Shown here: positions 1-64,000 of the stretch, in pieces
How positions within the stretch are numbered: the stretch's first letter is position 1
Layout: every line of letters begins with the position of its first letter
Source: Amphiscolops sp. MND2022
Taxonomy: Eukaryota
Assembly (NCBI GenBank): GCA_964187785.1
Contig: OZ076409.1
Location: 50,098,001-50,162,000, forward strand
Length of the DNA stretch: 64,000 nt
Reading direction: 5' to 3'
The notes under the pieces: generated by a model
Databases searched by the model: none
What the model saw: only the letters and a program-made list of their open reading frames with translations
What the model was told of the DNA's origin: nothing
Translations under genes and position numbers: made by a program

Positions 1-1356
1 AATAGAGGAAACCTACCCGGGTATCTTTTAGATGAGATTTCACATGAAGTTAAGCAAAAGTCACAGTTTATACTCACGTTCAGTGCGGGTAAAACATATT
101 TTGTACCCAGAAATGTATTTTCATAAGTTTGTACCTTTTACTTTCAATTTGCCAAATATGTACATGATAATTGTTGATGCGATCATTTCCTTATCTACGT
201 TCCCCTAATGGGTTTGGGAAATGTCGTGCTGATGACGGAATTGTAATTGTGAAAGTGCTAACTGTTGTTATACTATTGGTTTTGTAAAATGCGACGCAAT
301 TGATGCAACAAACCAAGCTTTGTATCTGTTTTTCTTTATTTTGTTGGAATTCATGAATTTTAACTTTATTTCTATAATTGCGTTATTCATCCAAAATATT
401 CTCCTAGCATCGATTAAATAATCCTAGTTTGGAATTAGTCATTGCATTTTTATCAAGTTGAAATTCAAAATCAGGTATTAGTTGTTCACGTCAGCGTCTT
501 CCTAGCGTCAATTTCCCGCGAACCGAAGCAGCAAAACAGGGAATTATTTCCGGTTTGATAGACTGAAGTAATATCTACTTCCTGCTCGGGAGGAAGCAAA
601 AGGACGCCGGAATGAAATGATATGAATATGTGTGATGACTAATACTAAAAGTAGAACATCGTGTCTCAAATTTTGTCGAATTGTCGGCGCACTTTTGGGA
701 TTTTGATGATTTTTTCACCGAAAAAACAGGAAATGACTAATTATTTTAAAGAATTTGGGAATATGTACGTGATCAAATGATGCTAGGAGGGTATATATAG
801 GAAGTGCAAATTTTTCTGAGGGACTCAGTCTTTTACCAGTGCTGCAACCTAGTTGTCCCAAACTTGTTGTTCTCAAACTACTCTCATTCTTCTACCTCTG
901 TTGAAAATCAGAAAGTAAAAATTGAATCCTTCAAGAATAAATCTTTCTTCAACAACATGTCTACAACACGAAGCCAAAAGAGAAAGAATATCCAGCGAGA
1001 AGTTGATGATAATGTAAGTGAAAGCTTTGTTTCGCCAATAAATGCGGAAAATTCTCATCCTTTAGATCAAAACGTAGAATTAGCAGGTCCTTCGAGGCCC
1101 AAGTCTCCCAGAGTAGAAAATAGTTTCTTGGAAAGCATAAGGTCCTCCCTGAAGGAAGAAATACCGTCCGAGATTAAGACTCTTTTGCTCGAGTCCCAAA
1201 AGAAAATGTTGAAACTCTTGAGATCTGAAACGAGAGAAAACGTAAGAGACCATGTATCAGAAGAACTAGAAAATGAAACAAGAAGCTTCTATACTCCGAC
1301 GAAAACAGTGCGAATTAATTCTACCTAAAACGAAGATCATAGCATAATTCGTAACA
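1..1356 (+). mobile_element. Probable 3' part of an LTR (solo or 3' LTR) of a B-like Gypsy element; left end not seen
   Basis: TATA-like TATATATAGG at ~792. An ORF starting MSTTRSQ (compare MVNTRSQ in the LTR of element B) runs towards a GTAACA end at 1351-1356, after which unrelated repeat sequence begins. No TGG primer-binding site (PBS) follows and no left boundary or TSD was found. Confidence 0.45.
957..1328 (+). pseudogene. Putative LTR-encoded Gag N-terminal segment
   Basis: ATG at 957 within ORF 804-1328; MxxTRSQ start, acidic region and coiled-coil-like stretch; same layout as the Gag start inside element B's LTR. Confidence 0.4.
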
Positions 1357-2574
1357 AGCACCTCTCGTAGATACATGCCAAGTTTCAGGGTGACTGAATG
1401 AGTGGTTCGTCGAAACGGGGAAGGCCCAATTTGCCTCAGTCTCATTTCTGCAGAAACTTGTAATTTTCCAACTAAATCTCGACAAAATTTCAAAGCGTTT
1501 TGAGTTATAGGTTTAATCAGTCACGTTCCAATTTGAGTTTCTGAACTTGCCATTGACTGGCGCCAACACTACTCCTCCAACTACGTTGTCCATGTTACTT
1601 GCACAGGAAGGGGTGCAAACAGGGTGAGAATTTCAACTATCGTTTGCCAATGCGCCAAAAGTTCCTGACAGAGAGCGTGCAGAGCCTCGAGGTCAGTTTG
1701 ACAAGCTCTCATGACCCGGGAGCAAACAAGTATATTATCTTGTTAACAGAGCTTGTTAAGAAAGCTTGTTAACATTGCCATGATAGTGAGAGAAGTTACC
1801 TTTGCAAGTTTTGGCGTCAGTAGAATCCATTCATGATCAGAGCTTGACCCAAGGGACACAATGAGATGTTCTATGACAGAAAAGAAAAGACGCTATGATT
1901 CCTTTTGTGCATCAAAGAAGGTAATGACAACTCTTCAAATTGGGAAGGACACTGTACTCCGAAATGGCTGTAAGAACTTTTGTCAAGTAGCTGGACAGGT
2001 TAGGTAGGGTGCGCCACAGCATCAAACTAAGGCCAGTTTGATTGAGATGCACCCCATCATTTGGAAGTACTACTGTAGCTAGGCGGACCGCAGGATAACG
2101 TCTACCAGTTTGCATTTGGCATCGTCACTGCAAATACTCCCAAATTTTACTCTAGGAAGGTCAATTTGAGGCTTTAAGAGGCAGAGACAACTGAGTCGGG
2201 AAATCCGGGAAAATCGGGAAAAGGGACGCTGGCTGTACACAAATTTGACACTGTCAGCAACGTGGGTTGAGTCATTGCAGGGTAGACACGTCGAAACTCA
2301 TCTAAGAATGAGAGATACTCTACGCTGTACAAAGACGCCTCATTGTCTTGGAAGAATCCACGTAAATTGAAACTCGTAAATAACTGTTTGAAAGAGTAAG
2401 AATCTGTTCTTGTGGGTCACAAAGCATAATGTTTAAATCAAACGACCCGAGTCCTTTGGCGATATCAAAGAAGAATCTTTGCAGTCTGTGTGCATTACTG
2501 AACAAGTTGCTCATAAGAATACGTGCGTATCTCCCAAATTGTTCTAACTGTCAGAGTATCATTGTATCATATTC

Positions 2575-3240
2575 CGTTCGAATTGAATCTTAGTCGACGC
2601 AATACTGACGTAGATTCAAAATTTGGTTTGATTAGTTAAATTGCGACGTAGTGTTGACGTTGATTCATATTCTAGCTTCGATTAGTTTTACCGTAGTTGA
2701 ATAAAGCTTTTTCAAAATTTAATACTGACTGAAACGCGTAATTTTATAAATTTGGGAAGTAGAGTGGACGTAAATTTGGTATTAGACTTAGTCCTCCATT
2801 ATAGTGGACGTAGCGTGGACGTAAATGTGGTATTTTGGATGGATTAAAACAGCTATTTTGATGGATTTGCAACGTAACGTGAACGTACGTATTAGTCTTA
2901 GACTTAGTCCGCCGATATAGTGGACGTAGTGTGGACGTAAATTTGGAATGAAAATTAGCTAGCTGCCATAGCTGTGACGTCCTATCGTCGTCTGATTTGG
3001 AATACGTTCTAGCTAGTTGCCAAGTTAGACGAGATGCTGACGTCACATTTTGGAATGAACTTCTAGCTAGCTGCCAATGCAGTGACATAGTCGCGACGTG
3101 AATATGGAATGATTTCTAGCTAGCTGCAATAGCTGTGACGTAGCGTAGTCGCGACGCAAATTCAATCGTATTGGCGAAGCGGTGACCTAGATTAGTTTTA
3201 GTTTGTTTTAAATTCAATCCAGTCCGGGCGCGGACTGTGA
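2575..3240. repeat. Degenerate tandem array of ~55-60 bp units
   Basis: Recurring GTGGACGTAAATTTGG (~2764, ~2816, ~2931) and TGGAATGA..TTCTAGCTAGCTGCCA-like units (~2944, ~2998, ~3051, ~3105). Confidence 0.7.
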
Positions 3241-3242
3241 CA

Positions 3243-4830
3243 GTTACCTTTGCAAGTTCTGGCGTCAGTAGAATCCATTCATGATCAGAGCTTGACCCAA
3301 GGGACACAATGACATGTTCGATGACAGAAAAGAAAAGACGCTATGATTGCTTTTGTGCATCATGGAAGGTAATGACAATTCTTCAAATTGGGAAGGAAAC
3401 TGTACTCCGAAACGACTGTGAGAACTTTTGTCAAGTATCTTGACAGTTTGGTAGGTTGAGCCAGAGCAGCAAACTAAGTCCGGTTCGATTGAGATGTATC
3501 CCATCATCTGAAGTACTGCTGTAGCTAGGCGGACCGGGTCAACTGCTGTAGCCAGGTCAACCTAAGGAGAAAGAGTTCACCTAATGTTTTCCAAGAAGAA
3601 AGGAATACCTACTGACAGTCGTTCAATGCCCCAATTGAAGTCTGTGGTCAGAGCCTCTGGTTATTAACTATCACCCCAACGTCTCGCTAGAAAGTCCTGA
3701 GGCGGGAAATAACGCCAGTTTGGGAAGGAAGTGGCTAAGCATGGAAATTCGAATCTGCAATTGACTCTCGAATGAATGTAGAAGCCATATACTCTGTACC
3801 GGCAGGATACGTTTCGAAAAATGGAAACTTATCCCTGTTATCGACATATTCAACCTGTGAAAATCAAGGCAATTGAAGTTCTAATGTGAAAGGGGTAATC
3901 CTTTCCCATCTTGTCCACTGAAGTTTTGTACTGTTGCTTTGTTTATAGGATCGATGGTAGCTAGATGTTAATACCTCCATCTTCGATCATTTTAGAGGTG
4001 CTTCTCCGTCGATTGATGCCTTAGGATTTCGCGAGCATCTTTGACAGAAATAGAGACGTTAGAGAAATTGAAAGGGTTCCATCTCCGGTCTACTGGGTCA
4101 GAAACAAAAGTTTTTTTGGTCCACTACAATCCTCGAAAGTAAGCCCGCCTTCCTTATCTTGCATATCCCTGACACTCTCCAACGGATTCTGGTTCCTTTG
4201 TTAGCTGGCGTCTTACGAGTATTTTTTGCACGCGAAGAAGCTTATTCTTCCTTTAAAGCCTCCTCCTTGGCTTAATGCCAATGTTTGCATTCCCCGGCTG
4301 TCTGTGTTATAAGTGGCGGTTGCAGACTCAGGGGCTTCTGCACTGCAACTGGGTTCATTCGGTAGAGGTGGAGGAGCAAAACTTCACTCTTCTGAATGTT
4401 CGTACGAGTATCCGATACTTGCAAAGTCGTCATCACTTCTAAGGGCACCGCTTGTATCGCTGAAATATCCATGAGAAGCATCCTTCAAGGTTCTCCATCA
4501 TCTCGTAAGACGCTTTGGCCATCTGGTCAGCCACCACTCTCAAGATGCTGCCAATCTCTGTTTCATTGAGGGCTATAGTCAGGTGGCCTTTATAAAGGCA
4601 CAAAGCTTCTTCCTTTTGGAAGCACTGTTTGATTAATGCACGGCTGCTCAGGGCTAATGGATTAGCTCTCAGAAATGGCCTCCGCTCGATGAACGAAGAT
4701 TGATCGCCGCTGGATGATTCACGGAAACATTCGGGCACAATTTCCAAAAGCAAAGTGTTGACGTCTCCAATGGTAGATCCCCGAGGGTTTATTGACTCGA
4801 TATCTGTTTCGAAATCGCCTCCTGAATAAC
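3243..4830. repeat. Local segmental duplication; second copy is 5637-6025 joined to 24582-25840 once element A is removed
   Basis: Near-identical sequence, e.g. identical 69-aa ORFs at 4272-4481 and 25174-25383. The empty insertion site TCACCC-CAAC-GTCTCGC is at 3671-3687. Other partial copies: ~1610-2090 vs ~5475-5880, and ~2458-2565 vs ~4845-4948. Confidence 0.9.
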
Positions 4831-6025
4831 TCCTGAATAACCGCGATATCAGAAAAGAATCTTTGCAGTCTGTGTGCATTACTGAACAAGTTGCTCATGA
4901 GAATACGTGCGTATCTCCAAATTGTTCTAACTGTCAGAGTATCATTGTCAACGGACTCATTCTTCGTTCTAGTTCTGTCTCTTTCCACCTTTAATTTTGA
5001 CTCTCGGTCTAGTTTATGGCCCACCTTTGATCTGGGCAGAAAATTTGACACTGTCAATGCTTTCGCATCGGCTGAAACAAGTTCAACATTTGGTTGATAT
5101 TCAGTTTTTGCGGGTACATACTTGAGCCTTACACATTTTTGCCCAAGTTTGACAAAGTTCCCTATGAATTTGAATCCGGCGGTGGCGTTGGCCCTTCGAA
5201 CTCGTAGTGAAGCTGTTAGTTTCTAAATGAAACTAAGTTTGCAAGTTCCAGAAAAACGTTTAACCTAAAACGAACCAAAAGGAACTAATAGTCGCGGACA
5301 AGCCTGTTGAAGAGTTCCCCGTTGCTCTTCGCTCACAAAGAGTTCGTCACGATTGAGGGACCACTCGAGATTTTGATACTGCATTAGCGATTAGTTTTTA
5401 GACGAAGTAGGACCATGAGTCTTAGTAGCAAGAACAGTTCTAACCTTTCTTCTCACTCCATGCATCTCCTGAGTTGCAAACAGGGTGAGAAACTCAACTG
5501 TCTCCTCACAATGCGCCAAAAGGTCCTGACAGAGAGCGGGCAGATCCAGGAGGTCAGTTTGGCAAGTTGTCATGACCTGGGAGCAAACAAGTATATTATC
5601 AGAAAACTTGTTAACATTGCCATAATAGTGAGAGAAGTTACCTTTGCAAATTCTGAGATGTTCGATGACAGAAAAGAAAAGACGCTATGATTCCTGTTGT
5701 GCATCATAGAAGGTAATGACAATTCTTCAAATTGGGAAGGAAACTGTACTCCGAAATGGCTGTAAGAACTTTTGTCAAGTATCTTGACAAGTTGGTAGGT
5801 TGAGCCAGAGCAGCAAACTAAGTCCGGTTCGATTGAGATGTATCCCATCTTCTAGAAGTACTGCTGTACCTTGGTGGACCGGGTCAACTGCTGTAGCCAG
5901 GTCAACCTAAGGAAAAAGAGTTCACCTAATGTTTTCCAAGAAGAAAGGAATACCTACTGACAGTCGTTCAAAGTCCCAATTGAAGTCTGTGAACAGAGCC
6001 TCTGGTTATTAACTATCACCCCAAC

Positions 6026-6298
6026 TGTGCTGCTTTTTATAGTTGGTTTATTTGTTGGTGGTGGTGTTATTCAAAACTTACTAAAAAGCGGCTCAGAGAC
6101 AGACTAGCTAGCTAACTTTATTACAACCCGTTCGAGGTGGTAGAAGTAGAACAAAAAGGAAGTCAACCAAATACTGATTATTCGTTTTCTCTCTCTGAGG
6201 GAGTAGAGACTTACAGTCATTCAATAATAAATAAATGTTCAATCTAGAACATTCTATAAACATCTAAAAACTATTGGTTATTAATGTAGGTCAGTACA
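6026..6298 (-). repeat. Element A 3' LTR (273 bp)
   Basis: TGTGCTGC...CAGTACA; about 10 substitutions versus 24305-24577 by manual comparison. Confidence 0.97.
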
Positions 6299-6313
6299 TC
6301 CATCCCGGTTTTT
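6299..6313 (-). promoter_or_regulatory. Element A polypurine tract
   Basis: Minus strand AAAAACCGGGATGGA abuts the 3' LTR. Confidence 0.75.
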
Positions 6314-7307
6314 GAATAAAATAAAATTTTAAAGTAGCATCATTAATTAAAATGAAGAAAAAAATTTTGTTTATATGTTCTTAGCGTTTCAGCTAGTTAA
6401 CATTTTTCATTTGATGGATGATTGGCATAAGTCTCTTTAAGAGTGGTGTAAGTTCGACTCATTGGTGTACCTCGAATTGTCAAAATTTTGATTGACACCT
6501 CGTAGGTGCGACTACAGTTCAAAAAGCGACAAACTGTTCTTTTTCACTATGCTTTCGTCGGCTTGTTTTTTTGAACTGGTAGTTGCTCAATTTTATGCCT
6601 TTGTTTAAGTCTTTGAATGAACTTCGCAATTAACAAACGTGAGCAAACATCATACGACTTAAAGGTCAGAGAGTCATTAAAAAAAAGGAGAAAAATTTTT
6701 CAGGTAGTGATATCAGGTTGTGATCAACTTTGGCGGGTTTGTTATGTAACAAATGTTGAAAACTTTGAGAATTTGGATCTGTCATTATTCGAATCTGATT
6801 TGAACAGTGTGCTTGATCTATTTTTTTGAACTTGTTTTGTTGAAATGTTGAAAAGATTTGTGGTTAACATATGTGAATTTTGGATAGGATAGCACCGAAA
6901 AATAAAAATAATAATTATTCTTTAAAAAAATTGCAAATAAATATCGGTAAGGGTATGAATTAAATGATTTTGAGGGCAAATAAATATGGGTGGGAATGAA
7001 TTTTGAAATAAATACATCGGAAGTGTTTTCGATGTGAGTTTGAACTTTTTTAAATATTATCATGCACAATGTTTTTTCTTTAAGTTTCTTTTATAATTGA
7101 TTAATAATCATCTTCTTCGGATGAGAACTGGATGGCTGAAGATTGAAGATTGGATGAAGTTTGGATGAAGATGGGTCAGCTGTTGGGCGGCGGTGAAGTT
7201 GTGAAGAATGGGTGCTGAGTTGTGACGAGCAGTCGTTGTTGATGGAGTTTGGATTGGAATATGTGTTGTCATCTGAAGCGTGCTGTTGATGTCATCTGTT
7301 GATTTTA

Positions 7308-7868
7308 TCAAAAAGAGACGTAAGTGTACGTTTTGTATGAGGAATTATCATCTAGAAATGTTTCTGGAGGGTCTTTTTGAAATTCTTCTGTATCGTCGTT
7401 ATTGTCTGAAGGCCAATAGGAATCTAGGTTTTGTTTTTCCATTTCAGAACGCATTCTGTTAGATAGATTTCGTAATAAATGTTTGGGCTTGATGGTAGTA
7501 TGCTCTGTTTGGGTAGTGGCGTCTCGTTGGGTCGAATATGTATCAGGATGCTTATGAATTTGAAGATATTGATCAAAGTTGATTCGTGTAATTTGAAAGA
7601 TTTGAAACATATTGAGCAATATCAGTCTTGTAAGATGAGGATCTGCCTTTTGATCTGTTTTGAGCTGTGCATTTAATGTTGTTAAATGCTTTTTCAGAAT
7701 CAGGGATCGCAATCGGGCTGAAGGAATTGAGAGAAGAGGAGCTGTTGGGCAATCGATGTCACCAGAATGGAGTGTCGTCATATTGAAGAATATGAAGAAT
7801 TTGTTGAAAATTGTAGAGAATTTCGTTGGAATTCTTTTTGGATGGAGGGCTTGAGAGGAGAAAGACAT
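7308..7868 (-). CDS. Element A accessory ORF, unknown function
   Basis: 186-codon ORF in AT-rich DNA, same strand as pol and env; no recognisable motif. Confidence 0.5.
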   Translation of the reverse strand: MSFSSQALHPKRIPTKFSTIFNKFFIFFNMTTLHSGDIDCPTAPLLSIPSARLRSLILKKHLTTLNAQLKTDQKADPHLTRLILLNMFQIFQITRINFDQYLQIHKHPDTYSTQRDATTQTEHTTIKPKHLLRNLSNRMRSEMEKQNLDSYWPSDNNDDTEEFQKDPPETFLDDNSSYKTYTYVSF

Positions 7869-8488
7869 GCTGATGAAGCAGTTGTGACGGTATTCACCTA
7901 AAATAGATTAGTTTATTTACAATAAAGTTCCTTTTAAAATAGAGTTTTATAGTTGACATTTTTTGGATGTAATTTGTTATATTATAACATTTTAATTTTA
8001 AGAATTAAGTTGATGTATATTGGAAGTCATTTAAATATCTTTCATATAAGTACCTATTTGTTAAAATCGGTCCATTAAAAAGAGGAGCAATTGAGGAATT
8101 TTGTTAAAAATTTTTATGTCGCGATTGAAATTTTTAAATTATTTTATTTTAAAAGAGTATTTTTATATCAAACATGTAATAAAATCATGCATAGCAGGCA
8201 TATGCGTGTAGACTCAATTAATTTTGACAGGTTGTTAAGAGGATAAGTGATAAGTGTTAACAATTTAAAGTTATTATCCCATAATTACCAGTTAAGATCG
8301 GTGCATTTTTTCAATTGTATAGTTGAATTCGTCCAAAGATGTGCGAATACACAAAGCTGATTGGATAATTCTTGTCGTATCAAACACGATATTTTGTATT
8401 ATGCTTCGTGCTTGTTCAAGAGTATTTACGATTTCGGCGATTGTTATAAGAATATCTCGGTTCGGATGATGATAAGGTTTTATGATGT

Positions 8489-9583
8489 TCAAAATTTCTG
8501 TATATTTTTGTAATTCGTCCGTTGGGCGAAAATTTTGTGGTTGAGGAATGTCGCTTTTGGTTTTCTTTGGCGATCCTTGTTTTGTTTTTTTTTGTGTTCT
8601 TTAGTATTTCCGTTTGTAAGAAGTGAAAGTAAATGAGAAATAATGAAAATTAATTCATTATTTGAATATCCTTTTTTGGTCATTGCGTAAAAGTAAGATT
8701 TTTCACAGTCTCCCAGAGGTTGAGAGGCTATATGTTGAAATCGAGGGAGAAGATCAGATATATTTTGAGGTATATCTTCCTGTAGTAGCGAATCGTCGTT
8801 CAAAATGAGGTATTCTTGTGGTACAATGATTGGTCTTTTTGGATAATCATTTGGAAGGAAAGGAAACTTTGTTTAAGCGGGTCATAATTTCTAAGTTTTC
8901 CTTTTGTTTTGGTATGATCTATCAAATATTCTGACTTGAAAGTGAATGGCGACGTATTTGGAGTTGAAGAATATATAATTATCGGGCTCTTTGTATTGAA
9001 GAAACTTTTGATAAGTCATGTGATGAGCCTTTTTGATTTGGTATGGCAAAAAATTTGCATCATTTTCTTCAGTTCGAAGATCATATGGAGATGGTCTGAG
9101 AAAGTTGTATTGGAGTGAGAAAGTTTTCACTTTATTGTTCAACCACCAATCATATGGGGTAATCAATTTTGAAGCGATTGAAGTATGATAATCATTTTTA
9201 AATTCTCTGATGATGAATTTGTATTTTGTTGGAATCATGTATTACGAGGTTAACTGAGATTGAAAGGTAAATTGTTTTGATGAGAGAATAGGAACTAAAT
9301 CACAATCTCTATCTTCATCTTGTTTATTTGGTTTTATGAAAGGAGGGCAAGCGCCAGATTCCATAAAAGGTTTGTCTGCAGTTATATCTGGATACTTTCT
9401 TTTTTGAGATCTTGCGTTAACATGATCTATTTGTTCAATAGGAATAGCTTCCATGGGATCTTGAGAATTTGAAGATGAATTATTATCTTCGTTAACATTT
9501 TGTTGAATAGTTATATTCAAAGGGGATGCAAGCAATTCAGAAGGGTTAGAATTAACTACATCAAGTTCGGGCAAGGATTCCAT
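8489..9583 (-). pseudogene. Element A accessory ORF downstream of env, fragmented, unknown function
   Basis: ORFs 9242-9583 and 8891-9238 are in one frame separated by a single TAA. ORF 8489-8803 probably continues after a frameshift. Basic RSQKRK motif near the N-terminus. Confidence 0.55.
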
Positions 9584-10022
9584 TATTTAGACTTGCGTGT
9601 TTTGTAGAGCTAAAATAATGATTATAACGTTTGATTATACTGTTTCTAATAGTGAGGAAAAATTTCCTTATGTCTTTTCTGTCCATTAAATTGTTTGTTA
9701 AAAATGAAGTTTAAATTGTACTTACAGTATGAGAATAACTGAGTCAATTGTGGGTTGAAAACATCAACAATCACAGTGGTATCTATTCCAGGAATAGAAA
9801 CTTCTGTAATTTCGGTCTTTTAGATGGACTGAAGATCCAGTTGAAGTCTTCTGGTTGAGTGTTGAGTTGTGATGAGCAAGTGAATTTTCAGTTGAGTTGA
9901 AAGGAGAGACTTGTCCAAGTGCGAATTTGGGTTTGAATGAAAGTTAAACTAAAGAAAATTTTGTTAATAAATTTTTGAACTTTTTCTGAGGTTAATTTGT
10001 TCATTTAATTATTGCTTTTTAG

Positions 10023-12592
10023 CTATGAGGGATTTACTTTTATAAAGACTTTAGCAGGACTTTCCGGTACAGCTATTACATTTGGTAATACTGTGTCAGA
10101 GTCCTGAGAGTTAATATCGTTGACATTAGTTGGGTGTGTCTTTTGTGGTGATTGAAATGTTGAATTCTTACTGGAATAATTAGGAGGTAAATACGGGGAG
10201 TCATTATCAGAGTATCTTCTCAGTTTATTGTGTAATTCTTTTTCCGGCAATAGGATATTATCATTTTCGCTTGTTGTAATTTTGTGTTTAGTATATATCC
10301 GTTTTCGTTTTCCTGTTTTGTTCAAATCGGTTATCATTTCCGATGTAACTATATTTAAAATTCCATGAGCTATTGAACTCAAAATGGAAATGTTGCTTTG
10401 GAGATTATATTTTATGCTAATTGTTCTGTAGAATTTGAGTAAAAATGTTAAAACTTCTCTAATGAGAAGAAATGTTGAAAAGTAAATTCCACATTGTGTT
10501 AAAACAACATGGATATCCAAAGAATTTAATGAATGCTTGACTGAACCAGTCAGGGTTGAAAAGTGGTAAGACGTTTAACAAGTGGTCATGTATTCCAATC
10601 CTTAAATGAGTATAAGGATTGTATCCTGAGTAGGAATGTTTATCATTATGCACTGTGATGAAATCATAGCTTAATGATTTTCTAAGTAATTGAAGAGTTG
10701 TGTCTGAGTGTTTAGCGAAAAATACTCTGTTCCAGAATTGATCTATTTCTGCATTTGAATATATACCGGCATCTTGGGCGGTAAATGTACTAGGAGTGAT
10801 TGTTGTTTTAATTTGGGCAGGTTTAAACATTTGTGGTGCTTCTCGTTTGAGTGGTTCTGGTGTTAACACATAAAAATCTCCGTTGTTAGAATCTGGGTCT
10901 AATTCGATTATATTTTGTGGGGTATTTCCACATTCAATTGGTGTTGCATAGTTAAAAGTTTGTCTTGTTATAGGATCAACATACATTATAATTTCTCTAT
11001 AGTGTATGGGAATTCTATCAAAGCATTTATCTGCCTTGTATAGTGGTGATATAAAATGAGGGCAATCATACAGCCATGCTGTAGATGCTTCAACGTAGAG
11101 AAAGTTACTACGATTTCCAGTTAAAAGAAAACCGGCTAATTGAGGATTCTTAACTGACATAGCTAAGATTGTTAACAATTGAGTTCTTTCCAGTTCACAT
11201 ACTGTATGAAGGGTGTTTAGTTCTTGTACTGTCATGGATTTAAATACATGATTTATTGTGAAATCAATTTTTGTATTAATGTGGGCATCATAGTCTAAAG
11301 TGGCGAAATTGTTTGATATATTCAATGCAGGGAATATATACCTTTTATTTGAGTCATCATATTTTATGTTTCCACTAATTGTTTGATCAAATATTGAGTG
11401 TGGTTTTCGATGTCCTGTGTTCATATCAAAACCATCTAAGTATGTAACAAAGATGTCATCATATTGTGTTGAGAATAATGGTTCAGATTTTCCACAAAAG
11501 GTTTGTGCAATTGGGTATATATCAAATCGAGAAAGGCTTGGATTGCTTACTTTTGATTGTGGTGTTTTCACATTGGGATATCTTGTTCCTTGTATTCCTT
11601 CGGTTTGAAGTTTTTGTGTGATGTTTGAAGTTTCAATGAAGGTATCGGTTTCTATCCAATATTTATCTTTATTTCGTGTCATTCTACCAATGAATTCTTG
11701 AAGTTGAAATATGAGGCAAAATTTTTCATCAAACCATGTTAATGTGTATGGAGTTTTTGTGGTTGGTTTACAAAATCCGTCTGAATGATAGCACGGTAAT
11801 ACGTGTCCGTCATGTATCAATTGATTGTTTTATCATCATAGTCTATTGCGGTGTTAACAATTCTAAGTTTCCAACTTTGTCGGGTAATTAAATGTTCTCG
11901 GTCGGCTCGACATCTGGAGTATGTATTTTGTGTAACATTCAGTCGGAATAACTTTCATCGAATACGAAGGTTCCAATATGCCATGTGTTTAATTTCTTTA
12001 CTCTAAATGGTGTTTGAATTCGTTCAATTTTGTTTTGATAGTCACTATCGTCGAACAATGAGAAAGAGCTTTGTATATTGTAATTGTTTAATTCTTCGCT
12101 ATATGTCGCGTTTAAATATCTTATCATGTTTTTGCATTCAATAGGGTCTAATATTTTTGGAAGTTCTAATGTGTTTTGTCCCCATTGTAAACGATTATAT
12201 CGTCTACTAGAAGTGAATGTTTGTGAACACCAGACCTTCTCAGTCTTTATATATGCTTCGCATTTAAAGGCTTTTATTCCTTTGGCTTTTGCTCTAAAAT
12301 AAACTGTTGCTTGGGTTTTTGTGTGTTGTATATCTGAAGGTGCTTGTTTACATGGTTCAACATTTAATAAACTGGATTGTCTTAAGTTGTTTTGTTTTGC
12401 ACAATCATAATGGGATACCATTAAGTTTAAAATGTTGGGGTCTTGGTCTGAAATATGATTTTCTGAATTGGTTGTGTCAACTTTAGGAACAGTTGAAGGG
12501 TGAACTAAAGAGTGAACTATGTGTATTATAGATTTGTATTTAACAACATGTATTATGTATACTAGGTATAGGTTAAAGGTTATGTGATTCAT
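10023..12592 (-). pseudogene. env: env-like glycoprotein (~850 aa, frameshifted) resembling the chuvirus G / gB-like class III fusogen family
   Basis: Three consecutive ORFs (11939-12592, 10459-11820, 10023-10520). Hydrophobic N-terminus; Cys-patterned ectodomain (YDCAKQNNLRQSSLLNVEPC; KCEAYIKTEKVWC; HINTKIDF...VCELER...LAMSVKNP...WLYDC...KCFDRIPI...YVDPITR...IEC); C-terminal TM-like VLTQCGIYFSTFLLIREVLTFLL followed by a basic tail. Confidence 0.85.
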
Positions 12593-12599
12593 GGTTAAA

Positions 12600-15500
12600 A
12601 TAATGGTTGAAATGTTGTTCTATAATTAAGTCCTGAGTAGGGATTAAAGAAGTTTATATGTCCTGTTCTAATCTCAGGTAATTCTGCGTCACAGAGGTAA
12701 GAAATGGATGTGACTATGAATGGTGATGGGGTTGTTTTGTGTGCTACTCTTGTTGAAAGAGAAAATGGATGAGGTCCTAACGAATTGAATGTGACTTCTA
12801 CTTCAAATTTTAATATGATTTGTTGTTCTTGTAGTCTTCGTAATTCTCTTTGTTTTCTTTGATTTGAAAGTGAGCTATTGTTTATAAATCTTGCAGGTAA
12901 TACAGTGTATCGAGGGTCTTCGTTAAGACTACGAACAATTCTTGAATTAACACGGATAGGATATTCGTGAGGGTTTGGTGTTGGAGGTCTTGAAAAATCT
13001 TCTAAAAATATTCAGGTAGTTGTATATAAGAGTTTGATGTTATTGAACTAGGTGAATGAACTTGTGAAAAATTAGCTGCGCTATCTGATATAGTTATTGG
13101 GTCTTCAGAAAGAAGAGAAGCTGTTTCAAATCCTGATGTGATTTGAAATGGCAGTGATAAAGAAGATGGTATAGTGGGTTGAGATGAGGAAAGAGAAGGA
13201 GTGTCTAATCTGGGTTGGGCTTGCTGTCTAACTAGTCTTGAGTTTTTACTTGAACTAGTTAAAGATTGTAATTCCTGAGAATTTCTTCGTTGTTGAGATC
13301 TAAGGTTATAATTATGTCTTGGTACTCTAGTACTGGCAGTTGAGTCAGAATCTTTATCTTTGTGATATGAATCTGTTAAAGATGAGGTAGTAGTTGAATG
13401 TACACATTCTAATTCAAGTTTGGGATATATTTGAGAAAATGTGAATAAACTTAGTTCAGATGGTGATGGAATTGGGTGTTGTTGTAATTTCTTCACTGGT
13501 GCCTTTATTGAAGTTTCTGGTAAGAATATTATTGGAGTATAACTTGTTGATGGTAAGTTGGGGTTTTGTGGTAGTTTGGGTGGAGTATGACTTGTTGATG
13601 GTAGGTTAAGGTCTTGTGGTAATGTAGGTAAAGAAGTTTTTCTTTTTGTTTTAGTTGTTGGTATTTTATGTGGACAAGAATTTATGTATTGCAGAACTGA
13701 GCTGGGGTCAGGGATATAAACGGAACGAGTGGTAGTAATTAGTGGAAGAGGAGGTCTTTTTAAAATACTTGAAGTATCTTGTGTAGTTGGTGTTGTAAGT
13801 GTTTCATCATTAGAGTCAGTAACTGGTGAACTTGTTTCTGAAAATACTAAATTTTGTGAAATAGGTTGTGGTTGAGTTGTTATTACTGATGTTTGAGTCA
13901 GGGATATAGGTGTATTGGTGGGTGTTGCTGGTACTCTATCAGGAGTATATGGAGCGGATGGACTGGGGTTTGAGGATGAGAATCCAGTATGTCTGCATCT
14001 GAGTTTAAATATGCTGTATATTCAGGTAATGTTTGGAGTGAATGTGTTGAACTAGAAGATGAATTATTTGTGGTTGATGATGGTGAATGAGTATGTCTAT
14101 CAATTTTGAAATCTTTTGTGTTGTGGTAGTTTGCTTCAAATTGTAAGTTAGTTAGTTCTATATTAATTATAGTTTCTTTCTTTTATTATCACTTGTGAAA
14201 AAAATTTTTTTTTGATTCAATTTCACATTAGGTTTCAAACTTTCTTTCTTTCTTTCAAATTTTCTTTCTTTCTGTATTTCAGCAGGATTTTTGAGAAAGT
14301 GAAATTATATCCTTTTCACCAAGGAAAAAACGATAGTCTTTTCTTGGTTGTGGGCGGAAATTGTATATATTATAGGAGTGTCTTCGGGGGTTAATAAAAT
14401 TATCATAGTCATGAATGTCTGATTGGTTATCTGAGTTGGTATTTTTAGAATCTTGTTCTTTTTCTTGGTACGGAAATGAAGAATATTGGCTAAATGATTC
14501 CGGTTGGAAGTCGATTGTGGATGGTATATCCGTTTCTTTATTAAATTTTGTGGAAGAAAATTGATCTTCGTCACTGAATTGGTCTTCATCGGAGTCAAAA
14601 GATTTTATTCGATCGTTTATATTCGAATAATTATCATTGAGTAAATGAGGATTATACTGTTGTAGGAAAGGAAAAAAATAATTGGTTCTTTTGGATAAAA
14701 AGGAACTAAATGATTTCTGTGTATGTGAGATGTGTAACCATCTTGATTAACAATTTCATATGTTATATCGGAAGTTTTGTTAATAATTTTGAATGGTCCA
14801 ATTCTGAGAGGTTTTTATTTGTCAGAAAAATGAACATGGAGAAAATTTCTTTTTAGTACAAACGTACCAATTTCCAAGGGTCTCGGATTGTGGTATGTTT
14901 TGTTAAAAAAAGCGTAAGAGTTAATTTTTCTTTTTGTGTTTTCATATACTGTGTGGTATGTTTGTATCATAGCAGTTTCAATGGCTAAGATCCATTGTGG
15001 GATCGGTTTAGATAAAATTTTATGGAAGAAGGGGTTTAGATTTGATTTGTCATAGTGTGTATGAAGTGGTAATTCTTGACAATTTTGGGAAGTACAATTT
15101 CTATATGTATCTCTTTGGAGATTGAGTTCAAAATTGATTGGAATTCTGGGTATAGTATGAATTACTATTTCATATGGAGATAAGTTTATTTCAGAAAGTG
15201 GTTGTGAATTATGTGCATAAGCATACATATGAACTCGAGTAGACCAGTTTCTGGAGTGATATGTAAGAAAAGTCTGATTTGAGTTCCAATATTTCTGTTT
15301 TGATTTTCAACTAAACCATTAGTCCATGGTGCATAAGGAGTTTTCGGTGAATGTCTAATTCCCATTAAAGTACAAAGGTTTGCGAATTCGGAATTAATAT
15401 ACTCTGATCCACGGTCGGTAACTAGGTATACAGGAGGTCCAAATTTTGTTATCCAATGATGTAGTAAGGAGTTAACAGCGTTCTGAGCATTATTTTGTTT

Positions 15501-18500
15501 TATAGGTACTGTTACTACAAAGTGACTAAATTGTCTACTATAACATGAATGTATGAGTTTTGATTTGATGGTGGGTTTATATGTCCTTTTGTATCCATTG
15601 ATATTCGGTAGTTGAAATATGAAGCATTTTCTGAAAATGTTTGTATGGATGCAGTTTGTATTTTTTGGTTAATATGTTTATTTTGTTGACATTCAATACA
15701 ATCATGGATGAATATTGACATCCATTTATTCAAATATGGTATGAAGTAAAATTGCTGAAAAGCTTTGATGGATATTTTTATTCCTGAGTGTCAATGAGCG
15801 TGAAGTTTGTTAAAAGCTGCATGGAAGAGTTTAAATGGTAAACATATTTTGTCTCTTTGATTCGGGTTTGAATCGTGAATATTAGGATAATCTATGTGAG
15901 TAAGTTTTGTATCATGGTTAATATACAATTGGTTGAAACTTTTGTAATATAATAATGAGAAAGAATTTGCTGCAATTGTTGGGTCTATTTGTAAGGGTCT
16001 TTCATTATCAAGTACCCATTGGTAAACTTTTTGTAAAACAGTGTCTTGTTCTTGTTGAGTTTTTATTGTTTCAATTGTTCTTTGTGTATCTTCTGGTAGG
16101 AAGAAATAATTAAAATATCTTTTGTATTTGAAGAAAGATGGATCAAAAAATGGAACTTGTTGATTACAATAATCGGATTTGGTAGGATATTGTATAGCAA
16201 GTGTGTGTTCTTTTAATATGTCTGAGTTTTGATGTTGGATATTATTTGATTGAGTTATTTCATCGTCATCACTGAGAATATCAGTATCATTAAGAATTGT
16301 CGATTGTTGTAAGAGAGATTTTGTTTGGTTTTTTGTAGGTTTTTTATATTTTGATTCAAATGGAACAATAGATTGAAAAGAGAAAGAATCTAAAGGTTTT
16401 ATGTGGATATCTTCTCCTTTCTTACTTATACGGATAGAGAATTGGTCGTCTTCGTAGTCAGCAAGAATAGGATGGCAATCATTCTTTTGATTATATTTGA
16501 TTTCTTCATGTTTTACTAAATAGTGTACTGGTTTGAGTTGATTATCTTTCATGATAGAGAAATCTATTTGAGGTGGTAATTGTTTGTGTCGTAATTGATG
16601 TACCTGTAATTGTTCTTTTGTAAAAGTTCGTGAAAGCATATCTGCTCCAGTTAAGTTTTTTCCAGGGGTATGAATGATTTTCAGTTTGGAGAATTTGGTT
16701 AATTGCATTTGTGCTCTATGGAATCTAGGAATAAGATTTCCTTTCTTTGCAAAACAATGTAGTAGAGGTTTGTGATCTGTGAATATGTATATGGGAAGAG
16801 GAGATCCAATGATCAAAATTTCATATATTTGTAATGCGTAAACTATTGCGAGAAGTTCTCTGTCTAAAGTTGAAATTTTTTGTTCTTGAGTGTTAAGAAT
16901 TCTGGAGTTATAAGAGATTACTTTCATTTTGTTTTCTTCGTTCATTTGGAAAAAGACTGTGCCTAAACCAACTAACGGAGCGTCTACTGTTATGAAAAAT
17001 GGATGCGTTGTATTGGGTATGGTTAATTCAGTGTCTGCTGTCATTGCATTTTTTACATTTTGAAATGTTTTTTCTAATTCAGGTGTCCATTGGAATTTAA
17101 CATCATCATGTAGTAATGTATACAATGGTTTAAGGTTTATATGGAGTTTTTCAATGAATTTTGAATAGAAGTTAACACTGCCAAGAAATTGCATAACATT
17201 TTTTTTTCTTTTGGTGATGGAATTCTTTTAATGGCGTCAATTTTGGATGGAATTGGTTTGATTGTGTTATTACCAATTTCGTGTCCAAGGAATTTTACTT
17301 TGAGTAACATGTAGAATGATTTTTCGGGTGCAAGTTTGAGATCTTCTCGAGATGCTATTTTATGTAATTCTATTATAAGTTCAAACATTTCTTGTTTTTC
17401 ATTTGCGAGTAGTAAAATATCATCTATATACACTAACGCAGAACGTTTGTCTATAAGTGGTCTAAAGAAAGTTGACATTTGTTTTGTGAAAAAATTTGGA
17501 AGTCCCTTTAATCCGTAAAATCCACGGATAAAGGCGTATAGTTTGTCACAGGATGAAAGTCCTGTAAGTTTGATAGTTTCTTCGTCTAATGGTGTATGAG
17601 CATAGGTATACATTAAATCAATAGTTGATTTATATTTTTTATTGGCTCTAGCTAATTGAGGAGCTAAAAGTTCAATAGGCCAAGATTCAAGTTCTTGGTT
17701 GGTGTTTGAGTTTAATTGTCTTGCGTCTAAGACAACTTTTATTGCGTCTCCTTTGGGGATAATAACTAAAGGGTTTAAAAATGTTGTTCCAATTGTGTGT
17801 TTTTCATCTGAGGTGGAACCAATTTGTTTTATTTTATTGTATTTTTCGAGTTCTAGTAAAAGTTTATTTAGTCTATCTCTGTAGTGAATTGGTACTTTAG
17901 AAGGTCTTTGTGTTTGAAGTTTACAGTTATCTTTTATTCTAATTCGAAAGGGGTAGAAATTTTTCCTACGTCGTTCTTATGTTTGGCGTAACAATTTTGA
18001 TTATCAATCAAAGTATTGCAGAGGTTTACATATTTTGTATCGAGTAAATCTGAGTATTCAAAGTTAAACTTTTTTTTGACTTGTTGGTTTTCTGTAGAAT
18101 ATGGTAATGGAGGAAAATCTTTTCGAATTTTATCTGAGGGTCGAAGATTTCCAGTAACAGAAGGTATAGGAAGTTGAAGTGTTTTGTCATTGATTTCTAT
18201 TTTGTTAATTTCTAATAGGGATTGTGGTATTACCCTAGTACATAAGTTCATACCTGCATATGGATTTTGTTTAATTGGAGTTGTGGTATCAGGATGATAC
18301 GCAGGTATTACAGAGTGAATAAGTGAGTTTATATCATTAACTCTATAGTGAGGAGGAGTTGTTTGAGTAATAGGGATTTCTATGTACCCAATGATTCCTC
18401 GTGGTAATGTAGCTGGGTAAGATGTAAAGTTTTGAATTATTGTTGCACAAGAGTCTTTGCTTTTTTCATTGACTATAATATGCAAGAAATGAAAGAAATC

Positions 18501-19160
18501 TTTATATTTTTGTAAGAAAAATGTATAAGGGTTTGTTGGATAAAATTTTGTATTATCTTCAAGTTCAAAATGTAGATTTGAATAGTTTTTAATTGGGAAA
18601 TGTATGGTTTTTCCTGACCTTGGTTTAAAGTGAATTGGTTCTTTACATTTAATAGTATAGATGTAAGAAATATATGGGTAATCTTTTTCTGTAAATGTGG
18701 AAAATGTTTTTGTTGAAAGCTTTGGATGTTGTTCTATATAAGTCATAATATTTTGTTGAAAATCGATATTTTGGATGTGTTTATTGAAAAAGGGTGTCCC
18801 AAGAATGTTGTATTTGATATTGGCTACGGTGAAATCGATATTGAAGGATCGCGTTTGATAGTTTACTTCAGTAAAACAGGTCATCGAAATGTAGTGTATT
18901 ATTGGTTCTTCAGTTTGGTTAGCAACTGTAAGAGTTTTGGCTCTTTTGTTTTCAAGATTGGTTGGAACATTGATGTTTAATTGTTTGGAAATTACTTGAA
19001 ATGTTGGTAAATTCAAAACAGATTTGGATGCTCCAGTATCTAAGAGGAATAAGATTTCTAATTTTGAAGGTAATATAATATCATTTGTTTCAGAAGCATG
19101 AACATATAGTGGGTAAAACCAACTATAAGGAGTAATTGTATTAGCGATTGAGTTATTTGT
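12600..19160 (-). pseudogene. pol: Element A pol (PR-RT-RNaseH-IN plus long Ser/Thr/Pro-rich tail), multiple stops and frameshifts
   Basis: LLDTGAS at ~19025-19050; YIDDILL in ORF 17137-17613; RNase H TVDAPLVGLG, RELLAI, FTDHKPL in 15791-17194; IN CIEC, MDTKG, TDRG, GLVE; GPF motif at ~14795. Confidence 0.95.
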
Positions 19161-22100
19161 CAGGTGTGGATTTCAAATTTTGTACTATCTTTGTCTTTTG
19201 TAGATTTAACGTCTACTTGATTTATTCTATTTTGTTGTCTGTTTTGTGAGGGTGTTCTAGATCGTGATCTAAAATCTCTAGGTCTTGATGGAGATCTATA
19301 AGGATAATTATATCGTTTAAAGGAGTTTCCTTGTGATTGAGAACGGGATCTATATCTTGAGCGAGAGTTATATCTGTAATTTGAGTTATTTCTGTATGGA
19401 GATCTATATGGAGATCTAGATGGAGTTCTTCGTTGATAATAATTATCAAATCGAGATCTACTATGGACTTCGAGATCGATTGTAATATCTTTGTCGAGAA
19501 TTTGATCTATAGTTGTTTCGCGAATATTCTCTACTATTGCCACGATATCTATCATTATTTCTGTATCTATCGTTATAGTAATTTTGATTATATTTGTTAT
19601 GATCGTTATCTGAGGAGTAAGTTTTTGTATTGTCATTTCGAGTTTCTTGTGAGTCATTAGGTTTACTGCAAAAATATTGTACAAAAGATTGTTGAGGAGT
19701 TCGTGATCTTTGGTTTTTGTATTTTTGGTATTCATCATCACGTTGTTTTTGATAACAGTTTGAAATACCATGATTATTTTTGTGACAATAGGAACAATAT
19801 TTTTTATAAGCTGGTTTGCTTTTGTTATTTGGGTCTCCAGATTGAGTAACCTTTATAGGACCTTCTTGTTCAAATTCTCTTTTGTTTGTATCAAGCGATA
19901 CTTTGTTTTTTTTCTAGAGCTAAGTCGTTAGTTCTAATTTTTTCATTAGCAATGTCTTCAGAATCGACATGTCTAACAAGTGTGTGAAATGGTATTGAAG
20001 GTTCAAGTAATGTCGATACATGTTTAACTTGTCGTTTAAGAGCAAAATTTTCCAGTTTTTTGGGTAATCCTTTTGTAAAGATTTCATTATTTTTGAGTTT
20101 TATGGTAGCTGCATTTTCATTGCACCATCCCTTTTTAACTAATTGTTGTACTCTAAGGGCGAAGTGGCGTACTGTTTCATTATCTTTTTTCATGAGTGAC
20201 ATAGCTTCTACCTGGGCGTAGTAAGCTGTTTTTTGAGATGAAAATTGTTTTTTGAATAATTGTACAAAGGAGTTCCATTGTTGTTTATATGATATATGAA
20301 GGTTAGTATACCAATCGAGAGCTGTTCCAGTTAAAGAACATTGTATGTAAGCCATGCGTCTATTATGCCAGGATTTGTATTTTTTGGATTATTCTGAGGT
20401 TCTTCACCTATGGCGAAGGTTAATCTAGCTTCGACTTGTTGTAGATATTCTTCTGGAGTATAAGAATGGTCTAAACCATCAAAAGGTTTCATAGGTTCTG
20501 GTATTGAAGCGGACATGTTCATAAAGGTATCTTGTGGTATTGGTAAGTATTGGAGTGGAGGAGCTACTTGATGTGTGAGTTGAGGAGGTTAATGTTGAGT
20601 TGTATTTTGTGGTAATGGATTTGGATTTGGATTAGGATCAGAATTTGTACTTGGATGCATTTGATATAAAGGATCAATTGGTATATGTGTAAGTAGAGGG
20701 TTTTGAAGTCTTCTTTGAGAAGATTGTGTGGTATGAGAATAAGAAGTTGAAGGATACGAAGTTCCTTGATTTTGAGAATATATATTATTCTGTGAGGTAC
20801 TGGTTTGTGATAAATGTATGAAAGGGTTTTGTGTTGTTGAATTCGTATCAAATTGAGAGTGATTTTGGTTGATATTTGTATTAGTAATTGTATTTGATGT
20901 AGGAGAAAAGTTATAATTGAATGGATCGTAATATTGATTGGAAGTTTGTGGATTATCATTACGATTATTGTTTGAATAAATCGATCTATCTGAGGGGAAA
21001 GCAGAACGAATTGATGGAGGATCGTATCTAGGTCGAGTAATATATCTTGTAGAATCAGGAATAGTTCTTGTTGGAGATGCAACGTTAACAGAAGTATTCT
21101 GAGCATGAGATGTGGTTAGAATATCTTCATGTAATGTATTATGAGTTTCGTCGTGTGTTGTTTCATCTGTGTGTGGAAGGTTGAAAGTTATATTACGGTT
21201 TGGAGATGCATCTAAGTAAGATTGAGGATTATGTGTATTTTTTCTTTGATTTACAACTCTAGTTGGAATTCCAAAGGATTGAGTGTGTGTTGATGTTGAT
21301 GTTCCGGCTTGTGATGCATTTTGTGTTGAAATTGTAGATTCTTGAGTAGTAAACTCACTTGCATTGTTTTCAATGGTCTGATTATTATCAATATAGTTTT
21401 CATTTTGATTTTTTTGTTGGAGTGTATTTTCATTATTGGTATTATCATCCTCAGTATAGTTATTAGTGTTAAAATTTAGGTTTTGTTGAACTTGAGATTT
21501 TTGCTCATAGTGATAAGGTCTATTGTCTGCAACTAGATCATTTTCTGTAATTAATAGAGGATGAAAACGTATGTAATCTAAAGTTTGTTTTGTAATTAGT
21601 TGTGGTTTATGGAAATAAGGCTGTTCATTTTGTTCACTGATGATGAATGGTAAGCTTTCGTCAGCTGTAAAATGATTTGGAAATGCTGTAAAAGCAGGTT
21701 GATCTTGTTGTGACCATAATAGTTGATAATTGAATCTGAAGTATTTTCTGAGAAATAGAGATATTACTTCGATCTGAAGAATTGTTTGGTAATTTAATGT
21801 TAAGTCTTTGTAATGGTAGAGGAAATTTTGTATTCGTAATATATCAGTTTGTAACCAATGATGAGGATTGTCTTCAGGATTAACTAATTTTTCAATACTT
21901 TCTACTTCGAAATTACTTATGTATCGTTCAAGTTCGTCAAGTGCATTTGGACTAAACTTTGGGGTTTCAAGTGCTATGTTGTGGTCTTTCACATGGTTTA
22001 AAAAAGCATAAAAAACTTGTTTAATAGGAACGTGGAGGTTTATTGGATTTATTGTTCTTCTGTATATATGAGATGAATTAGGTCTTTGTTGAGGAAAGGA

Positions 22101-22349
22101 GATTTGAAAAGCTGGGTATTCTGTAGTGATGGTTAGAACTTTGTATCTAATATAGAAGAGGTATGTGTCCAAATGTTCTCTAATAAGAGGTATTGTTTCA
22201 ATTGTATGAGGTTCATTTTCCAATGGAAGTGGTTGTGTATATTGGGAAATAATGTTTTGTATGAATGGGTTTAGTTCTAATTTTACAACTTGTGCATTTT
22301 TAATGACGGGAGTTTGAAAAGGTAGGGGGGTTGTTGTTGAGAAGTTCAT
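19160..22349 (-). pseudogene. gag: Element A gag with long N-terminal extension and RS-rich C-terminus
   Basis: ORF 20589-22349 is in frame with 20331-20522 across one stop. Capsid-like MKPFDG...SLTGTALDWY...FKKQFSS; zinc knuckle CSYCHKNNHGISNC at ~19757-19798; RSRSR/RSP repeats in 19160-19460. Confidence 0.9.
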
Positions 22350-23729
22350 TTTTAGATTTTATCTCTTATCACTGTAAGTATTTTTCAAAGAGGATACTAA
22401 ATAGAAATAAGACACAAAATGTGTATGTTGTAATGAGCACTACTGTGGTAACTTTTTCCCACATGTTATAATATGAAGGTTGAAACGTTGAAAATAATTT
22501 TTAATATAGATCCTTTTAAGTTGGAGCTCTTGGGTAATATCTTTGTTGATTTATGATGAAGAAAAAAAATTGTTGATATTGTTCAATTAATCTTTCAAAA
22601 TCGTCTGATGTATGGTTTTGAAGTGAGCTAATTGGTTGTAAAAGAAAGTGTGAAGAAGCAGGTGTTACAAAAGGAATGTAAAAATTTAAAAAGTGAACTG
22701 TTTGGTTGTATACGTTAGAGTTCATATAATTTGTGTTCTAACAAGAATTTGAAGTTATTTGGGAGGTTAATAGTTTTGGATAGAGAAGAAAAAAGCGGAT
22801 GCAATAGAATCTGGATTCAACCTCAAAGGAATGCTAACAGAAACTAAGTGTGATTTTAAATCTGGATCACTTTAAAGTGTCTAACATAAGGTTATTGACA
22901 CGTCCAGAAAAGCTAAGGTTGTTTTAATTTTAAGTGGGTTGTGTGTTTTAAGACTAAGAGAGTGGAGCTCTGAACAATCAACGTCCACTTTCCAAAGTGT
23001 GATCAATACTGATCAAGATCAAAGTTTGATCTTTGTCTCTTTTACTTTTACTTTTACTTCCTGAGAATTTTGAAGATTCGAACGTAGTTCGGTGTCCTCT
23101 CGATTCTCCCCAAAGACGTTTACATTTAACTAAGGTTTTTAGTCAGCCTTAGAATCAGAATCAGCTGGTGAAGCTGTCTGATTGTCTAAGTCTTACGGGA
23201 GGGGATAGGAATTGTGGGTGCCTGAACGTAGATAACTACCTTTACAGTGTTCGTGATACTTACATGCCTTATTTTAGGTTTTAGGGCAAAAGAGTTGTGG
23301 GAATTGTATGTGGTAATTTGTCAAAATAATTGTTTTGTAGGATTATGTTAAAATTATTGCTGTTGAAAGAATTAGATATAAAGTTAAGTGTAGATTGTGT
23401 TGTTATTTTTCTTGTGTTGTTTAAGTTTCTTGAAATTATTTGTGTTGTTTGTCGACAATTGGAAAAGAAATGGAATAGGGCGTGGTTGCTTTTTGTAGAT
23501 AGTCTTGGTTGCCTTTTTTTGTATTCAGTGTCTATTTTTGAAAACTATTTTGTAGAAATTTTTTGTAGAAAATGGATCCGAAACGTAACAGTAGAAAAAC
23601 CAGGTTTTCTGCCAACACGAAGTTGATCTTGAGACGTATGTGCTTATAGGTGAGCGGAGCTGGACATGCACTCAGTCAAATATTACACCAGGAGTCCACC
23701 TGACGTTCAAGATAGCAAGATTGAAGAAA

Positions 23730-24063
23730 GTTGCTATGTCAAAGGTGTTAGAAAACCTTGATAAACCAGACAAATGTTGCTGTGTCAAAGGTGTTAGAAA
23801 ACCTTGATAAACCAGACAAACATCAAAAAACTGTTTCAACAAGCTTCCGGATTAGCTGTGATAAATCAGTATAGAGAACAGAACTGTGTCACGTGTGGAT
23901 AAATCAGTCTGGAAAGAGAAGAGAAACAGAACTGTGTCACAAAGGATAAATCAGTCTGAAATGAAACCGTTTCGACGTGTTAGAAAACGTGATAAACTGG
24001 TATAGCAAGAAGAGCAGAAAGAAGAACCGTGTCAACGTATTAGAAAACGTGATAAACCGGTAT
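23730..24063. repeat. Tandem repeat array in the 5' UTR of element A
   Basis: 46-bp unit duplicated at 23730-23820, followed by two more diverged pairs; about seven units share a GATAAA core. Confidence 0.85.
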
Positions 24064-24289
24064 TGAAGAAAATTTGTGATATTTGAATTGATTGTTGTAG
24101 TGGAGAAATTGTATGTCTAACGATGATGTATTTAGTGATGAAATTCCGAAAGTCACAGACTAAATTTTCAAGAAATTCTAGAAAGATTTCACTGCAATTC
24201 CAGAGAATTTCAAAGATGGAGAGGGGTATTTGTATTATTTATTATTGAGAGAAGAGAAATCATTCAGGAGAGAAAGGCAAGAAAGTTTA

Positions 24290-24301
24290 CAAGTCGCACC
24301 A
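24290..24301 (-). promoter_or_regulatory. Element A primer-binding site
   Basis: TGGTGCGACTTG begins 3 nt inside the 5' LTR boundary; primer tRNA not assigned. Confidence 0.8.
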
Positions 24302-24304
24302 AAT

Positions 24305-24577
24305 TGTGCTGCTTTTTATAGTTGGTTTATTTGATGGTGGTGGTGTTATTCACAACTTACTAAAAAGCGGCTAAGAGACAGGCTAGCTAGCTAACTTTAT
24401 TACAACTAGTTCGAGGTGGTAGAAGTAGAACAAAAAGGAAGTCAACCAAATACTGATTATTAGTTTTCTCTCTCTGAGGGAGTAGAGACTTACAGTCATT
24501 CAATAATAAATAAATGTACATTCTAGAACATTCTATAAACATCTAAATACTATTGGTTATTAATGTAGGTCAGTACA
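24305..24577 (-). repeat. Element A 5' LTR (273 bp)
   Basis: Direct repeat of 6026-6298, followed by TSD CAAC. Confidence 0.97.
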
Positions 24578-24581
24578 CAAC

Positions 24582-26481
24582 GTCTCGCTAGAAACTCCTG
24601 AGGCGGGAAATATCGCCAGTTTGGGAAGGAATTGGCTAAGCATGGAAATTCGAATCTGCAATTGACTCTCGAATGAATGTAGAAGCCATATACTCTGTAC
24701 CAGCAGGATACGTTTCGAAAAATGGAAGCTTATCTCTGTTATCGACATATTCAAACTGTGAAAATCAAGGCAATTCAAGTTCTAACTTGAAAGGGGTTAA
24801 CCCTTTCCCATCTTGTGCGCTGAAGTTTTGTACTGTTGCTTTGGTTATAGGATCGATGGTAGCTAAATGTTCATTCCTCCATCTTCGATCATTTTGGAGG
24901 TGCTTCTACGTCGATTGACGCCTTAGGATTTCGCGAGCATCTTTGACAGAAATAGAGACGTTAGAGAACTTGAAAGGGTTCCATCTCCGGTCTACTGGGT
25001 CAGAAACAAAAGTTTTTTTGGTCCACTACAATCCTCGAAAGTAAGCCCGCCTTCCTTATCTTGCATATCCCTGACACTCTCCAACGGATTCTGGTTCCTT
25101 TGTTAGCTGGCGTCTTACGAGTACTTTTTGCACGCGAAGAAGGTTATTCTTCCTTTAAAGCCTCCTCCTTGGCTTAATGCCAATGTTTGCATTCCCCGGC
25201 TGTCTGTGTTATAAGTGGCGGTTGCAGACTCAGGGGCTTCTGCACTGCAACTGGGTTCATTCGGTAGAGGTGGAGGAGCAAAACTTCACTCTTCTGAATG
25301 TTCGTACGAGTATCCGATACTTGCAAAGTCGTCATCACTTCTAAGGGCACCGCTTGTATCGCTGAAATATCCATGAGAAGCATCCTTCAAGGAAGATTCA
25401 CTAGCTGCAACCGTGGGTCTCGGGAAAATTAACTTCTTAGGGTCTGCTTTATGTCGAGGACTGCTCGTGAAGTTCAGTCCGCTGGCTTTTCTTAAAAGGT
25501 TCTCCATCATCTCATAAGACGCTTTAGCCGTCTGGTCAGCCACCACTCTCAAGATGCTGCCAATCTCTGTTTCAATGAGGGCTATAGTCAGGTGGCCTTC
25601 ATAAAGGCACAAAAGTTCTGCCTTTTGGAAGCACTGTTTGATTAATGCACGGCTGCTCAGGGCTAATGGATTAGCTCTCAGAAATGGCCTCCGCTCGATG
25701 AACGAAGATTGATCTCCGCTGGATGATTCACGGAGATATTCGGGCACAGTTTCCAAAAGCAAAGTGTTGACATCTTCAATGGTAGATCCCCGAGGGTTTA
25801 TTGACTCGATATCTGTTTCGAAATCGCCTCCTGAATAACTTGGTGCGGGGATGTACATGAGGTGGATGACGGAATGTGAATCTTTGCTAGGTGAAGAGTA
25901 ACCGGAAGTACATTGAGTCTCTACTGATAATCCTTCAGAACAGAAGAGAGGAACTTGCATCGAATCACGAAGAGTAATGGTGACCTTCTGCTGGTTTTTT
26001 AGATAGTCCTCGTGTAGTTCTATGGTCTAGTAGAGAGGTTAGTGGAAAATCTAGATAAGAGACCTCGGGGACGTCTGGCTTGACTGTTACCTCTTCTGTG
26101 GGTAAATGGCTGTCAACGGGTACAACGGCAAGCTGACACTTTCAGGATCGGAATGAATATTTGCTCGTTGTTCCAAGTGTGCGGCTGAAGTAAGCTCCGC
26201 TGCCTTCTCCAGATCCATTTTTGTCAAAGGCGCGAAGTTGACACAAGGCAGGCATGAAAGTTGTCTCGAGCTGCGGGACTCTTCGTGAGTACTGGTGTCG
26301 GATGACAAAGAATGCATGGCAGTAGCAGAGAGCTCATTTTCTGTAGTAGTGACATCCATGACATTTTCTTCGTGTTGGTTGGTTGGCTATTCGTATTTTC
26401 ACCTGAACGGAAGAAGACAAAAATTGTTTCCTGAAACAAAGTCCATCTTGCTGCAATACGATTTTCGGAAGTAGAATTCAA
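24582..26481 (-). pseudogene. 5' part of the decayed gene interrupted by element A
   Basis: Continuous with 6025 across the TSD; ORFs 26087-26359 and 25286-25960; His-pair segment TFVSDPVDRRWNPFKFSNVSISVKDAREILRR at ~24915-25015. Confidence 0.65.
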
Positions 26482-27035
26482 TCTTGTTGCTTCATGCCTT
26501 AAGTGAATTTTGCCTGATTTTAACCTTGTTCACACCTTGAGTGAATATTGCCTGGTGCAGGAAGTGAAACTATTCGAGCGAACCTTGTTTTCGAGCGATC
26601 AAGTTTTAGTTTGACAACTTGAAAGTGCCGACCTGCTCGGCTTCCATGATGAAGTGGCAGATTTGACTCTCGGGGATGTTTGATTTGTTGACGACTGGAA
26701 ACACCTTAGACATGCACAGATGTCGTGTGGCTGACGGTAACTCGTGGTGGCGGGAACACTCTGGGGAAAATCAAGCTAAGCTGTAGTAAGAAGAACTGCG
26801 TTTATAAACCGTCTGACAATTAAGGTCAGGACTGAAAGTCTCCATTTAATTCAAACGAACGAATAAAAGAACGTGTAGAAGAAAGAAGGTACAAAGTGTG
26901 TCTCTAGCTGCTGTTTGAGCACTGGTTTATATGAATGAATACACAGACTGAAAGTGCCCCTACTTAGACTATGGGGAAGTCGGTCCACCAACACTGTTTC
27001 ACCGTGTAGACCGGAACCTCAATAGTCTAAGTAGG

Positions 27036-28076
27036 TGTCAGAACGAGTCACGTTCGGGTTGTTAACGGTGTTAAGTCCGTTACATTCACTAGTAGATGAT
27101 GAGATCTTCTCAGTTAAGGCCATTACAATACTCGTTAAGTCACTAATTTGTCTATTCATTTCCATGAAACGTTGGTCAACTGAACTCGAATTAGGATTTT
27201 GTTGGCTGTTGATAATATCTCCATTATCAAACTCATTCATCTGGTTCCTCGACAAGACTTCTGGAAAGCTGTTCTCACTTTCGTTATCACTGTTCTGTTC
27301 CATTCTACTGGAACTTGCTGCATAACTGTCTACGTACTGTGATCTCCTATTACCCATGCTTGGTTCTTTAATAAGACTTTTTGAGTTTCTAAGTTTATTG
27401 TTTAAATTGAAGGAGAAGAATTACAAGTTGTATGTTAATGATGTAAGCAACACTACGTTAGCTGAAGGTAAATTGTACTGAAGGTATTTTCACACTTGTT
27501 ACTTTCTGCACAATGCTGGTCACGCGTCAACGTCACATGACTGTTTCGACCAATGATATTGCTCTGTTGATTAGGTGTTAATTGGTGCGTCCTGCTGGTC
27601 GTAACGCAAATGGTCTTTTGTACGAAATATAGCACCAATATGTTACTATGGCTACGTGATTCATCTATCATCTTGTTAAACCGATACAACTTTAAGATGA
27701 TGGCGACATACCATCATTGCACGTAATTCTTCAGGTTACTGGTAAAACTAAATATGGTGAAAGCACTTGTACACTGAGTATAAATATGATGGACGCACTT
27801 GTACGTAAAGTATAATGATTAAATGATTCAAACTTTTGTACGTTAACTACAGGTTGGGAAAAGAATTGTTGATGATGGGATAGGCCCGTCATTGTTCAGC
27901 AGTAATTCATGATTATTCAAGTATCAGGCATTTTGCGTTTAACTGAGTTGTTTAATGTTTAGAATGTTTTTTATCAGTTTCATTGTTGCACTCTTTCTGT
28001 ATTCACCACTGTCTGACTTGATGTAGTGGTATTGGCAGCATTGCTTCTCGATTTAATTCATGCTTCCGGAATGACA
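27036..28076 (-). repeat. Element B 3' LTR (1041 bp)
   Basis: Direct repeat of 41521-42561 with about 20 substitutions by manual comparison. Confidence 0.97.
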
Positions 28077-28088
28077 CTCCCCCTCTTT
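28077..28088 (-). promoter_or_regulatory. Element B polypurine tract
   Basis: Plus-strand CTCCCCCTCTTT (minus AAAGAGGGGGAG) abuts the 3' LTR. Confidence 0.9.
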
Positions 28089-29069
28089 AAAAAGAAAGAA
28101 TCAATTGCAGGGGTTTTCGGGAGGGGCTGGTAGGGGAGTGGTGAGGTCAATGTAACAGCGTCGATTATGCTTCAATTGGTATCTGTTTAACGGCGTGTAG
28201 AAGTTGTTCGGCAGACGTGGTGATATCAACTGCATTGGTGTTGCTCATTCGGTTCAGTGCTGCGGCGACAGTGCTATTCCGTTCTGTAGTGGCAAGCGAG
28301 AGGGAATAATTGTGTTCGTGCACTCGGATATCCGCTTCGGTTGAGAGTAAATAGTCGATTGATGTGGTGATGATGGCCACGTCATCCATTCGTGCGCGTT
28401 GGAAGGAGAGTATTGGTAGGTAATGTAACCGGAAATGAATGAAACGTGGCAGCGTAATCAATCATTCGGGTGCTCAGTGTGGTAGTTCGTGAGTAGTCGC
28501 GGCTTCGTGCACTAAACAAATCTCCTCTTCGTCGCTGCCAAATACGAGGTTGAAGTCACTGACAGTTTAGTTTACTGTTATTGTTAGCGTTGATTGGTTG
28601 AATGTTTGTATATTGCGGTCTACCGGGTGGAAACATTGGCATTGATAAGGTCAAGAAAATTTCATGTAACTATCTGGTATTAGGGTGTTCAGCTCAACTG
28701 TGTGATTTACCATCGGATCGTAATTAATCAGTGCTTTGATTGTGAACTGTAATTGGTATTCATGTAATCGGCTTTTTTCCTCTTGTTTAGGATCATCAGG
28801 GTATTGAGCAGTGAAATGCAATCTTTTGAATCGAACTGTGTTGTTCTTTGAAGGTTGTGGTGTAGTAAATTGGAACTTCGGGCTACTCTGTCTGAGTCCC
28901 TTTGAGTTTGATATTATCTTCGGAATTAAATAACGTGGTTGATCAAGTCACGTCATTCATCGGTGAAGATGTTGAGGTCTGGTAGATCGCATTTTGTATT
29001 GCCACAGATTGAATTCTTTGTATTTTATTTTACTTTGGCGTTTGTATTGTCGTGGAAGTTGTATCTTCA

Positions 29070-32000
29070 ATGGAGTCAGCTGAGGAAGATGTATCCACTG
29101 TCGTGTTGGCTGCTGAAGGTGTTTTGGTCGATTTTGCGAACTTGAGTCATTCATCCGGAGAACAGGGCTTACAGGCGTCAGCTGAGGAGATGTTAGCAGG
29201 AGAGCCGGAATCCGTGTGTTGTCAGTTCGCACAACGTCTAAATGCTACCAACATAGAAACTGCTACCTCCCTGCTGGAAATTGCGCTGTCTCACGAATTT
29301 CGTAAGTGACTTCACTTGTATAATTTTCGTGTGTTGTATCAGCAACGTGTGTGACTCTTCAAGGCAATTGAGTGTAACATGGTTACTGCGCTGGTTTGAA
29401 CGCAGGCCGATGTCGTTAAGGTAAGGACTTCCCGGGAACTATTGCGTTGGGTAGACGGTTTGCCAGTTTGTTCACTTCTTGCGTTTCGTTATTGAGGCTA
29501 GTATTTTCTTTTTTTTCTGTTCCAGAAGAGCTGAATTTGGTTGACATTGTTGGCGTATTGCGCTGTATGCTTCACCCGGATGAGCCGTCATCAGATTCGT
29601 CCTCTGTCGGGACGTTTGAAGCCAGCTTGAGGGCTTACCTCGTCTCCCACAAAAGTAAGTAATCCGTTACCGTAATTTACTTGGTGGTTGCTGTAATAAT
29701 CTATTAATTCCACAAGTGACGTCGTTGGGGGGGGTTTGACTGTAAGGTGGTATTATAGGCTGAGTAGGGTATGCTATTTTGGTGTAGCCTCGTCATTTGG
29801 GTTGATTTGTTTTAGATGTCCCGGTCAGTGGTTGTCTGTCCCTGAGTGACCTCAGAACAGCGCTTGGTCAACTGGAGAAAGAATTGGGTCAGATCGTTAG
29901 GGCTACTGTGGAGTCAACGTTGGGCCGTCTCGGTACCGTCGGGGCTATCGCTGTTGACGACTTTGTTGTGTGTCTCAAGGCGGCACTCTGTGATGTAGTT
30001 GGTACAGCGACTTTGCAACCCTCTACTGTCGTTGAAGATGTGCCTGTGCTGCCAACGTCTGCCAGCCTGGCTCCACTAGTGCCTGGGTCAAGTCTGCCAG
30101 ATGTCTCTGTCTCAAGTCTTCAAGGATCCGTGATGCCTTCTGTTTTTGGTGACGTCCAGTCTTGTGTTCCCTCCAGTCGACGAACAGAGTCTGCTGCTAA
30201 GCCGGGTAAGAACTCATAAGTTCATGTGAGGGGTTTTAGTTTACAAGCTTTCTAAGACTTATGTTCATGTACTAAAATCTTTAGGTAACTACTGCAAAGA
30301 CAAACTCTTTTTTTGAGTTTTGCGGTTGCGTTTTAGTTCGCGCACGGAAAGTTAAAACACTGAAACCCTCGTATTTCGTGTCGGGAGTGGTCGGGACGTT
30401 TGTGGGGTTCCCTCGGCACAAACGTGTTGTGGACGGGTTCGCTAGATGCTTGCTGTGTCGTGTAGATCTCAGCATTGCCGGGCGTGGTCTCACGTCGTTG
30501 TGCGACCATTGGAAGGGGGTCGAACATACGAGGCTTGAGCAAAAGTACCGTATCATGACCCAGAAGCCATTGCTGGACAAACCGTGTCGTGCTGTCAATG
30601 CGGCAGAAGATCGACGTATACGTCGGGAACGCATGTCCGAGCCGCCTGTGTATCTGGAGTCAGACTTAAGTTTGACCGTTGACGAAAGAATCGCCATAGA
30701 GGAAGCCGAGGAAGCTGAGGGACAACGGCCTCAGTTAGCTGCTGGGAGTGTCAACTATCTGTGGTTGGGAAACTTCATCAACAGTTTCGTGAACGTGGTT
30801 TCCTTCGGTGCTGTTTTGCGGCTAGTGGACTCATGGCGGGACTGTATGGCTGCTGAATTGCGTTTTGAGTGCAGAACTTTGAATTATCCGCAATGTCAGG
30901 TATGTATTTCATTCGGTGCGGTATTCTTTTTTTCTCTAAATTTTGTTAGTTAATTGCCTTTTCATCTTAAGCTACCATATAGTAGTTGTTACTACGTAAT
31001 TTTCGGTTTTTTGGGTTTTCCCCTTTTTTTTGTTTCTGGTTCATGATGTTTACGCGTGGTGGTATCGGGTACATGTGTGTTTTGCAGAGCTTGGTGTTGT
31101 ATGGACTATACCCGTACGTTGTGGAACAGCTGGACTCGCTCATAGAGACCAGTACATGTATCGGTGTCAGTGTGTTTCGCTGCGGTTCTCGATGGCGCTG
31201 TGAATGTCATATCGTCAGTGAGCATCGTGTTGTGTCGGTTGTCATCGCTCTAGTCGTTGACAGTGCAGAATGGGAAAAGCAACTGCTAAGGAATGTCGTT
31301 CCCGTTCTCGCATGTTTGAAAGACAGGGATCAGTTGAGCACTGTGGTTGTGGAGGCAGACGTCTTGGTTGGCAAGGCATTGGCCGCTACGATTGCTCCCA
31401 AGACTCCCTTCGTGACTGGAATGGTTACTCAGACAACTGTGTTCAATGAAATTCGCAGGCAGTTTCTAATCGAGTTCTCTGGTCTGGATCCACTCAGTAT
31501 ACTGGAGTATTTTCGCATTCGCCTGATGTCCGTTATCCAGGAACGTTTCTTAGATCGATTGCCGCATTTACGAGAAGTAAGTATTTACTGTGTCTAGGGA
31601 ATGCTTTTGTTTGTAACTCATTCCTTTTTATGTTGTGGTCCTTCCTTTGAGATTGTGTTCTATACTCTTGTCCTGTGCTTTTGGTATGTGAAAGGAGGTG
31701 TACTAGTAATGTGTTTTGTTTTGCGGTATGTACGCTATGGAGGAAATGACGTCGCTCAGTTGGCAAAAGTGTGCACTGAAGTAGTTGAATACTGGAACGA
31801 TCTCGCCTTGTATTTCGGAACGCATCGCCCGAATGTGACTTCAGAGTTGCTGGTGATTACGCATTTGGAGAAACAGGTCTTTGACGATGCGATGGTTCGA
31901 CCGCGGTTTGCTGTACTTCGCGTGGTGTTAGATTTGAGTTAGTATAGGCTATTCATATCCTCCTGAGTCGTATTTGTTTTTTTGTTTTTCTTTGAAATTA

Positions 32001-33444
32001 GGTCTGATAGCTTCGTAACTAGAACTGGTGTTTGACGTTTTGGTTAGTTGGATTGTTCTTTTATAACGGTGATTGATGTCGTTTTTCTTCAGTGGTGAAG
32101 TACTGTACTCGACTTTGTGGGCAAGGACGGGACCGTCGCTTAGTCGTGGAGCGTGAACTTGCGCATTTTATTCGTGGATTATTGCAATTTGTTTGCTCGT
32201 CGTCTGTTATTCCTGCTGCCTACGACGTGACCGCTTTGTTAAAGCCAGTGGACCTCGAATGTGCTGATGTGGATGAGGATCTTTACCGTTTACATTTCGG
32301 GCAGTACTTTCGCTTTGACATCAGTACCCAGCTGCCTAATTTCTATAAATCAGTTCAAAAGTTGTTGGTTGGGCTTTGTACTGGATTGACGCGAATGTGG
32401 CAACGAGTGTGGTCTGAGTTTTTCAGTCTTACTCCTTTTGACCCTGATCTCATACACAGTGGTTCCGACGACCGGCGCACCGACGCTCTTGTGGAGACCT
32501 GTGCTGTTCTGACCGCTCATGGCTTACTTGACTTGGATTACGGAGGAGCAGTACTGCAGGAGTATATGGAAGTAACTCAGTACTTCAAGAGGCGTTGGTC
32601 GGCTTTGGAAGAAGGGGTGCTTGTTGTGGACGATATAATTGCCATGTGGATGTCGTACCCGCATTGGGATCGAAAGCAGCATTTACGGCGGGTATTGGAT
32701 GTAGTATTCGGAATCGTTTTGGTGAGCCCTTACGTTGCTGATTTCGTCGACGATTCTCAGACAGCTCTTGATTCAGATACTTTGGTATCTAGTTTGCATT
32801 TCGTGAGGAGCTGGTTCCGTTAATCATTTGCTGGACGGAAGCGACGGAATCTCCAAGGGTTGCTGCGCGTTACCGACTCAAGCGACATGTTGAAATCGCG
32901 TTTATCAGATGTGGTCCGAGCAAAACCCTGGGACCAGTTGCTCAAAGTCGGATTGGATACAACGTTGGCTAGCTGTGAGTCTGTTTTGACTAGCGATCAA
33001 AACTTAGCTGTTGTTCCTGCGGTGGATGATTAACGTTCAAACTTGTTAGCACAGCTCAGTACGTTAGATAAGGAACCTGCCAGTCTTGCTTGTGGTCCCT
33101 CTAGCTCTAAAGGAACACGTTCTGCTGCTACATCCAAAGCTAAAGTGGCCCGTACGCAGTCGGCGGTGAAGTTACAGACTCCTGTGAGTGCGCCTGTGCG
33201 TCGCTCTAGTTCTAAGGAAGCTTCTTCGCGGGGTCAAGGCTCTTCGACTCGAATTGGTGTCGGACGAAGGACCGGAGGGAAACCACGTGGTGCAAAAACT
33301 TTGATCCTGTCTACTTGTTCTAGCGGCTCTGTGTCGCACGACGTAAAGCAGTCTGTTGGTAAAGGAAAGAGTGCGACTGACAAGAATAAAAAGGCTCGAC
33401 GAGTTGTTCTCGAGTCTTCAGATGGTGCTTCGGATGACTATTAG
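29070..33444 (+). pseudogene. Seven-exon antisense gene inside element B (~1121 aa); BED-like Zn finger, probable inactive hAT-transposase derivative
   Basis: Exons 29070-29301, 29526-29654, 29816-30205, 30337-30899, 31088-31576, 31727-31937, 32093-33444 (3366 nt in total) join in frame with intron phases 1,1,1,0,0,1. Donors GTAAGT, GTAAGT, GTAAGA, GTATGT, GTAAGT, GTTAGT; pyrimidine-rich YAG acceptors, one reading CGG (31724-31726). In-frame TAA at 32821 and 33031. Confidence 0.9.
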
Positions 33445-35372
33445 TCTTGAAACAATTTGTCCGTGAACTTGCTTTATGCGATTTTTTTGTGAACTGTTTG
33501 TTTTACTTTGTTTGACCGCTTTATTTGATAATGATTGTTGTTTACATGAGTGTATTATTTTCCTTGTTTGGATTGCATAGTAAGTTACATGTTGCCTACG
33601 TTATACAAATTTTTTACATGTGAGCTTCGTTAGCTGGTTTCATTTTGTCAGGAAGCTGAGTAGAGTTGTTTTTTGTTCCAGTGAGATTGCATGGTGGTTA
33701 CTTGCGTAGCCACCACTTAAGACAGTGTTTCATTCACGGAGGTTTACCCACAGATCTCAGAAAGTGGTATTGATGCCCTGTGGTTACACCAAGGTGAATG
33801 AACGGAGCTGCACCGCTCCTTTCCAATGATCGAACTAATGTCTTGCATGCTATATATACTCTAAGTGCGTGTGCTTTAATGGGTGTTTAGGAGATTAATT
33901 GTCATTCTAAGGTGTCAATCATTTTTTGTGCTTTTAATGTATTATTTTAATTGTAAAGTTGAGTGTTAGTTCTGACGTCGTCATCGCTGATGTGTGTCAC
34001 GAGACGTCATCACTCGTGACGTGTGTCAAATGTTAACGTCACTTTAATGGAAAATGGGTTTCCCCATGTCCGTTACATTTTTTGGCAAGGGGTGGTGTGA
34101 ACCATCCCTTGTTTAGAATTTCGGTCATGTGGTGGTATTGACTACATGTATTTTGTACCTGTGTTCTTTCTGACGCGGCGCTAGGACTATGAATCATCAG
34201 TAAGAACAAAGGTGTCACGACTTAATTGTCGGGTAATGGTGACGACTGCGTGTAACTGTCCTTCAGGAGGATTTTTTTTCTTTTCAGTTCATTGGGAAGG
34301 TTGTTTGCCGTCGCAAAAACCCATACAAAACTAACACCGAATCCACTTGCTAAAGAGCCAGCTTCATTTGAATGTTTGACCAACCACACAGAAGACGCGC
34401 TTTTGATGACGCACCCACACAGCCGAACCACATCATGGTTATCCAGGGCGGAAGTGTGAATTTAAGTTCTGAAGACGTAACCTAAACGGATCGGCTAATT
34501 CTTTTACGTTCTCGTTTGTGGGCTGTTATGTTTGTAAAAGGGACGTAATTTAGTTGATTCAGAGTCGGTGGTTACGGAATTGCAAAGCAATTCCTTTGAA
34601 GGCGTGTGGTTGGAGATTTTCGTGAATTGCATGAAGTAGTGGTTCACTTGCACGTGTTTTACATGTACTTAGCAATTTCCGGTTAGGTTGATGTGGTGCA
34701 TATGACTGCATTGCTCAGCTGTCTCGGTAGGGAGTAACAATTTACTCCGCCAGTAAACTTGGGTCTGCAGGACAGTGAGTATCAGTCGTCGCTGAATGGT
34801 GTAAAGTAAATTGAGTATTTCAATGGTATGGTTGATACATGTGGTGATATAGACTGCATTCAGTTAATTGCATGTATTTTCTTTTTATTTATATTAAGAA
34901 TGATGTGGTATGCGTGGCAGCGTAAGGTACTTCTTTTCGTTCATTCCGCTGATGGAATAGAGTGAAACGTTAAATAACACGTAGCGACGCGGTGTGTGGA
35001 ACTGCGTTACGGCTGTCTCGTCTGTCGTTCGTTAGCCGGTTAAGGGCGGAAATATGCTTTGACCGGAAATTTTGAAAATTGATGACAGTGATTGTTAGAC
35101 GTTATTTGTGGTATCATTCAGTATCGTTTTTCTTCGTGGCTACTTGATTTAATTTACATGTATGTGTTACGAGATTCTCTCTTTTTTTTGGAGAGAGTGT
35201 AGAACACTCCCATTTAAATTTTGCTTGTGATATCACTTCTCGTGCTGATACGAGGCGAAGCCTACGAGTTGTCAGCAAGAGGGAAAGCAGATGTTATGTT
35301 TGCATGAGTTTTAGTTGGCGGGTCTGTCTTGCATGAATTTTAGCAAAGCCGGTTTGACTCGGAGTTCGTGGA

Positions 35373-38300
35373 CTATAAGTCTTGGTAGGTTTTCGATTGC
35401 GGTTCGGTTCGGAGGTTGTACCGTGTTGCGTTGTTACGCGACGTTGTGTGGTCATGCTCATTATGAATTGTCGTGGTATGTTCAGTCACAGATTCGCTTG
35501 TTTCAGTATCAGATTCGTTGCTGGTGTCGTGATGAACAACTGAATTGTCAGGAGGTTGCTCGCAAGTTTCAGGTGGGCTCTCAGGAATTGGTTGCATCAG
35601 TGTTTGGTCATTCGATTTCCGTACATGCTCATAATAGATGATGCCATGTTCATTGTCGATTTCTTCTTGATCGATTGTTTCCGGTGCTGGTTCTGCGTAC
35701 AAATGTTGGGGCATGTGGTCATTGAAGAGCGCTTGATCATCGGCCGCTTCGGGGTCAGCGAACAAGCGATTTGAGTCTTCTTCAATGTCCGGTATTGGTG
35801 CGTTCGGTGTGAAAGGACGTAGTCGCATCCTATGCACGCACTGTGTTCGGAAGGTTCCGACCTTCCTGATTATGTAGTTAAAGTTTGTCAGTACTTTGAT
35901 TACTTCCCATTTGAAGTCATTGAAGTTAATCTTGTCGGACTGTGTTGTGAGTTTGGGATTAAGCAGGAATGTGTAGTCATTGACCTTTAATGGTAACGCT
36001 TGGGCTTTACGGTCGTAGTACTTTTTGTACTTGTGGTATGCTTGCAGTATGTTGTCGTTGACTTGATGGTACTTGTCGTTCACCTGGTCAACTAATCTTG
36101 TTATATCAGTTTCCGTGGTTTCACATTTCAGGGGGTTACCGAATTTGAGGTCTAGTGCGTTAAACGGAACTCTGCCGCGGAAGACTTCGCTCGCAGTGCA
36201 CTTGAGTGATTGATGGTAGGTTGTGTTATGAGCCATTACCGCAAGGTTAACGTACCTGTCCCATTGGGGGGAGTCGACGGAAATGTTAATCTTCAGAATC
36301 TGTTTCAGTCTTTGGTGGGAACGCTCCACCATCCCTATGGTTTGGGCATGCTTTACAGTAGCGTGATCGATTTTGATTCCGGCAGTTTTCATTATTTCGG
36401 TCATGATGTTGGATGTGAAAGCCGTGCCTTTGTCGGTGATAATTGTCTTCGGGACGTAGGCGTATTGGGTGAATATTTGCATGAGCGCTTTCACCACCGA
36501 TTTAGTGTCTGGTTTTCGTATCGGTACAGCGAACAAATACCGTGAGAAGTAGTCGCACGCCGTCAGGATGTGCGTATATCCGTTTGAGTTAGGTAGTTCG
36601 CCTACCAAATCGATTTCCAGTACGTCTTCCGGACCGTTGCGGGGGTCGTAGATTTTTTCCAGAGGAGGCGTTTGTCGTTTTGGATTAACAGGTTTTGCTT
36701 TGATGCACTCAATACAGTTACTTACGTACTTTGACACGTGTTCGCTCAGGCTTTGTATGTAGTAACGCTTGCGGAGTTCTACCAACATTTTTGATGCCCC
36801 AGGGTGTCCCTGCATGGGGTCGCCATGCATTGTCCTGATTATGGGCATAGTAGTTTCTGGAGGTACTACGATTTGTTTGAGTAAAATTCCGCCAGTGTTA
36901 TCAAAGAAGTTCCTCTACAGCACTTTGTTGACTACTTCAAGTCTTTTTTTGTTTTTTACCAGTTTTTGAAAAAAGGAACTAGTAAAGTTAACGTGGTTTG
37001 GTAGTGGTTCGTTGTTCACTAAGATGCGAACCATTTTTTGGACGTCTTGGTTACTTAACTGATCTTGGACGATTTGTGAATCCCCTTGCGGGCAAACCTG
37101 ATTTACCGAGTTGGGGTGGTGACGTCTGGTAAACTCGTCAGTATGATGGAAGGGGTGTCTCCTGCCAGAACGGGTTCAAGGTGTCGGCTGATGATCTGAA
37201 TCATCTTGAGACGTTCATCGTCATGTGTTTGATGGTTGTTCGCCATTGAGTTTAGCAAAGTTCGCATCTTGGTGAAGTCGTCTGCTGGACCGGTGGTTTC
37301 AAGCTGATGTGTAGTGGGTGTCGCTACATCGGGTTGCTGTTGGTCCGGGTCGTAGTCTTCCTCGTCCTCGTCCTGTTTTGGGGTTTTGGCCGCAAGATCT
37401 ATCTCGATGTGGTGGACTGGAATCTGGTCATTCATTTTCAAGTGAATTCTGTCTTCAGGATTAACGTCGAGTCGAGACAGGTAATCTGCAGCAGGGTTCT
37501 CGACTCCAGGGACGTGGGCGAGAACAAAGTCAAATTGATGTGCTTGGTCGCAATGGTTCCACAGTTTGGGTGGTATTCGTTTCGACTGGAAAAAGCGGGT
37601 CAGAGCTTTGTTGTCTGTCGTCACAATTGTGGGTTTTTTGACTTCCCACAGTATGTGAGCAAATTCGTCGAAGGCGAAGTGCATTGCGAGGAATTCTTTA
37701 GCATACATAGTCAATGACATTTGACCTTCCGTGAATCGTTGCGAGCCGAATGCTACAGGAGCGTACGTCTTCTTCTGTCCATCATTGGCTTCGGTGTAGC
37801 CCTCAATGAGGAGCACGTACCCTGCTGCGTGTTCTCTCGCATCACACATGATGACCAGTTGCTTGTCTGGTAGTGGTAGTCGCAGAGATAGCTTTGCAGC
37901 TCGTGCCAGATTCTGATTAATGTCAAAGATTGCGTCCTTGTGAACCTGCGTCAGGGTGAACTTGATGTCTTTCTGTAGTAATTTGTACAGAGGTACAAGC
38001 TTTTCTGCCAACATCGTTATGTACTGTCTGTAGAATTGTACAAATCCGATGTAGCGTTGTAGTAATTTGACTGACGTTGGTGTTTTCAAGTTGTTGAGGA
38101 ATTTGTCGATCTTGTCCTCAAGTGGTGCAATCCCTTTGGTAGTGATGCTTCTACCCAAGAACTCGATCTTCGGGTGGCCAAAGGCGCATATTGACATCGA
38201 CAGCTTTAGTCCTGCCTTCTGTATCTGCTGGAAAACTGCTTCGATGTTGATTATCAGTTCGTCCACATTGTTGGCAGCGATCCCAATGTCGTCGACGTAT

Positions 38301-40253
38301 TGGGCACGTTTGTCTGCTTTTACTAGTGCATCCAGGTACTCGCGAATTGTGCTGTTGAACGCAGAAAAAGACCTATTCAACGCTTGCGCGAGTCGGAGGT
38401 AAGCAAAGGTTCTGCTGCCAAAATTGAATGCCAGAAGTTGTATTGACTGTTCGTCGGCCATTTGAAGGCAGTGGTAAGCTTGCGAACAGTCAAGCTTGCA
38501 AAAGTACTTCTTGCCAGCCATATGCTGGGCTGCATCGGCAATGGTCGTTACTGGATGGTTGTGTTTGTTGTAGTCATTTTTGAGGAGGTGGTTGATCCGC
38601 CTCAAGTCGACTAATATCCGAAGTTTCCCGTTGTTTTTTCGTTGTGCAAAAATTGGGGAGGAATATTTGCTGTATGGTAACGTTGTGATGATCACGTACT
38701 CCTGAATCAGTGCGAGTTCAACCAGCAGGTCATCTTTCAGATTGGTTGGAGTAGGTAAACTCTGGGCGTACACGGGATCATCGTGTTTGGGGTTCAGCTT
38801 GATTTTGAAATCGGTGTTGATGCAGATATCAAGACGATGTCTAGCAAATATCGTGTGGTATTTGACGAGCAGTTCTTCGATCCTCTGTTGCTCGTGCTCA
38901 GTGAGGATCGAGTCGTCCCAGCTGAAATTTTTGAGGAACGCTTGGCGTTGTTCGTCATCGCATGTCGGGTTGAGTTTTTCAGCTTCTCGGAGTCTGATGA
39001 GTTCGTCGTAGATACGTCTTTCTATTTTATTTAGCTTGTCAGGATCGTCACATGTTTCGGGCGTCGGGTACCATCGTTTATCATTTGTGGCACTGGGATC
39101 CTGGAACAATTGGTTGATCACGTTAGCCGCTTCATCAGGGAATTTAGTGATCAACGTCAGCTGCTCGTTAGTCATTGGCTGGATGTTTCTGGCTTGGTTT
39201 GGCGTAAGTATTCGGAAGACTGCGATTGTGCTGTTCTGGGGTATTGTAACTGCGTGGTCCATGTGGTTGGTGATTTGGACGTGGGTCTGTTGGTCCTTGA
39301 TTTCAGACATTGATGGGGACACTAGCAATTTGGTTTTTCGTTCAAAGGCTGGGAACGCCTCTATTGTGCCTGTCACCGTTCCAATGTTCTTGTCCGTTGT
39401 AGCAGTCACAAAGATTTGTTGTCCGGGCGAGATGGTTGTTTTTTGGGTTGTTCTGAGTTCCAACATCTGCAGTTTGAATTTCCCATTTGGCGGTTTTAGT
39501 TGGAGGGTTATTTCTGGGAATCGCACAATGTTATTTGCAAGGTCTAGCGAGACAGAGTATTTCTTAAAAAAGGACATTCCGATGAGGATGTTTCCCATTG
39601 TTGGTAAGATCATGAATGTCTCTTCGAATATTTTTTCTCCAATGAAAAATCGAAGAAGCACTTGTTTTCTCACCGGAACGATGTTTCCGTTGGCTATTTG
39701 GACTTTGAAGTCCGGTGCTGGATTTTCTTCCAACTGGGCTGCTGGGTGGGCTTGTAGGATTCGACGTAGTTCATTCTCAGACATCGCGTTCTGGATTGCT
39801 CCACTGTCCAGTAGCCCTTGATTTTCATATTCCCGGAATTAAAGAGGGACGTAGAGCATCTTGTTTCTTCTGTCTAACTGAAGTGTAGCACTTAATGGTC
39901 TGATGTTTGTTGGCTTCGGTTGGTGCCCCTGTTTGGTATTGTCATCCTGTTCGTTCGTCTTTTGTTGTGTTTCTGGTTCTGGCCAGGTTGACACTCTCTC
40001 GTTGTTGTGGTCTAGCTGCAGTCTCTTTCGGAATGCAGCCCTTCGTTGTACAATTAGGGTTGTCGTCTATGAGAGGAAGTATGTGGTAGTTGTTTGTCGA
40101 GACTTTGTGTACATCGTATTTCGTCGATGGTTTAGTCTGTTTGTCAGGACGCTGCCAAAATCCTGTCGTTGTAGTTTTCGAGTAGTAGTGAGTTTGAGTT
40201 GGTTTTTTGGTGCGCGCACTTTCTGTTTGGTTGGACTGAGGATGACGTGGCAT
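35373..40253 (-). pseudogene. pol: Element B pol (PR-RT-RNaseH-IN), disrupted
   Basis: LLDSGA at ~39800; QYVDDI; RNase H MCDARE, KEFLAM, TDNKAL; IN HGDPMQGH...CIEC, IDLVG, TDKG, VER. Lesions near 39945, 39839-39841 (TAA), 37103 and ~36916. Confidence 0.96.
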
Positions 40254-41842
40254 TACAAGTTTTTTGAATTCGTGTGGAATTCATCGTTGTAATCCATGTC
40301 GTAGCAGTCGTTAGTTTCTTCTGGTTGGGTAGTCTGGCTTGTCGCTTGCGTGACTTGGTAGGTTGGTTGATAGTTGTTTTGCGACTGTTTGAATTCACGG
40401 CGGAATTCTCGGTTTTCATTGGTGGACTGCTTGTCATATGGTACATTTCGGTAAGCCGATGCACCTGGTACTCTGTCTCTGCAATCCCGTGCGGAATGTC
40501 CGATCTTGCCACAAATTTGGCATACTAGTTTGGAGTTGTATCGTGGTTTTTCGGTTTCTTGTTGTTGGGCATTGTTGTTTCCAGATTGGGGACGCTGTTG
40601 TGATTTCTTCGTTATTCCGTTGGCTTCGTCCCTGTGGCGTTTACGGCATTCGATCCACTTGTGACCCAGTATGTTGCAGTATCTGCAATTTCCTTCGAAT
40701 CTTCGTATAACTTCTCTTGTGGCGTTCTTCTCAGTGTTGTTGTGGTTGGGGGCCGGCTGAGCGTTGTTTTGCTTCGATTGGTAGTTGTAGACCTGGTTAA
40801 GTGGCTGCATGTCTGAGGTGCCAGGAAGCAATTGTGCATATTGGCAACGGCGTTGTACAAACGTCTTGATTTCTTCGGCCTTGGCATCGTGTTTGCCTGC
40901 CATGGCAAGCTCATTTTGGATCTGGATTGGCAGTTTTGCAAACAAAAATGTCTCGGCAATGTCGTTTGCCTTGTCTCCATACGCTTGTTTAGCGAGTTTC
41001 TTGTATTTGGTGAGGAAATCGGCAAACGACTCCTTCGTGGGGTCGTACCTCATTTGGTCGAATTTATACTTCGACACCTCTCTGAGGTCTTCCTTTGCAT
41101 ACTCTTTGTTGAATGCTTGCAGGACGTCGTGAAGTGTCGTTTCAGTTGTGATTTTTAGGGTTTGCCAGAATTCTATGGCCTCGTCTCGGAGTAAGCTCTG
41201 AAAGTAGTTCAGTTTCTGCTCTTCTGTCAGTTTATTCATGTGTGGGCGGAGGTGGTTCTTCAGTAGGTGTTCGAACTCATTATATTTGTCTCGGTTTCCG
41301 CGGAAGAGAGGGACTTGAGTTTGGAGGATTTTGGGCTGTATCACTCCATCCGTCATTGTTGTCCCTAGATTGTGGATTTCCGTCATGACGTCGTCCATTT
41401 GAGGGTCATTGGTGGATGGTGCAAGGTTTCTGGTCTGATTGGTTGCAGGGGTTGGAAGGGTCCTGCGTGGCTGTTGGAGGTTTGGAGTCGGGATTGAGTT
41501 CGTGGAGACTCCTGTCACCATGTCAGAACGAGTCACGTTCGGGTTGTTAACGGTGTTAAGTCCGTTACATTCACTAGTAGATGATGAGATCTTCTCAGTT
41601 AAGGCCATTACAATACTCGTTAAGTCACTAATTTGTCTATTCTTTTTCATGAAACGTTGGTCAACTGAACTCGAATTAGGATTTTGTTTGCTGTTGATAA
41701 TATCTCCATCATCAAACTCATTCATCTGGTTCCTCGACAAGACTTCTGGAAAGCTGTTCTCACTTTCGTTATCACTGTTCTGTTCCATTCTACTGGAACT
41801 TGCTGCATAACTGTCTACGTACTGTGATCTCGTATTAACCAT
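40253..41842 (-). CDS. gag: Element B Gag (529 aa), initiating inside the 5' LTR
   Basis: Capsid-like VPLFRG...YFQSLLRDEAIEFW; two CCHC knuckles CRYCNILGHKWIEC and CQICGKIGHSARDC. Confidence 0.95.
   Translation of the reverse strand: MVNTRSQYVDSYAASSSRMEQNSDNESENSFPEVLSRNQMNEFDDGDIINSKQNPNSSSVDQRFMKKNRQISDLTSIVMALTEKISSSTSECNGLNTVNNPNVTRSDMVTGVSTNSIPTPNLQQPRRTLPTPATNQTRNLAPSTNDPQMDDVMTEIHNLGTTMTDGVIQPKILQTQVPLFRGNRDKYNEFEHLLKNHLRPHMNKLTEEQKLNYFQSLLRDEAIEFWQTLKITTETTLHDVLQAFNKEYAKEDLREVSKYKFDQMRYDPTKESFADFLTKYKKLAKQAYGDKANDIAETFLFAKLPIQIQNELAMAGKHDAKAEEIKTFVQRRCQYAQLLPGTSDMQPLNQVYNYQSKQNNAQPAPNHNNTEKNATREVIRRFEGNCRYCNILGHKWIECRKRHRDEANGITKKSQQRPQSGNNNAQQQETEKPRYNSKLVCQICGKIGHSARDCRDRVPGASAYRNVPYDKQSTNENREFRREFKQSQNNYQPTYQVTQATSQTTQPEETNDCYDMDYNDEFHTNSKNL
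40259..40265 (-). promoter_or_regulatory. -1 ribosomal frameshift slippery site A_AAA_AAC
   Basis: Minus strand TCA AAA AAC TTG TAA in canonical phase just before the gag stop; the -1 frame is open into ORF 39942-40253. Confidence 0.8.
41508..41520 (-). promoter_or_regulatory. Element B primer-binding site (within the gag ORF)
   Basis: TGGTGACAGGAGT directly abuts the 5' LTR end TGACA. Confidence 0.85.
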
Positions 41843-42561
41843 GCTTGGTTCTTTAATAAGACTTTTTGAGTTTCTAAGTTTATTGTTTAAATTGAAGGAG
41901 AAAAATTACAAGTTGTATGTTAATGATGTAAGCAACACTACGTTAGCTGAAGGTAAATTGTACTGAAGGTATTTTCACTTTTGTTACTTTCTGCACAATG
42001 CTGGTCACGCGTCTACGTCACATGACTGTTTCGACCAATGATATTGCTCTGTTGATTAGGTGTTAATTGGTGCGTCCTGCTGGTCGTAACGCAAATGGTC
42101 TTTTGTACGAAATATAGCACCAATATGTTACTATGGCTACGTGATTCATCTATCATCTTGTTAAGCCGATACAACTTTAAGATGATGGCGACATACCATC
42201 ATTGCACGTAATTCTTCAGGTTACTGGTAAAGCTAAATATGGTGAAAGCACTTGTACACTGAGTATAAATATGATGAACGCACTTGTACGTAAAGTATAA
42301 TGATTAAATGATTCAAACTTTTGTACGTTAACTACACGTTGGGAAAAGAATTGTTGATGATGGGATAGGCCCGTCATTGTTCAGCAGTAATTCATGATTA
42401 TTCAAGTATCAGGCATTTTGCGTTTAACTGAGTTGTTTAATGTTTAGAATGTTTTTTATCAGTTTCATTGTTGCATTCTTTCTGTACTAACCACTGTCTG
42501 ACTTGATGTAGTGGTATTGGCAGCATTGCTTCTCGAGTTAATTCATGCTTCCGGCATGACA
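41521..42561 (-). repeat. Element B 5' LTR (1041 bp)
   Basis: Direct repeat of 27036-28076, followed by TSD GTAGG. Confidence 0.97.
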
Positions 42562-43131
42562 GTAGGTTGTACTTCTGTCAAGTTCAGTCTGTGTAGTCAT
42601 TCATTTAAACCAGTACTCAAACAGTTAGAGCCACACTTTGTACCTTCTTCCTTCGTTGCGTGGAAATAAAATACGTTGAATTATAATCTTTCAATGGACG
42701 TCGGGGCTTCATGGAAATTATTTGGTAGGCTTCATGTACAACTGGTTATTAGCTATTCATTATTACATACTTTTAATCCGCTGTTCGCGTTATGGAACGT
42801 GGCACTTTCATTTCAGTTCGCCATTCATTACCAGATTGCATTCCTGTTATTAGGTTCATCAAACTTCCTTACATTGCAAAGCTAATTTTATCATTTGATT
42901 GTTAATAAGACGTTATTGCCCAACATGCTGGATGAAGCCGCGCTTACCGAAGGTCATTGACCAAGGCTAGTTGATGGGGAATTTGCGACAATTTTTTCTA
43001 ATAGTTAAGCACCCTCAAGCCGTTAAAAAACACATTGAGAAACTCTCTAGGACCTATCAACTGCAGCGGCAAACTAACATCCGGAACGTTTGAGATGAAG
43101 AGTGTTAAAAAGTAGATCATTCTAGAAATGT

Positions 43132-43796
43132 GTGGAAAACATCGCGGGTATTTTCCCCTCAAAGTTTCCCGCAACTTCTCGCGCTGATACCGAATACTCT
43201 CAAGCAGTTGAATCAGTCACATCAACAAAATTGCCAAGCGACCAATCTGTGAAAAAATGCCTGTTAGAAATGTCACCACAACAATTTACGATTGACGATC
43301 TTATCAATCCGCTGGTGAGTCTTAGAAACCTTCCTTCGGATGAAGAGATGGAAGTAGACGACCCCAATTCATGTGTTGAAGAAGGCCCGGACAGCGATAT
43401 TGAGGTCTTGGTGTGCTTTAAGGAGATCCCTCACTCTAGACAGCAAACAATAGCAGGAAGACTCATGACGACGGATACGTTGGTTTGCCAAGTGACGTCA
43501 CGCCCGGACCGTCAGAAAAGAAACCTTCAGGACCCACTACTGAGCTAATTGATCTGATGTTAGGTAACATTTTTTACCAGGATACATCACGAACCGTGGA
43601 ACAACAGCCAATCTCCCAAAGTAGCCATATACAGTCAAAACCAGTTACTCCACAACAATTGCCTATTCCTGATAGATTGCCAAGGGTCGACAACGTCGTA
43701 AACCCATGTTACTTACCATCATTTTCCATATTGGCCCGAAAACGCGCACATTACGGGCACGGCAGTGAGTGCAAGTTGCGTGCGCGGAGACCTTAA
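43132..43796 (+). pseudogene. Possible decayed ORF of unknown function
   Basis: Two overlapping plus-strand ORFs (43132-43548 and 43485-43796) suggest one frameshifted reading frame; no recognisable motif. Confidence 0.3.
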
Positions 43797-44076
43797 CCTG
43801 GTCGCTCACGGGGACTGCGTGGTATGAGGAAATACATTTGATTCAATAAAAGAGTATATTAGATTCAAACTCCTCGAACATACCCAACTGGAGGGTGAGA
43901 CATACCACACCCGATTACGCCGCAGAAATGCATTCCAAGCCGGAATGCTTGCAGGATTGTTTGTAATGATCTCGAAGGGAATGTGGCAGACTGCCGGCTG
44001 CGGTGGTAACTACTACAGAGTGCCGCCAAAAAACATCAGTGATTTTTGTCTACCTCCCTGCGTCCTACCCTTGTAA

Positions 44077-44791
44077 TGTAACGTGAAGCAAGTAACGCAC
44101 ATACCAGAACTGGGACAGTACTTAGGTTGCCTAGACAGGAGACCATAGTCCTATAACAAGCCTAAATACTAGTTTTTCATCCCTAAAGGTCTCCTAGGGA
44201 CTTTTCCAAAACACCGTGGAGACTCCTCTTGTTAGAGCTCCGTGGCGACGTGCCGGCACACTCAAAGTCTGGACACGTCCCACAAGCGTGTAAAAACGTT
44301 CCTAAAGGCTTCCCGCGGTTCTACATACTTCCGAGGTCCGAAAACAGGGTTCTAGCTGAAATGCATTTTATTTCAGAAAATAACGTCTAAATACTCCATT
44401 ACAAGGATCTGACAGATCCAACATCATCAAAATCTGTAAATCAATACTAATGACATTAGAATCAATCAAGATTGGTATTACTGGCATGCTTCTATCGAAT
44501 TCGCGATTCTCTTCATCTTCTTTGCTGTGGGATATCGGAATCTCAGAACGTTTTTGTATTAAAAACGCACTTTTCTGGGGAGATGACACAAATCCGAGCA
44601 TTTTTCTTGTTCCTCCACATCGTGTCAGTGTCTTTTCTTCTTTTTTGGGTCGGGGATGGGTTCGTCTGTCTTCTTTTTTGCTTCCTTTTTGGTTTCAACG
44701 ACCTGCCAGGTCGGCCATTTTGACTCGCACACTTTCTGGTTCTTGATCGAATTTTTCATCGAAAATTTGGTGCTGACTGGTGGACGTTACA
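44077..44791 (-). repeat. Element C 3' LTR (715 bp)
   Basis: Direct repeat of 62511-63225; only two substitutions noticed by eye. Confidence 0.97.
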
Positions 44792-44799
44792 TCCTCTCC
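44792..44799 (-). promoter_or_regulatory. Element C polypurine tract
   Basis: Minus strand GGAGAGGA abuts the 3' LTR. Confidence 0.7.
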
Positions 44800-45250
44800 G
44801 GGCCATGTCGTCCTCGGCAAACGGAGAAGGATGCATCATTACTTACAAATGGTTTTAGCAACGTGGTTTTCAGTTTTTCTATTAGATCTTACTGCTTCAA
44901 AATTTCGATTTAGCACTTTTTGATCATCCTGGGACAATAAAATTCAGTTTGTTTAAAAACTCTTACCATTCGTTCCAAGCTAGTTTAAAAGTTCTTTTAA
45001 GGGTGGTTGCACTTTTGCGACACTTGGCCAGAGAAGCGGAGAAGTTTTTACTAAAACTTTAATTGCACTTGTTTTGGCAGTTAGGCAGGCACCAAGCTGG
45101 GACCTACCCACCGGGTAGTTACATTAGCAAAATAACCAAAATGATGTTAATACTTTGTTAATTAAAATAGCACTTATTGTTTTGACAACTGCTGAGGCAT
45201 AATATGTTCTTGGTTAGTTTTGGTTTGATTAGCCAAGTTCAGTACTTGTT

Positions 45251-48200
45251 TCATTCATCGCCAGTGTCATCCATAGTAGTATCGTCATTTTGTAGCACTT
45301 CATTTAATGATACGGCCAATGCTTCCGATGGCGGCAGGTCTTGCTGATTCAAGCTAGGTAGTTCGTTCAACTCTAATTCGATATCAGCTGCTAGTGTTCT
45401 CGTCAATGACGTGGGCGTGACTTCCAAAGCTTCTAGCGGCACTGTCTGATCATTTGAAGTGGCATTGGTGGTGATGATTGTGGTTGGGTTAGCTGTTTCA
45501 GGGTCATGGATGGGTACATTGGTATTGGTTGGTGTTGCAGCTATTGCAATGCTGATTTGACTTGAGGTTGACATCATGGAAGTTGAGGTATTTTCAGCAG
45601 TAGAAGCCTCCTCGTGCCCTGCTGCCTGTCTCATTGAGGTCGAGCCCGCTGGGCTTAGTTCTGGCAGCTGGTCTGCGAGGTCTTGGCGTCCATATCGGAG
45701 AAATGTTTCTTTGAAAGTTCCAATTGCATTTAAATAACTGTCATATACGGTATTTCCTTCGTCCCTCTGCTTGGCTATCAGACTCATGAAGATTTCTATG
45801 GCCATTTGTGGATTGTTCGGCATCTCTTCATTCAGGGGCAAGGTCTTTCTATTGGGTTCTCTTGCGATTTTCGGAACTGTCGCTTTCAGAATTTGGAATC
45901 CTTGGTAGATCATTCTGTCCACTATCGGCGGGTCTGCCCAATGCGTAGTATCGGACAGGATTTTGGCTGTATCGGCTTGCGGTGTCACTCGAGGGTTGTA
46001 CATTCGGGATACATCTTGTATTACTCGATGCTGGAGTCTTTCTGGTGTTGAGCCTTTTCTTCGTCCACCCAGGCGTCGTTCCGCATTGGTTAGTACTCGG
46101 AGAATACCGGGCTCATCCCAGCTGGCAAAGCCTTGCAATGCTCCAGTGGTGGGTTCTACAGGGGCGTGCAACCATTCTACTGGATGAAGTTCTAGCGACA
46201 TAGGAACAGCGCACCGCGCTCTGGCTCGGATCAGGGCACTGAAATTGTACTCGACCTGTTTCTTGTCTTTGATAATCGTGTATGCCATTGGTGGTCGGAA
46301 GTTGGCAAAGTTGCGCACTAGCATTTGAAAATCCGGTTGTCTGGTGTCGTCTTCAGGGTCCACAAAATGTAGAATGGATAATGTAGGTGCTTTTGCGGCA
46401 ACTCTAAGCGGCTGTGTAGGGTATCTCAGGGCCATCATTGAACCAAATATAGGCCAGACTATGGGTGCAATCATGGGGACTAGATCTTCAGTTTCTACCA
46501 ACATGAGGCTGGCTACTTGCGAGGGGAATAGGAAACCTGGCAGGTTATTGCTGTTGGGTTTTTGACTTAGCGAGTCGTCTAAAGTGCTCATCACACCAGA
46601 GACATTGACCCAGGCTGAGTAAACCCAAGCCAATAGTGTTTCGATATTCTCGGCGAGTTGGGCGCGCAACTTCAAAGCGCCTGCAGGGTCCAAAGTGTTT
46701 AGAATGGCGTTAATCCAATTCCGCTGGTTCTTGGCGAATATGAGAAAGCTGAGTAGACAGGAGTTGTCTTTAGCTAGGACTAATCTCTGCACCAGGTGCA
46801 CTGGGCCTTTGTAGACGGCGCCTAGACCAACGGCCATCAGGTATGCCAGGATTTCAGCAATTGTGGCCCTTTGCATTGCTTCTATATATAGTTTAACTTG
46901 CTGCTCATCTAAGCTGTTTTCACGCTGCACCATCGTTGGTACCCAAAATGGCGAGATATGATACAAGAATATGGGAATATGGGGAAGGGAATTCCATGGC
47001 TTTCTGCTGTTTCATTCAAGGTCACCTGCAGCGTCTCATGCCAAGATTGGTAAGTATGCTGTGGGTTCATTCGGTTTTCTTGCGCTGTCTTTTGAGCTAA
47101 TACTGTCAACAATACTAGGGTGGGGGGAACCATGTTGGGCTTTGCGTCGATCGCTTGTGTCGCCACTGGAAAAACAGTCGCGTCGGTCCGAGTTTGTTTT
47201 ATTCCTTCTGTCTTCTTGAAGAGAGCTAGCAGCTCTTTGTGGAATTTAGCGTTGTGTGTCCTCAATTCTAGCGTTGACTCGTCTCTCCTTTCAAACCATC
47301 CGTTGTCAATCATGTTTGCCCGTTCCTTTTCATTAGGTTCCTTAACTCGGCGTACTCCATTTTCATCAAAGGTGCGATGCGCCATTTGCATGCCAAAGTC
47401 AAAGGCAGTAGCATCATCAGCTAGTAACTGAGAGTTTCCCTCGTATCCGGTACAAGCCTGCAAGGCTTTCGAGATTTCCGCCAGGAGTGCAGAATAAGAA
47501 TTTTCACCCGGACGCCAGGTTGTGGCACTCACTTTCAGGTTCGCTGCTATTATGTAAAATGACAAATTCTGTGAGTAAGATACTTCTGATACTAGATATA
47601 ACAGTTGCTGGAGTGGTTTAGGTAAGTATACGTATCCTGGGGACGACATAAAGACTACCCCTACGACGGGCTTCATTCGCTGCACCCGCCTGATCAAATT
47701 TCTCATTGCTTCGACGTACGCAATTACCTCTCCTGTCATCACTTCTTCCGTCAGTCTACGGTTGCCTCCTTCAAAGTATTTCAGCGTTCCTCGAAGAGCC
47801 AAGTGGTCGATCATGTTGCTATATATTAGGATCGGAGGGAATGGAATTGTCTCTGTGTGGTTGACGGTGGGGCCGAAGACCTTGCAGGTCACCTCTGCCA
47901 TTTCCTCTAGCGATGTGCAGGGCAAGTTCATCACGCGAACATCCATCAGGGTGTTGTTCATGTTCGCCGTTGCTTTCATCGTGGAGTCCATGAACAAGGC
48001 AATTCTTGTCTTTTGCAACATCTCTTTGCCCATGGGGAGCAAGGTTGTTATGTCTCTCATGAAATCACGGCTTTTCATCAGTTGGTCATCGTATCTTGCT
48101 GGTCGTTGTATGGCTAATTTTACTTTCGAGGGGAGTGATCTCATCAATGATGACTTGTCTTTATGAAGATTCTCCTTTATTCTCTCGAACCAGGGAGGAA

Positions 48201-49557
48201 TGCGGTCCAGAAGGAGTGTTGGCTTCTTTACGGGCCTCAAGTAATGCACTCCGATCGTTGCTTTTTCTAGGTTTTCCACATCCTCTGGGTTTCCTTTGCT
48301 GGTAGCTGTTTCGAATTTCTGCACCTCCAATCCTAAGTCTGGATTCTCTGATTTCGCTTCTCGCTGCAGACGCACCGTGTCTCTGGCAGCAATGTCAAGC
48401 TGTCGTGCCTCTGTCTGCGATAGGAGTTCTTTAGAGAATCGCACTCGTCTAGGCTCCGGCTGTTGCACTGGGGATGGATTCGGGCTGGAGTTCGTTGCAT
48501 CCGAATTAGCTAAGTCTCTGGCCCTTTTCTTTTGAACTAGCTGTTCGATCTTGCTTTGTTCCTTTCGATTCAGTACGTCGCGGAGATCGATAGGTGCCTT
48601 GGCTGCTTGCCTTTCTGCCAGTTCATGCTGTTTCTGTTGTTCTTGGCGTTCTGGGTCGGCCTGAAAACCTATTAGGTGATGTGGGTCCTGCGACGTTGAA
48701 GGTAGCAAGGCATCGTAAGAGTCTTGAAATCCGATCATATCTGTCATGATGGGCACGTCGAGCGGGTTCCGCATCATTATGGTTCTCGGTCTTTGGCTTG
48801 TATTTTGGGTGGCATCTTCATCGTTCTGCGCGCTCGTGTGCGCTTCTTCTACCCCTTCCCCCCTGGAAGACGAAGGGAGCATGAGTTTGTTGTTCTCTTC
48901 CAGGCGCCTGACACTAATTGGGGCGGATGATGGTGGGAGCGTCAATATTGGCGGAGGCACTGTTGGCAAAAGGCATGTGAATTGCTGTGTGGGCGATGGT
49001 TGCGTAGATTGACAGTCGCGGGCGGTCTCAGGGGCAGTTATCGACGATATTGCAGGTGCTTGCGTCAGGTTCGTTTGAAGATGTCGTTGCTGCTCCATGG
49101 GAGGTCTATTAGGCTCGCCATATCTCAAGTGCGATCTGTGGTCATCAAAATGGTGGGTGAGATCGTGTCCTTGCCACGCGCCATTGTGGAATTCCGCAGT
49201 TCTGCGGTAAGATCCAATTCCAATTGATATGGAGAGGGTGAAGTCCGGATGTATCTCGAGAGATTGCATTTGGGCAATTAGTATGGCCATCCCGGTCACC
49301 AGTGATGGAGAAGGGGTCTCTTGTAGGGTCGATTGGACCAGACCAAGCTGGTCAATTCTGGTTTGAGATTCTTCGACAGGCAGCGAGGACACGGGAGCTT
49401 CTTGCGTGGCAATTGTCGGCGGTTGTGATTGGTCCATTCTGCTGGTGCTCGGTTGCGAGCTTGTTGTTGATGGAGCTGGCATGCGGGTTTTAGCCGATTG
49501 ATCCATTAAAGAGATAGGTAGCGCCTTGGATAAATGACTATGGTGGATATACTGCAA
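45251..49557 (-). CDS. Element C large accessory ORF (~1430 codons, one frameshift near 46940) with SGNH/GDSL-like domain
   Basis: 882-aa and 571-aa ORFs overlapping at 46909-46966; IALFMDS, VMNLPCTSLEEM, ILIYSNMID and YVEAMRNLIRRVQRMKP..VVFMSSP follow the SGNH block order; no signal peptide or C-terminal anchor typical of env. Confidence 0.75.
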
Positions 49558-49812
49558 ATGTGATGATATATGACTGGCTGCGTCAAGTGCATGGGAATTG
49601 ACAGGACTGAACTAGAAAAAAGAAAACGACAGACGTCAATTTGAGCTAAAATATTATTGCTGATGAGTGCAGTTGATATGATAGACATTAAAAGACAATA
49701 AGATAAAACAGATTCGACAATTCACGTTAAAACCTAGTTCAGGGATTACTCAAACAACACATATGCTAAGAACAGGACGAGTGGCCTCCCTTGTTTTTTG
49801 TACCAGAGTAAT

Positions 49813-51799
49813 TCAGTCAAATTTGTATTTTACATGGTTCTGGTGTGTCCTCACTAACGCAATTGATACATACACCCTATCATGGAGGACTATGTCGATA
49901 TTGGAATCAATGAAATGATCTTTCAACATTGAATACCAAGCTGGTAGCATGTTGATTGATCTTTCAGGGTCATAGATGGGAAAATGGATACGGGTGATCT
50001 GTGCTCGTATGAGCTTCTGCACCAGGTCTATTAGGCACAGATGTAGCACATCATGTAAAATGGGGTGTTTACTAGAGGCTCTGGTGATTAACAGGAACAT
50101 TTCGTTATTCCACGGCGTTGCGGGTGATCTAGTGAGGTGAATAGCCTTTCCTACAGCTGGGCGTAGTCGGAAAATTTCCTCTTGGCCATATTCTCTAATG
50201 ACGTAGCGCGCCATTGCTGAATATGATAGAAGGTCTGCCGGACAGCATATTACTACGGTACCCCTGACTTGCAAGATGTCAGTTTCTTCGTAATGAATCC
50301 ATGATAGATAGTTCGGTTTGATCTTTGGATGCGTTATCAATAGTTTTCCCGTGACTGTGCTTTGATTGTCTTGACTTGGTGTGAGGTGATCCAGAATGGC
50401 CTTACGGTCTTGCCACACTGTTCTGCGTAAAGGTCTGTCCCCCAAGTTCGTGCAGGACCAATCGTGAACTACGGAGAGTGCTTCCAGCACGGTCACTGGG
50501 TTCTCGAATGTATATGTGTGTTTGTCTAACAGGCGTATTTTGGCTTGGCGACCAAAGATGATAGCTAGTAGTTGTAACCAATGTTGACTGAGGAATCTCC
50601 CACGATAAATATCTGCTAGATGGAAGCATAAGGTGTCCTCGAACTCTACGAGCGTACGCAAATTTTCCAAGCAAATCAGTAAGGTTCCTGGAGTCACTAG
50701 TGACGTTTCGTCCAAAGAGGTGACCAATAGCCACCAACCAGCCGTTGGGTGATACACATCTCCAGGAGGGGAGGTTACGCCATATTGCTGCCATAGTCTT
50801 CGCGCGGTGATACAGCGGACCATTGCTATTCGTGTGTCACTTGGTTCTATTTTTCCAAACATCATCGATGGTGGGAGTGGGGGTATGATTGCGGTCAACG
50901 TGAATTCTAATCCACTCTTTTCATGCCGTGTCCGTTCCTTAAAACGGTAGGTGGGGCAGTCTGATGGAGATGTTTTTTGCATGGCTTTTAGTGTGGTTTC
51001 CAGGGGTGGGACCACAGCTGGTCCAATGCTCGAGTAGGTCTTTTCCACGGTAATCACAACGTGATGTACTTGTGGAACCTCTTGGTCCTTAGCTTGTATG
51101 TTTCGAATGTATTGCATGTGATCTTCCGTTGTTTCAGTAACAGCTGTGTCTGGGGCAGGAGCGTCTACTCCCCGGGCCAATCGCTTGTTCGGTGGTTTTC
51201 TACTAATTAGGTTGACGCAACTACAGTTACGGGAACCACATGTTCCGCAGCGATATCTAGGAGTTCTATTGCGTCGCAGCAAATAGGGTGGTGCTCGTGA
51301 GGTTGTTGTTTGTTCCGCTTCTGATTGCTCTGATGATAAACTTTCTGTAATGTTGGGTAGCCTCATTGCACGTTCCAGGGTTTGAGATTGTGCTCTAGTT
51401 CGCAATCTGCCTCTCGATCTGGTGTACGGTCGGTGCGTGCTTGCAGGTGCTCTGCTTGATGAGTTGGCACTTCCTCTTCTACGATTTGGAGGTCTGCCTC
51501 TTGGCCTGCCTCTTCTACTCGCGGTTCTCCCCGATGATGGCAATGCTTCCATGCTGTGTCTGGGTTCTGGAATTTCTGTCAGTTCTTTCTTGGGGTTTGG
51601 GTTCCTCGATAGTTTGTAGTCCTGCCGAGCTACCAGCTCGGGAACTGAATAGTGGGAAATTGCTCAATGTGTCGGTTAAAGCTGGGTTCGAGAGCAATGG
51701 TGCTGATGTTCCTGATGGCGAGGGTATCAGACTTGGTGTTGGTTCTGGCCTGACTTCCTCTTGGTCTGAATACAGTGGTCCCAAATCATCGATATCAGG
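49813..51799 (-). CDS. Element C post-integrase extension: AT-hooks, Cys cluster and two macrodomain-like units
   Basis: ORF 51515-51784 is in frame with pol after the TAA at 51800-51802, then shifts (~51590) into ORF 49813-51552. Motifs RRGRPRGRPP, CGTCGSRNCSC and a TARG1/Poa1p-like pattern DILQ...VICCPAD...VGKA...FLLITR...KHP...L..CL...ITRIHFP...W..ML...F....I.IVL. Confidence 0.75.
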
Positions 51800-54700
51800 T
51801 TAGATCATTGGTTGTTGTGGCTCTTCAATGGGTTGATCCATTTGTTCTTGGTCGGATTCCGACTCAGAAGGGTATCCAAAATGGCTGAATCGTCTTCGAG
51901 GGATTCCTCGTTCTAGAGCAGACTGAGTACGTGTTTGAATCGTGCTCGGGGGAACGGGCGCGGTCGGTTCCATCTCGAATGATGCCTCTGGCAGTTGTTC
52001 TGGAAGAAATGAGTCACGTGATATGTCTGACGTTATCTCCTCTTTACTTTCCTCCACGTATGGGTCTGCGATGATGGCAACATTCTGGTCTAACCCAAAG
52101 GGTTGATGTGCCGCCCAATCCCACGGCGCAGGCATATGCTTCTTCAGGCGTTCGAAGTGGACCTTTTGTCCTGTATCCAAAACGTATAATCTTCCATCTT
52201 GTAATACATCTGTGACCTTGTGAGGTCCACGCCAGGCACGAAGGAGTTTGCGGGTGCCACCTTTAGGAATTATGTGGCAGAAAACCCAAACTGCATCACC
52301 CACCGCGTGAGCTTTTGCTTTCAAATGCTTGTCGAACTTCTGTTTTTGTCGTATTTGCGCCTGGTGTGTGTTTCGGCGAACAAGTTCGTGGATTTCTTGT
52401 TGTCGAGCAAGTAGGTGCTCCACAAATTCTTCTTTGGACTCAAACTCTCGCGCTGCGAATTCTGGGTATATAAACGAGAGTGGAATGGATTTTTCTGCGC
52501 CATGTTGGAGCATATAGGGGGAAAATCCGGTCGTTGCATGTCTGGTAGAATTATAGGCACCCAAAACTCCGTCTACGTGTTCATCCCAGTCAAGCATTCT
52601 TCGAGACGTATAGACTCGGAGCAAGGTCAGTAATGTTCGGTTTTGACGTTCCACTAAACCATTACCTCTCGGATGAGCTGGAGTAGACGTTATTTTGGTT
52701 ACTTGCGAAGCTTTCATCAGTTCTTGAGCAATCTCGGCAGTAAAGTTGGTGGCGTTGTCCGATTGCATCATGGCAGGTGTGCCGTGTCTTGCAAACCATT
52801 TATTCAGGTTAATCTTTGCAGTCGTCTGGGCGTCATATTCGTCGTGTGCACATGGGATTGCCTCTGCAAATTTAGTGAAATGGTCGATGATGACTAGCAA
52901 TCCATTATTTCCTGACGTTGTTTTGCACAACTTCAAATGGTCGAACTGCACCAGGTCATTAAAATTGCTGCTGTTGATACTTTGTAACGGATAACAGGGA
53001 TTCCCAGCGGGATGTTTCGTCTGTTGGCATGTTAGGCAGTGCTTAATATGATTGACAACATCACGCTTGATGCCTGGCCAAGTGTGGCGCTCCTGGATAC
53101 TTGTCAACACTTTACCAACGCCTTGGTGTCCTGATTCGTCATGCGCTCTGTACAGGATTTCGTGTTGGTATAGCTGGGGCATGACGATCATACACGGTCG
53201 TATGTGCATCGCGCGTTGCCGCGGAATGTAGTTGACACACAAGATATCGTTCTGATTCAGGAACAGTAAGTCTTTTTTCTGGTGAAAGTACCGTTTGGCA
53301 AAGTCCTGCACGTCTTCGGGAAACAACGTATCCTCTAGTGGCTCGTTCTTCATGAGTTTCTTCAGCGCTAGCAGATGTACATCTCTGTTTTGAGCTAGAT
53401 GAAGATCTTTCAATCCGCGCATTGTTGACTGATGCTCGTGAAGCTCAGTCCCGACTAGCCGGAGGACGTCAGCTTGTTCCTGACACGGCGTAGGCAATCT
53501 ACGCAGTGCTGGGTCACGTTGGATGGTGTCCAGACGTGCCGCCGGCACTTTGGTCGTTACGCTAAGGATACGATTCGGTCTGTCGTCTTCGGTCGAAGTC
53601 GGAGTTGTTTCCCATTGCACTTGTGGGTACCATGGTATGGAACTCAGGGACGGGTCTGATGTCAGATCTTCCTTTGGTGGCTTTTTCAAAATGTACAGCA
53701 CTGGAAGTTGTGCTCTAGCTTCCGGTGGAAGCTCTGGATGGTTTGGGATAAATTTTCCATGTTTGTCGATATAGGGCACAGTGGGGAGTTCTTCGTAGTC
53801 TTTTTGGGGCATGAAGATGAATCCCTTACTCACTTCTGGTAGAGTTTCCACAATCTTCTCCCGATGTACGCAGTCATTGGTCCTTTTGCTAAGACCATCC
53901 ACATTTCTATGTTGTGTGCGCGGTCTGTGGATCGTCTTGAAATGATATCGGTCGAGGCGCGCAATCCAGCGTCCAATCATGGCTTGATCCATTGAATATG
54001 TCTTCAGCCACGAGAGAGCCTGGTTATCCACGTGCAGCGTGAATTCTCTACCTGCAAGGTAGGAATGAAATTTCTCGATAAAGTAGAATACTGCATACAT
54101 TTCCAGCTTCGGGGCGCCATATTTCATTTGTGTTTTAGTCAGTGACTTACTGCCATAAACAATAGGACGAAGAATGGTTTTCCCATTGTATTGTTGCTCT
54201 TGGTGCAGTATGCCAGCTATAGCAACTGCACTGGCATCTGTGTCTAGAACGAAACGTCCTTCTTCGTTGGGCGCTGCCAAAGCTGTGGCATCGACCAATG
54301 CCTGCTTTACTGCATCGAACGCTTCTTGGTGTCTTTCTTTCCAGTAGAAATGTTGGTTCTTTTTTAACAACTCCTGCATAGGTTGCACCTTAGCAGCATG
54401 AAAAGGAATGAAATCTCGGTAGTAGTTCGCAAATCCAAGGAAGCTCTGTAATTCTTCTCTGTTTCTGGGGGGCATCCATTCCTGGATTTTGCTGACAGCA
54501 GCCGGGTCAGGCTTTATGCCTTCGGCCGAAACTACTCTTCCAAGGTATTTGGTTTCAGTGCGCATGAAGTCGCATTTCTCTGCTCGCATTTTGAAACCTG
54601 CCTGTCTGAGACACTCGAACACTTCTCTAATTCTTTCCAAGTGGTCTTCAATGGTTTCTGTCGCAATCACTATGTCATCTATGTATGCCATGACAACGCT

Positions 54701-57700
54701 TCCATGTCGTTGTTGGATCTTCTGTAGAGCTCGCGTGATTGATCGCTGAAAGGTGGCCGATGCATTGCATAGCCCGAAGGGCATGCGCCGCCATTCGAAC
54801 AGGCCAAGTTCACACGCGAACGCCGTTTTTCTGCGATCACGCTTCTTTAGTGGAATTTGCCAAAAGGCCCATGCCAAATCGATACTCGTGAAGATCTTTG
54901 CATTCCCAATCCTCGAGCGGCTTTCATCAATTCTGGGTAGTGGAAATGCGTCCTTCACTGTTACATCATTTAGCGGGCGGAAGTCACAGCAAAAGCGAAG
55001 CTCGCCTGATTTCTTTTTCACCATGGCTATACCACTGGCCCACGGAGAGAAGGAGGGTTGTATCAGACCAAGGGCCAGCAAATTTTGCACTTCCCGATTG
55101 GCTTTCGCCGCCTTATCAGGGGACATTCGCCTAGCTCCTTCTCGGTGAGGTATAGCCTCCGGCTCTAGCTCTATCTTGTGCTTTGCAATCTTACACCTAC
55201 CTAAGTCAGACTTATTTTTCATGAATAGGTCTTTGTACTCATTTAATATAGTTTCTAACTTGTTTCTCGCCTCTTCCCCCCATGAAGAAAGGACGGAAGA
55301 GAGGTCTGGGCCTGGGATTGCTTTTAACAGCTGTGGATCTGTCCTTTTGCGCTTTTCATTATCTGATAAACCTGCCTCAGACGGTTCGGTCGACGATAAA
55401 AAGTTTTGGGCAAAGGAACTGAATTCTGAACTGGTGTCCATATCGAAGTTTCTATGTATTTGATTTACATATTCGGCAGAAAGCTTTGAAGCTTCACCTT
55501 CAGTTTGCATAAGAACAGAGTTCAATACAAAAGTGGTAAGCGCCGCTTTGCCAATTACAGTTTGTGCTTTGATTTTCACCCGTTCTTTATCAGTTTGGTT
55601 TCGGATGGCTAAAAATACTATACCTCCTTCTCCCACAGAAGTTAGTGTATCTTCTGAAACAAAGACTGAAGTGGACTTTATGCTACATGAGTGGACCGTT
55701 ACATTTCGAAACAGGAAAGTGTCAGGTTGTAGCGTGATGATTTTCGCACGCACTATCTTCCTTTCGAATGGACCTAGTATTATGTCTTCAGTGGAAACTA
55801 CAAACGATGGTTCGTGGTCGCTTACCTCATGAGTGGCTTTAAAGATTCGAGGTGTTTTGGGATCGCGGATCGTCACTTTCATTGCTGTTAGGTCCACCAA
55901 CACGTTGTATGTGCGCAAGAAATTGCGACCCAGGAGGAAAGCCTCTGACCCAATATGATCGGCTATGACTACAAAGTTGGTCTTCAGAGTGTATCCGCCG
56001 AGCTGAAAGTTTACATCTTCGGCTATACCCACGGTGGTGATGTTTTTGCCATTGGCAGCGAAGAGTTCAACGTCATATGATGGTAGGCTCAGCATATGCT
56101 GGGAAGCAATCTTTTTGTACGCACTCAATGAAAGGATGGAAACTCCCGAACCGGTGTCAATCATGCCGAAAAGTGGTATCGGCTTTTGCAGAGGAGTTCC
56201 GAACGCTACTACTAGCGAGGCTCGCTGGTCAATCTGGGCCTCTCCTTGTGCATCTTGCACTCCAATGCTATAACAACGCAGTTCTTGCCTGCCTAGATAT
56301 AGGCCTTGCGGAAAGTGTCCTTCCAGGACAACAATCGCATCAAACCTCATGTCCACACCATCAACCGTGATCGCTACGGGGACTGGCGCGATTGTCTTCA
56401 CCCTCTGTATCTGGGCCAGCTTGGTCTCATCATTCCTTGTGAAGTGGGGTAGTGGTCGCGAAGCTATCGTCAAACTGGTAATGCTGCACAGTTCTTCCTT
56501 CAATTGTGCTAATGTGAGATTTGGACGCGCCTTTTGTTCCGCGGATAATAACAGATGGATGGATATTAGTGTTTCAGTACAGTCAGGCGCTGGTGCCTCA
56601 AGTGTCGTCAAGATTTGTTTCTCGCCACAAGTTACAACCACAGGGCGTGATGGGCCTCCGTCTTCCGAAGTCGAGATTACCCTTATTTGATCCTCTGAAT
56701 CGCAAAAGTCTGTTGAGTTTGCGACCGGGGCGTACCACGCCGCTTTTACTTGTTCTTCCGTTGCAACATTGTGAGGCGTCATACAATCAGATGCCACGTG
56801 GCCTACATGACCACAATTAACACAAAATGCTGATGTTCCTTGTTCTGGTAGGGTTGCGGGCATTAAGTCATCATTCATGCCGCGTGGGTTCGATGGGCAC
56901 ACCCATTCTCCAGCTGTGTTCGTGCGACACGAATTAACTACTTGCTGTACTGGTTTCCGTGCTCGGTCTTTCAAAGGACAATCGGCTGCAAAGTGTGAAG
57001 GATCTCCACAATTGAAACATGTTCGCTGCGGTTGTTGTCGGAAAGCTGGAGGCTGTTGTGGGAATTGCTGGGCGTTAGGCGCTTGAGGGGCTTGTGCCTG
57101 TGCTTGGTTTTGCGGGTTCGCTGCGACAGGCGGCTGTTGTTGTTGTTGTGGTGCAGGATAATTTTCCGAACGTGTTGAACCACGCATACGCAGGTATTGT
57201 TGTACTGTGAATCGTAAGGCCTCCACAGTTGGGGGTGTGTCTACATACTGTTCCTGTGCATACATGAGTGCAAGGTTTCGTTTCAACTCATAGCTTCGAA
57301 CCCCTTCGATGAACTTCTGCATGATTTCATAGCGCCTCACCGCAACTTCCTCGTTGGGAAATCCTTGGCTGCGCAAACCTTCCAATGCGTCAAGATATTG
57401 CATGTAGTCTTCATCCGGGGACTGATTACGTGTACGGAACTGTTGTTGTATTTGGATCTTATTAGATCCTGTTCCAAATCTTCGTGCTAGCACCGCGAAG
57501 ACTTTTTCATCAGTATCGCGTTCCGCTTCTGATTTATTCGTAATAAAGTCTCGTGCTTCATTTTCTAGAAACTCCACAATTGTCCATGCTTTGTCTAAAG
57601 GAGTGTCTTTTGAATGGGCTTTTTCCAGGTAACGCCTCATCAGCATTAGCCAGCCATCCACTATTCCATCGCGTGTGCCACGATACTTGGTAGGTTTGTT

Positions 57701-58081
57701 CTTGGATTCTTTGGCTGCCAATAATGGCTCCAGACCTTTGGACATCGCGGTGGTTATTGCTTCCGCCAACGCTTGGCTGTGTATAGCATTCGGAGCGTTG
57801 TCCTTGTCCTTGGCAGCTCCCTCCACCGTTCCAGTGTTCAGGTTCCTTCTCGAGATTGTCTTCCTTTGCGTGCTAGAGGCTAATGGCCGTAATTGATCGT
57901 TACTATGGGGTAACATTGAGCGTTTTGTGCCAAGCATTGACGAAACAGCAGTTTGATATTCGGTACTTCCTGATGCTGTTTTCATATTACTATTCATTTG
58001 GTCGCTGGCCGCCGAGTAATAATCTCCAGTCGTTGAGTCACCTCTAGCATATGGGTCGAATGAAGGGGGGCCTGATGTCAC
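51800..58081 (-). CDS. gag-pol: Element C Gag-Pol (2093 aa open): capsid, two CCHC knuckles, PR, RT, RNase H, IN
   Basis: CFNCGDPSHFAADC, CVNCGHVGHVASDC, MIDTGS, MPFGLCNA, AYIDD, DTDAS, HDESGH...CLTC, QFDH, QSDN, VER, WRGPH. Confidence 0.98.
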   Translation of the reverse strand: MTSGPPSFDPYARGDSTTGDYYSAASDQMNSNMKTASGSTEYQTAVSSMLGTKRSMLPHSNDQLRPLASSTQRKTISRRNLNTGTVEGAAKDKDNAPNAIHSQALAEAITTAMSKGLEPLLAAKESKNKPTKYRGTRDGIVDGWLMLMRRYLEKAHSKDTPLDKAWTIVEFLENEARDFITNKSEAERDTDEKVFAVLARRFGTGSNKIQIQQQFRTRNQSPDEDYMQYLDALEGLRSQGFPNEEVAVRRYEIMQKFIEGVRSYELKRNLALMYAQEQYVDTPPTVEALRFTVQQYLRMRGSTRSENYPAPQQQQQPPVAANPQNQAQAQAPQAPNAQQFPQQPPAFRQQPQRTCFNCGDPSHFAADCPLKDRARKPVQQVVNSCRTNTAGEWVCPSNPRGMNDDLMPATLPEQGTSAFCVNCGHVGHVASDCMTPHNVATEEQVKAAWYAPVANSTDFCDSEDQIRVISTSEDGGPSRPVVVTCGEKQILTTLEAPAPDCTETLISIHLLLSAEQKARPNLTLAQLKEELCSITSLTIASRPLPHFTRNDETKLAQIQRVKTIAPVPVAITVDGVDMRFDAIVVLEGHFPQGLYLGRQELRCYSIGVQDAQGEAQIDQRASLVVAFGTPLQKPIPLFGMIDTGSGVSILSLSAYKKIASQHMLSLPSYDVELFAANGKNITTVGIAEDVNFQLGGYTLKTNFVVIADHIGSEAFLLGRNFLRTYNVLVDLTAMKVTIRDPKTPRIFKATHEVSDHEPSFVVSTEDIILGPFERKIVRAKIITLQPDTFLFRNVTVHSCSIKSTSVFVSEDTLTSVGEGGIVFLAIRNQTDKERVKIKAQTVIGKAALTTFVLNSVLMQTEGEASKLSAEYVNQIHRNFDMDTSSEFSSFAQNFLSSTEPSEAGLSDNEKRKRTDPQLLKAIPGPDLSSVLSSWGEEARNKLETILNEYKDLFMKNKSDLGRCKIAKHKIELEPEAIPHREGARRMSPDKAAKANREVQNLLALGLIQPSFSPWASGIAMVKKKSGELRFCCDFRPLNDVTVKDAFPLPRIDESRSRIGNAKIFTSIDLAWAFWQIPLKKRDRRKTAFACELGLFEWRRMPFGLCNASATFQRSITRALQKIQQRHGSVVMAYIDDIVIATETIEDHLERIREVFECLRQAGFKMRAEKCDFMRTETKYLGRVVSAEGIKPDPAAVSKIQEWMPPRNREELQSFLGFANYYRDFIPFHAAKVQPMQELLKKNQHFYWKERHQEAFDAVKQALVDATALAAPNEEGRFVLDTDASAVAIAGILHQEQQYNGKTILRPIVYGSKSLTKTQMKYGAPKLEMYAVFYFIEKFHSYLAGREFTLHVDNQALSWLKTYSMDQAMIGRWIARLDRYHFKTIHRPRTQHRNVDGLSKRTNDCVHREKIVETLPEVSKGFIFMPQKDYEELPTVPYIDKHGKFIPNHPELPPEARAQLPVLYILKKPPKEDLTSDPSLSSIPWYPQVQWETTPTSTEDDRPNRILSVTTKVPAARLDTIQRDPALRRLPTPCQEQADVLRLVGTELHEHQSTMRGLKDLHLAQNRDVHLLALKKLMKNEPLEDTLFPEDVQDFAKRYFHQKKDLLFLNQNDILCVNYIPRQRAMHIRPCMIVMPQLYQHEILYRAHDESGHQGVGKVLTSIQERHTWPGIKRDVVNHIKHCLTCQQTKHPAGNPCYPLQSINSSNFNDLVQFDHLKLCKTTSGNNGLLVIIDHFTKFAEAIPCAHDEYDAQTTAKINLNKWFARHGTPAMMQSDNATNFTAEIAQELMKASQVTKITSTPAHPRGNGLVERQNRTLLTLLRVYTSRRMLDWDEHVDGVLGAYNSTRHATTGFSPYMLQHGAEKSIPLSFIYPEFAAREFESKEEFVEHLLARQQEIHELVRRNTHQAQIRQKQKFDKHLKAKAHAVGDAVWVFCHIIPKGGTRKLLRAWRGPHKVTDVLQDGRLYVLDTGQKVHFERLKKHMPAPWDWAAHQPFGLDQNVAIIADPYVEESKEEITSDISRDSFLPEQLPEASFEMEPTAPVPPSTIQTRTQSALERGIPRRRFSHFGYPSESESDQEQMDQPIEEPQQPMI

Positions 58082-59426
58082 AGCGCTGTACTTCAGTTTG
58101 AGTGGTTGTTGACAGTTGGGTTTTCATCGGCACCTGCTTGTACGCTGCGGGTGGTTGTAACTTTGGCTGTTTTGTCTGATCCGGTTTCGTCACACATTGG
58201 CGTTTGGCAACTTCTCGGTAGGAGGGGTGCTGACTAGGAGACGCACTCGTAGATGGTATGTCGGCAGAGTTTGGTGCCATTGGCACGGGTGTGGGACGGT
58301 TTGGTATCGTCGCCACTACGGTCTTCACCCCTAGGGTTAAATCTTGAACCGTAGTCATGAGGTCCACCATGCGTTTGTCGACATCTAAATCTCTGTGGTG
58401 CATCATTTCGGACATGTGTTTTAGGCGCTCATCCGCTTGTCGATCTCTTTGCACCATTATTGCCGTCATCTCCGATATACGTTTTTCCGTCAGGTCCTTG
58501 ACTGATGCTACGGATGTTTCTATCTTGCCCTGTTTGACTCGTCCTTCCATCTTGATCTCACTCACCTCCTTTCGTAACTCTTCTACTTCCATCACCAAAA
58601 CTTCTGCCCGACGGACATGGTCAGTGTTTTCCTGGGCTAACTTTACTTGGACTCGTTTCAATTGTTCCATACTACGTCCAAAATCTTCTCGTATGGCTTC
58701 AGTTTCTTTGATACCTCTGGCGATCGTCGAATTTGGGGATGCTGCACTGCCGGCATCGGAGTGTTGGAGCGTTGCCGTGCGTTCCAGTCGTAAGATGCTG
58801 GGACCCAGCAATGGTGGTGTAGTGGAGGCATAGTTCTGGAGAGCCACTCCTTTTCTGGTCTTCCGCTTTCCCGGCTGACTTTCCGAAGGAGCAATCGCAG
58901 TGTCACCCAGTGTATTTCTATTGCTATCAAACACTGGTACTCCGGAACTCAGCGGGTCCGCATTCGTGCCCAGGTGAGGGGTGATTTCTCCCAAAGTCAT
59001 GCCCACATTCATATTTTCAACCCACTTGCTGATATCCGAGCTAGTAGCTAGTTCTCTGTTCGAGTTCGGCCAGTCCCCGGTAATAATCACGGAAGTGTTC
59101 AGAGGCGGCCATACGTTGGTATGGTTCATGGGAGTCTCATTAGCTAGTTCGGTGCTATCAAAGGACATCTTGGAGGAATTTGCTTGGCTCGTACGCGCAA
59201 TTTGCGAATTTTGCTCAATGTTAGACACGTTATCTGACATTACGTCGTCTAAAAACAGGTCGGCGATCATATCTAGCGGTGCTATTTCAGCTTGTGTACT
59301 CAGGGTATGCAACTCTTCTATGTTGTTCGCGAACGGGTTGGTAGCATGAAATTCGTTAGACTCCACTGATGTCTCACTCATGAATAATAAATATTCCCAC
59401 TGACTCAAACTCATTTTTACTTGCAC
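58044..59426 (-). CDS. Element C upstream ORF (460 aa); probable frameshifted N-terminal extension of Gag with coiled coil
   Basis: Overlaps the gag-pol start; the frame switch is confined to ~58045-58125; heptad-like stretch MEQLKRVQVKLAQE...VEELRKEVSEIK. Confidence 0.75.
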   Translation of the reverse strand: MQVKMSLSQWEYLLFMSETSVESNEFHATNPFANNIEELHTLSTQAEIAPLDMIADLFLDDVMSDNVSNIEQNSQIARTSQANSSKMSFDSTELANETPMNHTNVWPPLNTSVIITGDWPNSNRELATSSDISKWVENMNVGMTLGEITPHLGTNADPLSSGVPVFDSNRNTLGDTAIAPSESQPGKRKTRKGVALQNYASTTPPLLGPSILRLERTATLQHSDAGSAASPNSTIARGIKETEAIREDFGRSMEQLKRVQVKLAQENTDHVRRAEVLVMEVEELRKEVSEIKMEGRVKQGKIETSVASVKDLTEKRISEMTAIMVQRDRQADERLKHMSEMMHHRDLDVDKRMVDLMTTVQDLTLGVKTVVATIPNRPTPVPMAPNSADIPSTSASPSQHPSYREVAKRQCVTKPDQTKQPKLQPPAAYKQVPMKTQLSTTTQTEVQRCDIRPPFIRPIC

Positions 59427-62400
59427 AGTTTTTGCAGCTCAACTAAATTAGATTTTCTTTCGTCTTTCACTCACTCCTTCTCTTCAACAAATTGAATTAA
59501 AGGCAACTCAAAATGGAGGTTTTGATCTCTTTCTCCGATATTCTAACTAAATTGTCGTACTATTAAGTTCTAGAGTTTGTAGCTCGTGATCGCCCTCTTG
59601 ATTCTATTTCGAGATCAGCTAACTGTCATAAACTTCACACTCCTAACTACATGCACTAACTCAAGATTACAAGCACTGGGGTTAGTCACCACTAATCAAA
59701 ACAGAAAGGTTTATATCCCCACTAACTGGAGATAGTTATTCTACACTAATTCAAAGTTAAGCTTTTTAAGTTTTTTTTTTATATTACAGTTACTCACACT
59801 AAACTATGCTTTATCCAGCCACAGGCTATGTGGTCGGGATAACTAAAGGTTTTGGCGCGCTATCAGAACTTTGCAGAGATTTTTTTTAGGAAATCACCGC
59901 GCTTTTCTTCTGGGAGCGTATACTATGCCACTCGTACTGACTTTCAATAGGGGAGCACCTGGGGTATTGCTACAACAAGGGGTGTCAGGAACTAGACCTT
60001 GGGAATGAGTAGGTGTTAGGACACTTTCAAACAAGAGAGTTATCGTAATCTGATCGTAGTGTGGTCAATGGAAACACAGTTCTTCACTATTTCGAATGCT
60101 ACTATACTCAATTTTTTGTCTCGAGACGCAGCGCATTCCACTATCTACGTCTCCTAAGGAATTTCTAATTGCGTTCTAGCTCTCTCACGTCACTTCTCAG
60201 TCGAGGCAAACGTGAATGCACCTATCAGTTCGCACTTAGGTGACCCTGGTGGCCATTGGGAGAGGAAATACAATTTTTGCGTTTTGCACTCTTATGTCTC
60301 GTAGACAGCTTTTTGACAAACCCAAGATTTTAGGGTTGAGCTAGCTCCATTCTGATTACTTCAACGGTACGTGCTATGGATGCTTGGTGTAGAACTAGGG
60401 TCGTTTAAACCTTCACTCTCAACTACACCTACGAAAAGTGTACAATTTTTCGCAAAATTTCTCAAAATTGACAATTCTTTCGCCAAAGTGCACGCCTGGG
60501 GAAGGTGAAGATCACTTCTAGAGCTACTAGCGACCTGAAAATTTAACACGGTATACTACTGTGACCAAATCGTGGGAAAATTACCGCCGATTGCGCCAAA
60601 ATTGATTATACGTGACTTGAGGTCGCTTCAGAATGTTGTTTGAAGAATCGACTATTTTGTGAAATTTACAAAAGTCTGTCAAACTCGCCTTCTAGGCTTC
60701 CTAGCTACCTGAAATTTTGTATACGAGCGTGAATTATGCCCACGTAACAGAAAAATAAAATAACGGGGTGCCCAGGTGAATATTCCGCAATCCGAGTTGA
60801 CAAAACTATGATGTACCCTATTAGTCACTTTCTGGGGCCAAAATTCACAAAAATGTCAATTTCTCCAAATTGGGCAGTAGCAAGCTGCTCAAAATGCACA
60901 AATCGTCGGAATCTAGTGCAGTGTGTACGAAAATGCAAGAATTTTAGTGCTGGGATACTCCGAAGGTATTGCACTATGCTCAACTAAAATTCGATTTTTT
61001 TGACAGCTTCGTACAATTTTTGAGCAAAACTGCGGCTAAGATTTCTCAATCACCAGTAGTGGTAGCGCTACGAAAATTACACCACTAACGTAACTTTTTG
61101 CGGTCTACACGATGGTGCAATCCGTTTTGAGCTAGTCTTAGTAGGAGAGATTTCGACCTATCTTGGGGACACTACTCCAGTGTTCCGAAAATGTCGCAAA
61201 AACAACGCGTTTTCGGCTATTTCTCAGCAACTACTGGTTGGAATTACCCGTGGTTTTCTGCGTTTGCAACGTTATACCCTATACTAACGGAAAATAGGCG
61301 AGCGAAACCTGGCAGGTTCCAAATAAGGTCTCTCAAAATAACTTTCAAGTTGCGCCTTTGACACTCTGGGAACAATGTGAAAAATGCGTATTTTCCCTAG
61401 GAACTTTTTATTTCTCGGTTCTCAGATGTTCGGAATGGTTCTAACAGTACGGTAGGAAGGTGTGACAACTTTATTTAGGAGAGTGGGGTTATTTCAAGTA
61501 TTACTTTTGATGTTATTACTCTCAGGTCTATGGGGTCCTCTGCTCAGGTCTATGTATATCAAAGAAAATCAGAAGTTAAAGTGTCAATTTATATTGGGGG
61601 ATGCTAAAAATTGTCTTGGCAGTAGTGTTTTGTACTACCAAGTTTGGGAACAGCGTTTTTGGGCTGATCTTAAAGCTTGGGAACAAGTGCCCAAGGCTTC
61701 GCCCTCATCAATTTTGGTCTTTTAGGCCAAAATTGATGTTTTCTCTATAAAAATCGCTAATTTTCTCAATGTTTCAACAATTTAGCCCAGCAAATTTTTC
61801 TGTTCCTGACCTAGCAGGTCTGGTGGAACGTTTTTTTTGTATTCCCACTGGCCGTATCCTTTTCCACTAGATTTCAACTTTCAACACCTCAAAAATCGGT
61901 AATTGAGCTATATATGGTGTTATTTTCAAGGTTTTCGCGCTCAAATTTTTAATCAACTGGTCTAAACACCCACAGGGTATTTTCCCCAGTTAATTTTAGT
62001 GGGAACAGGCCTGGAAAATGTTTTTTGAGCCGATTATTAGCAAGAATTAGCAATATAACCCGATTGACGTGGGTATACGGCAACTACAGGGGTGCTGGAG
62101 GTGTGATGTCAGAGGTGCTCACACACTGTCGTCAGCTGATTGGGGCCCTCAGCACTCGTCCTCCCGGTCCCCATACATTGCTAATTTACTGAAACGGAGC
62201 TACAAAACCCTTTATAACCAGTTCCGGATAGGCCGGATTAGCATTTTCAACAGGTATTATCAAAATACAAGGGATACGCTGTCTGAAATCGTCGATTTTC
62301 GGTTTCAGACCTCGGAAATACGCAGGACACGCAAAACAAACACTAGTACAGGGCCCACAGGGCTAGAATAAGGCAATAAAAACAATCTAGGACTCTCCAA

Positions 62401-62476
62401 CAAGTTTTCCTAGATCCAGACCTAGCAGGGCCGGATAGCAGGACAAACTCCAATTATGGCGAAAAGATGGAAAAAT

Positions 62477-62494
62477 GTCCCTTGTGGGGCGCCA
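62477..62494 (-). promoter_or_regulatory. Element C primer-binding site, tRNA-Lys-like
   Basis: TGGCGCCCCACAAGGGAC matches the tRNA-Lys3-type PBS TGGCGCCCGAACAGGGAC at both ends; it lies 16 nt from the LTR. Confidence 0.75.
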
Positions 62495-62510
62495 TAAAAA
62501 CTACTCTAGA

Positions 62511-63225
62511 TGTAACGTCAAGCAAGTAACGCACATACCAGAACTGGGACAGTACTTAGGTTGCCTAGACAGGAGACCATAGTCCTATAACAAGCCTAAA
62601 TACTAGTTTTTCATCCCTAAAGGTCTCCTAGGGACTTTTCCAAAACACCGTGGAGACTCCTCTTGTTAGAGCTCCGTGGCGACGTGCCGGCACACTCAAA
62701 GTCTGGACACGTCCCACAAGCGTGTAAAAACGTTCCTGAAGGCTTCCCGCGGTTCTACATACTTCCGAGGTCCGAAAACAGGGTTCTAGCTGAAATGCAT
62801 TTTATTTCAGAAAATAACGTCTAAATACTCCATTACAAGGATCTGACAGATCCAACATCATCAAAATCTGTAAATCAATACTAATGACATTAGAATCAAT
62901 CAAGATTGGTATTACTGGCATGCTTCTATCGAATTCGCGATTCTCTTCATCTTCTTTGCTGTGGGATATCGGAATCTCAGAACGTTTTTGTATTAAAAAC
63001 GCACTTTTCTGGGGAGATGACACAAATCCGAGCATTTTTCTTGTTCCTCCACATCGTGTCAGTGTCTTTTCTTCTTTTTTGGGTCGGGGATGGGTTCGTC
63101 TGTCTTCTTTTTTGCTTCCTTTTTGGTTTCAACGACCTGCCAGGTCGGCCATTTTGACTCGCACACTTTCTGGTTCTTGATCGAATTTTTCATCGAAAAT
63201 TTGGTGCTGACTGGTGGACGTTACA
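62511..63225 (-). repeat. Element C 5' LTR (715 bp)
   Basis: Direct repeat of 44077-44791. Confidence 0.97.
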
Positions 63226-64000
63226 TAACTGTGGGACGTTTATTCCAACCACCTACAAACTTCTCCAAACCTAATCTATTCATTTCACACATACATTTAT
63301 AACCAAGATTGGGTATTTCAGTTTCTTACTGTTATTTTTCATGCAATCTATATTAATATTTTTGTAAACCAGAAATGTTGCGCTAAATGTAGATGAAATT
63401 AAAAATCGAAGCCGTATTTTGAGTTAGCTGAATACCTCAAAGGAAACGCGTTCGAGTAGGCTATTACTCATTTCGACAATTCGACTTTTCGACGCACAGT
63501 CCGCCTTGTTAATCCACCAATCAAATATCAGCTTTCCTCTAGTTGCGTGGAACACATGTTTCTTACATTGCACTACTTTATTGAAAGCTAAACAATTAGT
63601 TCATTGTCATTCAAATGTTCTGATAACATTGTTCCCAATATTCTGACTGTCATGCAAATTTTACTACAATTAGGTTGCCCCAAGAAAAGGGGATACAATC
63701 TGATAAGCCTTATGCTGATCAACACTTGCGTTTAAAGAAATTTGCCATACCTTGAAAATACTTTTCGTTATTAAGATCCTCCGTTGAGTGTATTTGGTTT
63801 CGTTGAATTTTTTAGCTCTGTAATACAGTATTAATCAAGCAATCACTTCTTTAAATGCCTTCTATTAAAGAGCAGAAAGCCAGAGAGACGTGCTCTAGGC
63901 AATCGGACGTCATGTACGGAGCTCACTCAAGGAATGAATTAGATAGCAACCAGAAAGATAGAAAAATGAAAATTTGACCTAGAGTCAAACGGTCCATCAC

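Follow-up and report, generated by a model that had tools for sequence, protein, structure and literature searches.

Envelope (env) genes of the herpesvirus glycoprotein B (gB) type are known from Ty3/gypsy retroelements of many phyla. In the survey of Chary & Hayashi (eLife 2026; PMC13524379), they were found on 221 of 1,512 Ty3/gypsy elements, and the association was argued to be ancient. The bait of this survey was in part the chuvirus-like glycoprotein of mosquito BEL/Pao elements, and its automatic prefilter admitted gaps of no more than 1 kb and spans of no more than 10 kb, elements of non-insects being extended by hand (PMC13524379). Mosquito BEL/Pao elements with a Chuviridae-like glycoprotein were described by Dezordi et al. 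2020 (cited in PMC13524379). Env-mediated transmission is regarded as elusive outside Drosophila (PMC13524379). The main text of the survey, as far as it was available to us, contains no mention of accessory or matrix proteins, non-AUG or leaky initiation, late domains, ESCRT or budding, and acoel names are absent from the available text and supplements (PMC13524379).

The element described here lies in a 64,000-nucleotide stretch of DNA from Amphiscolops sp. MND2022, referred to below as the window. Among the mitochondrial codes tried on cox1, table 5 gave the highest score (458.8 bits), with tables 13 and 21 less than 1.5 bits away and tables 9, 24 and 4 scoring lower, as expected for an invertebrate. 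It belongs to the known group of Ty3/gypsy elements with gB-type env: a Gypsy gag-pol, a gB-type env and multiple copies, as in the HSV/gB-type errantiviruses of Chary & Hayashi, are all present. The original prediction, made from the window alone, had contrasted the chuvirus-like env with the F-like env of insect errantivirus Gypsy elements and had inferred an independent capture. Neither the novelty of this pairing nor a restriction of Gypsy elements to env genes of the F type is supported: gB/chuvirus-like env genes on Ty3/gypsy elements across phyla have already been published (PMC13524379). Within this group, the element is distinguished by three extra genes under selection, by one of these (ORF X) being AUG-poor and probably CUG-started, and by late-domain-like motifs located outside Gag. 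Our joint reading, to which we assign a probability of roughly 0.55, is that of a decayed 18.5-kb Ty3/Gypsy element with a predicted class III env of the gB/chuvirus type, an X gene started at CUG, an env reached by leaky scanning, and budding that depends on X and the Env tail.

Anatomy, class and copies of the element

The window copy displays the hallmarks of Ty3/Gypsy (Metaviridae) elements, with two long terminal repeats (LTRs), a target-site duplication (TSD), a primer-binding site, and a polypurine tract that is short and imperfect. The features of the element are the following:

6026–24577, minus strand: whole element, LTR to LTR, 18,552 nt
24578–24581: TSD (CAAC), right copy; the flanks rejoin as a repeat also found at 3510–3907
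6022–6025: TSD (CAAC), left copy
24305–24577, minus strand: 5' LTR, TG...CA, 273 nt; ~96% identity to the 3' LTR (10 mismatches)
6026–6298, minus strand: 3' LTR, 273 nt
24293–24301, minus strand: primer-binding site TGGTGCGAC; the other families checked carry the same site 3' of their LTR
6299–6312, minus strand: polypurine-tract position AAAACCGGGATGGA, short and imperfect
14279–22349, minus strand: gag-pol, frameshifted in the window copy; domains assigned by Pfam and motifs
12595–13987, minus strand: ORF X, frameshifted near 13970 and 13005; candidate CUG start at 13987–13985
10023–12592, minus strand: env, with the ATG at 12592, the stop at 10023 and three frameshifts
8292–9583, minus strand: ORF4, broken in the window copy; ~435–495 aa in natural copies
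7308–7781, minus strand: ORF5; ~150–300 aa in natural copies

CCCGG-containing tracts similar to the polypurine tract of the window copy occur in other families of the element. The window copy is dead, as env, gag-pol, ORF X and ORF4 are all broken, and natural unbroken ORFs from elsewhere in the same genome were analyzed in its place. The element is inserted into another repeat (1614–6025 plus 24578–26026), which is present in two to three copies within the window and contains, on the minus strand, a frame of 246 codons that belongs to no known family. The 5' leader (22350–24292, ∼2 kb) contains short tandem copies near 23727–24060. Two further Gypsy elements are located on the minus strand of the window. 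One of them (44076–62809, ∼18.7 kb) has a gag-pol frame of 2,107 codons, preceded by an ORF of 464 codons and followed by ORFs of 616, 900 and 586 codons, and these extra ORFs had no Pfam match under E 0.08. The other (27036–41820, ∼14.8 kb) contains plus-strand frames of 203–248 codons at 30285–32823, between pol and the LTR. At 2756–3180, imperfect repeats with short units containing GACGT recur at a spacing of ∼160 nt.

The gag-pol gene, which some natural copies retain as one frame of ∼2,650 codons, encodes in order a long N-terminal extension, a capsid, a CCHC knuckle, a protease (called from its DTG motif alone), a reverse transcriptase (RT) with YIDD, an RNase H, and an integrase with GPF. 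Pfam families PF03732, PF17917, PF17919, PF17921 and PF00665 scored over the cut-off, and PF00078 also matched; matches to PF19259, PF24626 and PF22938 fell under the cut-off. The best PDB match of the RT is the Ty3 RT (7.5e-16), followed by 8r0s, which we take to be a caulimovirus-type polyprotein, and then by foamy viruses. In an RT tree of 11 rows without named reference clades, from which one row lacking the RT motif had been dropped, the element and the RTs of the window's two other Gypsy elements grouped together, apart from three BEL/Pao RTs of the same genome (100/100), the latter representing the three of eight BEL loci that yielded an RT window. The element RT gave no blastp match to these BEL/Pao RT windows at E≤10, and PF05380 (Peptidase_A17) was not found on the element pol in the Pfam scan. 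Judged by its sequence, the pol is of the Ty3/Gypsy type and not BEL/Pao. This agrees with the original prediction, which an RT grouping with BEL/Pao would have contradicted, although two of the markers it relied on are not specific to Gypsy. The BEL/Pao RTs of the same genome carry YVDD, so that YxDD cannot serve as a Gypsy marker, and an RNase H located before the integrase is common to Gypsy and BEL/Pao.

BEL/Pao elements are abundant in this genome, with 6,212 first-look candidates for PF05380, of which at least 150 were scored. The N-terminal extension of Gag (∼600 aa, 20589–22349) has no Pfam match. An overlapping +1 frame of 200–250 codons in gag was considered as a gene and rejected, since codon make-up explains it (P(no stop) 0.08–0.56). 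A Y-[NK]-[LF]-R motif at the integrase end (14279–14400 in the window) is present in five of five loci and recurs in ORF X.

With the window env as query, at least 110 matches at ≥93% identity were scored from 9,126 first-look candidates, and a stop-free frame of at least 861 codons was counted by hand in about 55 of the 110. Three further env types, 55–63% identical to the window type, each gave at least 50 scored matches with 90–100% identity to their own query. All these copy counts are lower bounds. Element length varies between 17.7 and 18.8 kb across copies. The LTR pairs of six copies from the three further env families are 99–100% identical over the aligned stretches, and the near identity of these pairs indicates a recent expansion of the element group. 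The gene order gag-pol, ORF X, env, ORF4, ORF5 is the same in all five sub-lineages examined, which represent three deep lineages. In close pairs, dN/dS is 0.10–0.18 for X, 0.07–0.12 for env, 0.06–0.19 for ORF4, and 0.10 and 0.29 for ORF5, whereas deep pairs are saturated (0.2–0.6 or no value). Close pairs show purifying selection on ORF X, ORF4 and ORF5. ORF5 is kept within lineages but barely alignable across them.

The envelope gene and its predicted fold

The env ORF of ∼850 codons, which the original prediction placed after pol, exists as an 856-aa ORF with pol upstream in natural copies from the same genome, whereas the env of the window copy is split over four frames by frameshifts near 11940, 11830 and 10505. 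The natural env contains 16 Cys residues; its N-terminus is mildly hydrophobic, and a hydrophobic segment at ∼704–724 is followed by a tail of ∼134 aa, in line with the hydrophobic N-terminus, Cys-patterned ectodomain, transmembrane segment and tail that had been described. The expected motif pattern is also recognizable (YDC...SLLNVEPC, C..WC, NTKIDF, CELERTQ and the C-terminal Cys/Pro region), except that the spacing is x9 and not x8. Two N-terminal pieces of the window env match PF24664 (Monjiviricetes_fusion) with E-values of 1e-18 (above the cut-off) and 4e-5 (below it); its C-terminal piece had no match in the Pfam scan. The natural env scores 88.5 bits on PF24664, compared to a cut-off of 27, and 0.96 to PF24664 clusters in the ESM Atlas, with low recognition.

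An AF2 model of the env (residues 50–750, 49 sequences, pLDDT 74.9, pTM 0.54) was compared with known and predicted structures using Foldseek. Every PDB entry listed is a herpesvirus gB (best E 1e-12, TM ∼0.3). In BFVD, the G proteins of Tacheng tick virus 4 and other chu-like viruses come out on top (E 2e-28), with TM-scores of 0.4–0.5 and 13–16% identity in the top rows. The Foldseek probability is 1.0 for both gB and chuvirus G, with low TM-scores of 0.3–0.5, and no F-type or class II fusion protein is among the PDB and BFVD matches listed. The env is predicted to be a class III fusion glycoprotein with a gB/chuvirus-G-like multi-domain fold and a long central helix. The class III, Chuviridae-type assignment of the original prediction is supported in this respect, with gB on top in PDB and chuvirus G on top in BFVD; a best match outside class III, which would have spoken against it, was not obtained.

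In the collection searched, the env has 2,097 relatives at E≤0.001. The nearest proteins outside the family, among those listed, are unnamed glycoproteins at ∼26–37% identity, and none of the ten looked up carries a name. The BFVD matches also take in xinmo-, qin- and rhabdo-like as well as nyavirus proteins, at 9–16% identity in the structural alignments. Because the matches to PF24664 and in BFVD span several virus groups, no viral donor of the env can be named.

ORF X, its candidate start and the motifs of X and the Env tail

A coding insert of 1.3–1.7 kb separates pol from env and holds ORF X, an open frame of 410–446 codons. The X frames of six loci, 2,557 codons in all, encode no Met. 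Considering all frames, ATG is the most depleted of the 64 triplets in X (9 observed, 47 expected); the out-of-frame ATGs number 9, compared to 24 expected from a synonymous shuffle or 41.5 from a codon-order shuffle. ATG depletion was absent from all 16 control ORFs. Composition explains part of this scarcity, as the synonymous shuffle is significant (p<0.05) in only three of the six X loci (0.07, 0.11 and 0.42 in the others) and the Gag extension is likewise poor in Met (11 in 2,400 codons). X retains between zero and five out-of-frame ATGs (uORFs of 1–17 aa), one of them in good context, and a single X copy among the loci fetched later contains a Met. The X loci represent only three deep lineages, and their counts are thus not independent.

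The sequence A-n-n-CTG-G, a strong start context, is found at the start of X in 18 of 18 loci whose X frame is unbroken, a set that left out broken copies, and conservation begins near it. It is present at 13987 in the window copy and in 11 of 13 loci fetched later, the exceptions being one locus without the 5' part and one that has lost the site. Among 253 Leu codons, only 8 are CTG. An in-frame stop is located 6–8 codons upstream of the CTG in two sub-lineages, with no AG in between, and pol ends 60–370 nt before the X frame opens; splicing or frameshifting into the 5' end of X is therefore excluded in these two sub-lineages. In the window lineage, the open and conserved stretch extends a further ∼50 codons upstream of the CTG, and so the start of X may differ there. 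Pyrimidine-rich AG sites 3' of the pol stop were identified by eye in four of five sub-lineages. The AUG-poor frame and its conserved CTG suggest that translation of X begins at a CUG and that env is reached by leaky scanning. X combines both features of the type seen in RTBV, a (candidate) near-cognate start and an AUG-poor upstream ORF, and RTBV provides a precedent for AUG-free leaky scanning (PMC5902531).

X is composed of a P/S/T-rich arm with conserved islands, followed by a 140-aa domain that is predicted to be folded (pLDDT 70.6) and whose model has no fold match. The known late domains fall into three classes, PT/SAP, YPXnL and PPxY (PMC8402826). LYP.L is present in six of seven X proteins (chance 1–2%), with IYPKL in the seventh; PSAP is present in four of the seven and absent from one deep lineage (chance 4–5%), and YNLR in all seven (chance 0.4%). 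All six env tails contain PPxY. PSAP and LYPxL are absent from Gag (four of four), while PPHY occurs in two of the four Gags. Distant env relatives were also considered, of which 27 were taken and 25 had a scorable tail. P[ST]AP is found in 6 of these 25 tails (0.18 expected), strict LYPxL in 2 (0.03 expected), and the relaxed xYPxL, a pattern chosen post hoc, in 10 (0.39 expected), with no PSAP/LYPxL-like motif in the ectodomains of these proteins. Since late-domain-like motifs occur in X, in the env tails and in the distant env tails, we read X as a probable budding adaptor made together with Env. These motifs, with a Gag that lacks PSAP and LYPxL, suggest ESCRT-dependent budding through X and Env, and their recurrence in distant tails suggests that envelope-borne late domains, and with them envelope-driven budding, may be general across this glycoprotein family. 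The selection on env and the late-domain-like motifs lend indirect support to the possible infectivity raised in the original prediction.

We infer from these sequence features a subgenomic RNA that would span both X and env. A minority of ribosomes would initiate at the CUG and produce X, while the remainder would scan ∼1.3 kb further to env. X and the Env tail would then recruit the host ESCRT budding machinery, leading to the release of enveloped particles and their entry into cells. For the origin of the X-env RNA, an internal promoter as in Tor elements is equally possible (PMC4402516). More tentatively, at somewhat short of even odds, the element may represent a complex retrovirus-like lineage of invertebrate Gypsy elements, with a class III env, a CUG-made budding adaptor whose place on the env mRNA would fix the X:Env ratio, two accessory genes, and ESCRT signals split between X and Env instead of residing in Gag.

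ORF4 and X have no match in Pfam or among PDB sequences. A Pfam scan of seven ORF4 members gave nothing under E 0.1, the best PDB E-value was 0.11, the ESM Atlas yielded no usable match, and ORF4 had no match in a metagenome scan. Homologue searches returned only unnamed ENA proteins among the best 120 of 646 for X and the best 120 of 324 for ORF4. ORF5 belongs to no known family by Pfam scan. The gene order in chuviruses is G-N, and a chuvirus nucleoprotein was considered for ORF4, for which no support was found. Going by their position, one might guess that ORF4 and ORF5 are accessory regulators as in complex retroviruses.

The role of X could be a different one even if the CUG start and leaky scanning hold. 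X might be a nuclear accessory protein, acting as a chromatin tether or a regulator of element RNA, which we consider unlikely. The invariant YNLR resembles the chromatin-binding GGYNLRP of PFV Gag (PMC6021111), a similar motif is found at the integrase end, and for Cer1 an accessory protein of the Rev type, CERV, is reported (PMC10309623). However, LYPxL is as conserved as YNLR, PSAP/LYPxL-like motifs are enriched in distant env tails but missing from the ectodomains, and co-translation with env fits a role in assembly. The two roles are not exclusive: MLV p12, which also tethers to chromatin, performs both (PMC6021111).

Slightly less probable again is an arrangement in which X and env are on separate mRNAs, generated by splicing or an internal promoter, or in which env is reached by reinitiation, the scarcity of AUG having some other cause. 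A separate env mRNA has a parallel in Oikopleura Tor3b/4b, where env is expressed from an internal promoter (PMC4402516), but it would provide no reason to purge AUG from three frames over 1.2–1.3 kb; the weak depletion at some loci under the stricter null is a point for another cause. Reinitiation is compatible with the lineage in which the X stop and the env ATG are immediately adjacent, and in its simple form fits poorly with another lineage, in which env begins ∼55 nt inside X in a different frame. It appears improbable that, as envisaged in the original prediction, a new retrovirus-like lineage was founded by the recent and independent capture of a chuvirus G. Chuvirus G proteins do provide the best structural matches among viruses, and the four env proteins from families of this genome form one clade (SH-aLRT 100 in a quick tree). 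Against this, the listed distant relatives are far closer to the env than any named virus, the matches are spread over several virus groups, and the pairing of Gypsy with gB-type env is published as widespread and ancient (PMC13524379). The shared X-env mRNA with a CUG-started X remains our preferred reading.

Comparison with known systems

To the question of how gB-type errantiviruses assemble and exit cells, the element contributes testable predictions: a gene that starts at CUG, an mRNA common to X and env, and motifs of the TSG101/ALIX/NEDD4 type in both X and the tail of Env. If the proposed start is correct, gene finders that require an ATG would miss the beginning of ORF X. Accessory-gene complexity, usually tied to complex retroviruses, is encountered here in a Gypsy lineage whose expansion continues.

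The translation proposed for X and env is similar to that of RTBV and badnaviruses, where the first ORF has a near-cognate start and a long AUG-poor stretch precedes the downstream gene (PMC5902531). The likeness is one of working only: RTBV is a plant pararetrovirus with an AUU start and a stretch of ∼900 nt on its pregenomic RNA, compared to a candidate CUG and ∼1.3 kb before env here (PMC5902531). The Oikopleura Tor elements are likewise invertebrate and Gypsy-type, and express env from a subgenomic RNA, as is proposed for our element; no upstream CUG ORF is found in the available description of Tor (PMC4402516). X resembles MLV p12 and viral matrix proteins in its disordered arm with PSAP-, LYPxL- and PPxY-type motifs, except that the motifs here are located in a separate gene and the Env tail and not in Gag (PMC6021111, PMC8402826); X matches these proteins neither in sequence nor in fold. 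The giant Gypsy element Burro of planarians and the foamy-like ERVs of fish are also large, high-copy and env-bearing, with extra ORFs, and compared to them 18.5 kb is no size record (PMC6431247). The env of Burro lies in frame between gag and pol within one polyprotein, unlike the arrangement here (PMC6431247).

In a limited literature collection, we did not find the layout gag-pol, X, env, ORF4, ORF5 in print, nor, for gB-type elements, a CUG-started AUG-poor gene before env or late-domain-like motifs outside Gag. The mosquito BEL/Pao elements share the same broad type of glycoprotein, which is combined here with a Gypsy pol instead (cited in PMC13524379). The elements of Chary & Hayashi remain the nearest, in that a Gypsy pol is followed by a gB-like class III env, related to the chuvirus-like glycoprotein of mosquito BEL/Pao elements, in multi-copy families; unlike them, the element described here extends over ∼18 kb, with ORF X separating env from pol and two further ORFs downstream of env (PMC13524379).

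What the first reader, a model, noticed from the sequence alone, without database searches (positions are those of the whole stretch)
29070..33444. Retrotransposon carrying an antisense seven-exon gene that looks like a dead hAT transposase
Seen: between pol and the 3' LTR of element B, seven plus-strand ORF fragments splice through six introns into one 1122-codon frame, and every junction phase matches. The only damage is two TAA codons and one CAG>CGG acceptor change. The protein has ARCLLCRVDLSIAGRGLTSLCDHWKGVEH (CxxC...H-x5-H, BED-finger-like), EYWNDLALYF (resembling the ExWxxLxxYF stretch after the hAT RW motif), a segment resembling the hAT C-terminal dimerisation region, and a basic tail. 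The RW motif and DDE residues are not recognisable. Established: introns on the antisense strand are not removed from the packaged sense RNA, so they survive retrotransposition; antisense accessory ORFs occur in plant Tat/Retand elements. Inference: a DNA-transposon gene domesticated by a retrotransposon as a nuclear DNA-binding accessory factor, e.g. for anti-silencing, transactivation or targeting.
Basis: partly seen in the sequence, partly recalled or inferred. Interest (0 to 1): 0.92.

Follow-up and report, generated by a model that had tools for sequence, protein, structure and literature searches.

The report
Retrotransposon family carrying a disarmed transposase
A large family of copy-and-paste jumping genes in this genome carries, on its opposite strand, a six-intron gene that looks like the cutting enzyme of a different class of jumping gene with its catalytic site lost, and selection has preserved it, which suggests one parasite has adopted another's enzyme as a DNA-binding helper.

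Summary
The gene is real. Seven exons at 29070-33444 splice into 1122 codons, antisense between pol and the 3' LTR of a Ty3/gypsy-type element. This copy's two stops and one bad acceptor are private to it. Splice sites are kept in sibling copies (260 of 271), and dN/dS is 0.09-0.15 between subfamilies. 132 of the 150 best integrase matches in the genome have a cargo homologue in the same convergent position. No TIR/TSD flanks the gene, so it is fixed cargo, not a nested DNA transposon.

Function is inferred. A nuclear DNA-binding regulator of its own element is most likely, and a family-specific 22-nt non-coding repeat is a candidate site. No RNA data were available. Antisense accessory genes are known; a whole disarmed hAT-like transposase in this role was not found in 10 literature searches.

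The parts
27031..27035 (.). left target-site duplication GTAGG
27036..28076 (-). 3' LTR of element B (TG...CA)
28077..28100 (-). polypurine tract
28101..29069 (.). conserved spacer without a coding frame under selection; presumed promoter/5' UTR of the antisense gene (inferred)
29070..29301 (+). cargo exon 1 (ATG)
29526..29654 (+). cargo exon 2
29816..30205 (+). cargo exon 3 (variable, low-complexity linker)
30337..30899 (+). cargo exon 4: BED-like C-x2-C...H-x5-H finger (C288, C291, H308, H314) and segment aligning with the transposase region before the catalytic core
31088..31576 (+). cargo exon 5: predicted RNase H-like core; no Asp at first catalytic position, conserved Glu at likely second
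31727..31937 (+). cargo exon 6 (degenerate RW region); its acceptor is non-canonical in this copy only
32093..33444 (+). cargo exon 7: helical insertion-like region, C-terminal hAT-like segment lacking a conserved catalytic Glu, basic tail; two stops private to this copy
28020..28041 (+). 22-nt family-specific repeat, copy in LTR (also 28214, 28361, 31053 in intron 4, 34126, 34690, 34838, 42505); candidate protein-binding site
33445..35372 (.). non-coding spacer between the converging cargo and pol 3' ends; three copies of the 22-nt repeat
35373..39838 (-). pol (PR-RT-RH-IN order, Ty3/gypsy type), in two ORFs in this copy
40253..41905 (-). gag (zinc knuckle); the ORF begins inside the 5' LTR
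41503..41520 (-). primer binding site (begins TGG; left end approximate)
41521..42561 (-). 5' LTR
42562..42566 (.). right target-site duplication GTAGG

Best explanation
(1, shown) The gene is a fixed, protein-coding part of a large Ty3/gypsy-type lineage and is copied with it. (2, follows from how splicing works) Its introns survive reverse transcription because they lie on the strand opposite the packaged RNA. (3, likely, about 0.85) It descends from a hAT-like BED + DDE transposase, probably by an old antisense insertion whose ends have eroded; that transposase group is present in the host genome. (4, inferred from alignment) It can no longer cut DNA. (5, inferred, about 0.55 given 1-4) Expressed from its own antisense transcript starting in or near the 3' LTR, it acts as a nuclear sequence-specific DNA-binding protein on copies of its own element. 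It would activate or de-silence them, as VANC or TnpA do for DNA transposons, possibly via the 22-nt repeat in the LTRs, spacers and an intron.
For: Selection: dN/dS 0.09-0.15 between subfamilies at dS 0.65-1.4, and 0.01-0.11 over the finger segment; 0.65-0.89 between the closest sister copies, as expected for decay after insertion. Linkage: 67 of 150 exon-4 hits have a convergent integrase 4.6-9.5 kb downstream (rough chance 0.2). 132 of 150 integrase hits have a cargo homologue, across cargo types only 39-55% identical to this one. Fold: exon 5 model has RNase H strand order; Hermes is Foldseek rank 1 and appears 5 times in the top 25. Sequence: finger vs BED-DDE transposase profile, hhalign E 1.9e-5; with the cargo profile the top 3 of 3027 ORFs all come from the three transposase loci, in regions not used to select them. 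Anchor spacings 83/77/183/98 vs 90/90/181/96 residues. Finger ligands are conserved in 48, 48, 46 and 48 of 48 rows. The repeat has 8 sites in element B, all non-coding, and none in elements A or C. Precedent: transposases act as sequence-specific activators and domesticated ones recurrently lose DDE (10.64898/2026.08.24.746577, passages).
Confidence: 0.52

Rival explanations
1. Same origin, but the protein works at integration: it joins the pre-integration complex and tethers it to chosen host DNA or chromatin, or supplies nuclear import.
For: Whole transposase scaffold and basic tail are under selection, not only the finger. Cargo and integrase are exchanged between lineages. A nuclear-import role is discussed for plant antisense ORFs (PMC7264820, sections read).
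Against: Copies are spread over all large contigs. Free swapping of cargo against integrase fits poorly with a tightly co-evolved protein contact. Insertion-site preference could not be measured.
Confidence: 0.2
2. The protein is a defence or competition factor: a dominant-negative against host hAT transposases or against a host silencing complex, or a self-limiting repressor; the antisense RNA may add double-stranded RNA control.
For: Host genome has at least 150 canonical hAT matches and 63 matches to the related group. Convergent transcription is possible. dsRNA control is proposed in PMC7264820.
Against: The related transposase group is mostly decayed and too distant to align well, so mixed oligomers are unlikely. 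RNA-only action does not explain dN/dS near 0.1.
Confidence: 0.13
3. The cargo is selected, but it is not transposase-derived: a captured host gene or a convergent zinc finger plus RNase H-like protein.
For: Six introns are gene-like; all homology scores are weak.
Against: Collinear matches at finger, pre-core and C-terminal regions to one transposase group; Hermes top in Foldseek. It could still have passed through a domesticated host gene, which I could not test.
Confidence: 0.1
4. It is a nested or still-mobile DNA transposon inside the retroelement, or a neutral passenger.
For: For one distant cargo subfamily (P0026 type, 39% identical, with 13 equal-scoring young copies) LTR linkage was not shown.
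Against: No TIR+8-bp TSD candidate (0 found). Fixed position and orientation in 132 of 150. Purifying selection with catalytic positions lost.
Confidence: 0.05

Closest known systems
Antisense accessory ORFs of plant Retand/Tat elements (TRP28 'transposase 28' domain), maize Grande gene23, rice RIRE2
   Same: [quoted passage not shown]
   Different: Those are ORFs of unresolved origin, and PMC7264820 says similarity to other TEs is lacking; the word intron does not occur in PMC11963269. Here the gene has six conserved introns and resembles a whole BED + DDE transposase.
brtn of Botrytis Boty elements
   Same: Additional antisense gene in a Ty3/gypsy element (seen only as cited in PMC7264820 and PMC8365987). 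Unchecked scan notes report intron-bearing antisense cargo in fungal chromoviruses.
   Different: No transposase origin reported in what I saw; the original paper was not read.
hAT transposases (Hermes; intact BED-D-D-CxxH-RW-E transposase at locus L108)
   Same: Domain order, finger pattern, RNase H-like core, spacing of anchors.
   Different: Catalytic Asp1, CxxH, RW and Glu not conserved; no TIRs; moves by retrotransposition; long N- and C-terminal extensions.
VANC (VANDAL) and TnpA (Spm) anti-silencing proteins; domesticated dead transposases such as MUSTANG
   Same: Element-encoded sequence-specific activators; TnpA derives from a transposase; loss of DDE accompanies regulatory co-option (10.64898/2026.08.24.746577 and PMC13547354, passages).
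   Different: Those serve DNA transposons or the host; here the beneficiary would be an LTR retrotransposon. Activity here is untested.
Extra ORF3s of bdelloid rotifer LTR elements (GDSL, DEDDy, env)
   Same: Modular extra genes exchanged among retroelements (PMC5408684 passages).
   Different: Expressed from spliced sense messages; 'transposase' and 'intron' do not occur in that text.

Membership tests
Ty3/gypsy LTR retrotransposon (host element) | paired LTRs TG...CA, 4-6 bp TSD, PBS, PPT | tested here: met
Ty3/gypsy LTR retrotransposon (host element) | gag then PR-RT-RH-IN | tested here: met
   no RT tree was built, so the clade is not assigned
Antisense accessory gene of LTR retrotransposons (aORF-3R) | [quoted passage not shown] | tested here: met
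Antisense accessory gene of LTR retrotransposons (aORF-3R) | own antisense transcript, nuclear protein | not testable with these tools
   no RNA run was listed
hAT DNA transposon (element) | terminal inverted repeats and 8-bp TSD | tested here: not met
   0 candidates in the window flanks
hAT transposase (active enzyme) | DDE triad | tested here: not met
   Asp in 0 of 56 rows at position 468; Glu in 57 of 59 at 527; no conserved Glu at 886-887. Positions are inferred from weak alignments and predicted strands.
hAT transposase (active enzyme) | CxxH and RW motifs | tested here: not met
   importance of H and W from PMC5225508 passages
hAT transposase (homology) | N-terminal BED-type finger | tested here: met
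   hhalign E 1.9e-5 to fingers of L108/L129/L070; that L108 finger scores zf-BED below cut-off; Atlas leads 0.88; no direct Pfam hit
hAT transposase (homology) | RNase H-like catalytic fold, specifically Hermes-like | tested here: inconclusive
   RNase H-like topology predicted; Hermes rank 1 at E 1.4e-3; not in VIA top 50
hAT transposase (homology) | C-terminal PF05699 domain / helical insertion | tested here: inconclusive
   no Pfam hit; weak collinear match to L108 475-603 (E 0.017-0.055); exon-7 model pLDDT 41
VANC/TnpA-like anti-silencing factor | binds a motif enriched in non-coding parts of its own element and activates it | tested here: inconclusive
   candidate motif present; binding and activation not testable

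The most novel reading that the evidence does not exclude
An LTR retrotransposon lineage domesticated a whole, intron-bearing hAT-like transposase, disarmed it, and uses it as a swappable sequence-specific activator or anti-silencing factor that binds a repeat in its own LTRs, spacers and introns: transposon-by-transposon domestication across classes that helps explain the lineage's high copy number.
Probability: 0.35. Interest if true: 0.9.

Novelty: new variant of a known kind. Interest (0 to 1): 0.76.

Why it matters
The origin and job of antisense accessory genes in LTR retrotransposons are stated as unknown in the reviews I read (PMC7264820, PMC11963269). This case offers a traceable origin (a DNA-transposon enzyme), clear selection, hundreds of copies in several subfamilies with exchanged cargo, and a candidate binding site, so the regulator hypothesis becomes directly testable. 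It would also show that a retroelement can carry a multi-intron gene indefinitely by keeping it antisense, and that transposase domestication can serve another transposon rather than the host.

Tried and rejected
Alternative intron-6 donor at 31942: breaks the frame with 28 stops. Pfam on exons and on 18 + 36 homologues: nothing meaningful. PDB sequence search with 4 profiles (A1-A4): nothing. Exon-7 structure: pLDDT 41, fold searches uninformative. Atlas for exon 7: generic helical proteins at 0.86 or lower. Profile comparison with two Ac-type hATs from this genome: E 0.31-0.77. Relatives of the cargo in JGI metagenomes: none confirmed. More members of the L108 group in viral and prokaryote collections: none. 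RNA runs: none was listed, which is no evidence on expression. A sense-strand ORF3 between PPT and cargo: short ORFs only, no frame under selection. The 22-nt repeat as an RNA hairpin: 1 of 6 sites with z below -2. An early result that integrases 79-87% identical lacked the cargo (0 of 51) was overturned by a more distant query (45 of 51). A complex prediction of exon 5 with an exon-7 segment was never run, so it has no result. Literature: 10 searches showed no LTR element with a hAT-derived antisense gene in listings or abstracts; subscription journals, Repbase/Dfam reports and supplements were not seen and could hold such a description.

Full report
Setting. The window holds three LTR retroelements on the minus strand. 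Element B has LTRs at 27036-28076 and 41521-42561 (19 mismatches in 1040 compared), a GTAGG duplication, PPT, PBS, gag and PR-RT-RH-IN. The host is an unnamed eukaryote with a 1.07-Gb genome. No tool named it; my guess of an acoel worm is recalled and untested.

Observation. Seven plus-strand exons between the PPT and the end of pol splice into 1122 codons with two internal stops and one non-canonical acceptor. None of the 19 and 18 sibling loci covering the two stop positions shares them, and none of 24 covering the acceptor shares that change. Splice dinucleotides are kept at 260 of 271 sites in 26 loci against 2411 of 3155 other intronic GT/AG (80 of 85 vs 590 of 970 in the distant loci). 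In 14 loci of a subfamily about 78% identical in exon 4, the exons recur in order, and intron 4 varies from 88 to 185 nt in all three phases. The model frame has the lowest pN/pS in 20 of 21 exon tests with one tie; the mirror frame is also low, as expected, and strand is set by the open frames and splice signals.

Part of the element. Exon 4 has 3832 first-look candidates in the genome; the 150 scored are all at least 70% identical. 67 of those 150 have a convergent integrase 4.6-9.5 kb away although both lists are capped. Adding two more distant cargo queries (only the first 63 of 105 rows were used) and four pairs read by eye, 132 of the 150 best integrase hits have a cargo homologue within 20 kb in the same geometry, two of them beyond 10 kb. 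The other 18 are unpaired, which may be truncation, capping or true absence. LTR hits flank many of the close copies. No TIR with 8-bp duplication was found. dN/dS is 0.09-0.15 between subfamilies, across all segments, and near 1 between closest sisters: selection acts on replicating lineages and inserted copies then decay. All 12 full-length sibling copies examined carry private lesions. Cargo divergence does not follow integrase divergence (integrase 93-97% with exon 4 at 73-79%; integrase 79-87% with cargo near 40%), and two copies switch subfamily inside exon 4, so the cargo is exchanged as a module. No tree was built. LTR linkage of the P0026-type subfamily is open.

How it most likely works. 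Antisense introns are not spliced from the packaged sense RNA, so the gene is copied intact (follows from established knowledge). Kept finger, kept scaffold, basic tail and lost catalysis point to a nuclear DNA-binding protein (inference). A 22-nt repeat occurs 8 times in element B, only in non-coding DNA and including both LTRs. Six sites built the matrix, with leave-one-out scores of 16.6-29.8 bits. There are no hits in elements A and C, 1 in 265 kb of control DNA and none in 100 simulations, and the repeat recurs in distant subfamilies. That is the pattern expected of a self-activating factor of the VANC/TnpA kind, which I rate most likely. The motif was found post hoc, is strictly one-stranded and could be a host-factor site. 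Targeting at integration and antagonism of host or rival factors are the main rivals.

Relation to what is known. Antisense accessory genes between pol and the 3' LTR are described in plants and fungi, with origin and function unknown (PMC7264820, main text read; PMC11963269 and PMC8365987, passages). Two unchecked scan notes describe intron-bearing antisense cargo in fungal elements, so introns alone are not new. Passages of PMC5408684 show modular sense ORF3s in rotifers; a term search of PMC13524379 found nothing relevant. I found no report of a whole disarmed hAT-like transposase as such cargo in 10 searches (listings and abstract starts only; no supplements opened).

Verdict. Observation confirmed. 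The gene is a member of the antisense accessory class and not a hAT transposon; it is probably hAT-transposase-derived, and its function is inferred. New variant of a known kind, interest 0.76.

Noticed in passing
window 10459-12619 (-), element A: Env-like ORFs matching PF24664 Monjiviricetes fusion glycoprotein (E 1.1e-18 and 3.7e-5) in a decayed 21.7-kb LTR element.
   Followed up: no
window 45251-51663 (-), element C: Three long extra sense ORFs (616, 900, 586 aa) after pol with no Pfam match; by eye one has a macro-like and one an SGNH-like stretch (recalled, untested). LTRs 99.7% identical.
   Followed up: no
window 41521-41905 (-): The gag reading frame starts inside the 5' LTR and runs through the PBS, so the 3' LTR also carries the gag N-terminus.
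   Followed up: no
window 28020, 28214, 28361, 31053, 34126, 34690, 34838, 42505: 22-nt dispersed repeat with imperfect inverted arms, one strand only, non-coding only; also near the end of intron 1 in a distant subfamily (L047, L053), apparently a non-orthologous site.
   Followed up: partly
L022, L023 (G000:C10, C2): Recombinant copies: 91-96% identical to the window in exons 1-3, 63-79% from exon 4 on.
   Followed up: partly
G000, e.g. C1:68932967, C2:54965040: A very young cargo subfamily: 13 copies with identical scores and an open last exon; its element type is unknown.
   Followed up: partly
window 28101-29069: Spacer 79-88% conserved over most 100-nt bins in the 77% subfamily, similar to or above the exons, yet non-coding.
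   Followed up: partly
window 33729-33802; 34241-34266 with 34765-34790: Hairpin (z -1.92) and a 26-nt inverted pair in the spacer behind the cargo stop.
   Followed up: partly
L108:600-2985 (-): Metagenome contig with a BED + D-D-CxxH-RW-E transposase that neither Pfam hAT models nor Hermes detect by sequence; finger and core lie in overlapping frames.
   Followed up: partly
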